From Pseudogymnoascus verrucosus (taxonomy: Eukaryota): DNA of 64,000 nt. Shown here piece by piece: positions 1 through 64,000 of the stretch (positions within the stretch are counted from its first letter, which is position 1; the number at the start of each line of letters is the position of its first letter). The stretch is taken from assembly GCA_001662655.1 (NCBI GenBank), contig KV460218.1. One strand, written 5' to 3'. The notes beneath the pieces are model-generated. The model made no database searches. It was not told the DNA's origin and was given only the letters and a program-made list of their open reading frames with translations. A program made the translations under genes and the position numbers.

Positions 1-3000
1 TTCTTTGCAGGGTTAAATGTCGCAAGGATGGGTGCCTCCGTGAACTTCGTCTTAAGTTCCTAGAAGGCAGCCTCCGCTTTGTCTGTCCATTTGAACACGA
101 GATCCTTCCTAGTGAGCTCTGTGAGTGGTTGAGCTACCTTGGAATATCCCGCAATGAACCGACGGTAGAAGTTGGCGAAGCCTAAGAAGGCTTGTACTTC
201 CTTGACCGTGGTTGGTGTTGGCCATTCTAACACTGCCGTGACCTTTGCTTGGTCCATCTTGATGCCGTGCGTTCCGATAATGTAGCCTAAGAATTCGACT
301 TGGTTTTTATGGAACTCACATTTCTCTAGCTTCAACAGTAGGTTGTATTCCTTCAGCTTCTAGAGGACGAGCTTGACATGCCTAGCATGTTCGTCCTTGT
401 TTGCTAAGTATACTAGTATATCATCTAAGTAAACGATCGTGAATATGTCTAGATATTCGTGCAAAGCGTCATTCATTAAGCGTTGCATGGATGCGGGGGC
501 GTTGGTTAGCCCGAAGGGCATGACTTGATATTCGAATAGGCCATAGCGGGTGCGGAATGCTGTTTTCCACTCCTTGCCGTCGGCTATCCGGATTAGGTTG
601 TACGCGCCGCGTAGATCTAGCTTGGTGAAGATCTTGGCTCCCTGGAATCTATCGTGTAACTCATTAATTAGCGGTAAAGCGTACCGGTCCTTTATCGTTA
701 TGTTGTTCAATGCTCGATAGTCCACGCATGGTCGTTTGCTTCCATCCTTCTTGGGAACCTATAACATCAGGCTTCCCGCAGGAGATTTAGACGGTCTGAT
801 AAATCCTTTCTTAAGGTTATCGTCGATATATTCTTTCAGTAGTTTCAACTCATCTGCTGACATCTGGTATATTGGTCCGAACGGTAGACTCTTTCCTTCT
901 TCCAAGGGTATCACATGATCCTATGGTTGGTGCTTAGGAAGCGCCTCGTTCTTGGGGCCTTCCTAGAATAGCTGCTCGTATTCCTCATACTCCACCGGTA
1001 TACTCGTTAGTAAGGGTGCCTAGGCTAGGTCACTGGGCTCTGTGGAGGTCGCACACACCTCGCGTCAGCCCTAGGAGGTCTTCTCCCGTTATGGCGTGTC
1101 CGTTCGTTGTTCACACGCGCACTGGCTCATTACAACTTTCTCGTTCTACCAGTCGATCTGGGGGTTGTGTTTCTTAAGCCACAGCACACCAAGGATACAT
1201 GCATGATTGTCTATGTGTACGATGTCGAATTAGATCGTTTCCTGGTGTCTGCGTAGCATGACCATTTCTAATGGGACCGTCTCGTAGGTCACCATCCCCT
1301 TGTTGGTCGAGATGGGCTCTCCATCTACTACCATTAACGGGTAAGGATCGGTTTTCAATTGCGTCTTGAAACCTTGAGTGTCTGCTACTTTCTTTGTCAT
1401 AAAGTTGCCCGTTGCTCCTAAGTCAATCATGGCTCGGAGGTGTCGCTGTTGTATCTTAGCGACTACATATAGCTGCATGCTGCCTCCCGTGGCGCACAGC
1501 TGCTTCGTACTAGGCCTCTCTTTGTCACTCGCCGGTGGCCTACCGTTGAGGACTCCTAGTTTTTTGACTCGTCCGAGGAGTAATAGTGGTGTTCATCATC
1601 CTCTATGGGCGGTCCTTGGGAAGATTGTCCTCCCTATCCTTCTGCTTCATCTAGCAGGTGCGGGTATCTCTCGTATACCTGTTGTTGTTTCTTTAACGGT
1701 AGTTCTCCTTTAGACTGACTTCGTCTAAGGGCATGAATTTGGTCTATATCCGTAAAGTAGACCTAAGGTGCGATTTTTGGAAATAGTCGATACTGGGTCT
1801 TTTTCCGTAGGTGACTCTCGTAGTCATTGTACTTGCAGTGTTCCTAGAATATATATGGGTGCTAGGGGTGATCAATCCTTGATGCATCCAACTTTGTCAA
1901 TTCCTGTTCCTCCTTTGTCTTGCCCGTGAGCTCGGATTTCTCCATGGTTACACGTAACCTTTCTACGTCTCCATCGGTGGGTTTGTAGTCCATAGCAGCT
2001 TGGTCTGCTTGCAGTTCCTAGGGTTTAGGTCCCTGAGTGTTCTCCTGCTGTTCGTCTTGCGCGTCGTATTCCGCAAGCTTATATTTTAACTACATCGTGG
2101 CCTTACTCGAGGTGTGATTTGCTCCCCTAGGTTCTTGTCTAAACGGGTACCTAGGGCAGCACCTCATTGCGCGGATTGCGACTTCCTAGTCTTGTTGGGT
2201 ACCTTGCCAGCCGGTTGGGGGCGGTGGTACGGGAATCGCTCTTGGAGTTCCCTTTCGGAGCATGGCCTGTCTGTAGACGTCGACTACTCCTGGTAGATTC
2301 TCCTTAAATGCAATCTCCTTCGCGTCTTCTTCGAACTCCTTTAGCTGGAGTTTCTAGGATTCCGTTAATCCCCTGTTTAGGAGTTCGTTCTCCTTCTCGA
2401 GCGATGCGTCGAAGTCGTTGAGATCTTCGTCGCCCAAGCTCTCTCCTTCTAGGGTGCTAACGCTAGTGATTCCCTAGTCGGGTTTGTTCACGAACGTGGC
2501 GTTCAACTGTCCCTTCTAAGTGGCGTTAAGTTGTCTCCTAAACTTCTTATGTCCTCCGTTCCCTTTCTTAGGTTGCTTGTAGTCTTGGGCCATGTGGCCC
2601 AGCTTGTTACAATTAAAACACAACCGCTCCTTGAGCTGTCGCTCTTTGTTTGGGTTACGGGGTCTCCCACTAGGCTTGAACGTAGCGTCGAGCTCCATAG
2701 GCTGAGGCTAATGACTCTTCTGAGTTCTCCTCTTTTGGGTCCATTAGTGGCTGGTTGTTCCTCCCTTCCTTTCGAGTTGGCGTTCGTAGTAACGATTGTC
2801 GATCTTCTAGGCTATCTCAATTAATTCTTTAAGGTCATCTGGTTTGTCCGACCGGGAGATTTCGTCCTTTACATGATCCTTTAGCCCCTTGTAGTATCGG
2901 TCGCATATAGCCTCGTCTCCCCAACTAGTGAGGGGGGCATGCTGCTGGAACTCAGCAGTATATGTGACCGCCGACCCCCTCTGCTTAAGGGCCTCGAGGG

Positions 3001-3491
3001 CTCGCACTACGTTTCTTCTTTCGTTAACGTCCCCGAAGTTCGCCTTGAGTTGCTTAACGAAGCTAGCCCAAGTGATGAAGATATCCTTGGTGCCTTGGTT
3101 AGCCGTCGTGGTGACTCTTCCGTTAGCCGCTCGGTAGCTCATGTAGTCCGTTAGGTAATTAGCAATCTAGTCGGAGGCGGAGCCCCTTAGGAGGGCCACT
3201 GCCCATAGGACTTGCTGTACTTCAAAGGCGAAGTGCTTAGCGTTGAAGGCCATCTAGAGTTCCGTCTAGATGAGGAAGCTCTTAAGCTTCTTGCGGTCCC
3301 CATTAAAGGTATCTAGGAATGCAATCTTGAGTTTGTCTAAGGGGTGTGGTCCCCCGGGCGCAGGCGTAGTGGTAGGTGACAGGACAGGCTCGACAGCTGC
3401 CTTGCCCTTCGACCCCACGTTGGATGCTGAATCGTTTCTAGCCATGTTGCTTTGTGTATGAGCCGGTACCTCGTAGAAGTGGTGCTCAAAG

Positions 3492-3912
3492 TGTAACGCT
3501 AGGTCTTAAACTATAAGACTCATAGAGGTTTCGTTACGTTGGTTNNNNNNNNNNNNNNNNNNNNNNNNNNNNNNNNNNNNNNNNNNNNNNNNNNATCTAC
3601 TTATATAGTGGCGTCGTGCTAAAGGGGATAGTTAGGATAGTTGGATAGCCCCAACTATCCCAACTATCTAACTATCTATCACGTGAGCTATTCTCTTTCT
3701 AGTACCTGTGATTCTTCTGGTACCTGTCTATCTAGTACCTCCTAATCCTTAGGTGCCTAACTGTCTTCCGGTACCTGTAAACCTAGGTACTAGACACCCA
3801 TTAGGTGCCTAATAACTAACCCTGCCTTAAAGGTGGTTAAATCGCTAACATTCTCATTACTACTATAACTAGTGTGTCGGCGAAACTGTAGCCGTAAACG
3901 CTAGCCGTAACA
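3492..3912 (-). repeat. 5' LTR of family A copy 1 (contains the assembly gap)
   Basis: TGTAAC...GTAACA termini. The first ~50 bp and the TATA region match the LTRs at 11205 and 17758. Confidence 0.9.
3545..3594. other. Assembly gap (50 N)
   Basis: Run of N. Confidence 1.
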
Positions 3913-6900
3913 GTAGGTCCTATAGCAGTCCTAGTAGGTTTAGGTACTCTATATAGAACTCCTAGATTTTATAGGGGGAGTTCTTAAAGTTTAAGGTAGG
4001 GTACCATTCTAGGTCTAGATTATATCTAACCTAGGATACCTAGTATTAGAGTTGTTTTCGCTAGATCCTTATAGTAAGAATCTTTTTAACTTCCTACTCT
4101 TCTAGGCTGTCTACAACTTTGCTACTTAGCTTAGGCGCTGCTTAACTAGGTAGTAGATTGCTTAGGGCCTTAATAAGTATATCTAGTAAGAAGACATTGT
4201 GTATTTAGGAACCCTTTAGCAGGTCTAATTAAAAGGAGTGCCTGATTTGTTCTAGTACTATATAGGGTCTAACCTATTGTTACCCTAACTTCTAGCTAGG
4301 GTAAGAGTTTCTTAAGTTCTTAGTTAATAAATAAACCTTGTTACCTACATCCTAATTAACAGCTCTTTAGCGTCGATTTGTGTGCTTAGACATCTCTTCC
4401 TATGCTTTAGCTATATTTCCCTTTATAATAGCCTATGCGTTATGCATTTAGGTAGCTACTACTTTAGCTTCGTTGCAATTTAGAGTTTCTTAGGGATTAA
4501 TAGCCTTTAGGGTGTTCTAATCCCAACTTGTATGTAGATCAGTTCTATACTTAAGTTAGTAGGGAGTTATCCTAATAGATGTGTAGGGCAGCGTCATTTG
4601 TACATAGTCTATAATAGGAATGAGCTTGCTCTAATTGTCCTAGTAATAGGATACAAAAGGCCTTAGTCTCTAGTCTATATACTAGTTTATAATTTCTATC
4701 TATCTGTTAGTCTGCTTATAGTAGGCTGTTAACAATTTAACCTTTATGCTAATTATTTAGTAGAACTTTTACTAGAAAGACAATACAAATTAGGGTCTAT
4801 AGTTGCTAATAATCAACTCTAGAGTGTGCCTAAATTAGTATATCTATTTAATGAACAACTATGCCATCTATCTAGCGTTAGTAGTCTTGTAGTATAGTAT
4901 AGTTACTAAACTCTTTCTAAGTTAGTCTATAAATACTAAGATGCTGTTATAACTATGCTTATCCTTTAGAAACTCCTTAAAGTCTATCGTTAGGTGTTAT
5001 ATAGGGTATTTAGGTACTAGTAGGGGGTATAAGAAGCCTTGCTGCCTTGTTACGTTAGTGTAAGAAAGTTAGCATGTTATGTAGTTACATATATATTAGA
5101 GGTAATCTGCTTCTATTCTAACCTAATGATACTTTAGGGCAAGTAACTAATAAGTTTTCCTACTACTAGGGTAGGCTACTAATACTTAATCGTGTGCTTC
5201 CTATATAAGTTTTATACATAACTTAGTATGCTAGTTTACATATAGTCAACCTTTATATAACAAGAGTTAGTCCTTTATTGTAAACCTGTTAGGTAGGGGG
5301 TCTTTTGTATAAGTGTTAGTAAACGACCTTCTATTATCTACGTAAAGCGCTTCTATTAGGTTAAAGGGAACCTAGGTGTTTAGGGCATCTATTGTATTAA
5401 TTAAGGCTATGTACGTTTGTGCTAATTTAGTACTAATTTAGGGGTATAGTTAGGCTAGGCCTAATAGCACCCTTGTATAGCTATTAAGTTTAACCTTCTG
5501 TTATGTAATTAGGTCTTACTCTCTTTAGCTTAGTATATCTGCCTTCTAATTGTTCTTGCTAGTAGTATATGCAATAGAGAAATTGAAGTTAGAGAGTAGC
5601 TCTATCTACTAAACCTACTTTGCTATAAGAACCTTTGTCGTTATAAAGTATTCTAGCAATTAGTAATTAGTGTAAACGTCGATTTAGTAGTGTACTAATG
5701 CTAATTCTAGCCTCTATTTTACAAACGCTTTTATAATAGCAAACAGTTCCTTGTTATAGATCTTCTAATTAATCTCGTGCCTAGATAGGATATAACTATA
5801 GAAGCTTATAGGATACTATCGTTTGTCTAGGTGTTCCTAAGAAAGAACACTAGCTACAACTCTATTAAAGGAGTCTGTCTCTAGCTTTATAGGCAATTTA
5901 GGGTTAAAGTAGTAGAGCGCCTATATAGCTAAAAGCTGTTAGCGCATTTCCTTAAAAGCGTTCTTACATTTGTTAGTCTATAGGAACAGTTCTAAGGGGC
6001 TAGTAATAGTAGTAAGAGGCTTAGCTATTTTCCTGAAATTTCTAATAAATTAGCAATAGAAGCTATAGAATCTAAGGTAAGACTTTACACTTATAACTAT
6101 TGTTAGTTGGATCTAATTCTAGAGGGGTTTAATCTTCTTAGGGTCTACTTTAACGCTAGTAGTAGTTAGGATATAGCCTAAATACTTTGTCTAGGTTACG
6201 TTAAACTTGCATTTCTTAATGTTAGCTTGTAGTCCTACTTCTTAAAGCTATTAGAGGACCTTATATATATAGTCTATATGTTCTATAGGGTCCTTAGAGT
6301 AGATTAGGATGTTGTCTAGGTAGGCAGTATAGAAGTTGTCTAAGTATTGTATAAGAACGTCGTTTATATACCTCTAATAGGTTATAGGGCCGTTTGTTAG
6401 GCTAAACGGCAGCACTTTACATTTATAGGATCTATATTGAGTCTAAAAGGTTATGTACTCTTTAGAGTTAGGGTCTATTTATATATAATAGAAGGCTTGT
6501 CTAATGTCTAGCTTTGTAAAGATTTTTGCTTTTGCTACCTATCCTAGTAGTTTGTTAATACATAGGATAGGGTAGGGGTTGTTATAGGTTAGTCTGTTTA
6601 ACTTCTAGTAGTTAATATAAAATCTTAGTTTGCCATCTACCTTCTTTACAAACAGTATAGGGGAGGCAAACAGGCTATTACTATTAACTATAAAGCCCTT
6701 CTTAAGGTTCTCTAATAGGTATTACTTAGTTGCCTTAAGCTCTTTAGTGCTTTGTTAGTATAGTAGCAAGAAGGCGTTTAGTAAAGGGGCTTCTAGCTAT
6801 ATCTAGTAATTGTATATATAATGTAAGGGAAGCTAATTAGATTCTAACTTTAAAAAGACATTAGAATAGTTATAGTGCATATATAGAAGCTTGTCCTAAA

Positions 6901-9824
6901 TAAGGTAGAGCGTTTCTTTATCCTTAGCTACTTTCCTCTCTTAGATGATCTAGTTAATCTTATAGATGCTTGTTATAAAGAACTTAGAGTTGCTTTGCAT
7001 TATCTTATAGTAGAAGGCGTTTGCGCTAATCTTGCAAATTTAGACTAGCGTGAAGCTACGTACTAGGGTCTAGCGTTAGGAAAGAGAGAAGACTCTACCC
7101 CTCTTATAATTCTTTCTCTTATATGTAGATGGTCTGTTTCTTAGAGGTTTCACCTCTACTTACCCTAAGGGTCTGTCTTTATAGGTTTATATAGGCAAGG
7201 CTTGTGTCCTTAGGGTTTTAGGGTGTAGGTAGGTTGTTCCCTTATCTTATACTAAGCTTAGTAGGGTAATTATAATAGTGTTATAATAGGCTGTTATTAC
7301 TTTCATTAGTATTAAGCGTCTACCCTTACATCGTCTGTTGTTATAGTCGATGGCATTGTCCTACTAGTTTGTATCTAATTAATAGGTAGGGTAACGTATA
7401 GACAGTTTACGTAAGTAGTAGGGCAAGGTGATCTCTTTACTCTAGCTAGGAGTAGGCAAGTACTCCTTTAGCTATATTAGCTAGCTCTTTATAGAGTTAA
7501 GTAGGATTTAGAAGCAGCTAAAAAGCTTCTTCCTAATTATTACATCTTACGCTCTAAGATCTAGGAGCATAAAGGGGCAGTTATATATTTAGCATCCTTT
7601 AACTGTTAAGTGTAACTAAATATACTCTAATACATAGCTTTAGATATTTCGCTAAAATCTATATATAGGTATAGAGTAGGGTAGTTTCTATAGGGGGCTC
7701 TAAAGCGCTTTTAACAACCGTTATGTAAAAGGCTTATTAATGATAAGGTAGCCATTTACTCCTATGTCTATAAGTGACTTCGTTTACACCCTAAGTCTGT
7801 TTATACTTAGGGTTGTATTAACGAGAAATTAGGAGCCTCTTAAGAGCTCTTATAAATCTAGTCCTTATAGATTACATTTGCATAGACCTAGGAAGGAGCC
7901 TTTTCCTAGGCCTTGTCGTTTTCCTCTAAGGATGCATCTAACTAGTAGGCAACTACTTCCTCCTACTACTCTTTATCCTTAGGGGCTTTATAGTTAATCT
8001 CTTTAATAGTAGGGTTAAGTAGGCATTTGTCCTAGAAATAGCCTAGCTTTCTACACTTAAAGCAGTTTCTAGACATAGCTAGAATAGCAGTCTATACGTA
8101 GCCTATAATGTCTAGCTTAGGGGTAGTAGGTATAAAGGGAGTCCTCTAGAAGGAAACTAGAGGGCTTCTTATCTACCTTAGTAGCTAGGCCTTTTTAAGG
8201 TCTATAGGTGTAAACCTAGATAAGCTTAGGTAGGCTAGTCCTTAGGAGCTTAACTCGCTGCTCTTAGACAGGAAGCTTAACTCGTTGTTCTAGCGCTACT
8301 CCTAATTAAAGGAAGTGAGTTCTTAGACTATAGTGTAGTAGTCTCCCTTCTATTAACTTTTAATAACTACTATATAGCTACAGAATTAAGGGGTTAACTT
8401 GTTCTATATATACTAAAACCATTCTAACTTAGTAACCTATCCTATAATAGCTACACTTTAGAAGCAAGCTTTAAACTCTAAGAAAGTCTTGTATGTATAT
8501 CCTTTCTCTCTTATTTAGAGGTTGTTAAAGAGGTTCTAGGCCTATTCCGTTTCATTGCTAGTAAGGTAATATAAACCTAATAGGTCTATTATCTCGTTAG
8601 TACTCTAAAACCTATGTGTTATAGATAGGTATTAGGGTTTAAGGTATTTCTTTACTAGGCTAGTTGTAGTTCCCTATATTAACGCTCTTCTTAAGACGTT
8701 AGTAGGGTAGTAATCCTTATTAACTATAAGGTAGTCCTAAATAGACACGCTCTATTATATAAAGGTATGTTCTATCCTATTGCTAAGTAGTATAATCTTC
8801 TTAGAGATAGTGGATTTCTTATAGCAATTTAGAGGGTCTTTAGAATACATCCTTAGAATCAATAGAGAACAAGTGTTTTAAAGAGGCAGTAACTAAACTA
8901 TCTTAGGGGTGTTTTATATAGGGGAAGTTTGTTGCTCCTTAACTTTAACAGTATCTACTAGTAGCGTAGACAGTATTCTAGTCTAGGTTACTACTAGGTT
9001 AGCTATCATTTCCTTAATCTCTTACATCTAGATCTTAAGGTTTGCTATTTAATCTAGTATGTTATTAGTAGGTGTAGTAGTTGTAGCTATAGTAGTAGTT
9101 TGTCTTATTAACATTTGTAACAGTTAACTATTATTGTCTTAGGGGATAGTTAAGGTCATTTTCCTTATATTAGTTTAGGGGTGTATTAGTGTTGATATAA
9201 AAGAGTTTAACTTTCTAGTAGCTTGTAGCTATTAACACTCTTATTTACAATTACCTCTATGCTTAAGGGGGTTCTTAAGGATCTTATATCCTATTTAGCA
9301 CTAACGTGTTAGCAACTTTACTAGCTTGCTCTATAGGATTAAACCCTAATCTACTAGCTGTTTATAAGTTCTCTAAGGTCATAGCTATTTAAATTCGTTA
9401 GGTCTCTACTTTAAAATGTCACTAAGTTACAGTTAGTAGTGTTTCGATAGTTCTCTTAAGTTGTTCTAGTTATAGGATATTATTTAAGTACGGCTGTCCC
9501 TAGTAGGCGTGATCTTTTTTGTATAATGTAAGGATATAGGGCACTATATTACAAGGAGTTGTATATAGGAGTGTAAGTTAGATATAAGTCAGTGTAATCC
9601 TATAGGTCTACTATAAAGGATATAAAAAAGATAAAGGGGGAACCCTCTGTTCCTCTTTCCTTCTATACCTAAAACCCCTCTAACTTAACTAACCCCCTAT
9701 TTACCTAAGGCTTCCTTATGCTATGTGCCTAAGGCTTATAGTTGCAATTAAACTATAACTACCCTAAGTCTTAGGGGCAGCACATAACGACTATAACTAA
9801 CCTAAGTAAGGAGGCATCCTTACA
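3913..9824 (-). mobile_element. Ty3/Gypsy retrotransposon family B, heavily RIP-mutated; interrupted at its integrase end by family A copy 1
   Basis: Minus strand reads AYLDNILI (RIP form of YLDD) at ~6301-6327. RNase H and integrase remnants lie at ~4000-5950, protease at ~7600-7800 and gag with CCHC remnant at ~7900-9300. The LTR is at 9527-9824. Confidence 0.88.
9527..9824 (-). repeat. 5' LTR of family B
   Basis: Perfect 9-bp inverted termini TGTAAGGAT...ATCCTTACA. The first ~115 bp recur at 19558. Confidence 0.88.
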
Positions 9825-10348
9825 CTAGGTCTTAAACTATAAGACTTATAAAGGTTTTGTTACGTTAGTTTACTTAATAGAGGAGGTAGGGGATTAGATA
9901 CTAAAGGCTTTTATAAAACACATTATAGTATATAACAAAATACTATATTAAGTTAAGTATAAAGCTCCTATCTAAGAAATAACTATCTACTTATATAGTA
10001 GTGTTATGCTAAAGGGAATAATTAGAATAGTAGACTCTCTAACTATTCTTACTATTCCTACTAATCTAATTATATGTGTGTTCTATAAGAGGTGCTATAC
10101 TTATTAAAGGTACTAATTCCTATAGGTGCCTTTCTAAGGAGGCACCTTACTCTATATAGGTGCCTTTTCTAATAGGCACCTCTCCCTTACTAGGTACCTT
10201 CTAAGAAAGGTACCTTTTCCTAAAGGTGCCCTTATTAACTAAGCTACCTATAATCTCTACGTCTATTTCCTACTACTAATTAGCTATAAGCTATTTTACC
10301 TTATTACTCTATCTTATAGTATATAGGTTATATGTTTTAGCTATAACA
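9825..10348 (-). repeat. Family A LTR lacking its first ~7 bp, directly abutting the family B LTR
   Basis: Near-identical to 11205-11733 and 17758-18286; ends CTATAACA; no polypurine tract follows. Confidence 0.9.
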
Positions 10349-11204
10349 TGCCTCTAGACCTTCTTCTAAATACTATATATAACTATAACTATAGAAAATA
10401 GACCTTACTATTAAGTAATGTCCTATGTTTAGTAATAAAGAGTGTAAACTAATAGTAACTCTTAATAATTATAATGTCTAGAATTTAGTATATACTATAA
10501 GGGTCTATATTAATTCTAAGAAGTTAGGCTTATATAATAAAGTCCTAGAGACCTTTAAATTAAAATATATTAAATAAAAGTAATATACCTATTAGTACTT
10601 TGTTTTGTATATATAATTCTATAACATAATTTACATACAAGTTGCCTATATAAGCAAGTTGCCTACTAAAACACTAAAATTAACTATTACTTCCTACTAC
10701 TATACTACTACCCTACATAATAACCCTTATTCAATTGTAATTAATTCCTAGCGCCTATTGTATATATAGGTATTATGTCTAATCTTCTTACATTAGCTAT
10801 AACGCTTCTATTAACCCTTAGAGCCTACCTGCTAACTACTCTTACTTACTACCTCTATATAGACTTAAGCATTAACCTCTACACTCTAAAGGATATCCTC
10901 TACATCTTATATAGAGAGGCTTCCCCCTTACATTATATACCTCTTACACTTCCTTTCCCTCCTCTTTTTCTGTTTATTTGCTGCTTATAGAGCCTTAACT
11001 TCTACCTTTAGTAAAATAGTAGAATGTATTATAACCTAAGCTCCTTTAGCAAGCTAGCTTAGTACGTTAGTAATTAAGCTAGGAGAGCTATTCTAATACT
11101 ATATAATGTAGTTCCTAACGTACTCTATTTAAAAGTCAAGCTCCCTTATAGTTTAAGGAGTCTTTAAAGTCTAATTATTACTCTTAACTATAGGAGGAGT
11201 TAGA

Positions 11205-14200
11205 TGTAATACTAGGTCTTAAACTATAAGACTTATAGAGGTTTTATTACATTAGTTTACTTAATAGAGGAGGTAGGGGATTAGACATAAAGGCTTTTAT
11301 AAAACACGTTATAGTATATAACAAATACTATATTAAGTTAAGTATAAAGCTCCTATCTAAGGAATAACTATCTACTTATATAGTAGCGTTATGCTAAAGG
11401 GAATAGTTAGAATAGTAGACTCTCTAACTATTCTTACTATTCCTACTAATCTAATTACATATGTGTTCTATAAGAGGTGCTATACTTATTATAGGTGCTA
11501 ATTCCTATAGGTGCCTTTCTAAGGAAGCACCTTACTCTATATAGGTGCCTTTCCTAATAGGCATCTCTCTTTTGCTAGGTACCTTCTAAGAAAGGTACCT
11601 TTTCCTAAAGGTGCCCTTATTAACTAAGCTACCTATAATCTTTATGTCTATTTCCTACTACTAATTAGCTATAAGCTATTTTACCTTATTACTCTATCTT
11701 ATAGCATATAGGTTGTATGTTTTAGCTATAACACTAGGTCCTCTCCCTTAAGGCCTAGTCCTATAAGCCTTACTAACTAAGAGTCCTACTAGCCTACTTA
11801 AGCATAGTAGGTCCCCTATATTTATAGGGTAGGTAAGGCTACAACTATGTCTTCCTCTAAACACTTGAAAATTAAAGAACGCAAACTACTTACTAACTAC
11901 ATAACCTATAAAGGGGTTAAAATGCCTCCCTATTCCTATTATAAGAAACGAGGTCTCTACTACCTTGCTTCCACTTCCTCTAAACGATGTAATAAATATG
12001 TTTATATAAATTCCTACAACTATAACGTCTCTAGCCCTTCTACTAGCAACTAGCAGTTGCTATAGAAAGAAGAAGATTATCTTTACCTTAAAACTTATAT
12101 AACCTATAAAGCTATAGTAACTACTATAGCGTGTCTTAACTGCCTTAAGTAACAGTAGGACCTCCTTAAGACCTAAGGTGCTAAGATGCTTTATTATAGC
12201 TTAAAGACCCTAGACGAGCTAAAGGAGGTAGAGGAACGTAAACAGCATAAGGCTAAAGCCTACGCTTACCTTGCTAGCCTTTCTACTACTAACCCTAAGG
12301 GCGTTGCTTCTAAGCACAACTACCTATCTACCCTTTCCCTTAGGTTCTTTAATTGCTAGGGTGTTAACAGTAGAACTCTACTAGCAACTCTAGGCAGCTA
12401 AGGTTTCCCCTTAACTCCTATAAGTTGTCTATAGGTTTATAACCTTTCTATTTTATTAAAAACTCTTCTTAGCGTCCTACTAACCTCTTGTCTAAGATTG
12501 CCTTAACCTTATATTTAATAGTTTCATTCTTAGGTTAAAGTTTAGTGTCTGTTGTAATTAGGGCGTCCCCTCTTACTAGTTCTAATAATGAAATATAAAA
12601 CACTAAGTAGAGTTTAGAGTTCTTAGGTAGCTATAGCTTATAATTAACTAAGCTAACTTTCTCTAATATCTTAAATAGTCCTAATTTCTTAAAGTCTAAC
12701 TTTGTACTTAGTCGTTTTGTTTTAATGTGTTTCTAGAGTAGGTATACTTTATCCCCCTCCTTAAAGGTAGGTTCTATACTACGCTTCCTATTTACATATA
12801 TAGTAGATCGTTTATTTAAGAACTAGATGTCCATTATAAGTTGTTTCTAGAAGGAGAGTATCTTTAATACTTCTAACGTTCCTTCCTTAGAACGAAATTT
12901 ATCTAGTCTTAGCATCTTATATACCTCTAGTTGCTATCTATTGTTAGTAAAGAATAGTAAGACTTTTGTTACCTCTAATAATGCTAAGTTGTATACAAAT
13001 TCTGCTAAATGTAAGTACTAAACCTAATTGTCCTATTTAGTGTTAACATAGCTTTATAAATATACTTCTAACGTCTAGTTAGTTTGTTCTATTTGTCTAT
13101 CTATTTATAGATAAAAAGCTATAGATAGCTTATAGTTTGTTCTAAGCTGCACTATAACTGTCTACTAGAATTTAGATGTAAAGAGCTTGTCTTAATTTAA
13201 AATTATCTTGTCTAGTAGTCTATATGCTATAACGATAACTTTTAGAAAGATATATACTAATGCCTTTATGTCTAACGCTTCCCTAAACAGTGTAAAGTGT
13301 GCTTCCTTTATAAGTTAGCAGTTAGAGACTATAATAGAGTCTGCTATAAATCCTGTCATTAGTTCTTTTAATAGTAGTAACTTAATAATAAAGTTAATTG
13401 CTATTAAGGACTATGCTTGTCCTAGTGTTAGTAGTGACTTTAAAAGTCTATATAGTGCATGTCTATTTGCTTTTAACTTCTAGTAAATGTTACATCTTAA
13501 CATAACTGTTTCTACCTACTTCCTTAGTCCTAGGAAGTAGTAGTATTATGCGATTTGTTTAAAGGTTCGTGTTACTCCTTAATAACTATGTGCTAGCAAC
13601 GAGTGTTGTTCTTATACTAGTAGGCGTCTTATTTAACTTAGGATATATACTAATCCTTTAAATTAGATTAGCCCTTATTCGTTAATAGAGAAGTTTCCTT
13701 TAACTTTATTTAGGGTTCACTTTGCTATTTCGTCTATTGTATAAGCGTTCTTAAGTCTCTGCTTAAGTTCTATATCTTTTATAATGGCAATTATAGCTAG
13801 TAATTTGTTATATTACATTCCTATGTCTATTCTCCTTAATATTGCTCTAGGTCTTTCTTCCTTTAGGCTAACGTAGTTAGTCCTTCTACTAAGAGCATCT
13901 ACTCTTATATTCTTAGAGCCCTTATAATAGGTTATTATAAAGTTGTAGGCTATAAGGGTTTCTGCCTAGCAGACTTGTCTATAGTTTAGAACCTTAGTTA
14001 TAGTAAAGTATATAAGGTTCTTATAATCTATCTATACCTATATAGGGTAGGTAGATCCCTTAAGATATACTTGCTACTGTTTAAAGGCAACAATAATAGC
14101 TAGTAGCTCCTTATTGTAGATATTATAGTTAAGTTCTATAGGTAATAGTTTCCTAGAGTAGTATGTAATTGGTTTAAACTTACTGTTCTTGTCTAGCTAA

Positions 14201-17200
14201 TTTAGACATGCTCTAATTATAAAGTCTAAAGAGTCTATCTTAAGGATAATCTTCCTTATAGGGTTAAATGTAGCAAGGATAGGTGCCTCTATAAACTTTA
14301 TCTTAAGTTCCTAGAAGGTAGCCTTTACCTTGTTTGTTTAGTTAAACGTAAGACCTTTCCTAGTAAGCTCTATAAGTAGTTAAGCTACCTTAGAATATCC
14401 TATAATAAACTAGTAGTAGAAGTTAGCAAAGCTTAAGAAGGCTTACACTTCTTTAACTATAGTTAGCGTTAGCTATTCTAACACTACTATAACCTTTACT
14501 TAGTCTATCTTAATACTGTGCGTTCTAATAATGTAACCTAAGAATTTAACTTAGTTCTTATAGAACTTACACTTTTCTAGCTTTAATAGTAGGTTGTATT
14601 CTTTTAGCTTCTAAAGGACAAGTTTAATATACTAGGCATATTTGTCCTCGTTTACTAAGTATACTAGTATATTGTCTAAGTAAACAATTGTAAATATGTC
14701 TAGATATTTGTATAAAGTATCATTTATTAAGCGTTATATAGATATAGGGGCGTTAGTTAGCCTAAAGGGTATAACTTAATATTTAAATAGGCTATAGTAG
14801 GTATAGAATGCTGTTTTCTACTCCTTGCTGTTAGCTATCTAGATTAGGTTGTATACACTATATAGGTCTAGCTTAGTAAAGATCTTAGCTCCTTAGAATC
14901 TATTATATAACTTATTAATTAATAGTAAGGCGTATTAATCCTTTATCGTTATATTGTTTAATGCTTAATAGTCTATATAGGGTCGTTTACTCCTATCTTT
15001 CTTAAGGACCTATAACATTAGGCTTCCTATAGGAGATTTAGATAGTCTAATAAATCCTTTTTTAAGGTTATTGTTAATATACTCCTTTAGTAGTTTTAAC
15101 TCATCTACTAACATCTAGTATATTAGTTTAAATAGTAGACTCTTTCCTTCTTCTAAAGGTATTATGTAATCCTATAGTTAGTGCTTAAGAAGCGCCTTAT
15201 TCTTAGGGCCTTCCTAGAATAGCTACTTATATTCCTTATACTCTACTAGTATACTTGTTAGTAAGGGTGCCTAGGCTAGGTTACTAGGCTCTATAGAGGT
15301 TGCATATACCTTACGTTAGCCCTAAGAGGGTTTCTCTTATTATAGTGTGTCCGTTTATTGTTTATATACACATTAGCTCATTATAACTTTCTTGTTCTAC
15401 TAGTTGATCTAGGGGTTGTGTTTCTTAAGCTATAGTATACTAAGGATACATATATAATTATCTATATATAATGTTAAATTAGATTGTTTCCCTATGTCTA
15501 CATAGCATAACTATTTCTAATAGGACTGTTTTGTAGGTTACTATCCCCTTATTAGTTAAGATAGGCTCTCTATCTATAACTATTAGTAGGTAAGGATTAG
15601 TTTTTAATTATGTCTTAAAACCTTACGTTTCTACTACTTTCTTCGTTATAAAGTTGCCTATTGCTCCTAAGTTAATTATTGCTTAGAGGTGTTGCTGTTA
15701 TATCTTAGTAACTATATATAGCTATATACTGCCTTTTATAGCACATAGCTGTTTCGTCCTAGGCCTATTCTTATTGCTTATTAGTAGCCTACTGTTAAGG
15801 ACTCCTAGTTTTTTAACTTATCTAAGGAATAATAGTAATGTTCATCATCCTCTATAGGCAGTCCTTAGGAAGATTGTCTTCCCTATCCCTCTACTTTATC
15901 TAGCAGGTGTAGGTATTTCTTATATACCTATTGTTATTGCTTCTTTAAAGGTAGTTCTCCTTTAGACTAGCTTTGTCTAAGGGCATTAATTTAGTCTATA
16001 TCTATAAAGTAGACCTAAGGTGCAATTTTTAGAAATAATTAATACTAGTTCTTTTTTTATAGGTAACTCTTATAGTTATTGTACTTATAGTGTTCCTAGA
16101 ATATATATAGGTGCTAGGGATAATTAATCCTTAATGCATCTAATTTTGTTAATTCCTATTCCTCTTTTGCCTTACCTATAAGCTTAGATTTCTCTATAGT
16201 TATATATAACCTTTCTATATCCCTATTAGTAGGTTTATAGTTTATAGCAGCTTAGTCTACTTGTAGCTCCTAGGGTTTAGGTCCCTAAGTGTTTTCCTAT
16301 TGTTCGTCTTATACGTTATATTCTATAAGCTTGTATTTTAACTAAATAGTAGCTTCCTTAGCAGTGTAGTTTGCTCCTTAGGGTTCCCTCCCTTATAGGT
16401 ATCTAGGGCAACACCTTATAGTACAAACTATAACTTCCTAGTCTTGTCTAGTGCCTATCTATCCTAATAGGGGTAGTGGCATAGGAATCGCTTAGAGGGT
16501 CCCTTTATAAAGCATGCTCTGCCTATAGATATCTACTACTCCTAGTAGATTCTCCTTAAAGGTAATCCCCTTTACATCTTCTTTAAACTCTTTTAGCCTA
16601 AGTTTCTAGGATTCTATTAATCCCTTGTTTAGGCGTTTGTTTTCAACTTTAAGCAATGCATTAAACTTGTTAAGATCCTCGTTGTCTAAGCTCTGCCCTT
16701 CTAGGGTGCTAACACTATTAACTCCCTAATTAGGTTTGTCTATAAACATAGCGTTTAGTTATTTCTTAAACTTATACCCCTCGTTCCCCTTCCTTAGTTG
16801 CTTATAGTCCCTAGCTAGGTAGCTAGGCTTACTATAATTAAAGTACAATTGCTCCTTAATTTGCTTTTCCTTTTAGGGGTTGTAGGATCTCTCGTTCTTA
16901 AACGTAGCATTAAGTTCTATAGGATCTAACCATTAGTTGTCTTGCTAGTAGTTGTCCTATCTTCTACCTTCATTCTTTTAGTAGCTGTTATACTTCTTTA
17001 GTTTGTTATAGTTCCTTTTTTCTTTCTAGAACTTATATAGCTAGTTGTTGATTTAGACTATGTGTTTAATTAGCAACACTATATCTATAAGCTGATTCTC
17101 TATTTATATAAGTTCTAGGTAGACATAACTTTTTAAGCTATAGCGATAGTAACTAATAAGCGCTTCTATATCCTAGTAAGTTTAATTACTATACCTCTAG

Positions 17201-18286
17201 AACTTAGTAGAGTACATTAACACACTTCCTGTCTGTTTCAACAGATATAGGTAGTCTTCTATAGTCTTAACTTTGTTGATGTTGCTAAATATACATTATA
17301 TTTCCTTCTTAAACCCCTTCTATTTACTAAAGATAACGTTAGTTGTAGCCATTATGCTTATTATGTCTTTATAGGCAAAATAGTCTTTAAGGAATAGTTT
17401 AATCCATTAGAGAGCCTCTCCTCTTAAGTAGGAGGCTGTCTATATAGTATAGCTTTTAGTAGTTAGGAACTTGTTATTATTAAAGTGTTAGTATAGTTTA
17501 ACCTATAGTAGGAATACCTTAAGTTCCTTTCTATTACTAGAGAACGTGTTAGGGAGCTTAACTTAAAGAGTCTCCTTAAGTTCTAACATAATAGGTAGTG
17601 TATCTAGCATCTCCTTATTCTTAAGTAGAATGTTCTATAATAACTATAGGGTTAGTGTATTAGGTTGTTTAATAACACTCCCTCTTAGGCTTAGAATAGT
17701 TAGAGCTATAGTTGCTTTACTATATAAGCTAGTACCTTATAGAAGTAGTGCTTAAAGTGTAACGCTAGGTCTTAACTATAAGACTTATAGAGGTTTTATT
17801 ATGTTAGGTTACTTAATAGAGGAGGTAGGGGATTAGACACTAAAGGCTTTTATAAAACACATTATAGTATATAACAAATACTATATTAAGTTAAGCACGA
17901 AGCTCCTATCTAAGAACTATCTATCTACTTATATAGTAGCGTTATACTAAAGGGAATAGTTAGAATAGTAGACTCTCTAACTATTCTTACTATTCCTACT
18001 AATCTAATTACATATGTGTCCTATAAGAGGTGCTATACTTATTACAAGTACTGATTCCTATAGGTGCCTTTTTAAGGAGGTACCTTGCTCTATATAGGTG
18101 CCTTTCCTAATAGGCACCTCTCTTTTACTAGGTACCTTCTAAGAAAGGTACCTTTTCCTAAAGGTGCCCTTATTAACTAAGCTACCTATAATCTCTATGT
18201 CCATTTCCTACTACTAATTAGCTATAAGCTATTTTACCTTATTACTTTATCCTATAGTATATAGGTTGTATGTTTTAGCTATAACA
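11205..18286 (-). mobile_element. Full-length (7082 bp) chromovirus-type Ty3/Gypsy element, family A copy 2, heavily RIP-mutated
   Basis: Two ~529-bp LTRs (11205-11733, 17758-18286). 5-bp TSD TTAGA at 11200-11204 and 18287-18291. Polypurine tract near 11740-11751. pol is collinear with copy 1. Chromodomain remnant at ~12370-12515 (YKVKAILDKRLVGR*EEFLIK*KGYKPIDNL*E). Confidence 0.95.
11847..12401 (+). pseudogene. RIP-damaged antisense ORF (~184 codons) of the retrotransposon; six-Cys cluster plus coiled coil
   Basis: Single frame from ATG 11847 to TAA 12401, with internal stops all of RIP type (TAG/TAA). Tyr codons fall at the spacing expected of Cys (TGY>TAY). The downstream part is helical and charged (LKTLDELKEVEERK). 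Confidence 0.65.
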
Positions 18287-19557
18287 TTAGAGTCCTTAAC
18301 TATAGATTTAAGTAAGAGAGGACATTCTACAGCTTATATAGAACTAGTCTTATAGCTTAGAACCTACTCTTAATGTTCTACTCTATAAATGTAGCTTTAA
18401 AGGCTTCTTTAAATGTAGAGAGGAACTTAAGCTTTATAATGTAGTTTAGCTAGTTCTATATAAAGGTTTTAATCTACTTTCTATATAAAAGCTTTAGTAG
18501 TGTAAAGTAGCTTACATTAAGAGGCTAAAGAATATATAATAAGTATAGTGGTATATAGAGGGTAATTATCTTCTATTCTATATAGTAGTATTAAAATTAA
18601 GTAGAGAGGTAGCTCTTATATCTGTTAAGAATAAGAAGGTAATAGGTTCTAACTATATAAGCATTTGTATACTAATTGAAATGTTAAATCTACTTATACC
18701 TAATTAAATTTAAAGTCTACCTATTCTTACTTAGTGTAATTACCTAATTGTCTAGTAATCTTAAGTCCTTATACTAAGTAGAGAGGTAATTCTATACCTT
18801 AAAAATAATAAATAGTAAGAGTGCCTATTTATACAAATTAACACCTTAGATAATTAACACCTACTCTCTATTTCTAAGCTATATAGTCTTTAGATAGCTC
18901 TTTACTTCTAAGCTTATAACTACCTTTATAGTAGTAATAACTCCTATTATAAAACCTGCTTTATTAAAGTTGTAGATATCCTGCTCTAAGATTCTATATT
19001 TTACAACTATGTTTTGTATAAGAGTAAACTACCCTTAAATTATCTTAAGATCTTTACATTTTGCTTGTTTATAATTATACTTCTAACTAAACTTTGCTTT
19101 AATTTCTATATAACGCTTTATAAAGTTAGTAGTCTAGTTCTTCCTAATAGGGCTTACACCTTATTTAGAAAGTAAAAGGTCTACTATTTCTTATATACCT
19201 TATAGCTAAGGTAGAAATCTATGTAAATCTAGGTTAAGGATGTACTAAATAAGAGCTAACTCTTTATATAGAGTTAACTTCTATAAGTTAGGGATAGAGT
19301 TGTAAGAGGAAGCTATTCCTTAAATTCGTTAACATAGTGTCGTTTAAGGGATATTATATAATGCTACAGCTTCTTAAACACTTTAAAATTAGCCTTGTCT
19401 AATTGTACTAATAGCAAATAGTATTCTACCCTCCTAATTAGAGGATTTGGCTTATGTTAGTTATAGTATATTAACTGTAATTACGTTAATACATTCTAGT
19501 GTTTTAGTAGGCTACTTACCTATATAGGCCACTTGCTTATAAAATACGTTAGCTATA

Positions 19558-19804
19558 TATAAGGATATAGGGCACTATATTATAAGTAGTTATATATAGA
19601 AGTATAAGTTAGATAGGAGTTAGTATAATCTTATAGGTCTACTATAAAGGATATAAAAAAGATAAAGAGGGAACCCCTTAAGTCTATTCCTCTAAGTATC
19701 TAAAATAGCTCTAACTTAGTTAGCTAGCCCCTAGCTCCCTATATATAACCACCTTAGCTCTAAGTCTAGTCCTAAGAATATATTAAGGATAGGGCATCCT
19801 TATA
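19558..19804 (-). repeat. Family B-related LTR, isolated and RIP-mutated
   Basis: TATAAGGAT...ATCCTTATA termini (RIP form of TGTAAGGAT...ATCCTTACA). The first ~115 bp match 9527-9645. No clean TSD. Confidence 0.75.
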
Positions 19805-20275
19805 GGTTCTAATATATATAGTTATATAGGAAACTTAATATATAGATAAGGGGTTATAAGCTAATATAGTATATTATAGTATAATAGGAAAGAAAACATA
19901 TACTTTTATTATAAATTCTTCTTATATATTATAGAAGCCTAGAAATAGGAGCGCCTCTAGAAGAAGAGCCTATCTTAGCTTACTAAATTAGGCCTTCTAA
20001 TTCCTCTAGAGTTAGAAGACCTAATTACTAGCCTAGAAGCTAAGCCTAAGAGCTAGTATAATAGTGCTAGTGTAGGTAGGAGTAGGCGTGGGAGTAGGCG
20101 TGGGAGTGGGCGTGGGAGTGAGAGTGGGAATGAGGAAGTGATAATTTCGTAGAATTGAATTTATAAGTACTTTTGTATACAATTTACTATGGTTAGGTAC
20201 TTACGGTCGCAATTTGAACGCACGCAACTTGCTTCTACTTTTAAGCGAGTGCGCGCAACTTGCTTCCACCTACGA
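19805..20275. mobile_element. Probable right end of another degenerate DNA transposon
   Basis: RIP-like AT-rich sequence ending in a doubled CGCAACTTGCTTC motif (20223-20267). This resembles the doubled CAAGTTGC in the Fot1-like TIR at 10624. Confidence 0.4.
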
Positions 20276-20468
20276 TTAGAGTAGAATACGATCTATGCAA
20301 AAATAGACATATTTATAAATGTACAGATTTTGAGATGCTTCAAGTCAAAATACATATCATTTTTCTCAGCACAGTTGGTTTCTCGGTACGTGTAGATGGA
20401 CGTTAACCTTTGTCTGACGCTAAATGGTTTTTCTACATGTTCTCCTTCTCCTTTGCCTTCTCCAACAA

Positions 20469-23400
20469 CTAGTACCTGAAGTTGACCTTGCTAGTCCTCC
20501 TCTCACGGATCCAGTCCCTCCTCTTCTTCATCTTATCCTCCTTCGGCACAGTTGCACGCCCCAAGCTCCAAAGCTGCGAGCTCTCCAGCGCCGGCAATTC
20601 CTCCAGATCGACCGTCTTGGATTTCCGCCCCGTAGCAGGTGAAGGCGCGCTGATCGGCTCGGCAAAAAGCGTAATTGGTGCTGAACGCTGCGCCGGAATG
20701 CGCGCAGATGGTTCCCAAAGACCCTTAGACGTAGAAACGGGTTTGGGTTGCGCTGGAGCCGGCGGCGTCCATAACCCGGTGTTGATAACTTGAGGGACCT
20801 CGGCCGGCTGGACCGGTGACTCTATGGCGGAGTCGTGTAGCCAGCTACGCACGGTGGCGGTAGCAGCCACGGACTCGGTGACCGACCACAGGGCAGTAGA
20901 ATTGAGTTTTGGCAGCTCCGTAGTTATCTTTGCCGACGACTTCTTGAATGCTGGGCTAATGGTGGGAGTAATACTCGTTATTATCATTTTTGGATTTTGT
21001 TGTTCTGATTGAGAGCCGCGAGGCTGCCAGAGGTCTTTAGACGAAGAAAAAGAAGTGGGGCTCGATGGCGATTGTGCGGGAGGCGCCCACATGATGGGAA
21101 GAGATTGAGTCACAACCAACTGAACCTGAGAAACCGGGGGAGCTTCGTGTAGCCAGCTACGAACCGTAGCCGTGGCAGCCGCCGGCTGCGTCACCGACCA
21201 CAGGCTTGTAGAATCGAGTTTTGGCAACTCCGAGGAAATCTTTACCGACGACCTCTTGAATGCTGGGTCAGCGACGGGAGTAATGCTTGCTACCTTACTT
21301 GCGCCCTGTGATTTTTGTACAGACCAGAGAGGTGTAGACTTCTCAGATGGTCTTATAAGAGAAATTGCAGTCGACCAAAGGCTCTTCTTGGTTGGGCTTT
21401 GAACCGCCTTGACGGGCTTTTGTGCTGATGCTCGCAAAGCTTCCTCGAGCGCATGCGCCCACATTTCCTTTGTAGCCCCTAGTTTCTTTGCCGGGATGGC
21501 AGATGCTTTGATGGCCTCCTTCAAGGCGGCATCCCATTCTGCTGGTGTTGCAGCGTTCATCGGCCTCGATCGTGGCTTTGTCTTCTTTATTTCCTTGGCC
21601 GAAAACGATTCCACCAGCATGAATGGTACATCCATAGCAATAGCATTTCGCTCGCTTTGAAGGCTGGAAGCCTTCGTGCTGACAGTCCTCACTGAGTAAT
21701 CGTCCGACTCCGTTACCATTCCTGGAGAAGTATTCCCCGAGGAAGTGCCAACGGACGGGCTCGTGGGGCGGACAGTAGACTCAGAGATCCAGTCGAACGT
21801 GAAAACAGACACGCGACGGCTATCAGACCACAGCTTGGTTGAGGAGATTATTGGTAGAGGAGCCGTGTTTGGGCGGGGTTTGGTGAACATGGCAATAGCT
21901 GCAGGCTCTTGGGTGGTAACATCTCTGACCTTGGAGGCATCGAGGGTGAAAAGCCCGCTCGAAACGGCAGCTACCTTAGTCTTGGGCGGTGTCCAAAGGT
22001 AAGACGTCGCCTTGGAAGCGGAAGCCTTTAGAGCCTGCTTCTTCTTGAAGGCAACGGTGTCTCTTGGGCCGCTTGGAAGGTGCGATTTCCCATCCCACCA
22101 AGCAGATCTACCATCCGGACGAATGTCTGTAATGAATGCTTCTGGCTCGACTGAAGAAGTGAGAGGTGCTGGGAATTGCATCTGGGCTCCACCAAGCGGG
22201 GTAAGAGCAAGTACCTCTGGATCACTATCCATAGGGCTCTTTGGGCCCGGGCTCTTAGGATTCGGGCTCAAAGGCATAATAGGCATGAATCTAACAACAG
22301 GCGCCCTGCCAGCTGGGACAACCTCGTCGTCAGAGTCGTCGTAGTCTTCAATAATTCTAATCTGTGGCAGCAGGCTATGTCTGCTGGGGACATCGGACGA
22401 ATCTAGAAGATTGGCGATTTCCCACAGGGTAGAGTCATCGAATCCATCGTCGCTGGCCTCGTCTCTGGGAGTGTCGGCATCGAGCGAGGTAGAGTCAGAG
22501 TGGTAATCTTGGTCGTCGTAGTCATCGAAAAATGACGACGAGTACTCCTCGTTAAAATCGTTGGATCCGAGTGTGTTTGGGATCATGAGACGTGGGAGGT
22601 TAGATATAGTAGGCAACGCGGGTTGGTACACCGCCTGGTCACTCTTTTCCCCCCACGGGAACTGGAATATGCCTAAAGTATCCCTTTTGTGTGGTAGTGG
22701 GCTAGGGCTTTCGACTAGTGACAAAGCAATTAGTATGTAAAAATAATAAGAGGATGACGATCAAAAGAAAATATGTACATACCGATATCAGGTAAAAATG
22801 TCATTGCTCTGGACTTCCGAATGGGCTTTTGAGTCTTTGGGCGGGTTACGATACTTGCCGGTCGTGTGTTCTTAGAGCGCCAGAGTCCAGTTGTCGGACG
22901 GACACGGCTAGGAGTTGGCATGTGCCACATATACAAGCTTTCAAGATAAAGAGGCTCGATGGTTCGTCGTTGTGCTGGTCTGACACATAAGGCGGCAGGC
23001 TCGGACGAGGATGGGCGGACCTGGATAGGCTGTTGAGGGAGAGTCCACATGAGGCCAACTACCTGTACGGCCTTTGGAGAGCAAGGCTTCCAGAGATGCG
23101 GTCTACCTGTACGTTGATTCGGACATGGGATTGCAACTACAGCACAGCCCCCAGCAACTACTGCTCTAATAGAAGCTTGCTTAGCCGTGACAACCTTTGC
23201 CGTTGAGAGCGAATTTGAGAAAGATGGCGCATTATTAGCATATGACTTTTGAGCCTCCTCCAACTTGTCTTTCCACAACCCTGGCTTTGCGATCTCCCCA
23301 TTGCGCGTGCTGGTGACAGTAACAATATTCTGGGCAGCCTCCACAATACTCCTAACTCGAGCCTTTCTAGCTTCCTTGATGGAAACAGTATTGATTGAAG

Positions 23401-26400
23401 TGATAGAAGCAACAGAGTTGCGCCTCGTAGTCCAGGGAGTGAAATCCTCGGAACTCTTGGAGTCGCGATCAATGTTCTCATGAAGCCGTTGCCATCTGTT
23501 CTCCTGCTCGCCAACCTCCTTTTCCATCTCAGCAAGAAGATCATCTCGCTGGTCCTGGGTAGCGTCGCCAAGGCTAGACGACCTATCGCGAATGAAAGGT
23601 AGCATATCAGGCTCCTCGAGCTGCTTTAACTGGGCCTGGATTTCTTGCAAGGCCCGGTTAGGTGTATCTATCACCACAGCTGGTAGCGGCTTTTGAGCAA
23701 ACGAGCCTTTATTCTTTGCCGTTCGTAGAATAAGAGGGGTAGGTGGCACTGATTTAGAACGGGAGTGGTTCTGCCTAGTCGAAAACGCTGGGATTTGGTC
23801 ACCGATACGTGTGTGCCAAGTGTCGGTGGTGGGGGTTTTGACGGTGGGAGTCTTGAAGCCTTCGGTTCCGAAAGTCTGCGATGAGTCGTGGAGGAACGAG
23901 GTGGGGCCAGCTCTGGTCGTAGGGGCTTCGGTAGGGTCATAACCCATCATTATCGACATGAACTTGTGGTCTTTAAGGAGCGAATCCGCGGTGCTTGAGG
24001 ATGAATCACGTTGGGCGGTGTAACTCTTTGGGAGAGCAGGTAATGGCTCATGCAACCAGTCGGCATCTTTGACCACATGGCTGTCGTCGGAGCTATCGGT
24101 CATTTCTGTAGACGAGGAGTACATTTTCTGAGACGGGATATTAGACTTTCTGATTTGAACAACATCATTGCCTACGTCAGGAACAGTAGCATTGAGGGCG
24201 CTTCTGTATGTATCTCGTTGTATGAGTTGCTGTGTATGCTTTTTCGGTGAAAGGTTGCCCTTCGTTTCGACAGGTAATATGGAAATGATAGTTGATCGCC
24301 TTGACGATCTACGGCTGGCGAACTCGTCTTTGCTTATGGCTTCAGGCGCATCGGCGGTAGACATAGACAACACAGACACGCTGCTAGGTAGCGACGGAAC
24401 AGATGATCGGCGTTGCGATTTGAATGTACCAACTGGGGGCATTGGGAAGAGCATCGAAACCTTTTCGTCATTTGTCATGTTGTGAATATGATCCTTCAAC
24501 AATCCACGCATCTGAGCAAGATCCGCAGGTGGCGCGGGTAGCGGCGGCAGCAAGGTTGGGCTTCCAATGCGAGGAGCTCTCAATACCGATGAGCTAGATC
24601 TGTTGCGTCGATGGTTTGGCGAAGGCTCACTTGGAAAGAACACACCCTCCGAGTCTCTAGTCTTCTTGTATGGGCGCGCTCGATGCAAGATTGAAGGTTT
24701 GGCGGCGAGACCGACGGATTTGGACCTGTCCATGGGAGCTTTAGGTTTCTTTGAAAAGTTCGGCACCTCATTGATAATTGAGTCAACCAGTCCGGGGTCA
24801 TCATAGACGATGTCCTTCATGAACATGATCGTTTGTCGCTTTTCGGGCACAGGTTGGAAGTCCTTAATCTTTGGATTCGACGGTAAAGTATTGGTAATAG
24901 CAGGCTTGTAGTATTGCCTCTTCTCGTCAATATCAAACCCATTCAGCTGGCGTGGAGATCTCCTCCGTACGTCTTTACGACCGGGAGACAGGCTTGAAGA
25001 ACTAGAACTTCCATTCGAGCTCACGGAGCTTTGAGAAGTCTGGTATTTCAAGTCTTGATAGTTTCCAGAGGGCTTCTTGCGGACCGTGCTGATGCTTCTC
25101 TTCAATGCTTCGGAAGGATCCAAACCGGTCGGTGGTGCAGGGGCGGGGCGAGTGGCCACGAGAATGCGTTGAGTGGCCGCCTCTTCACGCCGAGCTCGTT
25201 CGTTAGCTGCTGCGGTAGCAAGATCCACGGTTTGCATTCTTAAGGGTGCGCCCGAAGGTTCATCCGTGTTAATCAATATAGGCTGAGAAATCGCGAGTTT
25301 CCTCGGGCCTGACTGTGCGGATTGCTTGGAGCGGCCGAAGAAAGACCGCTTCTGTTTCGCATCCGGGTCCTCGCCATCCCAAACAGGTCTCGATCTTTGA
25401 ATAGACGGAATGACAGGAAGTGGGGCTGATATGGTAGTAGTCACGCCGCCCATAATATTGGTGGAAGTTCCAAGTGAGCGCCTTTCGGTGGGGGATTCTG
25501 CTGACAAAACTCCGGTGGCAATATCGACAGATCGAGTATTGACCATTATATTCCCGAAATTGGACTGTGGCCCCTCCCGATAACTTTGTAGCTGTGGCGA
25601 ATCACCGGGGGTGCTCGATGGGTTCACGACAAACAGTCGTCCATTGGTAGCCCCTCTAGTACTAGACATTGGAGAGCCATCGCCAGTACTGGTCGAGTTG
25701 AATCGGGGGCGTGGCGGGGCGATGAACGGTGACTGTGATTCCGGAGTCCCACCTTCTGCTTCGCGCGGCGATAGTAATGCTTCGGACCATATCGCTGCGA
25801 TAGTCAAGAGAATACCAAGGCCGGTGGCGGGAATGGCAGTGCGTAGCAATAGTATGATGGAGGAAAGCCCAAGGTGCAGAGTCACGCTCGTTCCAGTCCA
25901 AATGGCAAATCCAGCTGTGAAGAGAGCGAGGGCTTTGCCTTGTTCTTTGTTCGATGTCGACTGTATTCCGTTACTGCTGCCGCAGAACCCCAAGGTGAAG
26001 AGTCGTATCGCCACGAGGCCGAGGATGATGGCATCTAGACCGATAACAAGAATCGATACTGGCAGTGCCTCGGAACGTGGCACGCACAATGGTGCATACT
26101 GTGCCCTTGTAAATACAACAAACACAATACCACTAACCGCCCTCGCCCCGATTAGAGACCCGAGACCATATTTCTCGGCCGACGACTTGGACACATGCGC
26201 AACAGTCCAGAGGAGAAAGGATCCGCTCAGCGTTCGTGCGGCTTGGTCGAAGAAGGTCGATGTCGCGATAGTCCCTTGACATATATTCGAGCTCCTGGAG
26301 GGTATCAAGAAATTAAGAAATCCAATCTGCGCCCACAGAGCAGAGGATAGAATGAACGTTATGAGGACCAGCCTCCGACGGTCTTGGAATATAGTTGAAC

Positions 26401-26553
26401 CATGACCGCTTAGATAAATAACAAATGAAGAGACTGCGGTTTGCAATAGGATACCACTGGACGATGGTTAGTAGTGGAGAGACAAACCCAATTTGGAGAT
26501 ACCGACAATGAAAAGGCAGCAGACAAGGTCTGAATGCTGTCTGAGATAGCCAT
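20469..26553 (-). CDS. Large (~1988 aa) hypothetical protein with N-terminal multi-pass membrane region and long S/P-rich tail with repeated LW motifs; 3 exons
   Basis: ATG at 26553. Introns 26506-26457 and 22782-22715 (GT..AG with branch motifs) join the 1238-aa and 751-aa ORFs in frame. About 5-6 hydrophobic segments lie in the first ~240 aa. Confidence 0.85.
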
Positions 26554-27369
26554 TATGCTGCAGACTAAAAGGAAGAAGAGATCGAAAGAGAATAAAAGCC
26601 CAGTCTATGGGTAACAAGAATGTAAGGCGTCACAACTGGCATGTCGCGTGCTACAACCACCCAGTCATGATTGATGAGCGCCGGCGTCAACAACAAGAGC
26701 GACGATGAGATGAGGATTCCAGATGGAAAGACTTGAGATGTGACGAGACTAAAGATAGAGTAGGGTCTAGGGGTCTGAGAGAAGACAGTAGCTTCACCTT
26801 GGCTCGGGACATGACCTCTCCACACAACAACACCATGATACATGGTGGCTTACCAGGCCTAGCCATGACAAATTTTCACTCACTGGGGAAACCTGGCGGT
26901 GGGCCACGAAGGCTCGACCAAGAGACAATTGGCAGGTTACGGAACAGTGGGCTCAGACATGAGATGCGCCGACACTGTGCGAAAGGGGCGATCCCTGGTT
27001 TCCCCCACGGACCGGAACGAGGTTCGCATGATGTTTGTGATGTTTTCTAGTGTAGCGCGTCCCTGGTATTGGGTGTATTTGGGTGGTGGCGGATATGTCA
27101 TGTTTCGGAAGCATGTTCTCAACGTCGTGAGTTTCGAATATGGCAAGGAACGAGACAAAGCCAAGAGCCAAGTGACTTTGGTGGATGGAGCTGCTATAGG
27201 AGTAGAGTAGTATCGCACAACACATGGAAGGGATATTGAGGGCACGGCAGTAGAATAGAGATCGAGCGTAGCTACGAATAAATTCTAAGTAGTAGTAGTT
27301 GAAGGTTAATTCTGTTGGACGAGTTGTAGAAGTTGAGCTCTATGTATGTGGTTGTGGTTAGACCGCGTA

Positions 27370-27522
27370 TTATCACGTGATAACTACATTCTATCGCGTT
27401 GTGCGAGTACATTGTATATTATCACGTGATGCATAAAGTATACCATTGTGCGCGGATTGTGCATATTATCACGTGGTATTTTATATTTTTGTGTGCGGTA
27501 ACACAACATCTGATCACATGAT
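27370..27522. promoter_or_regulatory. Cluster of ATCACGTGAT-type E-boxes in the divergent promoter upstream of the SREBP gene
   Basis: TTATCACGTGATAA (27370), ATCACGTGAT (27421), ATCACGTGG (27468), ATCACATGAT (27513). Confidence 0.6.
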
Positions 27523-27572
27523 ATACCGGAGTCTAGTCAGGCACCAAGTCTGGACTGAGAATGTACAATGCG

Positions 27573-27625
27573 AACATCCCCTAACATGCCTAACATCCTA
27601 GCATCCTAACATCCCTAACATCCCT
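27573..27625. repeat. Short degenerate AACATCC(C)T tandem repeat
   Basis: About 6 imperfect copies visible. Confidence 0.7.
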
Positions 27626-28629
27626 ATGAACAGGAACAACTCTCATTTATGAAAGTCTCGGTCTATGAACAAACAACTGTCGTTTTAGAGCTTCGGCAGA
27701 TGTGATACCAACAGGTACAACATACATCATTCAGTGCCAGTTACTTAAGTACTACTACTACTCCTCCTCCTCCTCCTACACCTACTACTATTCTTACTAC
27801 TACTACTCATCTTCCTTTTTAAACCTAACTCTATCGACTTCTACGTGCATTTTATCACATGCACAGTAATATACATCGCCTATCGTTTACTAAATCCATT
27901 CATAATATAATAGTATCCTGCTGTAGAAATGCATGGTAGCAACGCCCAGCTTGTACGGGAAACAACAAAATACGTGGCCATGGGAGGATTTTCCTGACCT
28001 AATACTCCCTAATGATGTCTCAGTCTCCAAGGTCGGCTATGTCTGTCTCAGTGCATGATACTCTATACGTGCAGACATTCCGCGTAGTCTGCATAGTCTG
28101 CACAGTCTAGATACGCGCAGCCAAACAGAACATTCCCATCTCCAAAATCTCCACTGTGGCGGTAAAATAGATAAAAAAGAGTTCGCAGATCTGGGAAAAT
28201 CCATGTGCCCAATGTTGATTAGTCATCCGCATAAACCTCGCTGCGACTTCTGCCGTTCCGTGTGTGTCTCTGTGTCTCTCTTCATACAGTAATATTGTAC
28301 TTGTACTTACAAAAGCCCACAGTAGTCAGTCAGCCTTCTTGCGGGAACGGAACCCGCTTCCGCCCCTCACCCTTCCTCTTGTCCTTTTCAATTCGGCCCT
28401 GAGACATGCGAAAACAGGATATTCGGCCCTCTACTACAACAAACATCTCACACTGCCTACCGACTCGCCATTTCCCGCCCCTTACCCCGTACGAAGCGAT
28501 GATACAGGAGTCTCCTTGCCGTCCCTACCCCGGATTCTAAACGCTGCGCCTTATCGGCAAGCCTGCGCGTATCGGCGCGCCGAAATACCAAGTTCACAAG
28601 ACACGGACGGGCCGCGTCGACTCGGCGAG

Positions 28630-31465
28630 ATGGCGGGAATGATGCCCGATCAACCATTTCCTGAATACCAGGCCGGCCCTGAAATATCCCCGTCACTCGA
28701 CGGCATGTTGAATCTCGACGTCGAGCCTATGTTCCCAGAGTTCTGGGACATACAAGATACCCCACCATTCAGCCAGGAAGGCCTCGACCAAGCGCCATTG
28801 CCATGGAGCGGCCCTCCGATGGGCATGGGCGTGGGCGCTCCCATGCAACCCAACGTCGAGTCGTTACAGCAGCCAGCCATGGGAACTTTGTCGGTGGCGC
28901 AACAAGAGCTGCTGCGCAGCATCGCGATGCCGGCTCACCTCCAATATCCCAGTGCACGAGAAAGCAGGAGTCCTCACTCGAGGAGTCCTCACTCGGCAAC
29001 CAGCAGACGCCAAAGCGGTTCGGTGACAATGTCATCACCAGACCACCAGAGCCGAACGAGAAAGCGAAAGTCGTCCACGGATGGAAATGAGGAGGATCAC
29101 TCAGGCGACGAGACCGGCCAGCGGCCAGTTAAGAAGACGGCGCATAATATGATCGAGAAGCGGTATCGCACGAACTTGAACGACAAGATCTTGGCTCTAC
29201 GCGACAGTGTCCCAAGTCTACGCGTTATGACGAAGAGTGCGCGAGGAAGTGACGGGAGTACGGAGGTTGAAGATCTCGAGGGGCTCATACCAGCGCACAA
29301 GCTGAATAAGGTCGGTGAAGAGGCAGGATATACTGGGGAAGTTTGCTAATGTGACAAAGGCAACCGTATTATCGAAAGCAACAGAATACATTCGACATCT
29401 AGAAAAGCGATCAAAGCGCCTGGCAGAAGAGAACGAGTCTATGAAGGCCCGCGTGGCCGCATTCGAGAAACTATTCCTATCTGGTTCGATGGGCTTCAAT
29501 ATGACACCCAATCCGACACCGCCCCCGAACAATCAATTCAACTTCGAACAACAAATGGGATTCACAGGCGGCCACGGGCCAATGGGCGGACAAATGCCGA
29601 ACACACAAATGCATAGCGGACAAATGTCGAATCGACAACTCCCCAACGGACAACTTGCTCCAAATGGCAACCACGGTGTTGTTGTTGGGCCTCCACAAGA
29701 CTTCAGAAGAGCGCACCGCCCTCCACCAATAAACCAGCAAGCATATCAAATCCACCAAGAGCCACAACCCCTACCAAATCGGGCGCAAGGCGGCACCAAC
29801 GCATGGGGGGGGAATGGAGCATACTTCGGCAAGATAATGGTCGGCTCCCTCGCCGGCCTAATGGTCCTCGACAACTTCAGCGAATCCCACTCCTCCGGCG
29901 GCCCTTCCGAACAAAGAGGCCTCTTCGCCCTCCCAACCCAACTACTCACCAACGCCGCCAAATTCCTCAAATCATCCGGCGAAATCAACATCCTCGGCCA
30001 CCACTCCTCCTCCGCCCAAACCCTCTCCTATCTCCGCTTCCTCCTCCTCCTCGGCGCCCTCCTCTCCGTTTTCCTCCCCTCCTTCTTCCGCCGCGCACCG
30101 CCACCCTCCTCCCCAAAATCCACCGCCAACGCAACTCTCGCCTCCCTGGCCCCCACCATCGCCTCCCCCCTCCGCCTCCGCCGCCGCGCCTTCCTCACAG
30201 CCCTCCAAACAATCTGGATCCCGGCCCCAACACCCCTCCTCTCCCTCGCCGCCCTAACCCTAAAACTTACAAAACTCACCCTCCTAACCCTCGTCGGCGC
30301 GCCCGCCTACGCACTCCTCACCGGCTCCTCCTCCCCTTCAGAAACAGCTCGCATAAAAGCTTGGTCTATCGCCCTAGACGCCCAGCTCATCGGAGGCGAT
30401 CCCCTTGTCTCGCGCGCAAGACTGACGCTCACTTTACTCGCTTCCGCTACCCTTCCCGCTACACCGGCGCGGCTGATGCTGCAGGCGCTACATATCCGTA
30501 TCCTCTTCCACAACGCCCCTTTCCCCCTATCACCTACCCTCGCCGCGCACCTGGCTCGAAAGAAATGGTCCGCAGCCCGCGCCCTCCAGCTTATCACTGA
30601 GGCCCTCCCCGCCTCCGGCACAGACGTCTCCACAGAACCGCTACCACCACACCTTCTCGCCCTCCTCGCGCAGCCCGCAAAGGCGGTCTTCTCCGACGCA
30701 GCTATCAAAACCGCTCACGCGTTGACATATAACACGCCCCCCCTCCCCGCAGAAGATCGCGCCATCCGCTCCCCCCTCGATGTACTAGCCGCCGCTTTCT
30801 CCACTTCCACCCTCCACACCGCGTTAGAATCATCGCTCCTACCTTCCTCTTCCTCCTCGCCAACACTTAGCAAACTATTATCCACCGCCCTCGCTACTGC
30901 GCCGCCGGGATCAACACCGCATCTCCGCGTCCTTACGGCTTTGGCGCTCTTCGCTTCCTCCTCTGCTGAGAGGGAGGAGAATTTAGGACTCGCGTTAGCG
31001 GAGGCTGCGGCGCGTGATCCGCCGCCGGAGACGGGGCCGTTGGCGCCGAAGGGACTGCTTCTTCGGACGACGATGAGTGCAGTGGAGGGGGACGTACACC
31101 TCGCGCTCGCGTGTGCGTCTACACTCCAGCGGCTTGCGTATCCGGTGACCAGGTTAAGGGCTTTGGTAGATATTGAAGGCTTAGCGCGGCCGAACTCGGT
31201 GCTAGGGTTCGCAGCGTGTTATGCCGTACTGCGCACGCTGCAGGTTAAGGGTGGTGAGGATGGGGCCATTGCTGGGAAGGCGATGGAAACACTCGCTGGA
31301 AATCTGCGTGTTGGTATTGGTGGTCCGGAGGGTGAGGAGGTGGAGAAGAGTGTTAGAGAGGGGGTGGTTGGGGTGTGTGTTAGTGTTGTGAGGGCTTGTG
31401 TTGTTGTTGGTGGGGGTGGGGAGGAGGAGGTGGATGCGGGGTATGGGAGTATGAGTGATGAGTGA
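28630..31465 (+). CDS. srbA: SREBP-family bHLH-Zip transcription factor (SrbA/Sre1 type), ~928 aa, 2 exons
   Basis: Basic region [20 protein letters not shown] carries the SREBP-diagnostic Tyr. Intron 29311-29359 joins LNK to [15 protein letters not shown]. Hydrophobic segments follow ([27 protein letters not shown]). The C-terminal [27 protein letters not shown] region is typical of the DUF2014 domain. Confidence 0.92.
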
Positions 31466-31731
31466 TTATGACGGGAACGGGGGGTATGTGTAATGACGGG
31501 ATGGATGGATGGATGATAGATGATGGGTGATGAATGCATGGTAGACTTAATAGTAGATATCCGAAGACAGACCTATATAATTCCCACCACGACGGCCGAC
31601 CCAACAGTGACTTCCCCCTCCTCTTACCCACCCTGCCCCCCTCCAAGCTACAAGACCGTCCGTATCATAGACCCAGTATCCTTGTTCTAGACGACGAAAA
31701 CTAGCATTCCTACCACTTCACTACGGAACAC

Positions 31732-32571
31732 TCAGTCCTCATCATCCAACCAGACTTTCCTCGCCCACTGCCCCAGGTCCTGTGCCGAAAACACAATATC
31801 CCCCTCCCCCTCCCCAGCAGCCCTTCCAAACACCTTTTCAAACCCCAACACCAGCGGTGCACCCTCAACCTCATCCTTAGAAATACACACCTCCTGCGTC
31901 CGAGTGACTTGCTTCGCAGCCGACCTCGTAACCCTCTTCGTCTCATCCCGGGATGGTTCCCACGTCTCCAACACAATTTCCCGCTCATCAAGACCCAAAA
32001 TAATAATAATCGCCACCCTCACCTCCCCCTCTGACCCCCCAACCCACCACCCCGCATCCCACCTCAGCCCCTCCACCACCTCCTTAAACCCAACTAAGGT
32101 AACTACAGTCGGCCACCCATCCCTCCCCCTCCCCCTCGGTCTATACGATGAATCCGGCTCCCTCTCCACCCCCTCCTTCCTACACGTCGTCGCACCTTCA
32201 GGCAGTAATTCCTCCCAATCCATTCCCATACCCCTAGCCCTCGAGAAAATCCACCACTCAAGTAGCCGGTCCGAAGATTCCAGTCTCGCCTCCCCCATCA
32301 GTTTAGCTACCATCTCCTCCTTCCCGGCGTCGTAGGTGAGGCGCACGCATTTTGGGAGGGTGTGCCGGCCGTCGTAGCGCCCTAGGGAGAGGGTGGTGAA
32401 GCGGGAGGGGGGGAGAGAGGAGAAGAGGAGGTATTGGGTGCGGGAGGTGCCGAAGCATAGTTGGTCGAGCTGCTGGGCGATGATGGAGCGGGTTTTGCGG
32501 ATGGAGGTAAAGGGGTGGGTGGGTAGGGATGGGGGTGGGGGGTTGAGGTTTGTTGTAGGGGTTGCTGGCAT
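31732..32571 (-). CDS. Hypothetical protein, 279 aa, PD-(D/E)XK/Uma2-like fold family
   Basis: Motifs EPDSSYRP..WPTVV..VG..E...L.WDA.WW and C-terminal PLVLGFEKVF resemble a widespread fungal family, recognised from memory. Confidence 0.65.
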   Translation of the reverse strand: MPATPTTNLNPPPPSLPTHPFTSIRKTRSIIAQQLDQLCFGTSRTQYLLFSSLPPSRFTTLSLGRYDGRHTLPKCVRLTYDAGKEEMVAKLMGEARLESSDRLLEWWIFSRARGMGMDWEELLPEGATTCRKEGVEREPDSSYRPRGRGRDGWPTVVTLVGFKEVVEGLRWDAGWWVGGSEGEVRVAIIIILGLDEREIVLETWEPSRDETKRVTRSAAKQVTRTQEVCISKDEVEGAPLVLGFEKVFGRAAGEGEGDIVFSAQDLGQWARKVWLDDED

Positions 32572-32980
32572 GGTGGGTGTAGGTGTTGGAGTGTTGGAGA
32601 AGCACTGGGGAAGCGGTGGTGGTGTGATAAGTATGCGGGAGTGAGAATGGTGGGTAATGCGTCACTTGGGCTAGTCGTGCGGGACTAAGAGTACTAGTAG
32701 GATCTCTAAACTTGGTTCTATTTCTTAGTAACTAGGATGGTGAGTATAATTGCTATGATTACAACTTATAAAATACTGCAGTGAGAGTAAATGATACTCT
32801 ATATTTAACGATATGACGGCTGGGAGGCTCCTGAAAGGGGCAGCTTCCGTCGCTGTTTTATCCAGCTCGCTTTCCCAGGTTGTCCAGGTTCAACGGGCTC
32901 TGCCAGTGATCAGAATGAGAATTTTTATTAGTTGTTTGAACTCCATTAATTACTGTTATGTTTGTATATAGATTTATATT

Positions 32981-34891
32981 CTATTTCCCCGGTCCCAATT
33001 CAAATTTCTTGACCGAGTTTGGTAGTTCGTGGATGGGGTTCCCCGACGTCTCGGGAATGTTACCCATAGTCCACATTTCACTCGTATCGTGTGGTACTTG
33101 TGAAACGGAGTAATACTCCTTGTTCTGTGGACCGATTTGGGGTACGTTCTTCTGCTGTTGTGTTCTACGCCGCCAGAAGAAGATGACGGCCGCGAGAATG
33201 GCAAGAACAGCCACGCCTCCGATGACGCCCCCTACAATGGCTCCAATGGGCGCTTTGGATTTCGGAGCTTCTCCATCTATATTAGTCGAAGTCGACTTGT
33301 CATTACTACCAATACCAGTTGGGGTTCCAGTTGGGGTTCCCGTAGAGGTTCCCGTAGATGTTCCCGTTGAGGTTCCGGATGGGTTCTGGGAAGCATCCTT
33401 TCTCACGAAGATTTGCTCTAGTGCCGGGTCATTCCATAGCTGAGGGTAAGTCCCCGTCGCCTTATAGCTGGCTGTCACTATATCGGCTGGCTTATAGGCC
33501 GCGGCGTTAGGGTCGTATTTGGTCGTCCACTCCAAAGTCGTCATATCGAAAAGAACCAGTCCGTTCGGCAATGCGTCCCCCTCCGTCATCGAGGGTATAT
33601 TACCCAGATTATCGCCTGGGATACCACCGATGCTGATCATTTGGCGATTATTTATTCGGGCGCAAGTATGTGTCGTGCGCCAATGCTCCGCTTGGTTGGG
33701 CGCTTCTATCCATGTGAAGGCTGGCAAGGTAAGGATGAATACCTTTTGCAGAACTTCATCTTTACGCTCCCCATGATCGAACGAGGAATATCTCCCTCCG
33801 AATATGAAACTGTGCAGATATTAGAAACAGTGTGCAATAGAAGGTCCGGAATAACTAACATCTCGTACGTCCCGTTCTTACCTGGCGTACCTGCAGAAGC
33901 GGAGCAGAAATTCATACGACTAGCAGGCGCATTCGTCGCCGCTTGCTGGTAAAACTTCTTAGATCCGATATCATAGACTGTGATTACGTCGAGTGCTGCT
34001 GGGACCAAGGTACGCATACTGGGGTCTGTAGGAGTTTGGCCCCCAAAATAGAGTATGACCCCGTCAGTCCCAAAGACCGGAACGTACTGTCCCTCGCCGT
34101 CGGTTCGAAGGGTATTCAGGGTATTCGACAATGTCGTATTTTCGTATTTGTCCGAAGTAAAGTTACTGATAAACATCTGATCCAATGCTTGGCTAATGGT
34201 TTTACCATTGTCGCCGTAGCTATAGTAGAAGCCTCCATGTATAAAGTGAGCGTCGGGTGTCGTTACATATTGTCCAGAACAGGTTTGAAGATGTGCAGCA
34301 GGGCCGTCCGAGTCTCCGGTGTGGAGAGACCAGCTAACGCTTCCATCGTCTTTGGGTTGGAACTCCCATTCTTGGGGGGGGCTCAAATAAAAGGAGCCTC
34401 CGTTTTTTTTATATTGCAGACCAGCTACGGATAGAACCGTGTCTTTTTTTGGGTCGTACCACAAGTCAGGTCGCTTTCCAAGTGGTACGCTTGAGGTTTT
34501 ATTCGACTTGACAGGGACAACCGAGTCTGTCGTCCAAGATTTGGAGAGGTCGATCGCGAAGGTCTGTTCATCTAAGGGATGTCAGTTATGAGCTTTGCTC
34601 AATCGGTTCAGCACAATGCGACATGACATACTCCACTGAACACTGGCATTGGCGCCGGCATGGCCCCATGTCCCCCAAATCTCGCCGCCGTCAATATACA
34701 GCCAATTTTTCGCAACCAAAGCTAGCGCGCCAGTCAGTAAAATGCGCATGAACCGAATTCTATCGCAACATACAACGTTGAAAAAACCAGTAGGTGGTGC
34801 CCGTCGGAAGGAAGCTAGATGCCGCAAGTCCGGTAGCAAACAGCAAAGTCAACACGGCGCGAGCCAACCACGACGTTAGCGGGTTTCTCAT
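32981..34891 (-). CDS. Kelch-repeat single-pass membrane protein with signal peptide and S/T stalk; 4 exons
   Basis: ATG at 34891 with a hydrophobic leader. Kelch-like motifs LYIDGGE, AIDLSKSW, ILYFGG, VYDI, IFIFGG, ILTLPAFTW. GTST repeats, then TM segment GAIVGGVIGGVAVLAILAAVIFFW followed by RRR. Three GT-AG introns keep the frame. Confidence 0.85.
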
Positions 34892-35845
34892 GATGGCGAG
34901 GTGCGTTGCTGTTGTGACTGGACGGTATACCGTCTCTTGTGCCTGTCAGAGTACATCAGGGGACGCGCTGGATTATAAGGTAAGGCTGGAGACAGCTGCC
35001 AAGGGAAAGCTGAGGGTTAATTGGGGATTAGACAAGGCTGCGAAGAGGTAGGATTGTCTCCGCGGACGTAAATGAACCTTCATGATGTTCTGTCCAATTG
35101 TAAAAAGGTAAAGGATCCAATTTATAATTACAATGCGGGCGGATCCGTACCGGATAATCTGCGATGGGCAGGTGTGTTGTCTTGGGTAAGTGTTTCAGGG
35201 GTCGTCTTGAGCTAATATTGCCGTTAAGGGTGCTCGCTTTGCTCTATTTAGCGATGTGACAGCGGCTAGGAGGGAACTAAAAGAGCACGCCCGCCTAGGA
35301 TGAGGGAGAAAACGATGGGAATGAGAATATAAAAATGAATAGTTTAATGTGAAATCAAAGTTTAGAGACATGCTACGGCTCTATTGCAGCGTGAAGAGAC
35401 GAAATCGATCCCACCAAACAATGGTAGACCAGCCCCAAAGTGATGGACATAAGGTTGTGGCTCGTGCATATCTTGACTAATATCACAACCTTATTAATAA
35501 GGCTGCAGGATCTCCCTATTAAGCCCCGTTTCAGGTAGACTTGAAAAAAAACTATTATACTTCGTATCAATATATTAAGAATAATAAAAAGACTATTGAA
35601 GTAATAAGTTTGCAAACTGCACCGGCAATTTAACGATTTTCTATAATTCTAGAAATTTTGAAGTTTTGTGCACGGTTGGGAAGCTAGATTTCGGCTTTTT
35701 GGTGTCCGGGTTAGCGTATTCTAGCGCCGATTGACAAACGACTGATCCTGAATTGTACCACGGGATACCACCATCCACAACCTCGCCATTTGAAATAATT
35801 CTCTCGTGAAGGACTAGGCGCTTTAGGGTCGACTGATGGTGCGCG

Positions 35846-36580
35846 ATGCTATTAGCTATAAGATACCACTCGAGAGGCTGGGTGAGCAGTAGGAAAAAAG
35901 AGAAGAGAGACGCAGAAATTGAAATTAACGTAATGAATGAAGAGTTAGAGCCTATCCTACGTGGAGAATGGGAACTTGCAAATAGAATGCGAAGAATGTC
36001 ACTCCGTAATCTTCCTGGTACAAAACCACAGTGGAGATGGAATCAAAAAATAGAAAGTTAAGTTGATAAGCAGGAGAGGGCAGAATTGATTAGTATCGCT
36101 ACTAAAAGAAGATTATTATTCCAAAACTCTTTCCATTTGCAAAAGGGTGTACGAAAAGTCACCCTCAAACTCTTGTATAAGAGGATAACGCCCCATTACA
36201 TAGTCGCTATATTCAGCAATAGGATTTAACGGCTATTTTGGTGTCCTAATTCACCTGACCTTAATATAATTGAGCTATGTTGGCCATGGATGAAGCGATG
36301 TACTACACGGAAGGGAGCACTGCAAAGCAGAGCGGAGGTAGTACCGCCGTGGGAGAGCTGTTTCGAAGACCTCCTACAAGCTCAAATCCAAGCGTGGATT
36401 GAGAGGATTCGTCGGCACATACAGAAGGTCATTGAGCTTAAAGGTGGTAACGAGTACAAGGAGGGGCGGGCAGATTGAATAACTTCGCATAAATTGAATT
36501 ATAAACAGCGGCGTTACTAGCGTAGGACAAAACTCATGAATACCTCCTCCGTATCGGTCAAGCAAATTCGAGAACGACTG
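35846..36580 (+). mobile_element. Degenerate Tc1/mariner (IS630-like DDE) transposase 3' fragment with possible right TIR
   Basis: EDNAPLH (~36181), WCPNSPDLNIIELCW (~36239) and GGNEYKEG motifs, interrupted by stops and frameshifts. The segment ends ...CGACTG. Confidence 0.75.
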
Positions 36581-36595
36581 GATCTCGAATTATCC

Positions 36596-37476
36596 TCACA
36601 CAATATTAGGTAATTCCAAATCCATAACGACAGCATCGTGAACTATCTTCTCAGGAAAGGCAACATAGCCTTGTCCCTTGACAAAGGTAGCATTCCAAGG
36701 AGCCCGGGTATTGCCCTCAATCAGCTGAGTATAGAACTCAGCATGGGCAGGGCCATCAATCGCAGAATAAACCGGGTCTCCATCTGGTGTACGCTCATCA
36801 GCGAAGTAAAATCTAGTATTGTCAGTAAATTAGACAGCCGGCACCTGTGCAAAATCACTCAGAGGGCTTACTTGTAACCCTGGTCTTTATATTCTTCTGC
36901 TAAATAGTGAATTAAATGAGCAGCGCCTGCTTTGCCCACTCCTTGGGCTAACAGCGGGCGTACAACCATAAAAGGAAGCTTGTTACCAGTATAAATGAAC
37001 GTTCTGGACGAGCTTTGGGGTAGCAAAGCGAAGGATTTTATAGCTAAGTGCGCCGCGATATAGGCAGAAACAATATTGATATTGTTGTCTGATTGAAAAG
37101 CGGAAATTTGCTGATCGAGAGTGGTTGACGGATTCATGCTGATAGCAGAAGCTATTGAAGTATTGAGTTATTTATATTTCTTTGCTTTCACTGCATAATT
37201 TCACTGTACAGTCCTAGCGGAACCGAATGGTTACATACCATTATAGACCACGACGCTTGGATGGCCAAGTTCTTTGACAACTGCAGCAAATACAACTTCA
37301 ACAGAAGACGGGTCTCTGAGGTCCTCTTGAATCCGAAGGTATCCCTCTATGCCGCCCGCATGTTTGTCTGAGCGTGAAACCACGGCAACTTTGTAGCCTT
37401 GCACTGCGAAGGCTTGCGCAACGTCGACTCCAACGTTGAGACCAAAACCAAAGATAACAGCAACTTTGTCGCCCAT
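36596..37476 (-). CDS. Short-chain dehydrogenase/reductase-like protein, 3 exons
   Basis: Rossmann start VAVIFGFGLNVG, then PSVVVYN, FIYTGN, GVGKAGAAHLI and FYFADERTPDG. Two GT-AG introns; TGA at 36596. Confidence 0.85.
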
Positions 37477-37872
37477 ATTTGGATCAAGGGGTTGAAAATA
37501 GACCTCGAATATATTCTTTTTAAATATTTCCGATTCCAGACTTCTAATGTAGTTAGAGATTTTAGTAAACTACGCGCGTTCAGAGACCAGCCGGAAATAC
37601 TTGCAACAACTTAGTAAGTCTGTAATTAATACTCAGATCATTGCCCCACTTTAACACATGAATTATTATCCTGTGTGATTTGTTCTCGCCTTTACTATAC
37701 ACTTCCTCAATAGTTTTGACGTTGACAAATGAGGTCAAATTACAAATCCAATTTCCTCCGTTAACAAGGCCTATATTCAATATAAGGTCTTTCACTAAGA
37801 CTGATCATGCGATCCGTACTATCTTAGCTTCGATATGATGCAACCAATCATTACTTAGCCTTACGGTCCAGA

Positions 37873-37980
37873 TTACGGAAGGCTGGCAACAATTCGCGAA
37901 CCTTATTTCTGATATAGTATTCCGAATTGTGGGACACTTTGTGGAACTAGATTAGGTAAGGCTAGCAACAATTTGCGAAT
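37873..37980 (-). repeat. Two inverted copies of the repeat unit found at 40091-40263
   Basis: TTACGGAAGGCTGGCAACAATTCGCGAACCTTA closely matches the reverse complement of TAAGGTTCGCAAATTGTTGCCCGCCTTCTGTAA. Confidence 0.8.
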
Positions 37981-38162
37981 TGTACCTCTTTTGGTCGTAC
38001 GGGCTGTGTAATAACCTGGCATTACAAATCATGTGATATTAATGGGCCAGATATAATTTAGCACTAGCTCAGACGCTCAAGTGCCATAGTATATAAGGGC
38101 AACGTAGTATATTAGAAAGAAAGTAGGACAACGCCTTTTCTCCGTTCAAATATTATTTCGCC

Positions 38163-39528
38163 ATGGCTAAAACCACCTTCCAATCCCTTATCCTAGCAAA
38201 GCACCCAAAAACGAACATTGTCCCTGGCGAGACCTTCAAACTGGCCACGAACCCAATCCTTACAGCGGATGACCTTAAAGATGGTCAAGTACTTTTGGAG
38301 ACACTGTACATCTCCATCGACCCAGCAATGCGAGGATGGATCGAAGAAGGTACGTACGCACGCAGGAATTCAGCCTAGGCTTCATATTATCCAGGAATAT
38401 TCGGCTGCCGTATCTTCATCCATGAAGCTAACAGACACAGGTTCAGGCTCCTATCGCCCTTCGGTAGAAATTTTTGTGGAAGTTGGGGCTGTTATGATTG
38501 GGGTTGTAATTGCAAACGTCCTTGCTTCTAAGGCCCCAACCATCTCCGTAGGACAGAAGGTTTTCACGTTCAATGCTGGATGGGCCGAGCTTGCAATTAC
38601 TGATGCTGCGAACGTGACTCCGATAAATCTTCCGAATGGTGCCAAACTTACCGACAGCCTAGGAGTTCTGGGATTCTCAGGATTATGTGCTTATTTTGGC
38701 TTAATTAAAGAGGCAGATATCAAGGCTGGCGACTTTGTCGTTATTTCTGGTGCTGCTGGTGCAATTGGGACTGCTGCTTGCCAAATTGCCTTGTTAAAGG
38801 GCGCAAAAGTGCTAGGTACTGTGGGGACGGATGACAAGGTCAGCTATTTGAAGGAGCTGGGTTGTGATGCATTGAATTACAAAGACAAAGATTTTGCAAA
38901 GAAGTTTGAGCAAAAGACGGATGGGCTCATCGATGTTTTTTTTGACAATGTCGGTGGCAAGATTTTGGATCTTGCATTGAGTAGGGCAAAGCCGCGAGCA
39001 AGATTTGTTCTTTGTGGTGGTATGCTTAGGCGTTACTCTTATTAGGCAAGAGGTTGATTGCTGACGCTTTATAGCCACCAGTTTGTATAACTCTGGAAAT
39101 ACAGCGATAATTGAGGTAACTCTCTCTGCCACGAATGTTTTATTTTAGCATATGCTGACAATCGCAACTACGATAGAACTATCTGGACATCATTTTTAAG
39201 AGCATTCGGTACATTGCTGTCTCTTAAACCAAATTACATAGGGCTAACTTCTACCAAGCTTACAAGGCTACTTTATGAACGAATATGCAGATCAATTTTC
39301 TGTTACCACCAAGATTCTCGCACAGTGGCTAGCAGAAGGCAAGCTGAAGCGTAGCGAGACCATTATCAAAGGTGGGCTGGCTGTTGCTGAAGAGGCGCTC
39401 GCTGGCATATTCACAGGAACCAACACTGGTAAGCCTACGAGCTGACAATTTGTTGGGAGAGTTCATGATTCGCTGACTATGACTTAACTGTAGGCAAGTT
39501 GCTCGTTCAAGTCAAGGAGGAGAAGTGA
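38163..39528 (+). CDS. NADP-dependent zinc-independent MDR oxidoreductase (prostaglandin/alkenal reductase-like), multi-exon
   Basis: LYISIDPAMRGW, LGVLGFSGLCAYFGL, VVISGAAGAIG, IDVFFDNVGG, ARFVLCG and C-terminal NTG|KLLV motifs; several GT-AG introns. Confidence 0.88.
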
Positions 39529-40090
39529 GAGCACGGCTGGACTTAGACGTTGTGCCTTTTAATGGCAATCTTAAATTAGGGATCTAATGCAGTTCTGTTT
39601 AGATCTGGGAACCATTTTGCCTGCCAATTGGATACTTCTTAAAGGCACAAATTGGACTAGTTGTTGTGACTAAATATTCGCTTTGCTTATAATTGTTGTA
39701 GCAAGCAATGTGCGCTGCAGAAGTGAACTGCGTCCCCCAAAAGCTAAATTTGCAGGTACTTTTGCATGTACCCTCTAATTCCTCAAAGGGACTAGGATCC
39801 ATTACTAGATTTAGAAGCTCTAAGCGAGAGCGAGAGCGAGAGTGGACACGAGAATAGGCTCTAGAGTAGGAGTGAGAGTTAGAGAGTTGGAGTAAGTACG
39901 AGAGTGGGAGCAAGAGCGAGTGAGAGCAACGATGTGAGAATTCATTAAGATAACGAATTTATGTACCCCTCTACATAAAGCACCACGAAAAGGCAATTAG
40001 TAGCCGCGAACGCCAAACAGTGCAGTCACTTCCAGACCACGCTGTCGCTTCCTCCAACTATGAGCGAAGCGAATATTTGGTCATGACGAT

Positions 40091-40263
40091 TAGTGGTAGA
40101 ATTAAGGTTCGCAAATTGTTGCCCGCCTTCTGTAAGCTAGCTCCATAAATCAAACTAGTGGCAGAATCAAGGTTCGCAAATTGTTACCCACCTTCCGTAA
40201 GCTAGCTCCATAAATCGAACTATGGTAGAATTAAGGTTCGCAAATTGTTCCTTGTTTCCGTAA
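40091..40263 (+). repeat. Tandem array of ~2.7 copies of a 64-65 bp unit
   Basis: AAGGTTCGCAAATTGTT recurs near 40103, 40168 and 40232; the first two copies continue GTAAGCTAGCTCCATAAATC. Confidence 0.92.
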
Positions 40264-40545
40264 CCTCGTGCCGCAAGGTTGGGCATCAATCGCGGAATTG
40301 CACATTGTTTCCGCGTTTCAGATGATAACCTCGGGTAGAGACATTGAACTATCAAATCACAGTGTGAAGTCTTTTTTGTCAATACGGGCTTGGCTTGAGT
40401 ACGATTCATTTAATCCAAGTTAGGCTACGTTCAATCCGAAACAGTCTAGCTATGTCTCCCCACATCCCAGCAATTGTTATGGGGATGACTCTTCCGCTGC
40501 GGAGACGGGTACAGGTCGGACCTTGGTGAGCCCAGTCTGGGAGGC

Positions 40546-41322
40546 TCAGACCAGTTCGCCCCAGCCGCCGGTGACGAAGTGATTGTGGCCGGTGACATAC
40601 GATGAGCGATCGGAAACGAGAAAGGCGATCACCTCAGCCAATTCTTCCGACTTGCCTCCCCGGCCCTGCAGTGGTACCGTGGACATGAACTGCTGGTCGG
40701 TGATGCCCATGGCAGTGGTAATCTGCTTGCGCACCTCATCGCCGCCGGGTGTGTAGATTGGGCCGGGCGTCACGATGTTGACACGAACGCCCAGCGGCGC
40801 GAGCTCCTTAGCCAGGCCCTGGGAGTAGTTGTTCAGCGCTGCCTTGGCCGCGCCGTAATGCGCCATTGCGCCTGCGAATGGAACCAGGCCACCGGCCGAC
40901 ACGTTCACAATAGCGCCGTGCTTCGACTGCTTCAATGCCGGCAGCACTGCGGCCGTCACCCGGAGAGTTGCCAGGAAGTTGATATTCAGCGAGTCGATCC
41001 ATTCATCATCGGGAATTGCTTCCAGGCTGGCATGAAGCCGAGCCGCGCCGACGCTGTTGATCAGGATATCGATCCTGCCATCCAAAGCCTCAAGCGCGGC
41101 GTGCCCTACAGCTGCTGCGCCTTCTTTTGTACGGGTATCACCCGCTACGAAGATGGCGCCTACTGGTGTTTCTTCGTGGGAGTTGCGGGCTGTAACCACG
41201 ACCTTCGCGCCGCCATCAATCAGGCGCTGCGCCGCCGCTGCACCGATACCGCGGGAGCCGCCAGTCACGAGAGCCCGGAGCCCGGAAAATTCGTTGGTGA
41301 GATCAAGAAGATACTTCGACAT
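40546..41322 (-). CDS. Classical SDR oxidoreductase, 258 aa, intronless
   Basis: ALVTGGSRGIG, catalytic YGAAK, VRVNIVTPG, SSYVTG..HFVTGG. Confidence 0.93.
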   Translation of the reverse strand: MSKYLLDLTNEFSGLRALVTGGSRGIGAAAAQRLIDGGAKVVVTARNSHEETPVGAIFVAGDTRTKEGAAAVGHAALEALDGRIDILINSVGAARLHASLEAIPDDEWIDSLNINFLATLRVTAAVLPALKQSKHGAIVNVSAGGLVPFAGAMAHYGAAKAALNNYSQGLAKELAPLGVRVNIVTPGPIYTPGGDEVRKQITTAMGITDQQFMSTVPLQGRGGKSEELAEVIAFLVSDRSSYVTGHNHFVTGGWGELV

Positions 41323-41543
41323 AGTTTCGTTTGCTTCGTACAGTGCAGAGGAGGTTCGAGCTGCGGAGGATGCTCCCTCTCCCTTTTATACTGTTCATCA
41401 TTAGCAGTCGGCGGGATTCTCAGCGCCGGGTAAAAAATGGTGCAAATCGTTCATCTCTCTACGCTAAAGCATTGCGATAAAATGATTGGTAACGTTCGTG
41501 TCGTGTTTTCGTGTTAGGTGCAACTGGTCATGGCGGCTCTTAG

Positions 41544-41673
41544 CAATCACTCGCAAATACCTGCCAACGTTTCATAAGCAAGATCGCCAATTATCTGGTG
41601 CAAGACATACCAATCACCCGCAAATACTTGCCAATGTCTCATAAGCAAGGTTACTAATTAGGTGCAGGGCATA
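41544..41673 (+). repeat. Two 67-bp-period direct repeats in the SDR/MFS divergent promoter
   Basis: CAATCAC(T/C)CGCAAATAC(C/T)TGCCAA..TCATAAGCAAG at 41544 and 41611. Confidence 0.85.
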
Positions 41674-41975
41674 GTACATGGTAAATGATGACGAAATCGT
41701 GTCACGGCTCGATATTAGAATTAAAGTTAAGAGTAGGGCGACCTCAGGAGGTATGTAAGCATTATTTGCCGTGCTCCAAAGCTTAAAGCTCGCAAATTTT
41801 TGCAATGTTTATCAACAATCAGTAGCGCAAATTTGTGCGAGCATATTTCTTAAATACCTGGCACGAGAGGTAGAAAGTCTCTTCTCATTATTCCTGTAAT
41901 TGTTCATCACTAATCTGTTCTACTACAATCATTTTTTCCCCTCCTTAACACAGAGATGTCAACCAAACCATCATC

Positions 41976-43773
41976 ATGAACGACCGAAAAGACCTAGGCA
42001 CAGCCTCAGAAAATAATAATTTAGATGATAAACCACTGGAAGCTAATTTAAAGAGCGAAGGTGAGGCAGTGGTCTCATCTGAGGCTGTGGAGACGACACC
42101 AAAGGAGGATGAGATTGCCGACTATCCACATGGAACCCGACTTGTCATTATCACAGTTCGTACTCCTGTTATTCTGATACTTCGAAGAACCTTCCTAATA
42201 ATATCAACCAACAGATTGCTCTCTGCTTGTCAGTTCTGTGCTTCTCTCTCGACAACACGATCATAGCGACTGCCATTCCTCGCATTACGGACGAGTTCCA
42301 CGCCCTGGATGATGTCGGATGGTATGCTTCGGCATAGCTACTTGCCGGCTGCGCTCCCCAGCTGATATACGGCAAGCTCTATACATTTTACGACATTAAA
42401 TTAGTGTATCTGATTGCCTTGTCTATATTCGAGCTCGGATCAGTTGTTTGTGGTGTCGCACCCAACTCTACAGCTCTCATTGTCGGTCGTGCAATTGCTG
42501 GCCTCGGTGGCGCCGGTATCTTCTCCGGCGCAATGCTTATCATTTCCAGAACCGTTCCTCTACGCCAACGCCCTACCTACACTTCTCTCATCGGCGCTAT
42601 GTTGGCATTGCTTCTGTCGTTGCGCCACTGATAGGGGGCGCTCTCACGGATAAAGCTACTTGGAGATGGTGCTTCTATCTTAATTTGCCTATTGGTAGCG
42701 TAACAGCGTTCTTTATTGGGTTCTACTTTCAGTCTCCCGGGAGGACATCGAAGCCAAAATTTGGATGGCGAGCACAATTGAACCAGTTTGATGCCTTTGG
42801 TACTCTATTATTCGTACCATCAATAGTTTGCCTGCTACTAGCGCTGCAATTTGGGGGCTCAAAATACTATTGGGCCAATGCCAAGGTCATCGCCCTTTTT
42901 GTTTTATTTGGTGTACTCTTTGTCGGATTTGTCCTGGTCCAACTTTGGAAAGGGGAGAATGCGACAGTGCATCCAAGAATCTTTAAAGTCCGCAACGTGT
43001 GGGGTTCTGTTGTTTTCAATATCACACTCGGCGCATCGTTTTTTGTCGTTGTATACTTTGTGAGTCTCTTCCCTGCTCTAATCTGAATTCCATTGCTAAT
43101 GATACTCTCTTGAAGATCCCAATTTGGTTCCAGGCAATTAAAGGCGCCTCCCCTATTAAATCAGGCGTTATGAACATCCCGATAGTCCTTGCAGTCATCA
43201 TCTGCACCTTCATTTCCTGGGGCGGCATTACCGCCTCTGGCTACTATGGCCCATTTTTATTATTCCCATCTGTAGTTTCCTCCGTCGGTGTCGGCCTCCT
43301 CACAACTTTCCACGTCGATAGTGGCCATGCTTCATGGATTGGATATCAGGTTCTCTACGGCATGGGGATCGGAGCAGGCATGCAAGTCTGTTTTGTCGTT
43401 GTTCAGGTAGCGGTACCGCCCGTTGATATTCCTGTTGCAATGGCGTTGGTTGTCTTTGCACAGACTCTGGGAGGTGCCATCTTCGTTTCTGTCTCTGATA
43501 CCATCTTCTCAAATCTGCTGGTGCAGAACTTGGCGGATGCCGTTCCTGGCCTATCACCCTATATTGTTTCATCAACAGGCGCAACAGCGCTTAAGAACGT
43601 TATTACTCCTCAGTACTTGCCAGGTGTTCTGGTCGCATATAACCACACGATCACTCAAACGTGGTATGCGGCTGTAGCACTAGCTGCAGTTTCCATCATA
43701 GGGGGTTGCGGCTGTTGATTGGACTATTTCCCTGAAAGAAAAAAAGGTCGACGCCATAGCTGGTGCCGCTTAA
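41976..43773 (+). pseudogene. DHA2/14-TMS MFS efflux transporter, apparently inactivated
   Basis: Motifs [58 protein letters not shown]. Lesions: TAG at 42335-42337, a -1 frameshift near 42602 and a +1 frameshift in the G-run at 43701-43705. Confidence 0.8.
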
Positions 43774-44329
43774 TACCGGTTTTGATGTTCATAGTATGCA
43801 TCTAATGCATGTGTGCGACTGATGGAGGGATATTTGATTGCCCTTAGAGGCTGTCAATTTGAATTCTGAACGTGTATCATTAATAGTTTGCGTTAGTAAA
43901 AAATGTGTATTACTGCAAGGGAAGAATACCCATCTATCATATAGCCTTGTCTGTGGAGACATCTATTGATAAAAGCGACTTAGAAGTAGGATGAAACAGC
44001 TTAGATTAGATAGCAATTTATCTTGATAGTTAATAGTATTTATTATTTTGTCATTAAGGCTAAGTTAGTTAAGTACGGCAGATGACCACTGAGAGATGAC
44101 GTAGTCAATGATAAAGACCCTTTTGATAACTATGGCTACGAATAAGATTACTAAGCTGAAGATTGGTAATAACGCAGTAGGCGCGACGAGCCACCTCATC
44201 TCTCTCCTTGACGACATGCCGCATCATTCTGGTACATTAATCCCCCAGATCATACGAGGCCCCAGCGGGTCTGTGATGGTGATATAGAACCTCGTGCTTT
44301 TGACGATTTTCGACCTTGATTCACGTGCA

Positions 44330-46131
44330 ATGGATGGCGAATCACGAGACAGCAAGCAGCAAGCTTGTTGGACATGCAAAGGTCTTTAATGAGTTTCATA
44401 GAGCCTCTCAGGCATCTCCCTGATCGAAAGTAACTTGTCTTCTAACGTTGTAGCAGATCGCAAAGTCCGGTGTGATAGGTCTTTCCCGATTTGTATTAAT
44501 TGCACAAGGTCAAAAAGAGAATGCATTCGTCTAGCCACTCGACTATCGTGGCCGAAGCCAAGGGACGCCCGTCGATTTATCACTGGTCAGCACGCGCTCC
44601 CCAATCAGGTATTACCTGAAGGTGGAGCTATCTTTGTGAATATGTCCCGATGGGACATAACCTTGCAGGTGGAATTGGAGAAGAAGCATCTTTCTCGTAA
44701 ATCTCTCGCTGCTCGCCATTCCTGCAAGTTTGCTAACGAACAATAGCGGCGCACTTTAATGTGTGGTCGAATGACGTGCCTGGTCAGTTATCACCCATAC
44801 CTAGAGTCGGTGCCGACAGACAGATGATTCTCTCGTATTGTAAGTCATCGCGATTGCTTGTCCCATTCCAATTAACGTGAATCCTAACATATTAATATCA
44901 AATATAGTTACAACTATGGTGCCGCACCTATTGGCCCCATTTGGAGACGACAGTAGATTTTCCCAATTCCTCTTGAGAATTGCCCTCAAGGATGAAACAC
45001 CGGCATCTAGTGCCGTACTACAAGGGATTCTAGCACTGTCATCATTGAAATTGTACGGGGGCGCAGAAGCCTCTCTATTCAAGAGCAAGGCAATCTCGAT
45101 GCTCGCAGCTTCAGTGAAAGAAGGGATGCACCTCAGTGAGCACCTGCAGTGTCTAGCTGCCAGCCTGTTATTAGGCTGGTATAAGGTAAGATGAAAAGTT
45201 CTTCTACATGCATAGACAGCTAAGTCATAAATAGATCTCCAGTAGCACTGATACTGCTGATGGTTGGGCCTTCTTTGTGTGTGGGGCAATTAAACTTGCG
45301 AAAGCGATGTCTCTCCCGCGCATTTTGGGTAGTGACGAAGTACTTCTACTCGACTGGTTATCTTGCCATACTATACTTGCCCAGTTCAGCACATCTCACT
45401 GGCGTCAATCTGAGTCGTGCGTGTATCGTCAGCCGTGTGCAGAAGATCCGCAGCTCCGGAATATCTACTCACTCATCCCTGATAGATCACGGGTATGCTC
45501 TTTCTAGCGATCTTAGCTAAACTGTTGGCGCTATTGTTACTGACGATCGAAGATCATGAGCTTCCTAGGCTGCTCTTTCGAGTTTTTGGATATTCTTTCG
45601 CTTACTTGTTCTGCTGTGCTGCCTCGATCTCACCCCAACTTCCTGTCTGGAGAACATAAGCAACAGTTAGATTCTATAGAGCTGCGTCTCATATCAATAC
45701 GCCGGCATAACGACTTTACCACAACTACACCTCGAGAGCAAAAACGAACAGACCTAGTTGCCGAGCTCTACAGACTAGCCGGACTCGTTTATCTTCACCG
45801 AGGCGGCCGAAGATCTCGAGTGGGCTTTCAGCCAACAGAAAGTGTCCTCAGAAACGCTTTTAGTATTATCAAACAGCTTGAATACTGTGAGAGCGTGTGG
45901 CCGCTGTTCATAATTGGATGTGAAGCTAGATCAGATGAGCAAAGGCTTCTTATCCACGAATTTTTTTCCAAGGCTTTAAAAAGACGGGACACTGACAATA
46001 TACGGTCAATAAGGAGAATGATTGAATCATCTTGGATACAAGATGATCTATGTGAAGATCAAGAGACAGACTACCAACTAAAGATCAACGCTCTAATGAG
46101 CGCTAATACAGTTTTGCCAATTTTTATGTAG
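44330..46131 (+). CDS. Zn(II)2Cys6 transcription factor with fungal-specific C-terminal domain; multi-exon
   Basis: After splicing the ~44382-44456 intron it reads CWTCK.RKVRCDRSFPICINCTRSKREC..RLSWP. C-terminal AELYRLAGLVYL and WPLFIIGCEA. Internal exon boundaries not fully verified. Confidence 0.85.
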
Positions 46132-46376
46132 GGGCCTCTAAAGGATTATGCCTTTTAGGGTATAGATATAATCTTAGTAGATAAATTTAAACTTAGATAG
46201 ATAATAAAGGCTAAACAACATTATCCTTTTTAAGAATTATGTAGAGATGGTGTATAAAATTAGACTTAGAGACAAAAAAGATATATCTTAAACTTCATTC
46301 CATTTAACTTCCTTAGCCCTATTAGCTTCATACTACTATTCATCTAATAGATTAGATTTCCCTATAAGACCTTAAC

Positions 46377-46841
46377 TTAGATCCCATTATTCCACTTAAC
46401 GCACTTAATACGACGACCGTCAGCACCCCTTCGATCCAAATTCACACATGGATGACTATTATCGTTCGCCCAGCTTCCTAGCAAATCGCCCGTACACCTG
46501 CCGCCGTTCCCGGTCTTGCCGCCGTAGTAGAACCAGGGCCCGGAGGCAAAGTAGACGGAATGACTGGTATCGTCCATCGTGACGTCGACGTTGTAGTTGC
46601 TTTGATGCTCATAGGAGGCGGTTCCTTGGGCACTGTTGCGAGAAAGGAAGCGGGAGTTAGTAAGCGTTGCATTCGTATAACTCGTAGGTTATAGATGAAA
46701 TGGGATATGTGGGTTGAGGTAGGTGTAGAAGGCTTACCAGTTACCGCTTGTAAACTCATTGGCTTTACGATTAGCAGTGGCAGAGGCTCCCGTAGCAGCG
46801 CCTAGAGCGAAGACGGCAGTGAGAATGAAGCTGATTTGCAT
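46377..46841 (-). CDS. Small secreted protein, 119 aa, 4 Cys, 2 exons
   Basis: Signal peptide MQISFILTAVFALGAATGASA. Intron 46737-46633 (GTAAGC..CTAAC..CAG) joins in frame. TATA-like element near 46990. Confidence 0.85.
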
Positions 46842-47916
46842 GGTGCTGATTGGGAGAGGGTGTTTGGTATTGCAGGATAAAGTTGAGGTGATCTTAATAG
46901 TCCCAAACTTTCGCTTTGTGGAAACTACTATCTAAAGCTCTTGTGAATGATGATGGATGAAGGAGAGTTTCCTTCGGACCTGAGAACCTATATATACCCT
47001 TTTGCTTAGAGACGAGCATCAAGCACATCAGCAGGCCGAGCAAGTCAGTGGGCTAAGCACGAGAGTAGAGGTATTTTTGCGACTGGTTGGATGCTGCAGC
47101 TTGCAAACGCCCTGGTCAGCAGCGTCTCAGTCTCCGAGAGTTCGTGGTAGAGGATTGGCGATGGTGGGGCCGCGAGGCAGATCGAAGGCGCTTGTAGTTA
47201 AGCTCAGCTCGTATCTGGGCCAGTGAGGGGCTAGTCCGAGGGGGGTATCGCGTCTGAGGAGGGTATCGCGACTGAGGAGGCAGGACTGCAATACCGTAAT
47301 TCATGCTACATCAGGTCAGCCTCCTACTGTGGGTGGCACAGTTCTATGCTGTGTTGAAATACTGCTGAATGGCATTATTCCCTAGGGTTCAGCTCATATG
47401 GTTTGGATAGAACTAAGTTTCAGCTTATATAGACCTTTCGTCACCCTGTTGGCACTGCTGCCGACACTGGCTTCTTGAATACCCCTCTTTGACGATCGTG
47501 CATCTGGGAAATTACCTTATCTCAGCCCCTAACGACTAACTGGTTTTGGACCCTAGTTGGCTAGCTTTCATTCCTGGTGTAGAATGGACTTCCAAAAGCG
47601 GTGCTATCCGAGTGTCAGAGATACGCGGGCAGTTATTTTTGCAACCCCACTGCACAGGTTTAGGTATTAATATAGACTTTGAGAGTTTATATTTAGTGCA
47701 CTCCTTTGGCTTAACCTAGTGTATATAAGGCACGAGTAACCACTCATTAGATTAGACAGATCACAATCAATTCAAGTCTTCACTCAATCTTTAATATCAA
47801 CTTAGGACCTCATAAGCCAACCTTATAGAAACTTTGTGCCATCAACTAAAACCACACAACAAGATGTTAACAGATAGATGGAAGGTTACCTGGACGACAT
47901 GCGGTCTCATAGGAAT

Positions 47917-47970
47917 AAGGATCGAAGGATCGAAGGATCGAGGGATCGAAGGATCAAAGGATCGAAGGAT
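47917..47970. repeat. (AAGGATCG)n tandem repeat, ~6.5 copies
   Basis: Directly visible. Confidence 0.9.
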
Positions 47971-48014
47971 AAAATGAATACTAGGGGCAAGCGTCTATTA
48001 TTGTAACCACCGAC

Positions 48015-48431
48015 TCAAAGGGAAGGTGACCTCGCTTCATAGAACCAGCTCGCATCTAACCAAGAGCGTACCCGCCCCTCCCGCCGCCTCCCGGCATCTT
48101 CCCTGTCACAGGGGGCTGCCCAATCAAGAACACGGACAGCAAAAGGTTCCATATTTGCGATTGGGGATATTTGATTGGCAGTGTATGAAAGCTGGGGTCT
48201 CACTATGCCCTGATAGACACCAGCCACAATAGCATCCGCTCTTGAGAGTGCGAGACGGCGGTTAGGTCGAATAAGTGCTTGAGGCGCCGGTATGAGGCGG
48301 GGGAGGAGACAGAGATATGAGGCTGTCATAGGCTCAACACATGGTTCTGTGGTTGTTTCGCCAATGATAGCGAGGAGGCCAACTGCGTCTAATTTCCAGT
48401 CATTGCGCGAGTTTGGGAATTCGAGAACCAT
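48015..48431 (-). pseudogene. Probable truncated 5' portion of a conserved fungal membrane-protein gene
   Basis: WKLDAVGLLAIIGE..LCLLPRLIPAPQALIRP resembles the N-terminus of a family I recall as several hundred aa long. It stops after ~138 aa, close to the 8-mer repeat. Confidence 0.5.
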
Positions 48432-49132
48432 TGCGGGATAGTTTCCTATTTTGATAAAGAAGATATGTGTATTATCAGAGTAGTGGAAACTTTTAGAAAA
48501 GAGAAAGGTCAAGCTGAAATATGAACCTGCATGTGTTCAGCCTCGTTGTTGCATTCTCTACCCTGTTAAATCTATATATAGTCAGTTTCGGCAGAGCGGT
48601 CTACCATAGCAATGTCACTTGGGGGGGTACAGAGGGGTGACAGCAACCATCATGCAGGTCGCCGTGTTAATATTAGCTGCAGGACGAACCACACAAGCAC
48701 CAAGGCTGCCTATTCTGTTCACTCACAAAAGAGTGATACATAAATACATAAGTAGAAGGTTTTCTGTCCGAAAGCTCCGTTGGCCAGTCTCGATTTTCAA
48801 AACAACAGTTGTATCGTTGCCTTCGCACCTACTTTGCAGAGAGCCTCCGTTTATGGCGTGACTGGATTTGTTCACCATAGTACTACATGGAAGTGTTTTC
48901 ACTTTTAAGCTCATAGAAGAGTTTGACGTGAGCTTCAATTCCCACAGTTGTGCTTGGAAGCCGCAATCAGCCATCTCTTACAGTGCCTCAACCACACCAC
49001 CCCTCTCCTCCAACTCCGTCTGCGTAGTACAGCGGCACAGACCAGCCTTCTTGTCCTATCTGCAAAACGTCCACATTATTTATCATCTGTTCTCGATCAA
49101 GCCATCGCCATCGCCATCACCACACCCACAGC

Positions 49133-50407
49133 ATGGGCCAATACTTCATGATCTCAGCTCCTCGATTAAGGAGGGCGTTAGGAAATGGAGGCAAGCTTCG
49201 GGAGATGTTATTTGGCGGGACGGCCAAAGCCCTTGTCCATGTCCTCGCCGTCCCAATTGAACCGCAGCTTCCCCCCTCTAGCTCCCTAGACTCCACACTC
49301 GTGCCAACAGAACCCAAATACACTCCCCCTGCCATTGATGTGGTTACATCTGGCCCAGCCAAGGACCCTCCGACGGTGGTGCATAGTAGACCGGGGAAAC
49401 GTCAAGCTAATGACGAAGCGCCTAGCCAGAGGGTTAAGAAACTCGAGACAACTACAAGCAGTGATTTCGACAAGGGGGCCAAAGCCAGCTTTCTAACCAC
49501 ATTCCCCAGTCTCCCCCCAGAACTGCACGAACTAATCTTTGCCCACCTTGACTCCATCGAGGATCTCATCTGTCTCAGCGTCACAAGTCGATACTTCTGG
49601 GTCATAGGATACAAGCACATCCAGCAGTACTACACCTCCCTCCTCGGGCGCTGGGCAGGCCACAACATCATCTGCATCGGTGACTACGTCGATGCGGGGG
49701 ACTATCCACCGCATCTATTCTCCGCTGAAGAGGAACAGGAATTAAACCAGATGAAAGTAGGATTCGATGGGAACTGTCTAGACAGCAGCGCGGGTTCAGA
49801 TACCAGCGCGGATGCCCAGCCGTTAACGCTCTATGATCTCGCTATAGAGCCTATGGGTACTATAGAAGAGGTCGTTGATTTGTACCAAACATCCACGCGC
49901 ACATTGCACGCATGTATGCGCCGTTGCCGCTCATCGAAGCGTCTATCCGACTTCAAGCACCCGGAGCTAGTCATGAGAAACTCGACATACTTCCCCGCCA
50001 GCCAAACCTGGATCCTCCGCAACCTAACAACCCACGAGTTCGTTCTCCCCACAGCCGTAGCCCTAAAACCCGAATACATAAACGGCCCATTCATCCACGG
50101 TCTGGGATTCGGTGAGGTGGTCATGGCGCGCACGTGCTGGACGTCAGACTATGGGGTCGCCATGAGCTGCGGCGCGGATATCTGTCGTGGGGTATGGGCG
50201 GGGCATCGGTTTGATATCACGACGCTCTCACGACACGATGAGGAGAGTAGGGGGGGGGAGTGGACGGATGTGAGTGAGGATGTTAGCAAAGAGATTGCAC
50301 ACATCTGGGAGTGTGAAGACGGGCCGGATTGGCGAGAGATAATCCATAATACAATCTCAGCTCTGGAGCGGGGTGATGATTCCGACAGCTGTGTCTCCGA
50401 CGATTGA
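49133..50407 (+). CDS. F-box-like protein, 424 aa, intronless
   Basis: F-box-like FPSLPPELHELIFAHLDSIEDLICLSVTSRYFW; two G.WAGH motifs. Confidence 0.8.
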   Translation: MGQYFMISAPRLRRALGNGGKLREMLFGGTAKALVHVLAVPIEPQLPPSSSLDSTLVPTEPKYTPPAIDVVTSGPAKDPPTVVHSRPGKRQANDEAPSQRVKKLETTTSSDFDKGAKASFLTTFPSLPPELHELIFAHLDSIEDLICLSVTSRYFWVIGYKHIQQYYTSLLGRWAGHNIICIGDYVDAGDYPPHLFSAEEEQELNQMKVGFDGNCLDSSAGSDTSADAQPLTLYDLAIEPMGTIEEVVDLYQTSTRTLHACMRRCRSSKRLSDFKHPELVMRNSTYFPASQTWILRNLTTHEFVLPTAVALKPEYINGPFIHGLGFGEVVMARTCWTSDYGVAMSCGADICRGVWAGHRFDITTLSRHDEESRGGEWTDVSEDVSKEIAHIWECEDGPDWREIIHNTISALERGDDSDSCVSDD

Positions 50408-52200
50408 TAGGATGATCTATCTAAAGCTGTGTGCTGAGAGCCTCAAGTGGGCAGCTCTAGTCTAGATCACGCAACAGTCTAACCATCATGTGGGGCACTA
50501 AAGATAAAGGAGTCCTCGAGGGGTTACCGCGATGTTGAGCGGATGACGAATATGGATATGGCCGTGATATCGAAAAATGGCTTTCTTCCGGATATTATTA
50601 CCTGGTCGAAACCTATGGTGGTGGAGTAGTTTCTTGTGAAGGAAGCTGTGGGGGGGGCTGGTATTAGTAACACTCTTTGTCATTCAGACTCGATGGTAGA
50701 CAGAAAGTATGAGAAGCTTCGCAGTGAGCTGGAAAGATGGGACCATCAACATGGTAACGATCCGCGTGGGGTGGTTGATTTCATCGGCAGAAAGTTGCTT
50801 CTGCCTAAAATACACGATGGCTAGCTTATACATGTTATAACAGTAACAAGGTAGCCAGCCTACCTCACCTCTTTTCCAGCTTCGTGCGAATCATAATATA
50901 ATTTCGTCTACAACTCCCTGCACCGTCGTGTATAAGAGGGTTGTCAGGTGACAGTCACTCTTCTCCACGACGAGGAAACAGACACCGACAACAAGATAAA
51001 ACAAAGCCCAAACCCCAACAATCTCATCACACCACACACACCCTAAATCTCCCTAACGCATTCTCCAGGAGCCTGTGTAGGATACCACAGCAAACCAAAC
51101 CAACAGCAAGAAGTCCACGAGTCCACGCTTCTATTCACCACAGAGACAGCATAGCACGAACCCAACTTTCTCACAAACCTCTCATTTCATTCAAACTTAA
51201 TTACACTCTCCCCCTCCTCTCCCTCCTCCCCCTCCTCCCCCCCTTCACCCATTCTCACATTCTCACAATCTACAAACCCCTCTCTCCACAAACTATCTAC
51301 AACCCCCCCTCTACAACCCCCCCCCCTCCTCCCCCACCCCACCAACCAACCAAGCCAAAAAAACAACAACATGCACGCACAAACATCTCAATCAAGAAGT
51401 CAAAAAAGCCAAAAAAGGCAAAAGCCAATCAAAACAAAATCACTCAAAAAACGACCCTTGCAATTATTATATAAAAACATACAACCCAACCACCTTCCAC
51501 ACACCAAACCCAACCCCAAAAAAGAAGAATCCCCCCTATCCCGTCCAATCCATAAACCCCACCCATCTCTATCAAACTCTATCCCCCCCCCATCCCTCTA
51601 ATCTCGCCCCTCCCTCTCCATGCACCAATAGTACCCCCCAATGGTTCCCAAAACAAACAGAAAAAGTCCGCAGATCTACCTCTAACCCTCCCCTTTCTCT
51701 CTCCTGGTTTCAACGAGATGGGAGAGATGGCGGTATAAAGCCAGCCCTGTCCACATCTCGGCCATCCACCCCTCCCCCCTCCATCCATCCATCCTTCCTG
51801 ACAAAATAAAAGCAGTGCAAAAGAAAAAGAAACTGTATAGTGTATTTGTAAACTTTGTAATCCCCTCCCTCCCTCATCGAAGGGGGGGAGGAGACGGTTT
51901 TTCGAGGCGTCGGCGTCTGTCGGCATCTTCATTTTTTTATTGATAACAAAAAATTAAATTCCGGAAACTGCTGGAGGACTTTATATAAAAGAATTCGCCC
52001 AAATCTCCCATCATCTATCCCATCTCATTTCGCGAGAATTAAGGGAAAAAAGAAAAGGGAGAGAGGTTTTCTGCATTTCCGTTTGAATTGGGCGCCGGGG
52101 GGGTGGTGGTGTGTGCAAAGAAAGAAGAAGAAGACGTTGAGGTAAGGAGAAAAAAATAGAGTCGAAGGAAAAATGACGTTTATGTCGAGACGGTGTCGGT

Positions 52201-55200
52201 TTAGACGGTCTTCTCGTGTTGAGTCGAGACGCGCTGGAGGGAGACGACTGTGAGACACGCATAGTTAGCTGAAGTTCCAAGATTCTCAAAACGCCAAGCG
52301 TTTCATCACCACCGTAACCACCACTACAACCACCACAAGATGGGGAAATAAACTTACCAAAGTCCTCAAGCGAACGTTGCTTCGCGTTCTTCTTCGGCGA
52401 CTTGCCGTGCATGAGGTTATCGAATCCGCTCGAGTCCTGGAGGAGGTAGTACAGCCCGCCCATGATGCAGAAGACACCAAACGAGAAGATCCAGATACGA
52501 ACAACAGCGACGATGGACGTCTGTCCGCCCACGAACCATCCAAAGAGCGTGAAGAAGGTGGCGAGCACATCGACGATCAGGATGGCTCCCGCGAGCTGCC
52601 ACGACGGGATGGACGACCAGAAGGGTCCGTTGGCACGGGTGATGAAGATGAGCCAGTTCTCGGTGAGAGAGATCTCGAGGAAGAGGACGGGGTCTATCTT
52701 TCCAAAGTTCTGCACGATACCGCCGTTCTCGCCCTGGGCAAGCATGGTGGTCAGGGTGATCCAGGTGCCGACGGCGAGGACGATGCCGAGAAGCACGGAC
52801 ATACCCCAGAGCTTGGGCAGGTTCCACTTGACGGGGGTCTTGGAGAAGGGCGCGTTGTCGTAGGCGATGGCGAGGGTGGCAACATCGGCGAAAATGGCGA
52901 TGAAGACGACGAGCTCAATGTTAAGCGACTGGTTCAGGATGGCGATCCAGAGACCAAGGAAGATCTCGAGATGGATGGACAGAGCGATACGGTAGACAAC
53001 GTAGGCGTACATGCGGTGGAAAATCTGGCGGGAAGTCTTGAGAGCGTCGATGATGGCGCCGAGACCAGGAGCCAAGAAGACGATATCAGCGGCAGAACGA
53101 GCAGCGTCAGAGGCACCCTCGACGGCAATACCGGTATCGGCCTTCTTCAGGGAGGGAGCATCGTTGACACCGTCACCAGTCATGGCAACGAGGTAACCAC
53201 GCTGTTGGAGAATCTCGACGACGTTGTACTTGTGCTGGGGGAAAACCTCAGCGAATCCATCAGCGGCCTCAACGAAATCGTAAACCTCGGAACCGGGCAT
53301 GTCACCACCACCGCCGAGACCGAGACGCTCAGCGTTGTAGACGTTGGTACCGAGACCGAGCTGGCGGGAGGTTTCACGGGCAATACCGACGGCATCACCA
53401 GTCAACATCTTAATGGAGAGACCGAGAGTCTTGGCTTCGTTGATAGTGCGGGCGGTATCGTGACGAGGGGGGTCAGAGCAGGGCATGATACCGAGAATCT
53501 CCCATTGGCCTTCGCCGCGCTTGCGGGCAACACCGAGGGAACGGAAACCACGGGTAGCGAACTCAGCAACCTTGTTCTTGTAGGCCTGGTCGACGTCCTC
53601 AGGGATGGCGTGGTCTTCCTCGACAGTCTTCAGGACGAAAAGGGGAGCGCCCTTGACACAGATGATGCGCTCGCCTTGGGGAGACTCGACGATGGCTTGG
53701 ACCTTCTTGGAGACGGGATCGAAGGGGTGGAACTCAATAACCTTGTACTTGGAGAGGACAGACTTGGCGCGTGGGTAGAAGCGGAGAGCCTTGAGGAAGG
53801 CCTTGTCGATAGCATCAATACCCTTCTTCTTGCGGGAGGCGGCCAAACAGGCAGTCAACATGAGGTCATCGGGCTCGACACCCTCGACGGTGAATGGCTC
53901 GGCGAGAGAGAGCTTGTTCTTGGTGAGCGTGCCGGTCTTGTCAGAGCAGAGAATCTCAACACCGGCGAGCGACTCAATGGCGGACAGCTTCTGGACGATG
54001 GCCTTCTTCTTGGCGAGGTAAGCAGCTCCGACAGCCATGGTGGTGGTGACGACAGCGGGGAGACCGACGGGGACACCAATGATGGTGATGGCCAGGGTGA
54101 ACTCGAGGATCTTGACGATATCATTGGAGCGGTAGAACGAGGAGACCCAGACGATCAAGTTGGTGAGGATAACGAGGACGAGCAGCACCGTTCCGATGCC
54201 GTTCAGGACTTCAGTGAAATGACCAGTGCCGGAGGAAGCCTGGTTGACCAGGGCAGCGGCACGACCGACGAAAGTGTTGTCACCAGTGGCGGTGATGACC
54301 ACGAAGGCCTCACCACGCTTGACACCGGAAGAAGCGTAGCACTGGTCGCCCTTGTGCTTGTCAACAGCAAGGGATTCACCAGTGATGGCAGATTGATCGA
54401 CCTGGAGGAAAGCATCTTCGGTAACAATTCTACCGTCAGCGGGGATAATAGTACCCTGTATGGTCAGCAGCGTCCATTGGCGGGGGAGGACCATGAACTC
54501 ACCTCCTCAATCTGGAGGATATCACCGGGAACAACATCAGGGGCGTCGACCTCGAAGAGACGACCGTCACGGAGAACAACAGCCTTGAGAGCGAGCGTCT
54601 TCTTGAGCTCGTCGACGATGGAACCGGCCTGGTATTCTTGGATGAAACCAACAGCTGCGTTAAGCAGCAGAAGCGCGCAGATGACACCGAAATCGACCCA
54701 GTCCTCAAGACCCGCAGCAAGAACGGCAGCAGCCTAGTGTCGGGGCGAGAAATGTCAGTCCAGTAATGACAGAAGTGGAGCAGCAGTCAACCAAGAAACG
54801 GTGACGTAGCAGCCTCATATTTCAGGCCATGATGTTATGATGGGGAGATTGGGAAAGCAAAGGGCGGATGGGTGAGAACTAACCTCCATGACGAATTGAA
54901 TAGGACCGATGAAGTATCCGAGGAACTTGAGGATCAAGTTCTCCTTCTCCTCTCTCATCTGATTGAGACCGTACTTCTTGCGACGCACGGCGACCTCCTG
55001 CTCAGTGAGACCAGTGCGCGTATCGGTCTGGAGCTGGTCCTCTGGGATGATGCGACCAGTGGCTGGGTTCTCCTCCTCCTCCTCTTCTTCCTCGGCGTGG
55101 CCGTCCTGGGACTCGAGCTCGTCGATCAGGGCGTCCATGTCCTCGTCCTCCTCCTCATCCTCCTCCAATGGCTTGTTCTTGGAGGTTGGCGGCACGCCGC

Positions 55201-55306
55201 TACCGCCGGCGGGAACCTCATTCTTCTCGCTGAAGTTGCCGGACTCAATGGTGGAATTGAGGTGTTGAGCGCCGGCCGCGCCAACGTGGCCGGTGTTCTC
55301 GGCCAT
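52201..55306 (-). CDS. PMA1: Plasma membrane H+-ATPase (P3A), 932 aa, 4 exons
   Basis: [26 protein letters not shown] and [15 protein letters not shown] motifs; C-terminal [19 protein letters not shown]. Introns 54883-54734, 54502-54456 and 52357-52248. Confidence 0.99.
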
Positions 55307-56932
55307 GGTGGGCTGAGGTGGTCACTCCGAGAAGCTTGGGGTTTGTCGGATGATGTTTTTCGTTCGCAGAGGTGTCGGGACAAGCGACGTGTTGCGAGAC
55401 GCGACGACGCTGTCTGTAAACAATGAAGAGGGATCACGAAGGGGTTGTGATCCAGCGAGGCTAAAATAGAAGGGGAAAAAGGCGATTAGTCGATGTGGTT
55501 GGGGAGAGAGAGGGAGGAAGGAAAGGGAAGGAGAGAAAGGGTGATGGGCGATGATGAGTGATGGGCGAGGTGTAGAGAGGGGAATTGAATCGTGAGAATT
55601 TGGAGCTCTTTGATTGGGAGATGGGGGGAGAGTGGGAATATGAGGCGACGATTGGGTTGGGGGGTGTGGAGGTAGGAGGGAAAGAAGAAAGTACGGAGGA
55701 GGGAGGAGAGAGCCGTGGTTGGTGGCACGGCGAGAGCGACCATGTAGAGTTACTTATAGTGGTATTGGTAGGTACATGAGGGTGTCAGGAAGGTACTAAG
55801 GGGAGCTTGATGAAAGTGGATGGAAGTAGGGTGGATTGAGGTGGATTGAGGTGAATTAGAGTGAGATGAATGTGAATTAGTATGTAGAGTTGTTTGCAGT
55901 GCAGATGTACTGTGGATAGCAGAGTGGTCTGTGTGTAAGTACTAGAGTGGCAAAAGTAACTTGAGTGACTTGAGTGACTCCACAGCAGGCTGGCATGAAG
56001 AAGGGAAATCAAATGGGAGATGGGAAATGGGCAAGGAAAATAGCAAGGGAAGAGAAAAACAACAAGGGAAGGAAACGAGCAAGGGATATGGGAAATGTCA
56101 GGCTAGTATGTCCCGGAGCTGTAGGTTACAGTAGCGTGTTAGTCTGCCGTAGATTAGTGGTAGGGTAGTGGGATTAGTGGTAGGGGAGTGGAAGTGGTAG
56201 GGTTGAGAAGTGGTAGGGAAAGTGGTAGGGAAGTGGTAGGGAAGTGCTAAATAATAGGAGTGGTAGAGTGGGTAGAGTGGCAGAGTGGCAGAGTGGGTAG
56301 AGCAGTGGAGTCGCGGTAAAGTGCTATAGGAATAGTACACTGTCAGAGTAAGCACTTGGGGTGGCAAATGAAGTACCTTTGCTATAGTGGATGGTTAGTT
56401 AAAGGAGTAGGAGTTGTAGTCGCAGTCGCAGTCGCAGTCGCAGTCATAGCAGAGAGGAATAGCAGTAAGAGTGTCCACAGTCATAGCAACGCGTACTATA
56501 CGAAATCATATACAGACGCCAGACAACAGACGCCAGACAATAGTACGGCAGTAGATAGCAGTACGGTAGATAGCAGTACGTACAGTAGATAGCAGTACGG
56601 TAGACAACAGTATCCAGATAACAGCAGTATCCAGATACCCGTGTTACGGAAGGAGCAAAGCGTTCCAACCCCCAACCCAACCGTTGGACTCACCACCACC
56701 ACCCGTCAGAGACAACACCCGCAAAACCATCAGAGACACAAACAACGCCGCACAAACAAACAACCACCTCCAAATCCCATCCACCACCCAGGAGTACCAC
56801 CACCACCACGACCACCACCCCCAGCGCAAACCTCTACCTCCCCATCCCCCCCCGTCCACCACCAACCAAGGTATCCCCCTCCACCGCCCGTAGTCCCATC
56901 CACCGGCAATCACCATTCTCTAGCAGTCCACA

Positions 56933-57874
56933 CCTGGCCCGGCCCTGCCTGCCTACCTGCCCCCATCCATGACACCTGGCACCTCACCAATCACACCCCC
57001 CTCTCCACCGCCGAGCTCTCCCAAAGCGATCTTAGCACTGTTTACCTGTCTCAGTAGCTCCCAATTAGCCCCCACTTAGCGCCACCTAGCGCGTCATCGT
57101 GGGATGGGAGTGCAGATGGGAGTTGGTTGGCCCAGGGTGGGAACCTTGGTTTTTAAGCCTGCGCTGCGTCTGGCCGTGGTTGCGAGGATGTGCGCTGTGG
57201 GATGCTGTACAGTACTGTTGTAGTAGATGGACGGGGGGAAGAGAGGAGTAGGGCGGGGGGAAGAGAGGAGTAGGGCGGGTTGTTGGTAGGGATGGGTAGG
57301 GATGGGTAGGGATGAGGAGAGCTATACGGCATCCACATCCCATCACGGGATGTCCACATCCAAGGGGGCGTGACATGCTCCACCTACTCCACTTGCCTTT
57401 GCCTACTGACACTGCTACCACTACTAACACCACTAACCACTAACACTACCAATTACTGTCTACTCTACTGTAAACAGCAGCAAACAGCACACGGGAAAGT
57501 ACACACCTCACCACCTCCAAGTACCACATACACCAACGTCTCCACCCTCCCACCACCACCACCCAATCCATCCCCATCTCCTGCCCGGGGATCACCCCAT
57601 CTCCTCTCCTTGGCGCTTGCAAACTCTTTCATCATCGTCTTGGCTAAACGCCGTCGTCGTCGTCGCTCACTCACAGGCCAAGCAAGTTAAGCAAAGCAAG
57701 CGTGCCCAGAACGCGATAACGCACGGAATACTAACCGTACAGGCAGGTAGGTAGAGAGATTGGCGTTTACGGAGGCCGCGAGGGGCCAGAAGGGCACCAC
57801 ACCGAAGATACAGATACCGAACGTGAGGGGATAGAACTTTTTGGGCTGTTCTGGATGCGTGTTACACAGCCAGG
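56933..57874. promoter_or_regulatory. Cluster of PacC-consensus GCCARG sites upstream of PMA1
   Basis: Sites at 56933, 56975, 57609, 57639, 57677 and 57869. Confidence 0.4.
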
Positions 57875-58956
57875 CATAAACGCGCATTCCACCGACGTCA
57901 TCGCATTCTTTACATCGGCCACCACCACCGCGCATCACCGCGCATCTCATCCCTTTCCCCTCCCGTACAGACCTGATCTAGCTTCATATTCACTAAGCTA
58001 TCATATATCCCCTCCCGTACCGACCGCGCGCGACTCATAACAACCAACGGTGGTGGTTGTCGTTACATCATCATAGTCCAAGTCAAGTTAAGTCAAGTCA
58101 CGAGGAAATAATACCCAGACCGACGCCGGGAGGGGGGGAGGAGGGAGAGGGGAGAGAAGAGGGAGTACGTAAGGGGCGTCTAGCTGACTAATCACCACAC
58201 ACACCTTTTCTAATCTCTCTTTTCACACACCCCTGGTTCCCTGTCCACACACCACACCCTACCCTGCGTGGCTGCAAACAAACCAAACACCCACGCAACG
58301 CCACGGGCCGCGCTCAGACCGAGTCGAATGAGTCGCTTACTTAGGTAAGTTAAGTTAACCCGTTCTAGATGCGGTGCCGTTTGTCTGTTTCACACGTGGG
58401 GCGGCTAGGTGGGATAGGGTGGGTGGGAGATATAATGAGGAGGGAAGGAGTACTACTGTATAATAAGGTATGCTGGAAAGTATAATACAGGGCTGTGATG
58501 GAGCTGTGATGGAGCTGTGGATAGACCTTGACCTAGACCAGGGCGTAGGATGAGATGGATGGGAAAGGGGAGACAGATAGAAAGGGGAAGGGGGTAACGG
58601 CATGGGATGGTAGTAGATGGGTTAATTTCGCAAAACTAAACTGTGGATTCACTACATACCGAGGCGCGTGCTTGCTTTCTTGCTTGCTTGTTTGCTTGCG
58701 CGTCGTGTCGTCGTGTCGTCGCCGAGGGATAGGGGGACGTGAGCTTAATAGGCCGAGATGGCATGGTAGACACATGCAAGAAAGACAGGAGATGAAGGAG
58801 CAAGGTGCGCACGTACTCCACGGTAGGAATCAAGCTATTGCCATGAGCCTTGGAATCTACAGCTGGTCAGTAACGGCGTTATTATCAGTGGGAGGAGTTC
58901 AATGACAACGTTGTTATCAATGGGAGGAGACGGGGTGGGTGGGGAATTGAGTATAC

Positions 58957-59330
58957 AGAAGAAATAAATATCACAAGCATAATAACACACGAATCGAGTC
59001 TATGCTATGAGCTTTGTCTTGGTCTTGGTCTATAGGTGTAGGGTCTACGAGTGGTTTGGTAACAACATTATCAGCTGAGAGAGGACGGGCTGGGATTCAG
59101 TAGACGGGAGAAATAAAATATCACGGCGTAATAGGATACAAATCGATGTTTATGCCTTGAGCCTCGTTCCTGGTCTGTAGCCAGAGTCATCGATCAAGCT
59201 CCACGCCATGAGCTTCGTTCCTGTTTTATAGGCGTTTTGTCTACGAGTGGTTTAATAACAACATTTTATCAGCGAGAGAGAGCACGGGCAGGAAATTGAC
59301 TATATCAGAAGAAATAAATATCACAGCACA
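58957..59330. repeat. Degenerate ~150-200 bp tandem duplication downstream of YHM2
   Basis: AGAAATAAA(A)TATCAC three times and GTCTACGAGTGGTTT..TAACAACATT twice. Confidence 0.75.
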
Positions 59331-59573
59331 GCAACATACCACCACCTCGCACAGAAGAAAAAAAGGTATAGGGCACAACATCTCATATCGATTAACACGC
59401 CCATCTGTGTAACTACAACTTATAATAAAAGGAAGAAAAAACAACTGAAGTCAATCCCGTTCCGTTCCGTCTATTTCTTTTGCGCGCGCTAGAACCTATT
59501 CGTGACACAATTCATCTTGCGATGGTAATGCCTCCCATGATGGATATGTTTGGTATCCCCCAAAAAACGCCGT

Positions 59574-60823
59574 CTAATGCTTCGCTGTGACCGAGTCGCC
59601 GGTGAGTTTCTCGACGTAGCTCTTGGCCCTGTGGAAATAGTCAGCAAACGTGTCCGCAGACAATAAAGGGCGGTCGGTGATGGACAAAATGCCACCACCC
59701 AGGAACGGAGAAAGGAGATACTCACATATCACCCATAGCAACCATACAAATCGTCTGCCAAACGCCCAACCCAATCCTAGGCACCACCCCGCGATAAAGC
59801 CCCTTAATCCCATTCTGCGAGTAAATATAACTGAACGTCTTCCCCACCGTCAAGTTCTTCGGCCTATTCGGATCCGCAGTCTTACTCTGCATCTCCACGC
59901 GAATAACCTCAATCGGCTGATTCCACGCCGACAACCCTCCACCCAGCCCACTAGCAAGGATCTTCTCCCACGCTCCCAGAGCAGCGCCCTCCTCCTTCCC
60001 AGTCGCCTTGCGGATCCCGGACTCGGCAAGACGCGAGAGTCCGAAGCGGGACCCCCAGTTCGTCATCTGACGGATCGCGACAGCGTTCACGCCCTTGTTG
60101 ATACCCTTGATACCCTCCTTGCGGTAGATATCCGCGAAGGTGGCAAAAGTCGACTGGGGAGCGACGCCCGTGGCGGCGAGCTTGGTCTTGGTGATCTCAA
60201 CGGTCTTCATGCAGGTGCAGAAGCCCATGGTGGCGTAGGCCTGCGCGACGCCACCGGCGACACCGCCGCTGATGCCGGCGGTGAAGTCGCCGGCGCCGAA
60301 GGTGCGGGCGTAGTATTCGGCTTCGGAGGCGACGAAGAGGAGGACTGCGCCTTTGGTGGAGGCTTCGATCCAGGCCCAGGGAATGAGACCTTGGTAGACT
60401 GGAGAGAGGAAAGGTTAGTTACGGGTTTTTTGGGGGGTGTGTGGGGTTTGTGGGGGAATCCGGGGATGGGATGGGGGACTAACAGCCAAAGACACCGCCA
60501 CGGCCCCAGATGCGGCCCAGGGCGCCGGCGAAGCTGTCACCGCGGTTGGCGGCCATGGTGGTCTTGGTGACCTCCAATGGCTGGCCGAGAGTTGTCACCT
60601 AATGCAATTCGTCAGTCGTGTGCTCCTATCATCATCCATCTCCAAATTGCCCAATCCCGATCCTCGGCATGGGAAATCGGGACAAATAGGCATGTGGACA
60701 CGCGGGTATGTGGTATATGCTCACCTCGAAAAGATTCAGCCCTGCTCCGAGGAGCAGGTTGCTGAACTTGACGGGCTTCTTCTCCAGCTTGGGAGGCTGA
60801 GTCTCGACGACGGCGACGGACAT
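59574..60823 (-). CDS. YHM2: Mitochondrial citrate/oxoglutarate carrier, multi-exon
   Basis: KKPVKFSNLLLGAGLNLFE|VTTLGQPLEV, YQGLIPWAWIEASTKGAVLLF, MGFCTCMKTVEIT, AIRQMTNWGSRFG and WNQPIEVIRVEMQS. Confidence 0.95.
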
Positions 60824-61711
60824 GCTGGCGGATCTGATGCGTTTAGGGGGTCCTGACCAAGGAAGACGGGGTGCTTCGTTGCGGAGGGTGAGGAGGAGAT
60901 GTCGGTAACGCGGAGAGAACGACGCTGGGCTGGATTCGGGGTAAGTAAGTGTGGGGACCGGAGGAAGGAGCGGAGAGTGTGCGAGAAGGAGTTTTTGTGA
61001 GGTACTGGTGGTGTTGGGGGGTGAAGGTGCGAGGGATGGATTGGATGCTCTTACAGCTATAACCGAGTAGCGCTTGATAACAGACAGGGAAGCCAAGAGT
61101 TTCGGGTCCCGATGGGGGATATCGGAAGGTTGATGCGGGGTTCGGAAGATTGATTGAGCGATGGGTTTCTCGATTGAGATGAGTGATGAAATGCACCGAG
61201 ATATTGATGGATAAGGATAATATATTGTTTTTTAAAGAAACGAGGGGGGGAAATGTCTAGAGATAAATGGAAGGGCGGGCGCGTTTTTGGCGGGCTGCGG
61301 CTGCGGTTACGGTCTGGACGACCGATTTTCAGGGGATCACGGGAAATCGGTGAGGTGGTGCAGGGGGCTAGCGGGTGCGGAGATCGCAGGTATTGGGGTG
61401 CGTGGGCGTGTTCGCGTAATTCAACGGCTCAACAGTCGGTAAAAAAGTTGGGGATGGGGACGGGAAATGGCTTGTGAATTTTGGGGAGGTTGGAGCCTGA
61501 GGCAGGAAGTGGTGAGGTGGGGAGTTCAACGACATTACAACAGTATAACTAACGGCAAAACAGTATTACTATATGCGCTGGGAATACTGCTGGTTGATAT
61601 CTTCTATCATCACTTCAGGATTTAAGAGGGTGTTGATCCACGTACCTTGATATTGCTTGACAAATTTAAATGCTACAGTTACAGCCAGCGATTTTATTAC
61701 ATCTCCGAAAG

Positions 61712-62003
61712 TCGGCGGTTGATTATATTCGTGATTATTTATTAATAATCATAAGAAGCATGATTATTATTCCAGAGGCAAGTAATCATAATCATGACTA
61801 CCTATGGTTTTCAAAAACCAATAATCATCATCGTTAATATTCCTGGTTTTCAAAAGCACATAATCATAATAATAACTATTCGTGTTTTCGAAAGCTAATA
61901 ACCATCATCATCAATACCTATGCTTACAGATATATATTCATGGTTATATAAGATTTGAGTATTTAAATATCCATGATTATGATGATTATTCTTGCCAACC
62001 CCG
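61712..62003. mobile_element. MITE-like non-autonomous element (~290 bp)
   Basis: Flanking CCGAAAG direct repeat (61705, 62004), imperfect inverted ends, many ATAATCAT/ATGATTAT motifs and three GTTTTC(A/G)AAA-containing subrepeats. Confidence 0.5.
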
Positions 62004-62183
62004 CCGAAAGAAGGCCTGCAGTTTTTAAATCTGTTATTTAATCATACCTACTTTGACCACCTTAATTTCTTGCCGTGACATGGAAGCTGAAATGATAATC
62101 AGCCATCCTCCCACCACCGCCCTCAAACCATCTACTTTCACACAGAACATCTATATTTAGTCCCCGACATACACATGACTATC

Positions 62184-62249
62184 AAATACGACCATAGACT
62201 CAAGAGAATTGGGCATCCCGTCCGCTCTGCCATACACAAGCTTGTAATC
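62184..62249 (+). rRNA. 5' half (~66 nt) of a dispersed 5S rRNA gene; truncated or split
   Basis: AAATACGACCATAGACTCAAGAGAATTGGGCATCCCGTCCGCTCTGCCATACACAAGCTTGTAATC matches the ascomycete 5S 5' half. TATA-like box ~30 nt upstream. The 3' half (TTAGTAGTTGGG...) was not seen in the window. Confidence 0.85.
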
Positions 62250-63847
62250 TACTCGCTCTATACTCTCAATCGTGCCAATAGGCATAGCGTGGAATTTGGG
62301 CCCCTTGCCGCTTTGAAGGGTAAAGCGAAGGGTGAGCAGGGTGAGCAGTGCGTGAGCAGGGTGAGCATAATGGGGCGAAGTGAACTTTTCGTGTCATTTT
62401 CGCGTTACTTTCGCGTTAGACTGAAGTTTAGCCCTTAGTTTAAAACACCATGTAAGGCATTGCTCTCTTAACCTTTCCCAAGGTGATTCGTCATTGACCG
62501 AGCCACGAAAGTAGAGACTCTACGCTTAGCTCGCTCTCACAAAAGTTGTGATCGGCGATTAGCTTGTTGCGGAAGATATTCACAGAGAGGAATAAGAGGC
62601 TTCAAGAATTGAACCTACTTACCGCTTCAAATACAACGAGGGAGACATTTCTTACAAGTCCCCATCAATAGACTCGACAAATCTCGGTCATTCTCCTAGC
62701 CAAGTGTAACTTCACACGCAACAAACCACATCAACGGTCTCTCGATCTGCTGGAATATTGTTATTCCGTAGCCGCTAATGCGTGGCTATCACATCTCATC
62801 ACGAGCGTGAAGAAAACGTGGACTCCAACTATTGGAGCAATTGGAGCCTATGATGAGGAGGTAATACTAGCTATCTCATTACCATGTGGTCCTCTGTTCG
62901 TTGGAGCTACGCCATCGTATCACCACCTATGCCGCGCCAACAACGCTCTCTCAAGTCTGACTCGATTCAGTTCTGGGTGGTCTTCATCGAAGAGACTTAG
63001 GTTCCCAGCCCACGGGGAGGTACGAGTCGTCGCAGGCCTACAACGATTAGGCCGTACACTGTAGACATGTGCAATGGACCTAATGACACATGCCTTCGCC
63101 CGCTTCGCTTGGGGGGCGCCGGCGTTGACAGGAGTGCCAGATTTGCCAAAGCGGATAATGCGTAGCGCCTAAATCCCCTAGTTTATACTAGCGGTGCGAA
63201 CCGAAGTCCTACCTTAAGCGGTTACACTCTGCAGGTGCAGCTGAGGGTGGATCGCCGCTGTCGATAAAGTGACTTGCGCAAGTCTCCGCGCGCCTGCCAC
63301 TTGTGGCGTCCTCCTTGTGGTTGGTGTGGTATGATGATTTTGGGGGTTACACAGCAGGAACACGTGCCAGACAACGTCAAAAATCATCGTGGCGAACAAC
63401 AAAATTGAATCTTTTGTTTCTAAGCCTTCCTTCAGCCATCAAGCAGCCTTGCGCCCGCAATCTGATATAGTTGGATTTACCTTCTTGAGCCAGAAAGCAA
63501 GGTTTCGAGGACCAGCTTAATAATCAGATCAAGATTTCCGATCCCGACAATACTCAACGATCGAAGGCCAGCCTTAAAGTATCTATGAGCCTATTCCAGC
63601 TGGTGATCCGAAGCATCAAAATAGGAAAAGATTAATGATAGTTGGCTAGTCTCGCTAAGAAGAAGAGCTGTCTGGCACCATTGCCCACGAGTCTGTTAGT
63701 ATGTAGGATTCGCAAACCCTTATTAATGGAAACACTGCCAAAGGCCCTATCACTAACTATCCCAACATGTTCGCTGTCCCGAAGTCAACTAGCTAAGAAT
63801 ATCAAGGACTAGCCCTTGCTAGACAGCCAGATTGTCCAGTCGTTAGG

Positions 63848-64000
63848 ATGAACCACAATGGCCCAGATAATTATGTTAGAAACCACGCATTGCAGGACTA
63901 CCAGATGCACTTGATGTTGCTTGAGCAGCAAAAGAAAAGAAGATTATTAATGGCAAAAGAAGCTCTTAAAGAGCAAGATACTGCGCTACAGACAATTACT
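63848..64000 (+). CDS. Partial ORF carrying the Som1/Flo8-type HALQDYQMxLMLLEQQ motif; runs off the window; true start uncertain
   Basis: Open frame MNHNGPDNYVRNHALQDYQMHLMLLEQQKKRRLLMAKE... Confidence 0.6.
   Translation, partial: MNHNGPDNYVRNHALQDYQMHLMLLEQQKKRRLLMAKEALKEQDTALQTIT

What the first reader, a model, noticed from the sequence alone, without database searches (positions are those of the whole stretch)
11847..12401. Antisense six-cysteine / coiled-coil gene carried inside a chromovirus retrotransposon
Seen: between the chromodomain and the 3' LTR there is a ~184-codon frame on the strand opposite gag-pol. It starts 113 bp from the LTR and overlaps the end of pol. Reverting RIP (TAY>TGY, TAG/TAA>TGG/CAR) turns MPPYSYYKKRGLYYLASTSSKRCNKYVYINSYNYNV into about C-x2-C-x6-C-x8-C-x2-C-x7-C. 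A charged helical region follows. Established: Zn2Cys6 DNA-binding clusters have very similar spacing and are often followed by a dimerisation coil. Inference: the element encodes its own regulator or anti-silencing factor, transcribed antisense from the 3' LTR, analogous to HTLV-1 HBZ. Only one of the six Cys survives unmutated, so the motif is reconstructed.
Basis: partly seen in the sequence, partly recalled or inferred. Interest (0 to 1): 0.85.

Follow-up and report, generated by a model that had tools for sequence, protein, structure and literature searches.

The report
Dead antisense zinc-cluster gene in retrotransposon
A mutation-wrecked fungal jumping gene carries, backwards behind its polymerase gene, the remains of a small zinc-cluster protein gene that intact related elements keep under strong selection; a gene in this position was already reported in Botrytis elements.

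Summary
Window 11847-12401 (+) is a 184-codon frame with six stops. It starts 113 nt from the 3' LTR of a complete, RIP-degraded chromovirus on the minus strand (11205-18286) and overlaps the end of pol by about 113 nt.

This gives C-x2-C-x6-C-x8-C-x2-C-x7-C. All six stops derive from Trp, Gln or Arg codons.

The protein belongs to a family of at least 56 clusters. Five Cys are invariant and the sixth is kept in 30 of 31 members. In close pairs dN/dS is 0.01-0.10. In 44 of 51 metagenome loci the gene abuts the chromodomain end of pol on the opposite strand.

Sequence profiles and two fold searches point only to GAL4-type Zn2Cys6 domains, but with weak scores. Only 2 of 34 members pass Pfam's cut-off. 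A long helix and an acidic tail follow the cluster, and a homodimer prediction passes narrowly.

Function, transcription and the HBZ analogy remain untested. The layout is already in print (brtn of Boty-like elements, 2011). This copy is dead. I rate it a new member of a known kind, of moderate interest.

The parts
11200..11204 (.). Target-site duplication TTAGA (left copy; the right copy is at 18287-18291)
   Evidence: The same 5 nt flank both LTRs.
11205..11733 (-). 3' LTR of the minus-strand chromovirus (TGTAA...ATAACA as read on the + strand)
   Evidence: It is 94% identical to 17758-18286 and 95% to the solo LTR at 9822-10348. Many contigs of other runs diverge at 11733/11734 (table 7).
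11740..11749 (-). Polypurine tract (the + strand reads CCTCTCCCTT)
   Evidence: Read directly from the sequence next to the LTR end. The same CCCC(C)TT run follows the LTR end in 8 intact relatives.
11847..12401 (+). RIP-inactivated antisense accessory gene (184 codons, six stops)
   Evidence: It is 59% identical without gaps to the intact 197-aa P0003. It is the only copy in the window.
11931..12023 (+). Codons 29-59: former six-Cys cluster (five TGY>TAY; codon 48 is still TGT)
   Evidence: Codon-by-codon comparison with L001. The Cys columns are invariant or nearly so in alignments A1 and A2.
12177..12221 (+). Codons 111-125: the family's most conserved helical motif (G-A-x-M-L-x-x-x-L-K-T-L-D-E-L)
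   Evidence: Columns R123, M127, L128, G131, L132, D136, E137 and L138 of A1 are at least 90% conserved.
12289..12401 (.). Tail-to-tail overlap of the accessory gene (+) with the last codons of pol (-)
   Evidence: The window's pol tail is colinear with L001's and ends in a stop at 12289-12291. In 20 intact loci the overlap is 89-224 nt, and 113 nt in 10 of them.
12364..12513 (-). Chromodomain relic of pol (approximate)
   Evidence: tblastn with L002 pol covers 15471-12355. Pfam places Chromo at residues 1106-1155 of that pol. The coordinates were mapped by arithmetic.
12289..17580 (-). gag-pol relic, riddled with stops
   Evidence: Six-frame reading. tblastn with L018 and L002 gag-pol hits 12355-15823 and 16750-17580.
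17758..18286 (-). 5' LTR

Best explanation
The stretch is a dead copy of an accessory gene that a lineage of fungal Ty3/gypsy chromoviruses carries on the strand opposite gag-pol. Repeat-induced point mutation killed it. The gene sits between the 3' LTR and the chromodomain end of pol, which it overlaps tail to tail.

In intact elements it encodes a protein of about 180-200 aa. The protein has a basic N-terminal helix, a six-Cys cluster of the Zn2Cys6 (GAL4) type, a helix of about 50 residues that probably mediates dimerisation, a very conserved second helix, and an acidic tail.

My best guess for its function is a zinc-dependent, dimeric DNA-binding regulator. It would be made from an antisense transcript that starts in or next to the U3 end of the 3' LTR, and it would act on the element's own LTR promoter.

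Shown here:
- the gene is real;
- the coding strand is the + strand;
- the Cys are conserved;
- the gene is under purifying selection;
- its place in the element is fixed;
- this copy was damaged by RIP.

Inferred: the zinc-cluster fold (about 0.8), homodimerisation (about 0.6), and DNA binding with self-regulation (about 0.4). The overall figure below is for the whole statement.
For: Gene and Cys:
- P0003 matches at E 6e-51, 59% identity, no gaps, with the same C-terminus.
- 56 cluster representatives match at E<=1e-3.
- In 31 intact members C42, C45, C52, C61 and C64 are invariant, and C72 is kept in 30 of 31.

Coding strand and selection:
- Six pairs qualified. Five of them, four independent, have dN/dS 0.01-0.10 in the + frame against 1.6-5.7 in the opposite register.
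- Differences sit at codon position 3, for example 3/1/49.

Position:
- 44 of 51 loci have the integrase-SH3 plus chromodomain end of pol on the other strand abutting the gene.
- Pfam confirms SH3_Tf2-1 plus Chromo in 26 of 28 such ORFs.

Zinc cluster:
- Pfam Zn_clus is the only recurrent family, hit by 24 of 31 members at E<=1.
- A profile against PDB sequences aligns all six Cys with GAL4 (E 0.07) and PUT3 (E 0.24).
- AF2 models have pLDDT 86.6 and 90.0.
- In Foldseek, ranks 1-24 are all Zn2Cys6 domains. LAC9 aligns at rmsd 2.3 A over 36 columns.
- An independent VIA search of 48,161 chains ranks HAP1, LEU3, PUT3, PPR1 and GAL4 (twice) as 1-6.
- UniRef names three Sclerotinia members Zn(2)-C6 domain proteins.

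Architecture: mean net charge is +2.9 for the cluster and -6.3 for the tail.

Dimer: score 0.33 against a best control of 0.01. That mark was reached by 21 of 30 solved homodimers and 0 of 23 single chains. The runs agree in at least 57% of contacts, and the partner's pLDDT is at least 73.
Against: - Only 2 of 34 members reach Pfam's curated 21 bits. Most Pfam alignments cover half the domain.
- No fold match has E<=1e-3 or Z>=5.
- The best PDB profile hit is the Beclin-1 coiled coil (E 0.021), not a zinc cluster.
- The Pro usual before the fourth Cys is absent, and an acidic residue follows the second Cys.
- No conserved CGG-N-CCG sites were found in 8 LTRs.
- The predicted dimer is antiparallel, unlike GAL4. 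The pass is marginal and may come from the model's memory.
- Nothing is known here about transcription. This copy cannot make the protein.
Confidence: 0.55

Rival explanations
1. The protein is real and element-borne, but it is not a transcription regulator. Its zinc cluster and helices would serve another step of the element's life cycle, such as binding element RNA or cDNA, guiding integration together with the chromodomain, or blocking a host defence.
For: Conservation, selection and fixed position are equally explained. Membership of Pfam Zn_clus is borderline, with 2 of 34 members passing. No CGG-type sites were found in the LTRs. The antiparallel dimer model would place the two clusters far apart. 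The gene always overlaps the chromodomain end of pol.
Against: Every sequence and fold comparison points to DNA-binding Zn2Cys6 domains and to nothing else. A basic cluster, a coil and an acidic tail are the layout of a minimal activator.
Confidence: 0.25
2. What matters is the antisense RNA. A transcript converging on pol would form double-stranded RNA with the genomic RNA and feed or tune small-RNA silencing. The protein would be secondary.
For: The constant 89-224 nt overlap with pol. Retrotransposons of Botrytis are a main source of small RNAs (PMC8365987, passages read).
Against: Very low dN/dS (0.01-0.10), with changes at third codon positions in the part that does not overlap pol, shows selection on the protein. 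So do the invariant Cys. The two roles could coexist.
Confidence: 0.1
3. The frame is a chance open stretch, the shadow of a minus-strand frame, or a captured host fragment without function.
For: The opposite-register frame has even fewer stops (5) in the window. It is often open in intact relatives too, at up to 247 aa.
Against: Codon-position pattern and dN/dS favour the + frame in every close pair. There are 56 cluster representatives and 101 profile hits. The gene keeps the same place in 44 of 51 loci, whose pol C-terminal parts are 47-97% identical in the 15 loci compared.
Confidence: 0.02

Closest known systems
[quoted passage not shown] 2011, Virology 417:248). The paper itself is not held; I know it from its title and from citing passages in PMC8365987, PMC7264820, PMC4227169 and PMC5987419.
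   Same: Both are fungal (Leotiomycetes) chromoviruses with the gene on the opposite strand between pol and the 3' LTR. Function is unknown in both. The family found here has Sclerotinia sclerotiorum and Stromatinia members. A Monilinia transcript was reported to match both truncated Pol and BRTN, which fits an overlap with pol (PMC5987419).
   Different: Sequence homology to BRTN could not be tested. No BRTN sequence was on hand, and none of the 101 + 38 listed hits bears that name. Whether Zhao et al. noted a zinc cluster is unknown to me.
GAL4-type Zn2Cys6 binuclear-cluster transcription factors (GAL4, PUT3, HAP1, LEU3, PPR1; Pfam PF00172)
   Same: The six-Cys spacing matches. There are two short helices that each start at a C-x2-C, then a helix after a linker, and an acidic C-terminal part. 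These proteins are the top hits in profile and fold searches.
   Different: Scores are weak, and 32 of 34 members fall below Pfam's cut-off. The protein is only about 190 aa, and no Pfam family other than Zn_clus recurs across members, so nothing like a regulatory middle domain was detected. An extra basic N-terminal helix is present. The helix is about 50 residues long and is predicted to pair antiparallel. The gene is carried by a retroelement, not by the host.
HBZ of HTLV-1 (recalled from general knowledge, not from a call)
   Same: A regulator-like protein with a coiled-coil dimerisation region, encoded on the minus strand next to the 3' LTR of a retroelement.
   Different: HBZ is a bZIP protein of an animal retrovirus. 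Here the DNA-binding module is a zinc cluster, and antisense transcription from the LTR is not shown. The likeness is in layout only.
Antisense additional ORFs between pol and the 3' LTR of plant Ty3/gypsy elements (Grande, RIRE2, Retand, PvRetro13; review PMC7264820, passages read)
   Same: Same place and orientation in the element. They are conserved within families, and their function is unknown.
   Different: Those are plant elements, mostly not chromoviruses. No sequence relation was seen, and no zinc cluster is reported in the passages I read.

Membership tests
Zn2Cys6 binuclear cluster (Pfam PF00172 Zn_clus) | Six Cys spaced C-x2-C-x6-C-x5-12-C-x2-C-x6-8-C | tested here: met
   Intact relatives have C-x2-C-x6-C-x8(7-10)-C-x2-C-x6-7-C. 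Five Cys are invariant and one is kept in 30 of 31 members, and all six are kept in 21 of 21 loci. In the window only 1 of the 6 codons survives.
Zn2Cys6 binuclear cluster (Pfam PF00172 Zn_clus) | Reaches the family's curated profile score | tested here: inconclusive
   2 of 34 members reach 21 bits (22.5 and 21.1), 14 of 34 have E<=0.01, and 24 of 31 have E<=1. Most matches cover half the profile. UniRef labels 3 Sclerotinia members Zn(2)-C6.
Zn2Cys6 binuclear cluster (Pfam PF00172 Zn_clus) | Fold of the cluster (two short helices around two metal sites) | tested here: met
   The domain model has pLDDT 90. Foldseek ranks 1-24 are all Zn2Cys6 domains, with best E 0.066, and 1cld aligns at rmsd 2.3 A over 36 columns. 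VIA ranks 1-6 of 48,161 chains are Zn2Cys6 proteins at Z 4.6-2.9. The scores are weak because the domain is small.
Zn2Cys6 binuclear cluster (Pfam PF00172 Zn_clus) | Binds two zinc ions and DNA | not testable with these tools
   Needs protein chemistry. Basic residues lie at positions +2, +3 and +6 after the second Cys. No CGG pairs are conserved in the LTRs.
Zn2Cys6 binuclear cluster (Pfam PF00172 Zn_clus) | Dimerisation helix after the cluster | tested here: inconclusive
   Helix 79-129 has pLDDT above 95. The homodimer score is 0.33 against a best control of 0.01. The mark was reached by 21 of 30 solved homodimers and 0 of 23 single chains; contact agreement is at least 57% and partner pLDDT at least 73. 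The contacts are antiparallel, unlike GAL4.
brtn-like antisense accessory gene of fungal chromoviruses | Lies between pol and the 3' LTR on the opposite strand of a Ty3/gypsy element with a chromodomain | tested here: met
   For the window. Among relatives, 44 of 51 loci show it; 4 lack room and 3 have room but no pol. Pfam confirms it in 26 of 28 ORFs.
brtn-like antisense accessory gene of fungal chromoviruses | Sequence homology to BRTN of Botrytis cinerea | not testable with these tools
   No BRTN sequence is on hand and no hit bears that name. The family does include Sclerotinia and Stromatinia proteins.
brtn-like antisense accessory gene of fungal chromoviruses | Transcribed | not tested
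   No RNA run was listed as holding the stretch, so nothing follows either way.
RIP-mutated repeat | Excess of C>T and G>A changes, high TpA/ApT, low (CpA+TpG)/(ApC+GpT) | tested here: met
   123 of 162 differences from L001 are G>A or C>T in the window, 61 of them in CpG and 41 in CpA/TpG contexts. The indices are 1.97 and 0.44, against 0.80 and 1.12-1.16 in genic DNA.
HBZ-like antisense bZIP factor | bZIP domain | tested here: not met
   No bZIP family appears among the Pfam hits of 31 + 34 members.

The most novel reading that the evidence does not exclude
A whole lineage of fungal chromoviruses encodes its own minimal GAL4-like transactivator: a zinc cluster, a dimerising helix and an acidic tail. 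It would be expressed divergently from the U3 end of the 3' LTR. It would bind the arrays of GGAYC-type palindromic repeats that lie in U3 between the sense TATA box and a conserved CACGTG box. That would give these 'simple' retrotransposons a positive feedback loop like the transactivators of complex retroviruses.
Probability: 0.25. Interest if true: 0.75.

Novelty: new member of a known kind. Interest (0 to 1): 0.45.

Why it matters
If the protein is a DNA-binding regulator, LTR retrotransposons of fungi would carry a transcription factor of their own. That is otherwise a hallmark of complex retroviruses, and it could explain bursts of activity or tissue- and stress-specific expression.

There is also a practical consequence. 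Members of this family sit in public fungal annotations as 'hypothetical protein', as 'Zn(2)-C6 fungal-type domain-containing protein' or even as 'dynactin complex subunit'. They therefore inflate host gene and transcription-factor counts, and should be masked as transposon genes.

The case also shows that a coding frame and even a metal-binding motif can be read through heavy RIP damage. It shows the limit as well: most Tyr in such DNA were Arg, not Cys.

Tried and rejected
- Whole genome: none is held for this window, so other genomic copies could not be collected. I built no de-RIPped consensus; natural intact relatives answered the question.
- Pfam on the raw window frames, both strands, with X at stops: nothing found.
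- RNA evidence: no RNA holder was listed, so nothing can be said about expression.
- Laid contigs at 80% likeness give only short pieces. The GC-rich copies appear only as loose ends.
- P0019 (1290 aa, a Tyr-rich repeat protein) among the representative hits is taken as a composition artefact.
- The Beclin-1 hit is taken as generic coiled-coil likeness.
- VIA second look on the whole model: only helical matches, uninformative.
- A search for CGG-N(0-15)-CCG, everted or direct pairs in 8 LTR regions found no shared site.
- The GGAYC enrichment was chosen after looking at the data. It runs at 19.9 per kb in the LTR regions against 4.7 per kb elsewhere, 78 against 241 hits. It is a lead only.
- Co-divergence of the gene with the pol C-terminal part, over 15 loci after I dropped 5 near-duplicates: Pearson 0.46, Spearman 0.28, and 0 of 2000 permutations reached it. 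A few close pairs drive the result, so it is weak.
- The sixth close pair in the dN/dS table (L029/L030) gave 0.54. L030 lacks the Cys motif.
- Zhao et al. 2011 is not held. The two text supplements of PMC8365987 hold no 'brtn'; its figure S1 could not be seen.
- Literature searches for a zinc-cluster gene in a retrotransposon found none in the held library. That is not proof of absence.
- Earlier notes by place and by sequence gave nothing.
Full report
**The window.** Bases 4000-20000 are AT-rich, about 30% G+C against about 50% elsewhere. Their dinucleotide indices are typical of repeat-induced point mutation: TpA/ApT is 1.97-2.06 and (CpA+TpG)/(ApC+GpT) is 0.44-0.48. Genic parts of the window give 0.80 and 1.12-1.16.

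Self-comparison and an LTR alignment define a complete LTR retrotransposon on the minus strand. The 3' LTR is 11205-11733 and the 5' LTR is 17758-18286, 94% alike, flanked by the 5-nt duplication TTAGA. A solo LTR lies at 9822-10348.

Translated searches with intact relatives place gag at 17580-16750 and pol at 15823-12355, ending in a chromodomain. The pol stop is at 12289-12291.

**The observation.** The + strand frame 11847-12401 has 184 codons and six stops. Only its first 68 codons form an intact ORF. It overlaps the end of pol by 113 nt.

Six stops in 184 codons is rare in this DNA. Of 30,900 such windows in the six frames of 4000-20000, only 76 (0.25%) have six or fewer, against a mean of 19.5. 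The exact opposite-register frame has only five, so the count alone cannot name the coding strand.

**Less-mutated copies.** No genome is held for the window, so I used public data. Contigs of four coded runs lie on the stretch by the hundred. Their differences are nearly all transitions; in run X1, 306 of 333 places are. GC-rich copies appear as loose ends that read in the + frame. One reads M-P-P-C-S-R-C where the window has M-P-P-Y-S-Y-Y.

A word-indexed protein search found one intact protein, P0003: 197 aa, E 6e-51, 59% identity, no gap, same C-terminus. A member of its 90% cluster is a hypothetical protein of Pseudogymnoascus sp. 24MN13.

Codon by codon against its DNA (L001), the window's five Tyr codons at 29, 32, 39, 51 and 59 are TGY in L001, and codon 48 is TGT in both. 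The six stops are TGG, CAG, CAG, CAG, CGT and TGG in L001. Of 162 differences, 123 are G>A or C>T in the window.

The method was lucky as well as right: of the window's 20 Tyr only 5 were Cys, and 12 were Arg.

**A conserved family.**
- An exhaustive profile-free search gave 56 cluster representatives at E<=1e-3, mostly 140-220 aa. Several carry RIP-like Tyr in place of Cys.
- A profile search gave 101 hits at E<=1e-5.
- In 31 intact members five Cys are invariant and the sixth is kept in 30.
- A second very conserved block (R-G-x-E-M-L-R-R-G-L-K-T-L-D-E-L-D-E-A-E) and a C-terminal F-W...G-G-T-P-x-A-S-Q-G-S follow.
- Named members are all 'hypothetical'. They come from Pseudogymnoascus species, Stromatinia cepivora and Sclerotinia sclerotiorum. 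UniRef calls three Sclerotinia members 'Zn(2)-C6 fungal-type domain-containing protein'.
- The ESM Atlas lists only unnamed, mainly ascomycete clusters of 122, 62 and 90 members.

**Coding strand and selection.** From 51 metagenome loci I took 34 intact genes, 28 of them distinct. I compared close pairs over the part that does not overlap pol.

Six pairs qualified. In five of them, four independent, dN/dS is 0.01-0.10 in the + frame and 1.6-5.7 in the opposite register. Differences fall on the third codon position, for example 3/1/49 for L001 against L002. The sixth pair, which involves a damaged copy, gave 0.54. The + frame is the gene, and it is under strong purifying selection.

**Fixed place in the element.**
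- In 44 of 51 loci the integrase-SH3 and chromodomain end of pol lies on the other strand, abutting or overlapping the 3' end of the gene. Four loci lack room, and three have room but no pol (L015, L035, L050).
- Several contigs are near-duplicates, so about 37 of the 44 are independent.
- Pfam found SH3_Tf2-1 plus Chromo, and RT, RNase H and integrase where the ORF was long enough, in 26 of 28 abutting ORFs.
- The tail-to-tail overlap is 89-224 nt, and 113 nt in 10 of 20 loci.
- Many contigs are circularly permuted units of 6.1-6.45 kb with intact gag-pol and an intact accessory gene. Live-looking elements therefore exist.

**Is it a Zn2Cys6 cluster?**
- The spacing fits.
- Pfam Zn_clus is the only family that recurs: 24 of 31 members at E<=1 and 14 of 34 at E<=0.01. 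Only 2 of 34 reach the curated 21 bits, and most matches cover half the profile.
- A profile against PDB sequences aligns all six Cys with GAL4 (E 0.07) and PUT3 (E 0.24 and 0.32). The top hit, however, is the Beclin-1 coiled coil (E 0.021).
- AlphaFold2 models are confident: pLDDT 86.6 for the whole protein and 90.0 for the 70-residue domain. They show two short helices at the two C-x2-C pairs, then helix 79-129 and helix 135-156.
- Foldseek finds nothing at E<=1e-3, yet ranks 1-24 for the domain are all Zn2Cys6 DNA-binding domains. The best E is 0.066, and LAC9 aligns at rmsd 2.3 A over 36 columns.
- An independent scan of 48,161 chains puts HAP1, LEU3, PUT3, PPR1 and GAL4 (twice) at ranks 1-6, at Z 4.6-2.9.

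I conclude that the fold is very probably a binuclear zinc cluster, and that the family is a divergent relative rather than a textbook member.

**Rest of the protein and the dimer.** The N-terminal helix and the cluster are basic, with a mean net charge of +2.9 each. The tail is acidic, at -6.3.

A homodimer prediction for residues 36-160 scored 0.33, against 0.01 for the best of three controls. That mark was reached by 21 of 30 proteins solved as homodimers and 0 of 23 solved as single chains. On eukaryotes the figures are 17 of 29 and 0 of 30, and a pass may come from the model's memory. The runs agree in at least 57% of contacts, and the partner's pLDDT is at least 73. The contacts run antiparallel along helix 81-135, unlike GAL4.

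**Mechanism.** Shown: a real, selected, element-borne gene for a zinc-cluster-like protein, dead in this window.

Inferred: it is a dimeric DNA-binding regulator of the element, made from an antisense transcript starting at the U3 side of the 3' LTR.

As a lead only: the LTRs of eight intact relatives share a TATA box, arrays of GGAYC-type palindromic repeats and a C-C-A-T-C-A-C-G-T-G-A box. The repeats run at 19.9 per kb against 4.7 per kb elsewhere, but the pattern was chosen after inspection. These features lie between the sense promoter and the accessory gene, as a divergent promoter would. Canonical CGG pairs are not conserved.

**What is known.** An antisense gene, brtn, between pol and the 3' LTR of Boty-like chromoviruses of Botrytis cinerea and Sclerotinia sclerotiorum was published in 2011. 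I saw only citing passages (PMC8365987, PMC7264820, PMC4227169, PMC5987419), because the paper itself is not held. Plant elements have similar antisense ORFs (PMC7264820).

The present family has Sclerotinia members and the same position, so it is probably the brtn family (my estimate is about 0.75). I could not test this. Three searches of the held library found no paper describing a zinc-cluster gene in a retrotransposon.

Earlier notes of this scan report the same theme in other genomes. They are unchecked, and I used them only as context.

**Verdict.** The functional reading is open, and the novelty is modest.

Noticed in passing
window 1-3544: A second, much less mutated copy of the same element (G+C 47-51%). 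It is 78% identical in DNA to 14252-16755, and its pol part is 84% identical in protein to L002 pol. It runs off the left edge, so its own accessory gene is outside the window. It has no ORF above 121 aa, so it too is dead.
   Followed up: partly
window 9822-10348: A solo LTR of the same family, 95% identical to the 3' LTR.
   Followed up: partly
window 4157-6871 (-): The relic of another, distant Ty3/gypsy element, 30-36% identical in protein to the queries. No accessory-gene match lies next to it.
   Followed up: partly
window 9526-9687 and 19557-19718: A direct repeat of 162 nt at 82% identity brackets the solo LTR and the full element. It may be the two halves of an older repeat into which they inserted.
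   Followed up: no
L019:3228-3731, L009:1756-2290, L023:2905-3381, L026:1499-1962, L016:6035-6475, L020:6011-6513, and the LTR regions of L037 and L014: The LTRs of intact relatives share a TATATAG box (7 of 8), arrays of GGAYC/GRTCC repeats and a CCATCACGTGA-like box. A conserved CGCTTAA[AG] lies about 20 nt beyond the polypurine tract, some 70-90 nt before the accessory gene's ATG. This could be the gene's core promoter.
   Followed up: partly
L009, L010, L014, L018, L019, L023, L026, L037, L047, L048: Metagenome contigs of 6.1-6.75 kb carry 99-331 nt terminal direct repeats at 97-100% identity. They are circularly permuted assemblies of one LTR plus the internal region, and several have uninterrupted gag-pol of up to 1833 aa. 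This suggests recently active elements in soils and peat.
   Followed up: partly
L032:4188-4661 and L033:2288-2761: This family member has only a degenerate pol remnant beside it (41% identity). A long minus-strand ORF lies over it, and an ORF with a C2H2 zinc finger lies upstream. It may be a decaying or a co-opted copy.
   Followed up: no
protein P0177 (named Pseudogymnoascus destructans VC83_04919 by its source): This gene model joins an unrelated N-terminal part to the C-terminal two thirds of the family, without the Cys cluster. It is probably a mis-annotation over a damaged element.
   Followed up: no
proteins P0098, P0108, P0126, P0044: Automatic names such as 'dynactin complex subunit' and 'adenine-specific DNA glycosylase' are attached to family members in one source. 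They are likely artefacts of the coiled coil.
   Followed up: no

Follow-up and report, generated by a model that had tools for sequence, protein, structure and literature searches.

The window analysed in this study, a 64,000-nt stretch of Pseudogymnoascus verrucosus (assembly GCA_001662655.1, contig KV460218.1), carries near its right end a truncated 5S rRNA gene, followed by a short block of repeat-containing DNA, a non-coding flank and the start of a protein-coding gene (Table 1). The genes to the left of the 5S fragment are core genes, namely a P-type ATPase gene, an SREBP-like bHLH/DUF2014 gene and, as the left neighbour, a mitochondrial carrier gene whose product is 99% identical to a Pseudogymnoascus YHM2-type protein. 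At the other end of the window, Ty3/gypsy retrotransposon fragments (RVT_1, aspartyl protease and gag; 363-3166) are followed by 16 kb (4001-20000) with 29-36% GC and no ORF of 110 aa or more, and the stretch 363-20000 looks like a RIP-type degraded repeat island bordering the core genes. The minus strand at 20472-26467 has two very long ORFs, of 763 and 1245 aa, neither of which matches a Pfam family. The AT-rich spacer upstream of the 5S fragment contains a 39-bp tandem repeat of 2.9 copies (TGGTTTTCAAAAGC...ATTCC; intervals 61805-61916 and 61975-62097), and beside it is a weak C/D-box snoRNA-like match to snR73 (19.6 bits against a gathering score of 37, E 0.95), which is probably due to chance, though the stretch is kept in the relatives.

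Table 1. Features at and around the truncated 5S rRNA gene.
Feature	Position	Strand	Basis and remarks
YHM2-type mitochondrial carrier gene (core gene; one intron between two exon ORFs)	59722..60823	-	Pfam Mito_carr, 6.4e-20
TATA-like box TATATTTA	62152..62159	+	-32 to -25 of the 5S start; read directly
Truncated 5S rRNA gene, nt 1-61	62184..62244	+	nt 2 is A, not C; 3' end is the palindrome CAAGCTTG (nt 54-61)
Whole dispersed block after 5S nt 61, about 170-200 bp	62245..~62431	+	Pieces of relatives; blastn against L003
Variable segment, about 15-18 nt	62245..62262	+	Alignment with L003; sequence differs per subfamily of copies
Conserved 49-nt core CTCTCAATCG...CTTGCCGC	62263..62311	+	48/49 identical to L003
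9-bp tandem repeats AGGGTGAGC, 4.1 copies	62329..62367	+	Tandem Repeats Finder
11-bp tandem repeats TTTCGCGTTAC, 2.9 copies	62387..62418	+	Tandem Repeats Finder; three TYTCGYGTYA units in L003
Non-coding single-copy right flank, about 1.4 kb	62432..63847		Present in 4/4 relatives; no recognisable gene remnant
P0001, start of a gene for a 216-aa coiled-coil protein, running off the window	63848..64000	+	ORF and orthologues

The orthologues of P0001 in other Pseudogymnoascus are 76-85% identical to it, and the protein matched no Pfam family above the cut-off, with only sub-threshold coiled-coil matches. An in-frame TAA at 63794-63796 removes an N-terminal extension of approximately 46 residues that is present in the orthologues; P0002 and P0004 start MQDSQTLINGNTAKG..., and the P0001 of the window would begin at the next ATG (63848). 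None of the 24 ORFs of 62091-64000 matched DUF3435 or another Pfam family above the curated cut-off, and none of the 38 larger ORFs across the window matched DUF3435. The initial annotation of this DNA, which had noted that no captain gene was visible here, was right on this point.

The same annotation had described a 5S 5' half with an upstream TATA-like box, cut at about nt 66 after ...GTAATC. The 5S part is real. When 62150-62252 was searched by cmscan, RF00001 matched 62184-62252 (model positions 1-69 of 120, truncated on the 3' side, 18.5 bits, E 0.067); no Rfam family reached its gathering score anywhere in the 64-kb window, and an untruncated cmscan of 61900-62600 gave no 5S match. Compared with the intact 119-nt 5S gene of the metagenome locus L002, nt 1-61 were identical at 59 of 61 positions without gaps, and blastn aligned 62186-62244 with nt 3-61 of that gene at 58/59 (98.3%, E 1.5e-24). 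The TATA-like box is also present as described, with a putative promoter role, and AT-rich boxes at approximately -30 were found at the intact loci L001, L002 and L004 and at the truncated locus L003.

The position of the cut had to be corrected by approximately 5 nt. Identity to 5S ends after AAGCTTG at nt 61, which is the end of the palindrome. Past AAGCTTG, the window reads TAATCTACTCGC..., whereas the intact gene reads AGATCGGTGGAT...; the letters TAATC at 62245-62249 agree with 5S nt 62-66 at only 3 of 5 positions, and a local alignment of the 60 nt past the break with the 5S 3' half was not significant against shuffled sequences (p 0.99). In the translations of other copies, which are described below, the first codon past CTT starts with G, C or A depending on the copy, and therefore the junction lies after nt 60 or 61. 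No 5S 3' half was found in the window by the Rfam scan and blastn, and neither the block nor any part of 5S occurred a second time in it.

The DNA past the break had been regarded as unrelated DNA containing short repeats. It indeed has no significant similarity to 5S, but it is a conserved dispersed block and not random DNA, and the short repeats were recovered by Tandem Repeats Finder as a 9-bp and an 11-bp array (Table 1). The block opens with the variable segment, which appears in ORF translations as 5-6 residues past HKL that differ between copies (VIYSLY, VIQWID, AYPLDN, QVPLAI, HNHLDS and others). The core that follows is translated as LNRANRHSVE..PLAAL, which is almost invariant in 20 ORF proteins (alignment A3), and the alignment of the relatives' copies drops off at 62311. 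The number of 9-bp repeats differs among family members, with five copies in L003 and indels of the relatives at 62312-62351. The 11-bp repeats are possible candidates for protein-binding repeats. The predicted fold of the block was no better than that of shuffled sequences (z -0.2), a search around the block for target-site duplications and for terminal inverted repeats gave only short repeats at chance level, and no direct repeat of the target was seen in the window. Exact scans with 27 nt of the core gave no matches in genome contigs or in viral contigs. The idea that the block opens with diverged 5S nt 62-80 was also considered and rejected: L003 agreed at 12 of 20 positions in register (TCAGTGGATT against TCGGTGGATT, p 0.24), and the window gave p 0.99. 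The likeness in L003 is only a hint of a recombinase half-site.

The metagenome contigs were scanned with a 27-nt 5S pattern, and six loci (L001-L006) were obtained. The 5S gene was complete at L002, L004, L005 and L006 (71-75 bits) and was cut by the contig end at L001 (50 bits). At the sixth locus, L003, it was truncated as in the window. L003 is an unrelated 19.6-kb metagenome contig, of which 6,091 bp of sequence were covered by our analyses, and it has the same order of parts: 5S nt 1-61 (57/61 against the intact gene), another 15-18 nt, the core (48/49), 9-bp repeats of the GGGTGAGCA type and three TYTCGYGTYA units. By blastn, positions 16-172 of the block matched L003 107-261 with 80% identity over 160 columns. 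The similarity between the window and L003 is confined to approximately 170-200 bp past the 5S head; a homology past 62431 that had been seen by eye was rejected (its score was 22, shuffled sequences averaged 19.8, and 60 of the 300 shuffles scored as high or higher). Past its block, L003 carries a methyltransferase-like ORF broken by a Tc1/mariner-like element and then LysM-like ORFs, and in these 6 kb no DUF3435-like ORF was seen (judged without a Pfam scan) and no 5S 3' half. The Tc1/mariner-like transposon itself (L003 1937-3404) has terminal inverted repeats of 37 bp without a mismatch, contains an open frame of 456 aa and lies inside the methyltransferase-like ORF, 1.6 kb downstream of the truncated 5S gene and its block.

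The plus-frame translation across the junction (87 aa), whose frame is open by chance, was used as a protein probe, and 45 proteins were returned. In 20 of them (all with E < 1e-7, from JGI and ENA contigs), ...YDHRLKRIGHPVRSAIHKL (5S nt ~10-61) was followed by 5-6 variable residues and then by LNRANRHSVE..PLAAL. The intact-5S ORFs of Botrytis and Sclerotinia part from the block-bearing ORFs directly past HKL. A profile of 21 sequences (alignment A3) was then searched against 1.84 billion representatives and matched 427 proteins at E up to 0.001; among the 150 matches listed, 34 continue from the 5S part into the block, and the other 116 are confined to the 5S part. These 34 matches and five others from the 87-aa probe search, which are absent from the representatives, give at least 39 distinct block-bearing ORF translations, nearly all with different upstream peptides, and they therefore represent different loci. 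The window, L003 and the 39 translations thus combine one fixed internal 5S break (nt 60/61) with one block behind differing upstream flanks. The taxonomic spread of the block is drawn from unnamed metagenome proteins. A K-to-E change in the 5S head is common to L003, P0157, P0160, P0161 and P0162. One further metagenome ORF, P0199, reads through two intact 5S genes in tandem, approximately 60 residues apart, so that closely spaced 5S pairs occur in some relatives.

Assemblies of four relatives (X2, X3, X4 and X19) were compared with the window over 58000-64000. The summed contig depth rose from 15-54 in single-copy DNA to 1900-5900 in bins over 62020-62421, and much of this rise is due to the 5S head. 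Pieces from other loci aligned from the 5S start past the break, covering 62186-62431 in X2 (record 11) and X4 (record 25), and 62186-62352, 62186-62311 and 62180-62295 in further pieces. The depth at 62312-62351 was 86-591, compared with 15-54 for single-copy DNA, and the ratio of the two gives a rough estimate of 5-14 block copies per relative genome.

Both flanks of the repeat were present as single-copy DNA in all four relatives. The left-flank contigs ended at 62201, 62228, 62235 and 62215, and the right-flank contigs started at 62269, 62242, 62266 and 62269. The contigs therefore break only within the repeat (62201-62269), and 62236-62241 is found in no flank contig; this missing coverage is a repeat-induced assembly break and not an absence. 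Because no listed contig bridges the repeat, collinearity across it is likely but unproven. Counting mismatches only, the identities of X2, X3 and X4 to the window were 99.1%, 97.9% and 98.2% in the left flank and 99.8%, 96.8% and 96.8% in the right flank. Since the divergence of the two flanks runs parallel in these relatives (97.9-99.1% and 96.8-99.8%), we considered the insertion to be old. X2 is without 277 bp (62762-63038), and X3 and X4 have approximately 62 extra bases at 63279, which are ordinary indels of the non-coding right flank.

It had been proposed that an empty site with an intact 5S gene next to YHM2 might be found in related isolates. None was seen in the four relatives, which have both flanks, and no intact 5S gene stood beside the left flank, though no contig bridges the junction. 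According to the initial annotation, a truncated 5S gene shared with relatives and followed by collinear DNA, with no 3' half or DUF3435 gene, would mean an ordinary 5S pseudogene. Apart from the unbridged junction, and as far as position 64000, this is nearly what the relatives have, but the word ordinary does not fit. A one-off pseudogene would have lost its 3' part through a chance deletion or rearrangement, and the DNA behind the cut would be unique and unrelated. Pseudogenes of 5S that are truncated at the 3' end are reported to be common in filamentous ascomycetes (PMC5555474, in the passage citing Rooney and Ward 2005), and the junction is common to the relatives, as such an origin would allow. 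Against this, the 170-200 bp downstream of the truncation are not unique but belong to a dispersed family whose members all join 5S at one position, as seen in L003, in 39 translations and in the several copies that each relative genome has. The recurrence of the block excludes a one-off truncation, and we gave this explanation almost no credence.

We also weighed a complete giant Starship that would run from 62245 past the end of the window, where its captain and the 5S 3' half would then lie. In favour of this, the junction recurs at one specific site, and 5S-targeting Starships are established. The block could be the captain-distal end, so that a captain would not be expected within 1.75 kb, and P0001 in the right flank is a fast-evolving, genus-restricted coiled-coil protein. 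However, both flanks are single copy and have diverged together in all four relatives, and 62245-64000 contains neither a captain nor a remnant of one. In addition, the YHM2 protein and the P0001 orthologue occur on contigs of the same size in two more assemblies, and these contigs are only 28,306 and 23,223 bp long, so any element would have to be fixed at the site across species. In two other assemblies the two genes are on different contigs (3,731 and 18,802 bp; 82,973 and 115,159 bp), and such a split could reflect either a true separation of the genes or an assembly that broke at the repeat. Starships are known for presence/absence polymorphism with a clean empty site, which was not observed among the four relatives. 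Of the Starship-type boundary that had been suggested for this locus, the recurrent, position-specific 5S junction stands, whereas a DUF3435 gene and the 3' half were not found in the window and an empty site was not found in the four relatives. A giant element starting at about 62250 is not shown by these results, and we considered a complete one distinctly unlikely.

The explanation that we preferred, and to which we gave about an even chance, is that the break is the junction of a 5S-site-specific integrating element, whose family has repeatedly integrated into real 5S genes and split them. According to this proposal, 62184-62244 would be what is left of a once normal, dispersed 5S gene that had a TATA box of its own. 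The site-specific integration of a mobile element would have split this gene after nt 60/61, where the palindrome ends. The block would be the conserved terminal region of the element family, equivalent to an attL-type junction and made up of the subfamily-specific 15-18 nt, the 49-nt core and the 9-bp and 11-bp repeats, which may bind the recombinase. To our knowledge, no kind of fungal element other than the Starship type integrates inside 5S genes, and for this reason a tyrosine-recombinase (Starship-type) element would be the most likely type. The insertion at this locus would predate the split of several sister species and would have been inherited vertically since then. The locus is thus probably an old relic junction, in which the body of the element has shrunk, been lost or become fixed. 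What was observed directly is where the 5S gene breaks off, that the block recurs at nt 60/61 and that the relatives have both flanks, whereas mechanism, element type and relic status are inferred.

Several results favour integration. The break is sharp and common to the copies, with 59/61 identity to 5S up to nt 61 and no significant 5S similarity past it. The same junction recurs in L003, in 20 ORF proteins and in 34 of the 150 listed profile matches, and the genomes of the relatives have several block copies, whose alignments all begin at the 5S start. The heads resemble real former 5S genes, with a TATA-like box at approximately -30 in both the window and L003. The target ends in a palindrome, and Starships are documented at several internal 5S sites, which by analogy would suit this mechanism. 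In the part of the starfish supplement covered, an approximate count of identifier occurrences gives roughly 20-70 captain-type 'tyr' rows for each Pseudogymnoascus genome, and a search of this text for the junction and 5S motifs gave no matches or unrelated TIR strings.

Other results count against integration. The element itself is unobserved, as the window has no recombinase gene, 5S 3' half, direct repeat or second end, and in L003, too, the 6 kb past the block contain neither a DUF3435-like ORF nor a 5S 3' half. No empty site was seen in the four relatives, and the fold of the block is not unusual. The similarity that ends after approximately 170-200 bp also fits a short, self-contained repeat unit, and the K-to-E change shared by several heads could mean that head and block were copied together and not joined repeatedly.

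These last points lead to another explanation, in which a founder 5S gene was fused to foreign DNA and the resulting unit (nt 1-61 with a body of about 200-300 nt and short-repeat tails) was copied whole, either by retroposition of a transcript that begins at 5S +1, as in a 5S-derived SINE-like element, or by duplication at the DNA level. All copies begin at the 5S start and have no upstream sequence in common, the unit is approximately 250-300 nt long with simple tandem repeats, the window and L003 are unrelated past the block, and in both of these copies, the two for which DNA is at hand, there is no recombinase gene and no 5S 3' half. The five block-bearing copies that share the K-to-E change belong to different subfamilies, as copying of the whole unit would allow. 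On the other hand, the 61-nt head is without the 5S internal control region downstream of box A. Work on Neurospora has shown that fungal 5S genes need box C. Both copies with DNA carry a TATA-like box at approximately -30, which a retrocopy would not carry, and the head is nearer to intact 5S (59/61) than the variable segments are to each other, which is odd for a unit evolving as one piece. The sole nearby candidate for a target-site duplication (62171-62180 against 63086-63095, 9/10) is unconvincing, being among 17 repeat families at chance level, and the window and L003 have neither a T-run nor an A-rich tail in common. A 5S-derived SINE is marked by a complete pol III internal promoter, target-site duplications and a defined 3' tail, and here the head stops at nt 61. 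We regarded such a self-copying unit as possible but rather unlikely.

We tentatively suggest, as a minority possibility, that 5S nt 1-61 and the block mark an uncatalogued 5S-specific mobile element family of Leotiomycete fungi, perhaps with a new target position at nt 60/61, and perhaps a small non-autonomous integrating element or a 5S-headed retroposon rather than a Starship. In that event, some of the 3'-truncated 5S 'pseudogenes' that have long been known to be in excess in filamentous fungi would be footprints of site-specific elements and not the result of decay. Should the block prove to be the terminus of an element that targets 5S, the 49-nt core beside 5S nt 61 would be a simple sequence tag, which could locate every insertion of the family in Pseudogymnoascus and related Leotiomycetes, to which the bat white-nose pathogen belongs. 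The target position could then be defined, and many fungal 'truncated 5S pseudogenes' could be checked as element footprints. Nothing suggests recent mobility or notable cargo at the locus studied here.

Several known systems can be compared with this junction. The 5S-targeting Starships include the Voyager, Arwing and Enterprise families, for example Osiris of Aspergillus fumigatus, and the cited sections of these papers describe direct repeats of 6-16 bp and hosts among Pezizomycotina whose genomes are rich in DUF3435 captains (PMC11162782; PMC9156397; PMC12153272). At least five distinct internal 5S sites, some of them palindromic, are described for Starships in the cited part of PMC11162782. 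The junction here is similar in its fixed internal position in dispersed 5S genes, in the splitting of the gene and, as at some Starship sites, in the palindromic target. In contrast, the site of Voyager is 20 bp from the 5S start (PMC9156397, cited section) and that of Arwing has the core CCCG/GGGC (PMC11162782, cited section), whereas the site here is at nt 60/61 and ends in CAAGCTTG. Unlike documented Starships, the locus revealed no captain, cargo boundary, direct repeat or empty site.

SINE3 of zebrafish is a 5S-derived SINE. Similarly, Cassandra TRIM retroelements carry 5S sequence (PMC12486564, cited part). These systems and the copies described here would have in common a mobile unit that starts with or includes 5S-derived sequence, followed by an unrelated body. 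However, SINE3 and Cassandra keep the 5S internal promoter, whereas only nt 1-61 are kept here, with an upstream TATA-like box in both copies with DNA. A target-site duplication and a tail, which are found in 5S-derived SINEs, were not found here.

The 5S pseudogenes of Aspergillus nidulans carry a shared 3' block. In filamentous ascomycetes, pseudogenes make up 18-83% of 5S sequences (PMC5555474, in the passage quoting Rooney and Ward 2005). Like the 3'-truncated pseudogenes of these fungi, the copies in this study keep the 5' part, have the 3' part replaced and are numerous. In contrast to those pseudogenes as described in that passage of PMC5555474, the replacement here is one conserved family at one position, and therefore a specific mechanism is called for.
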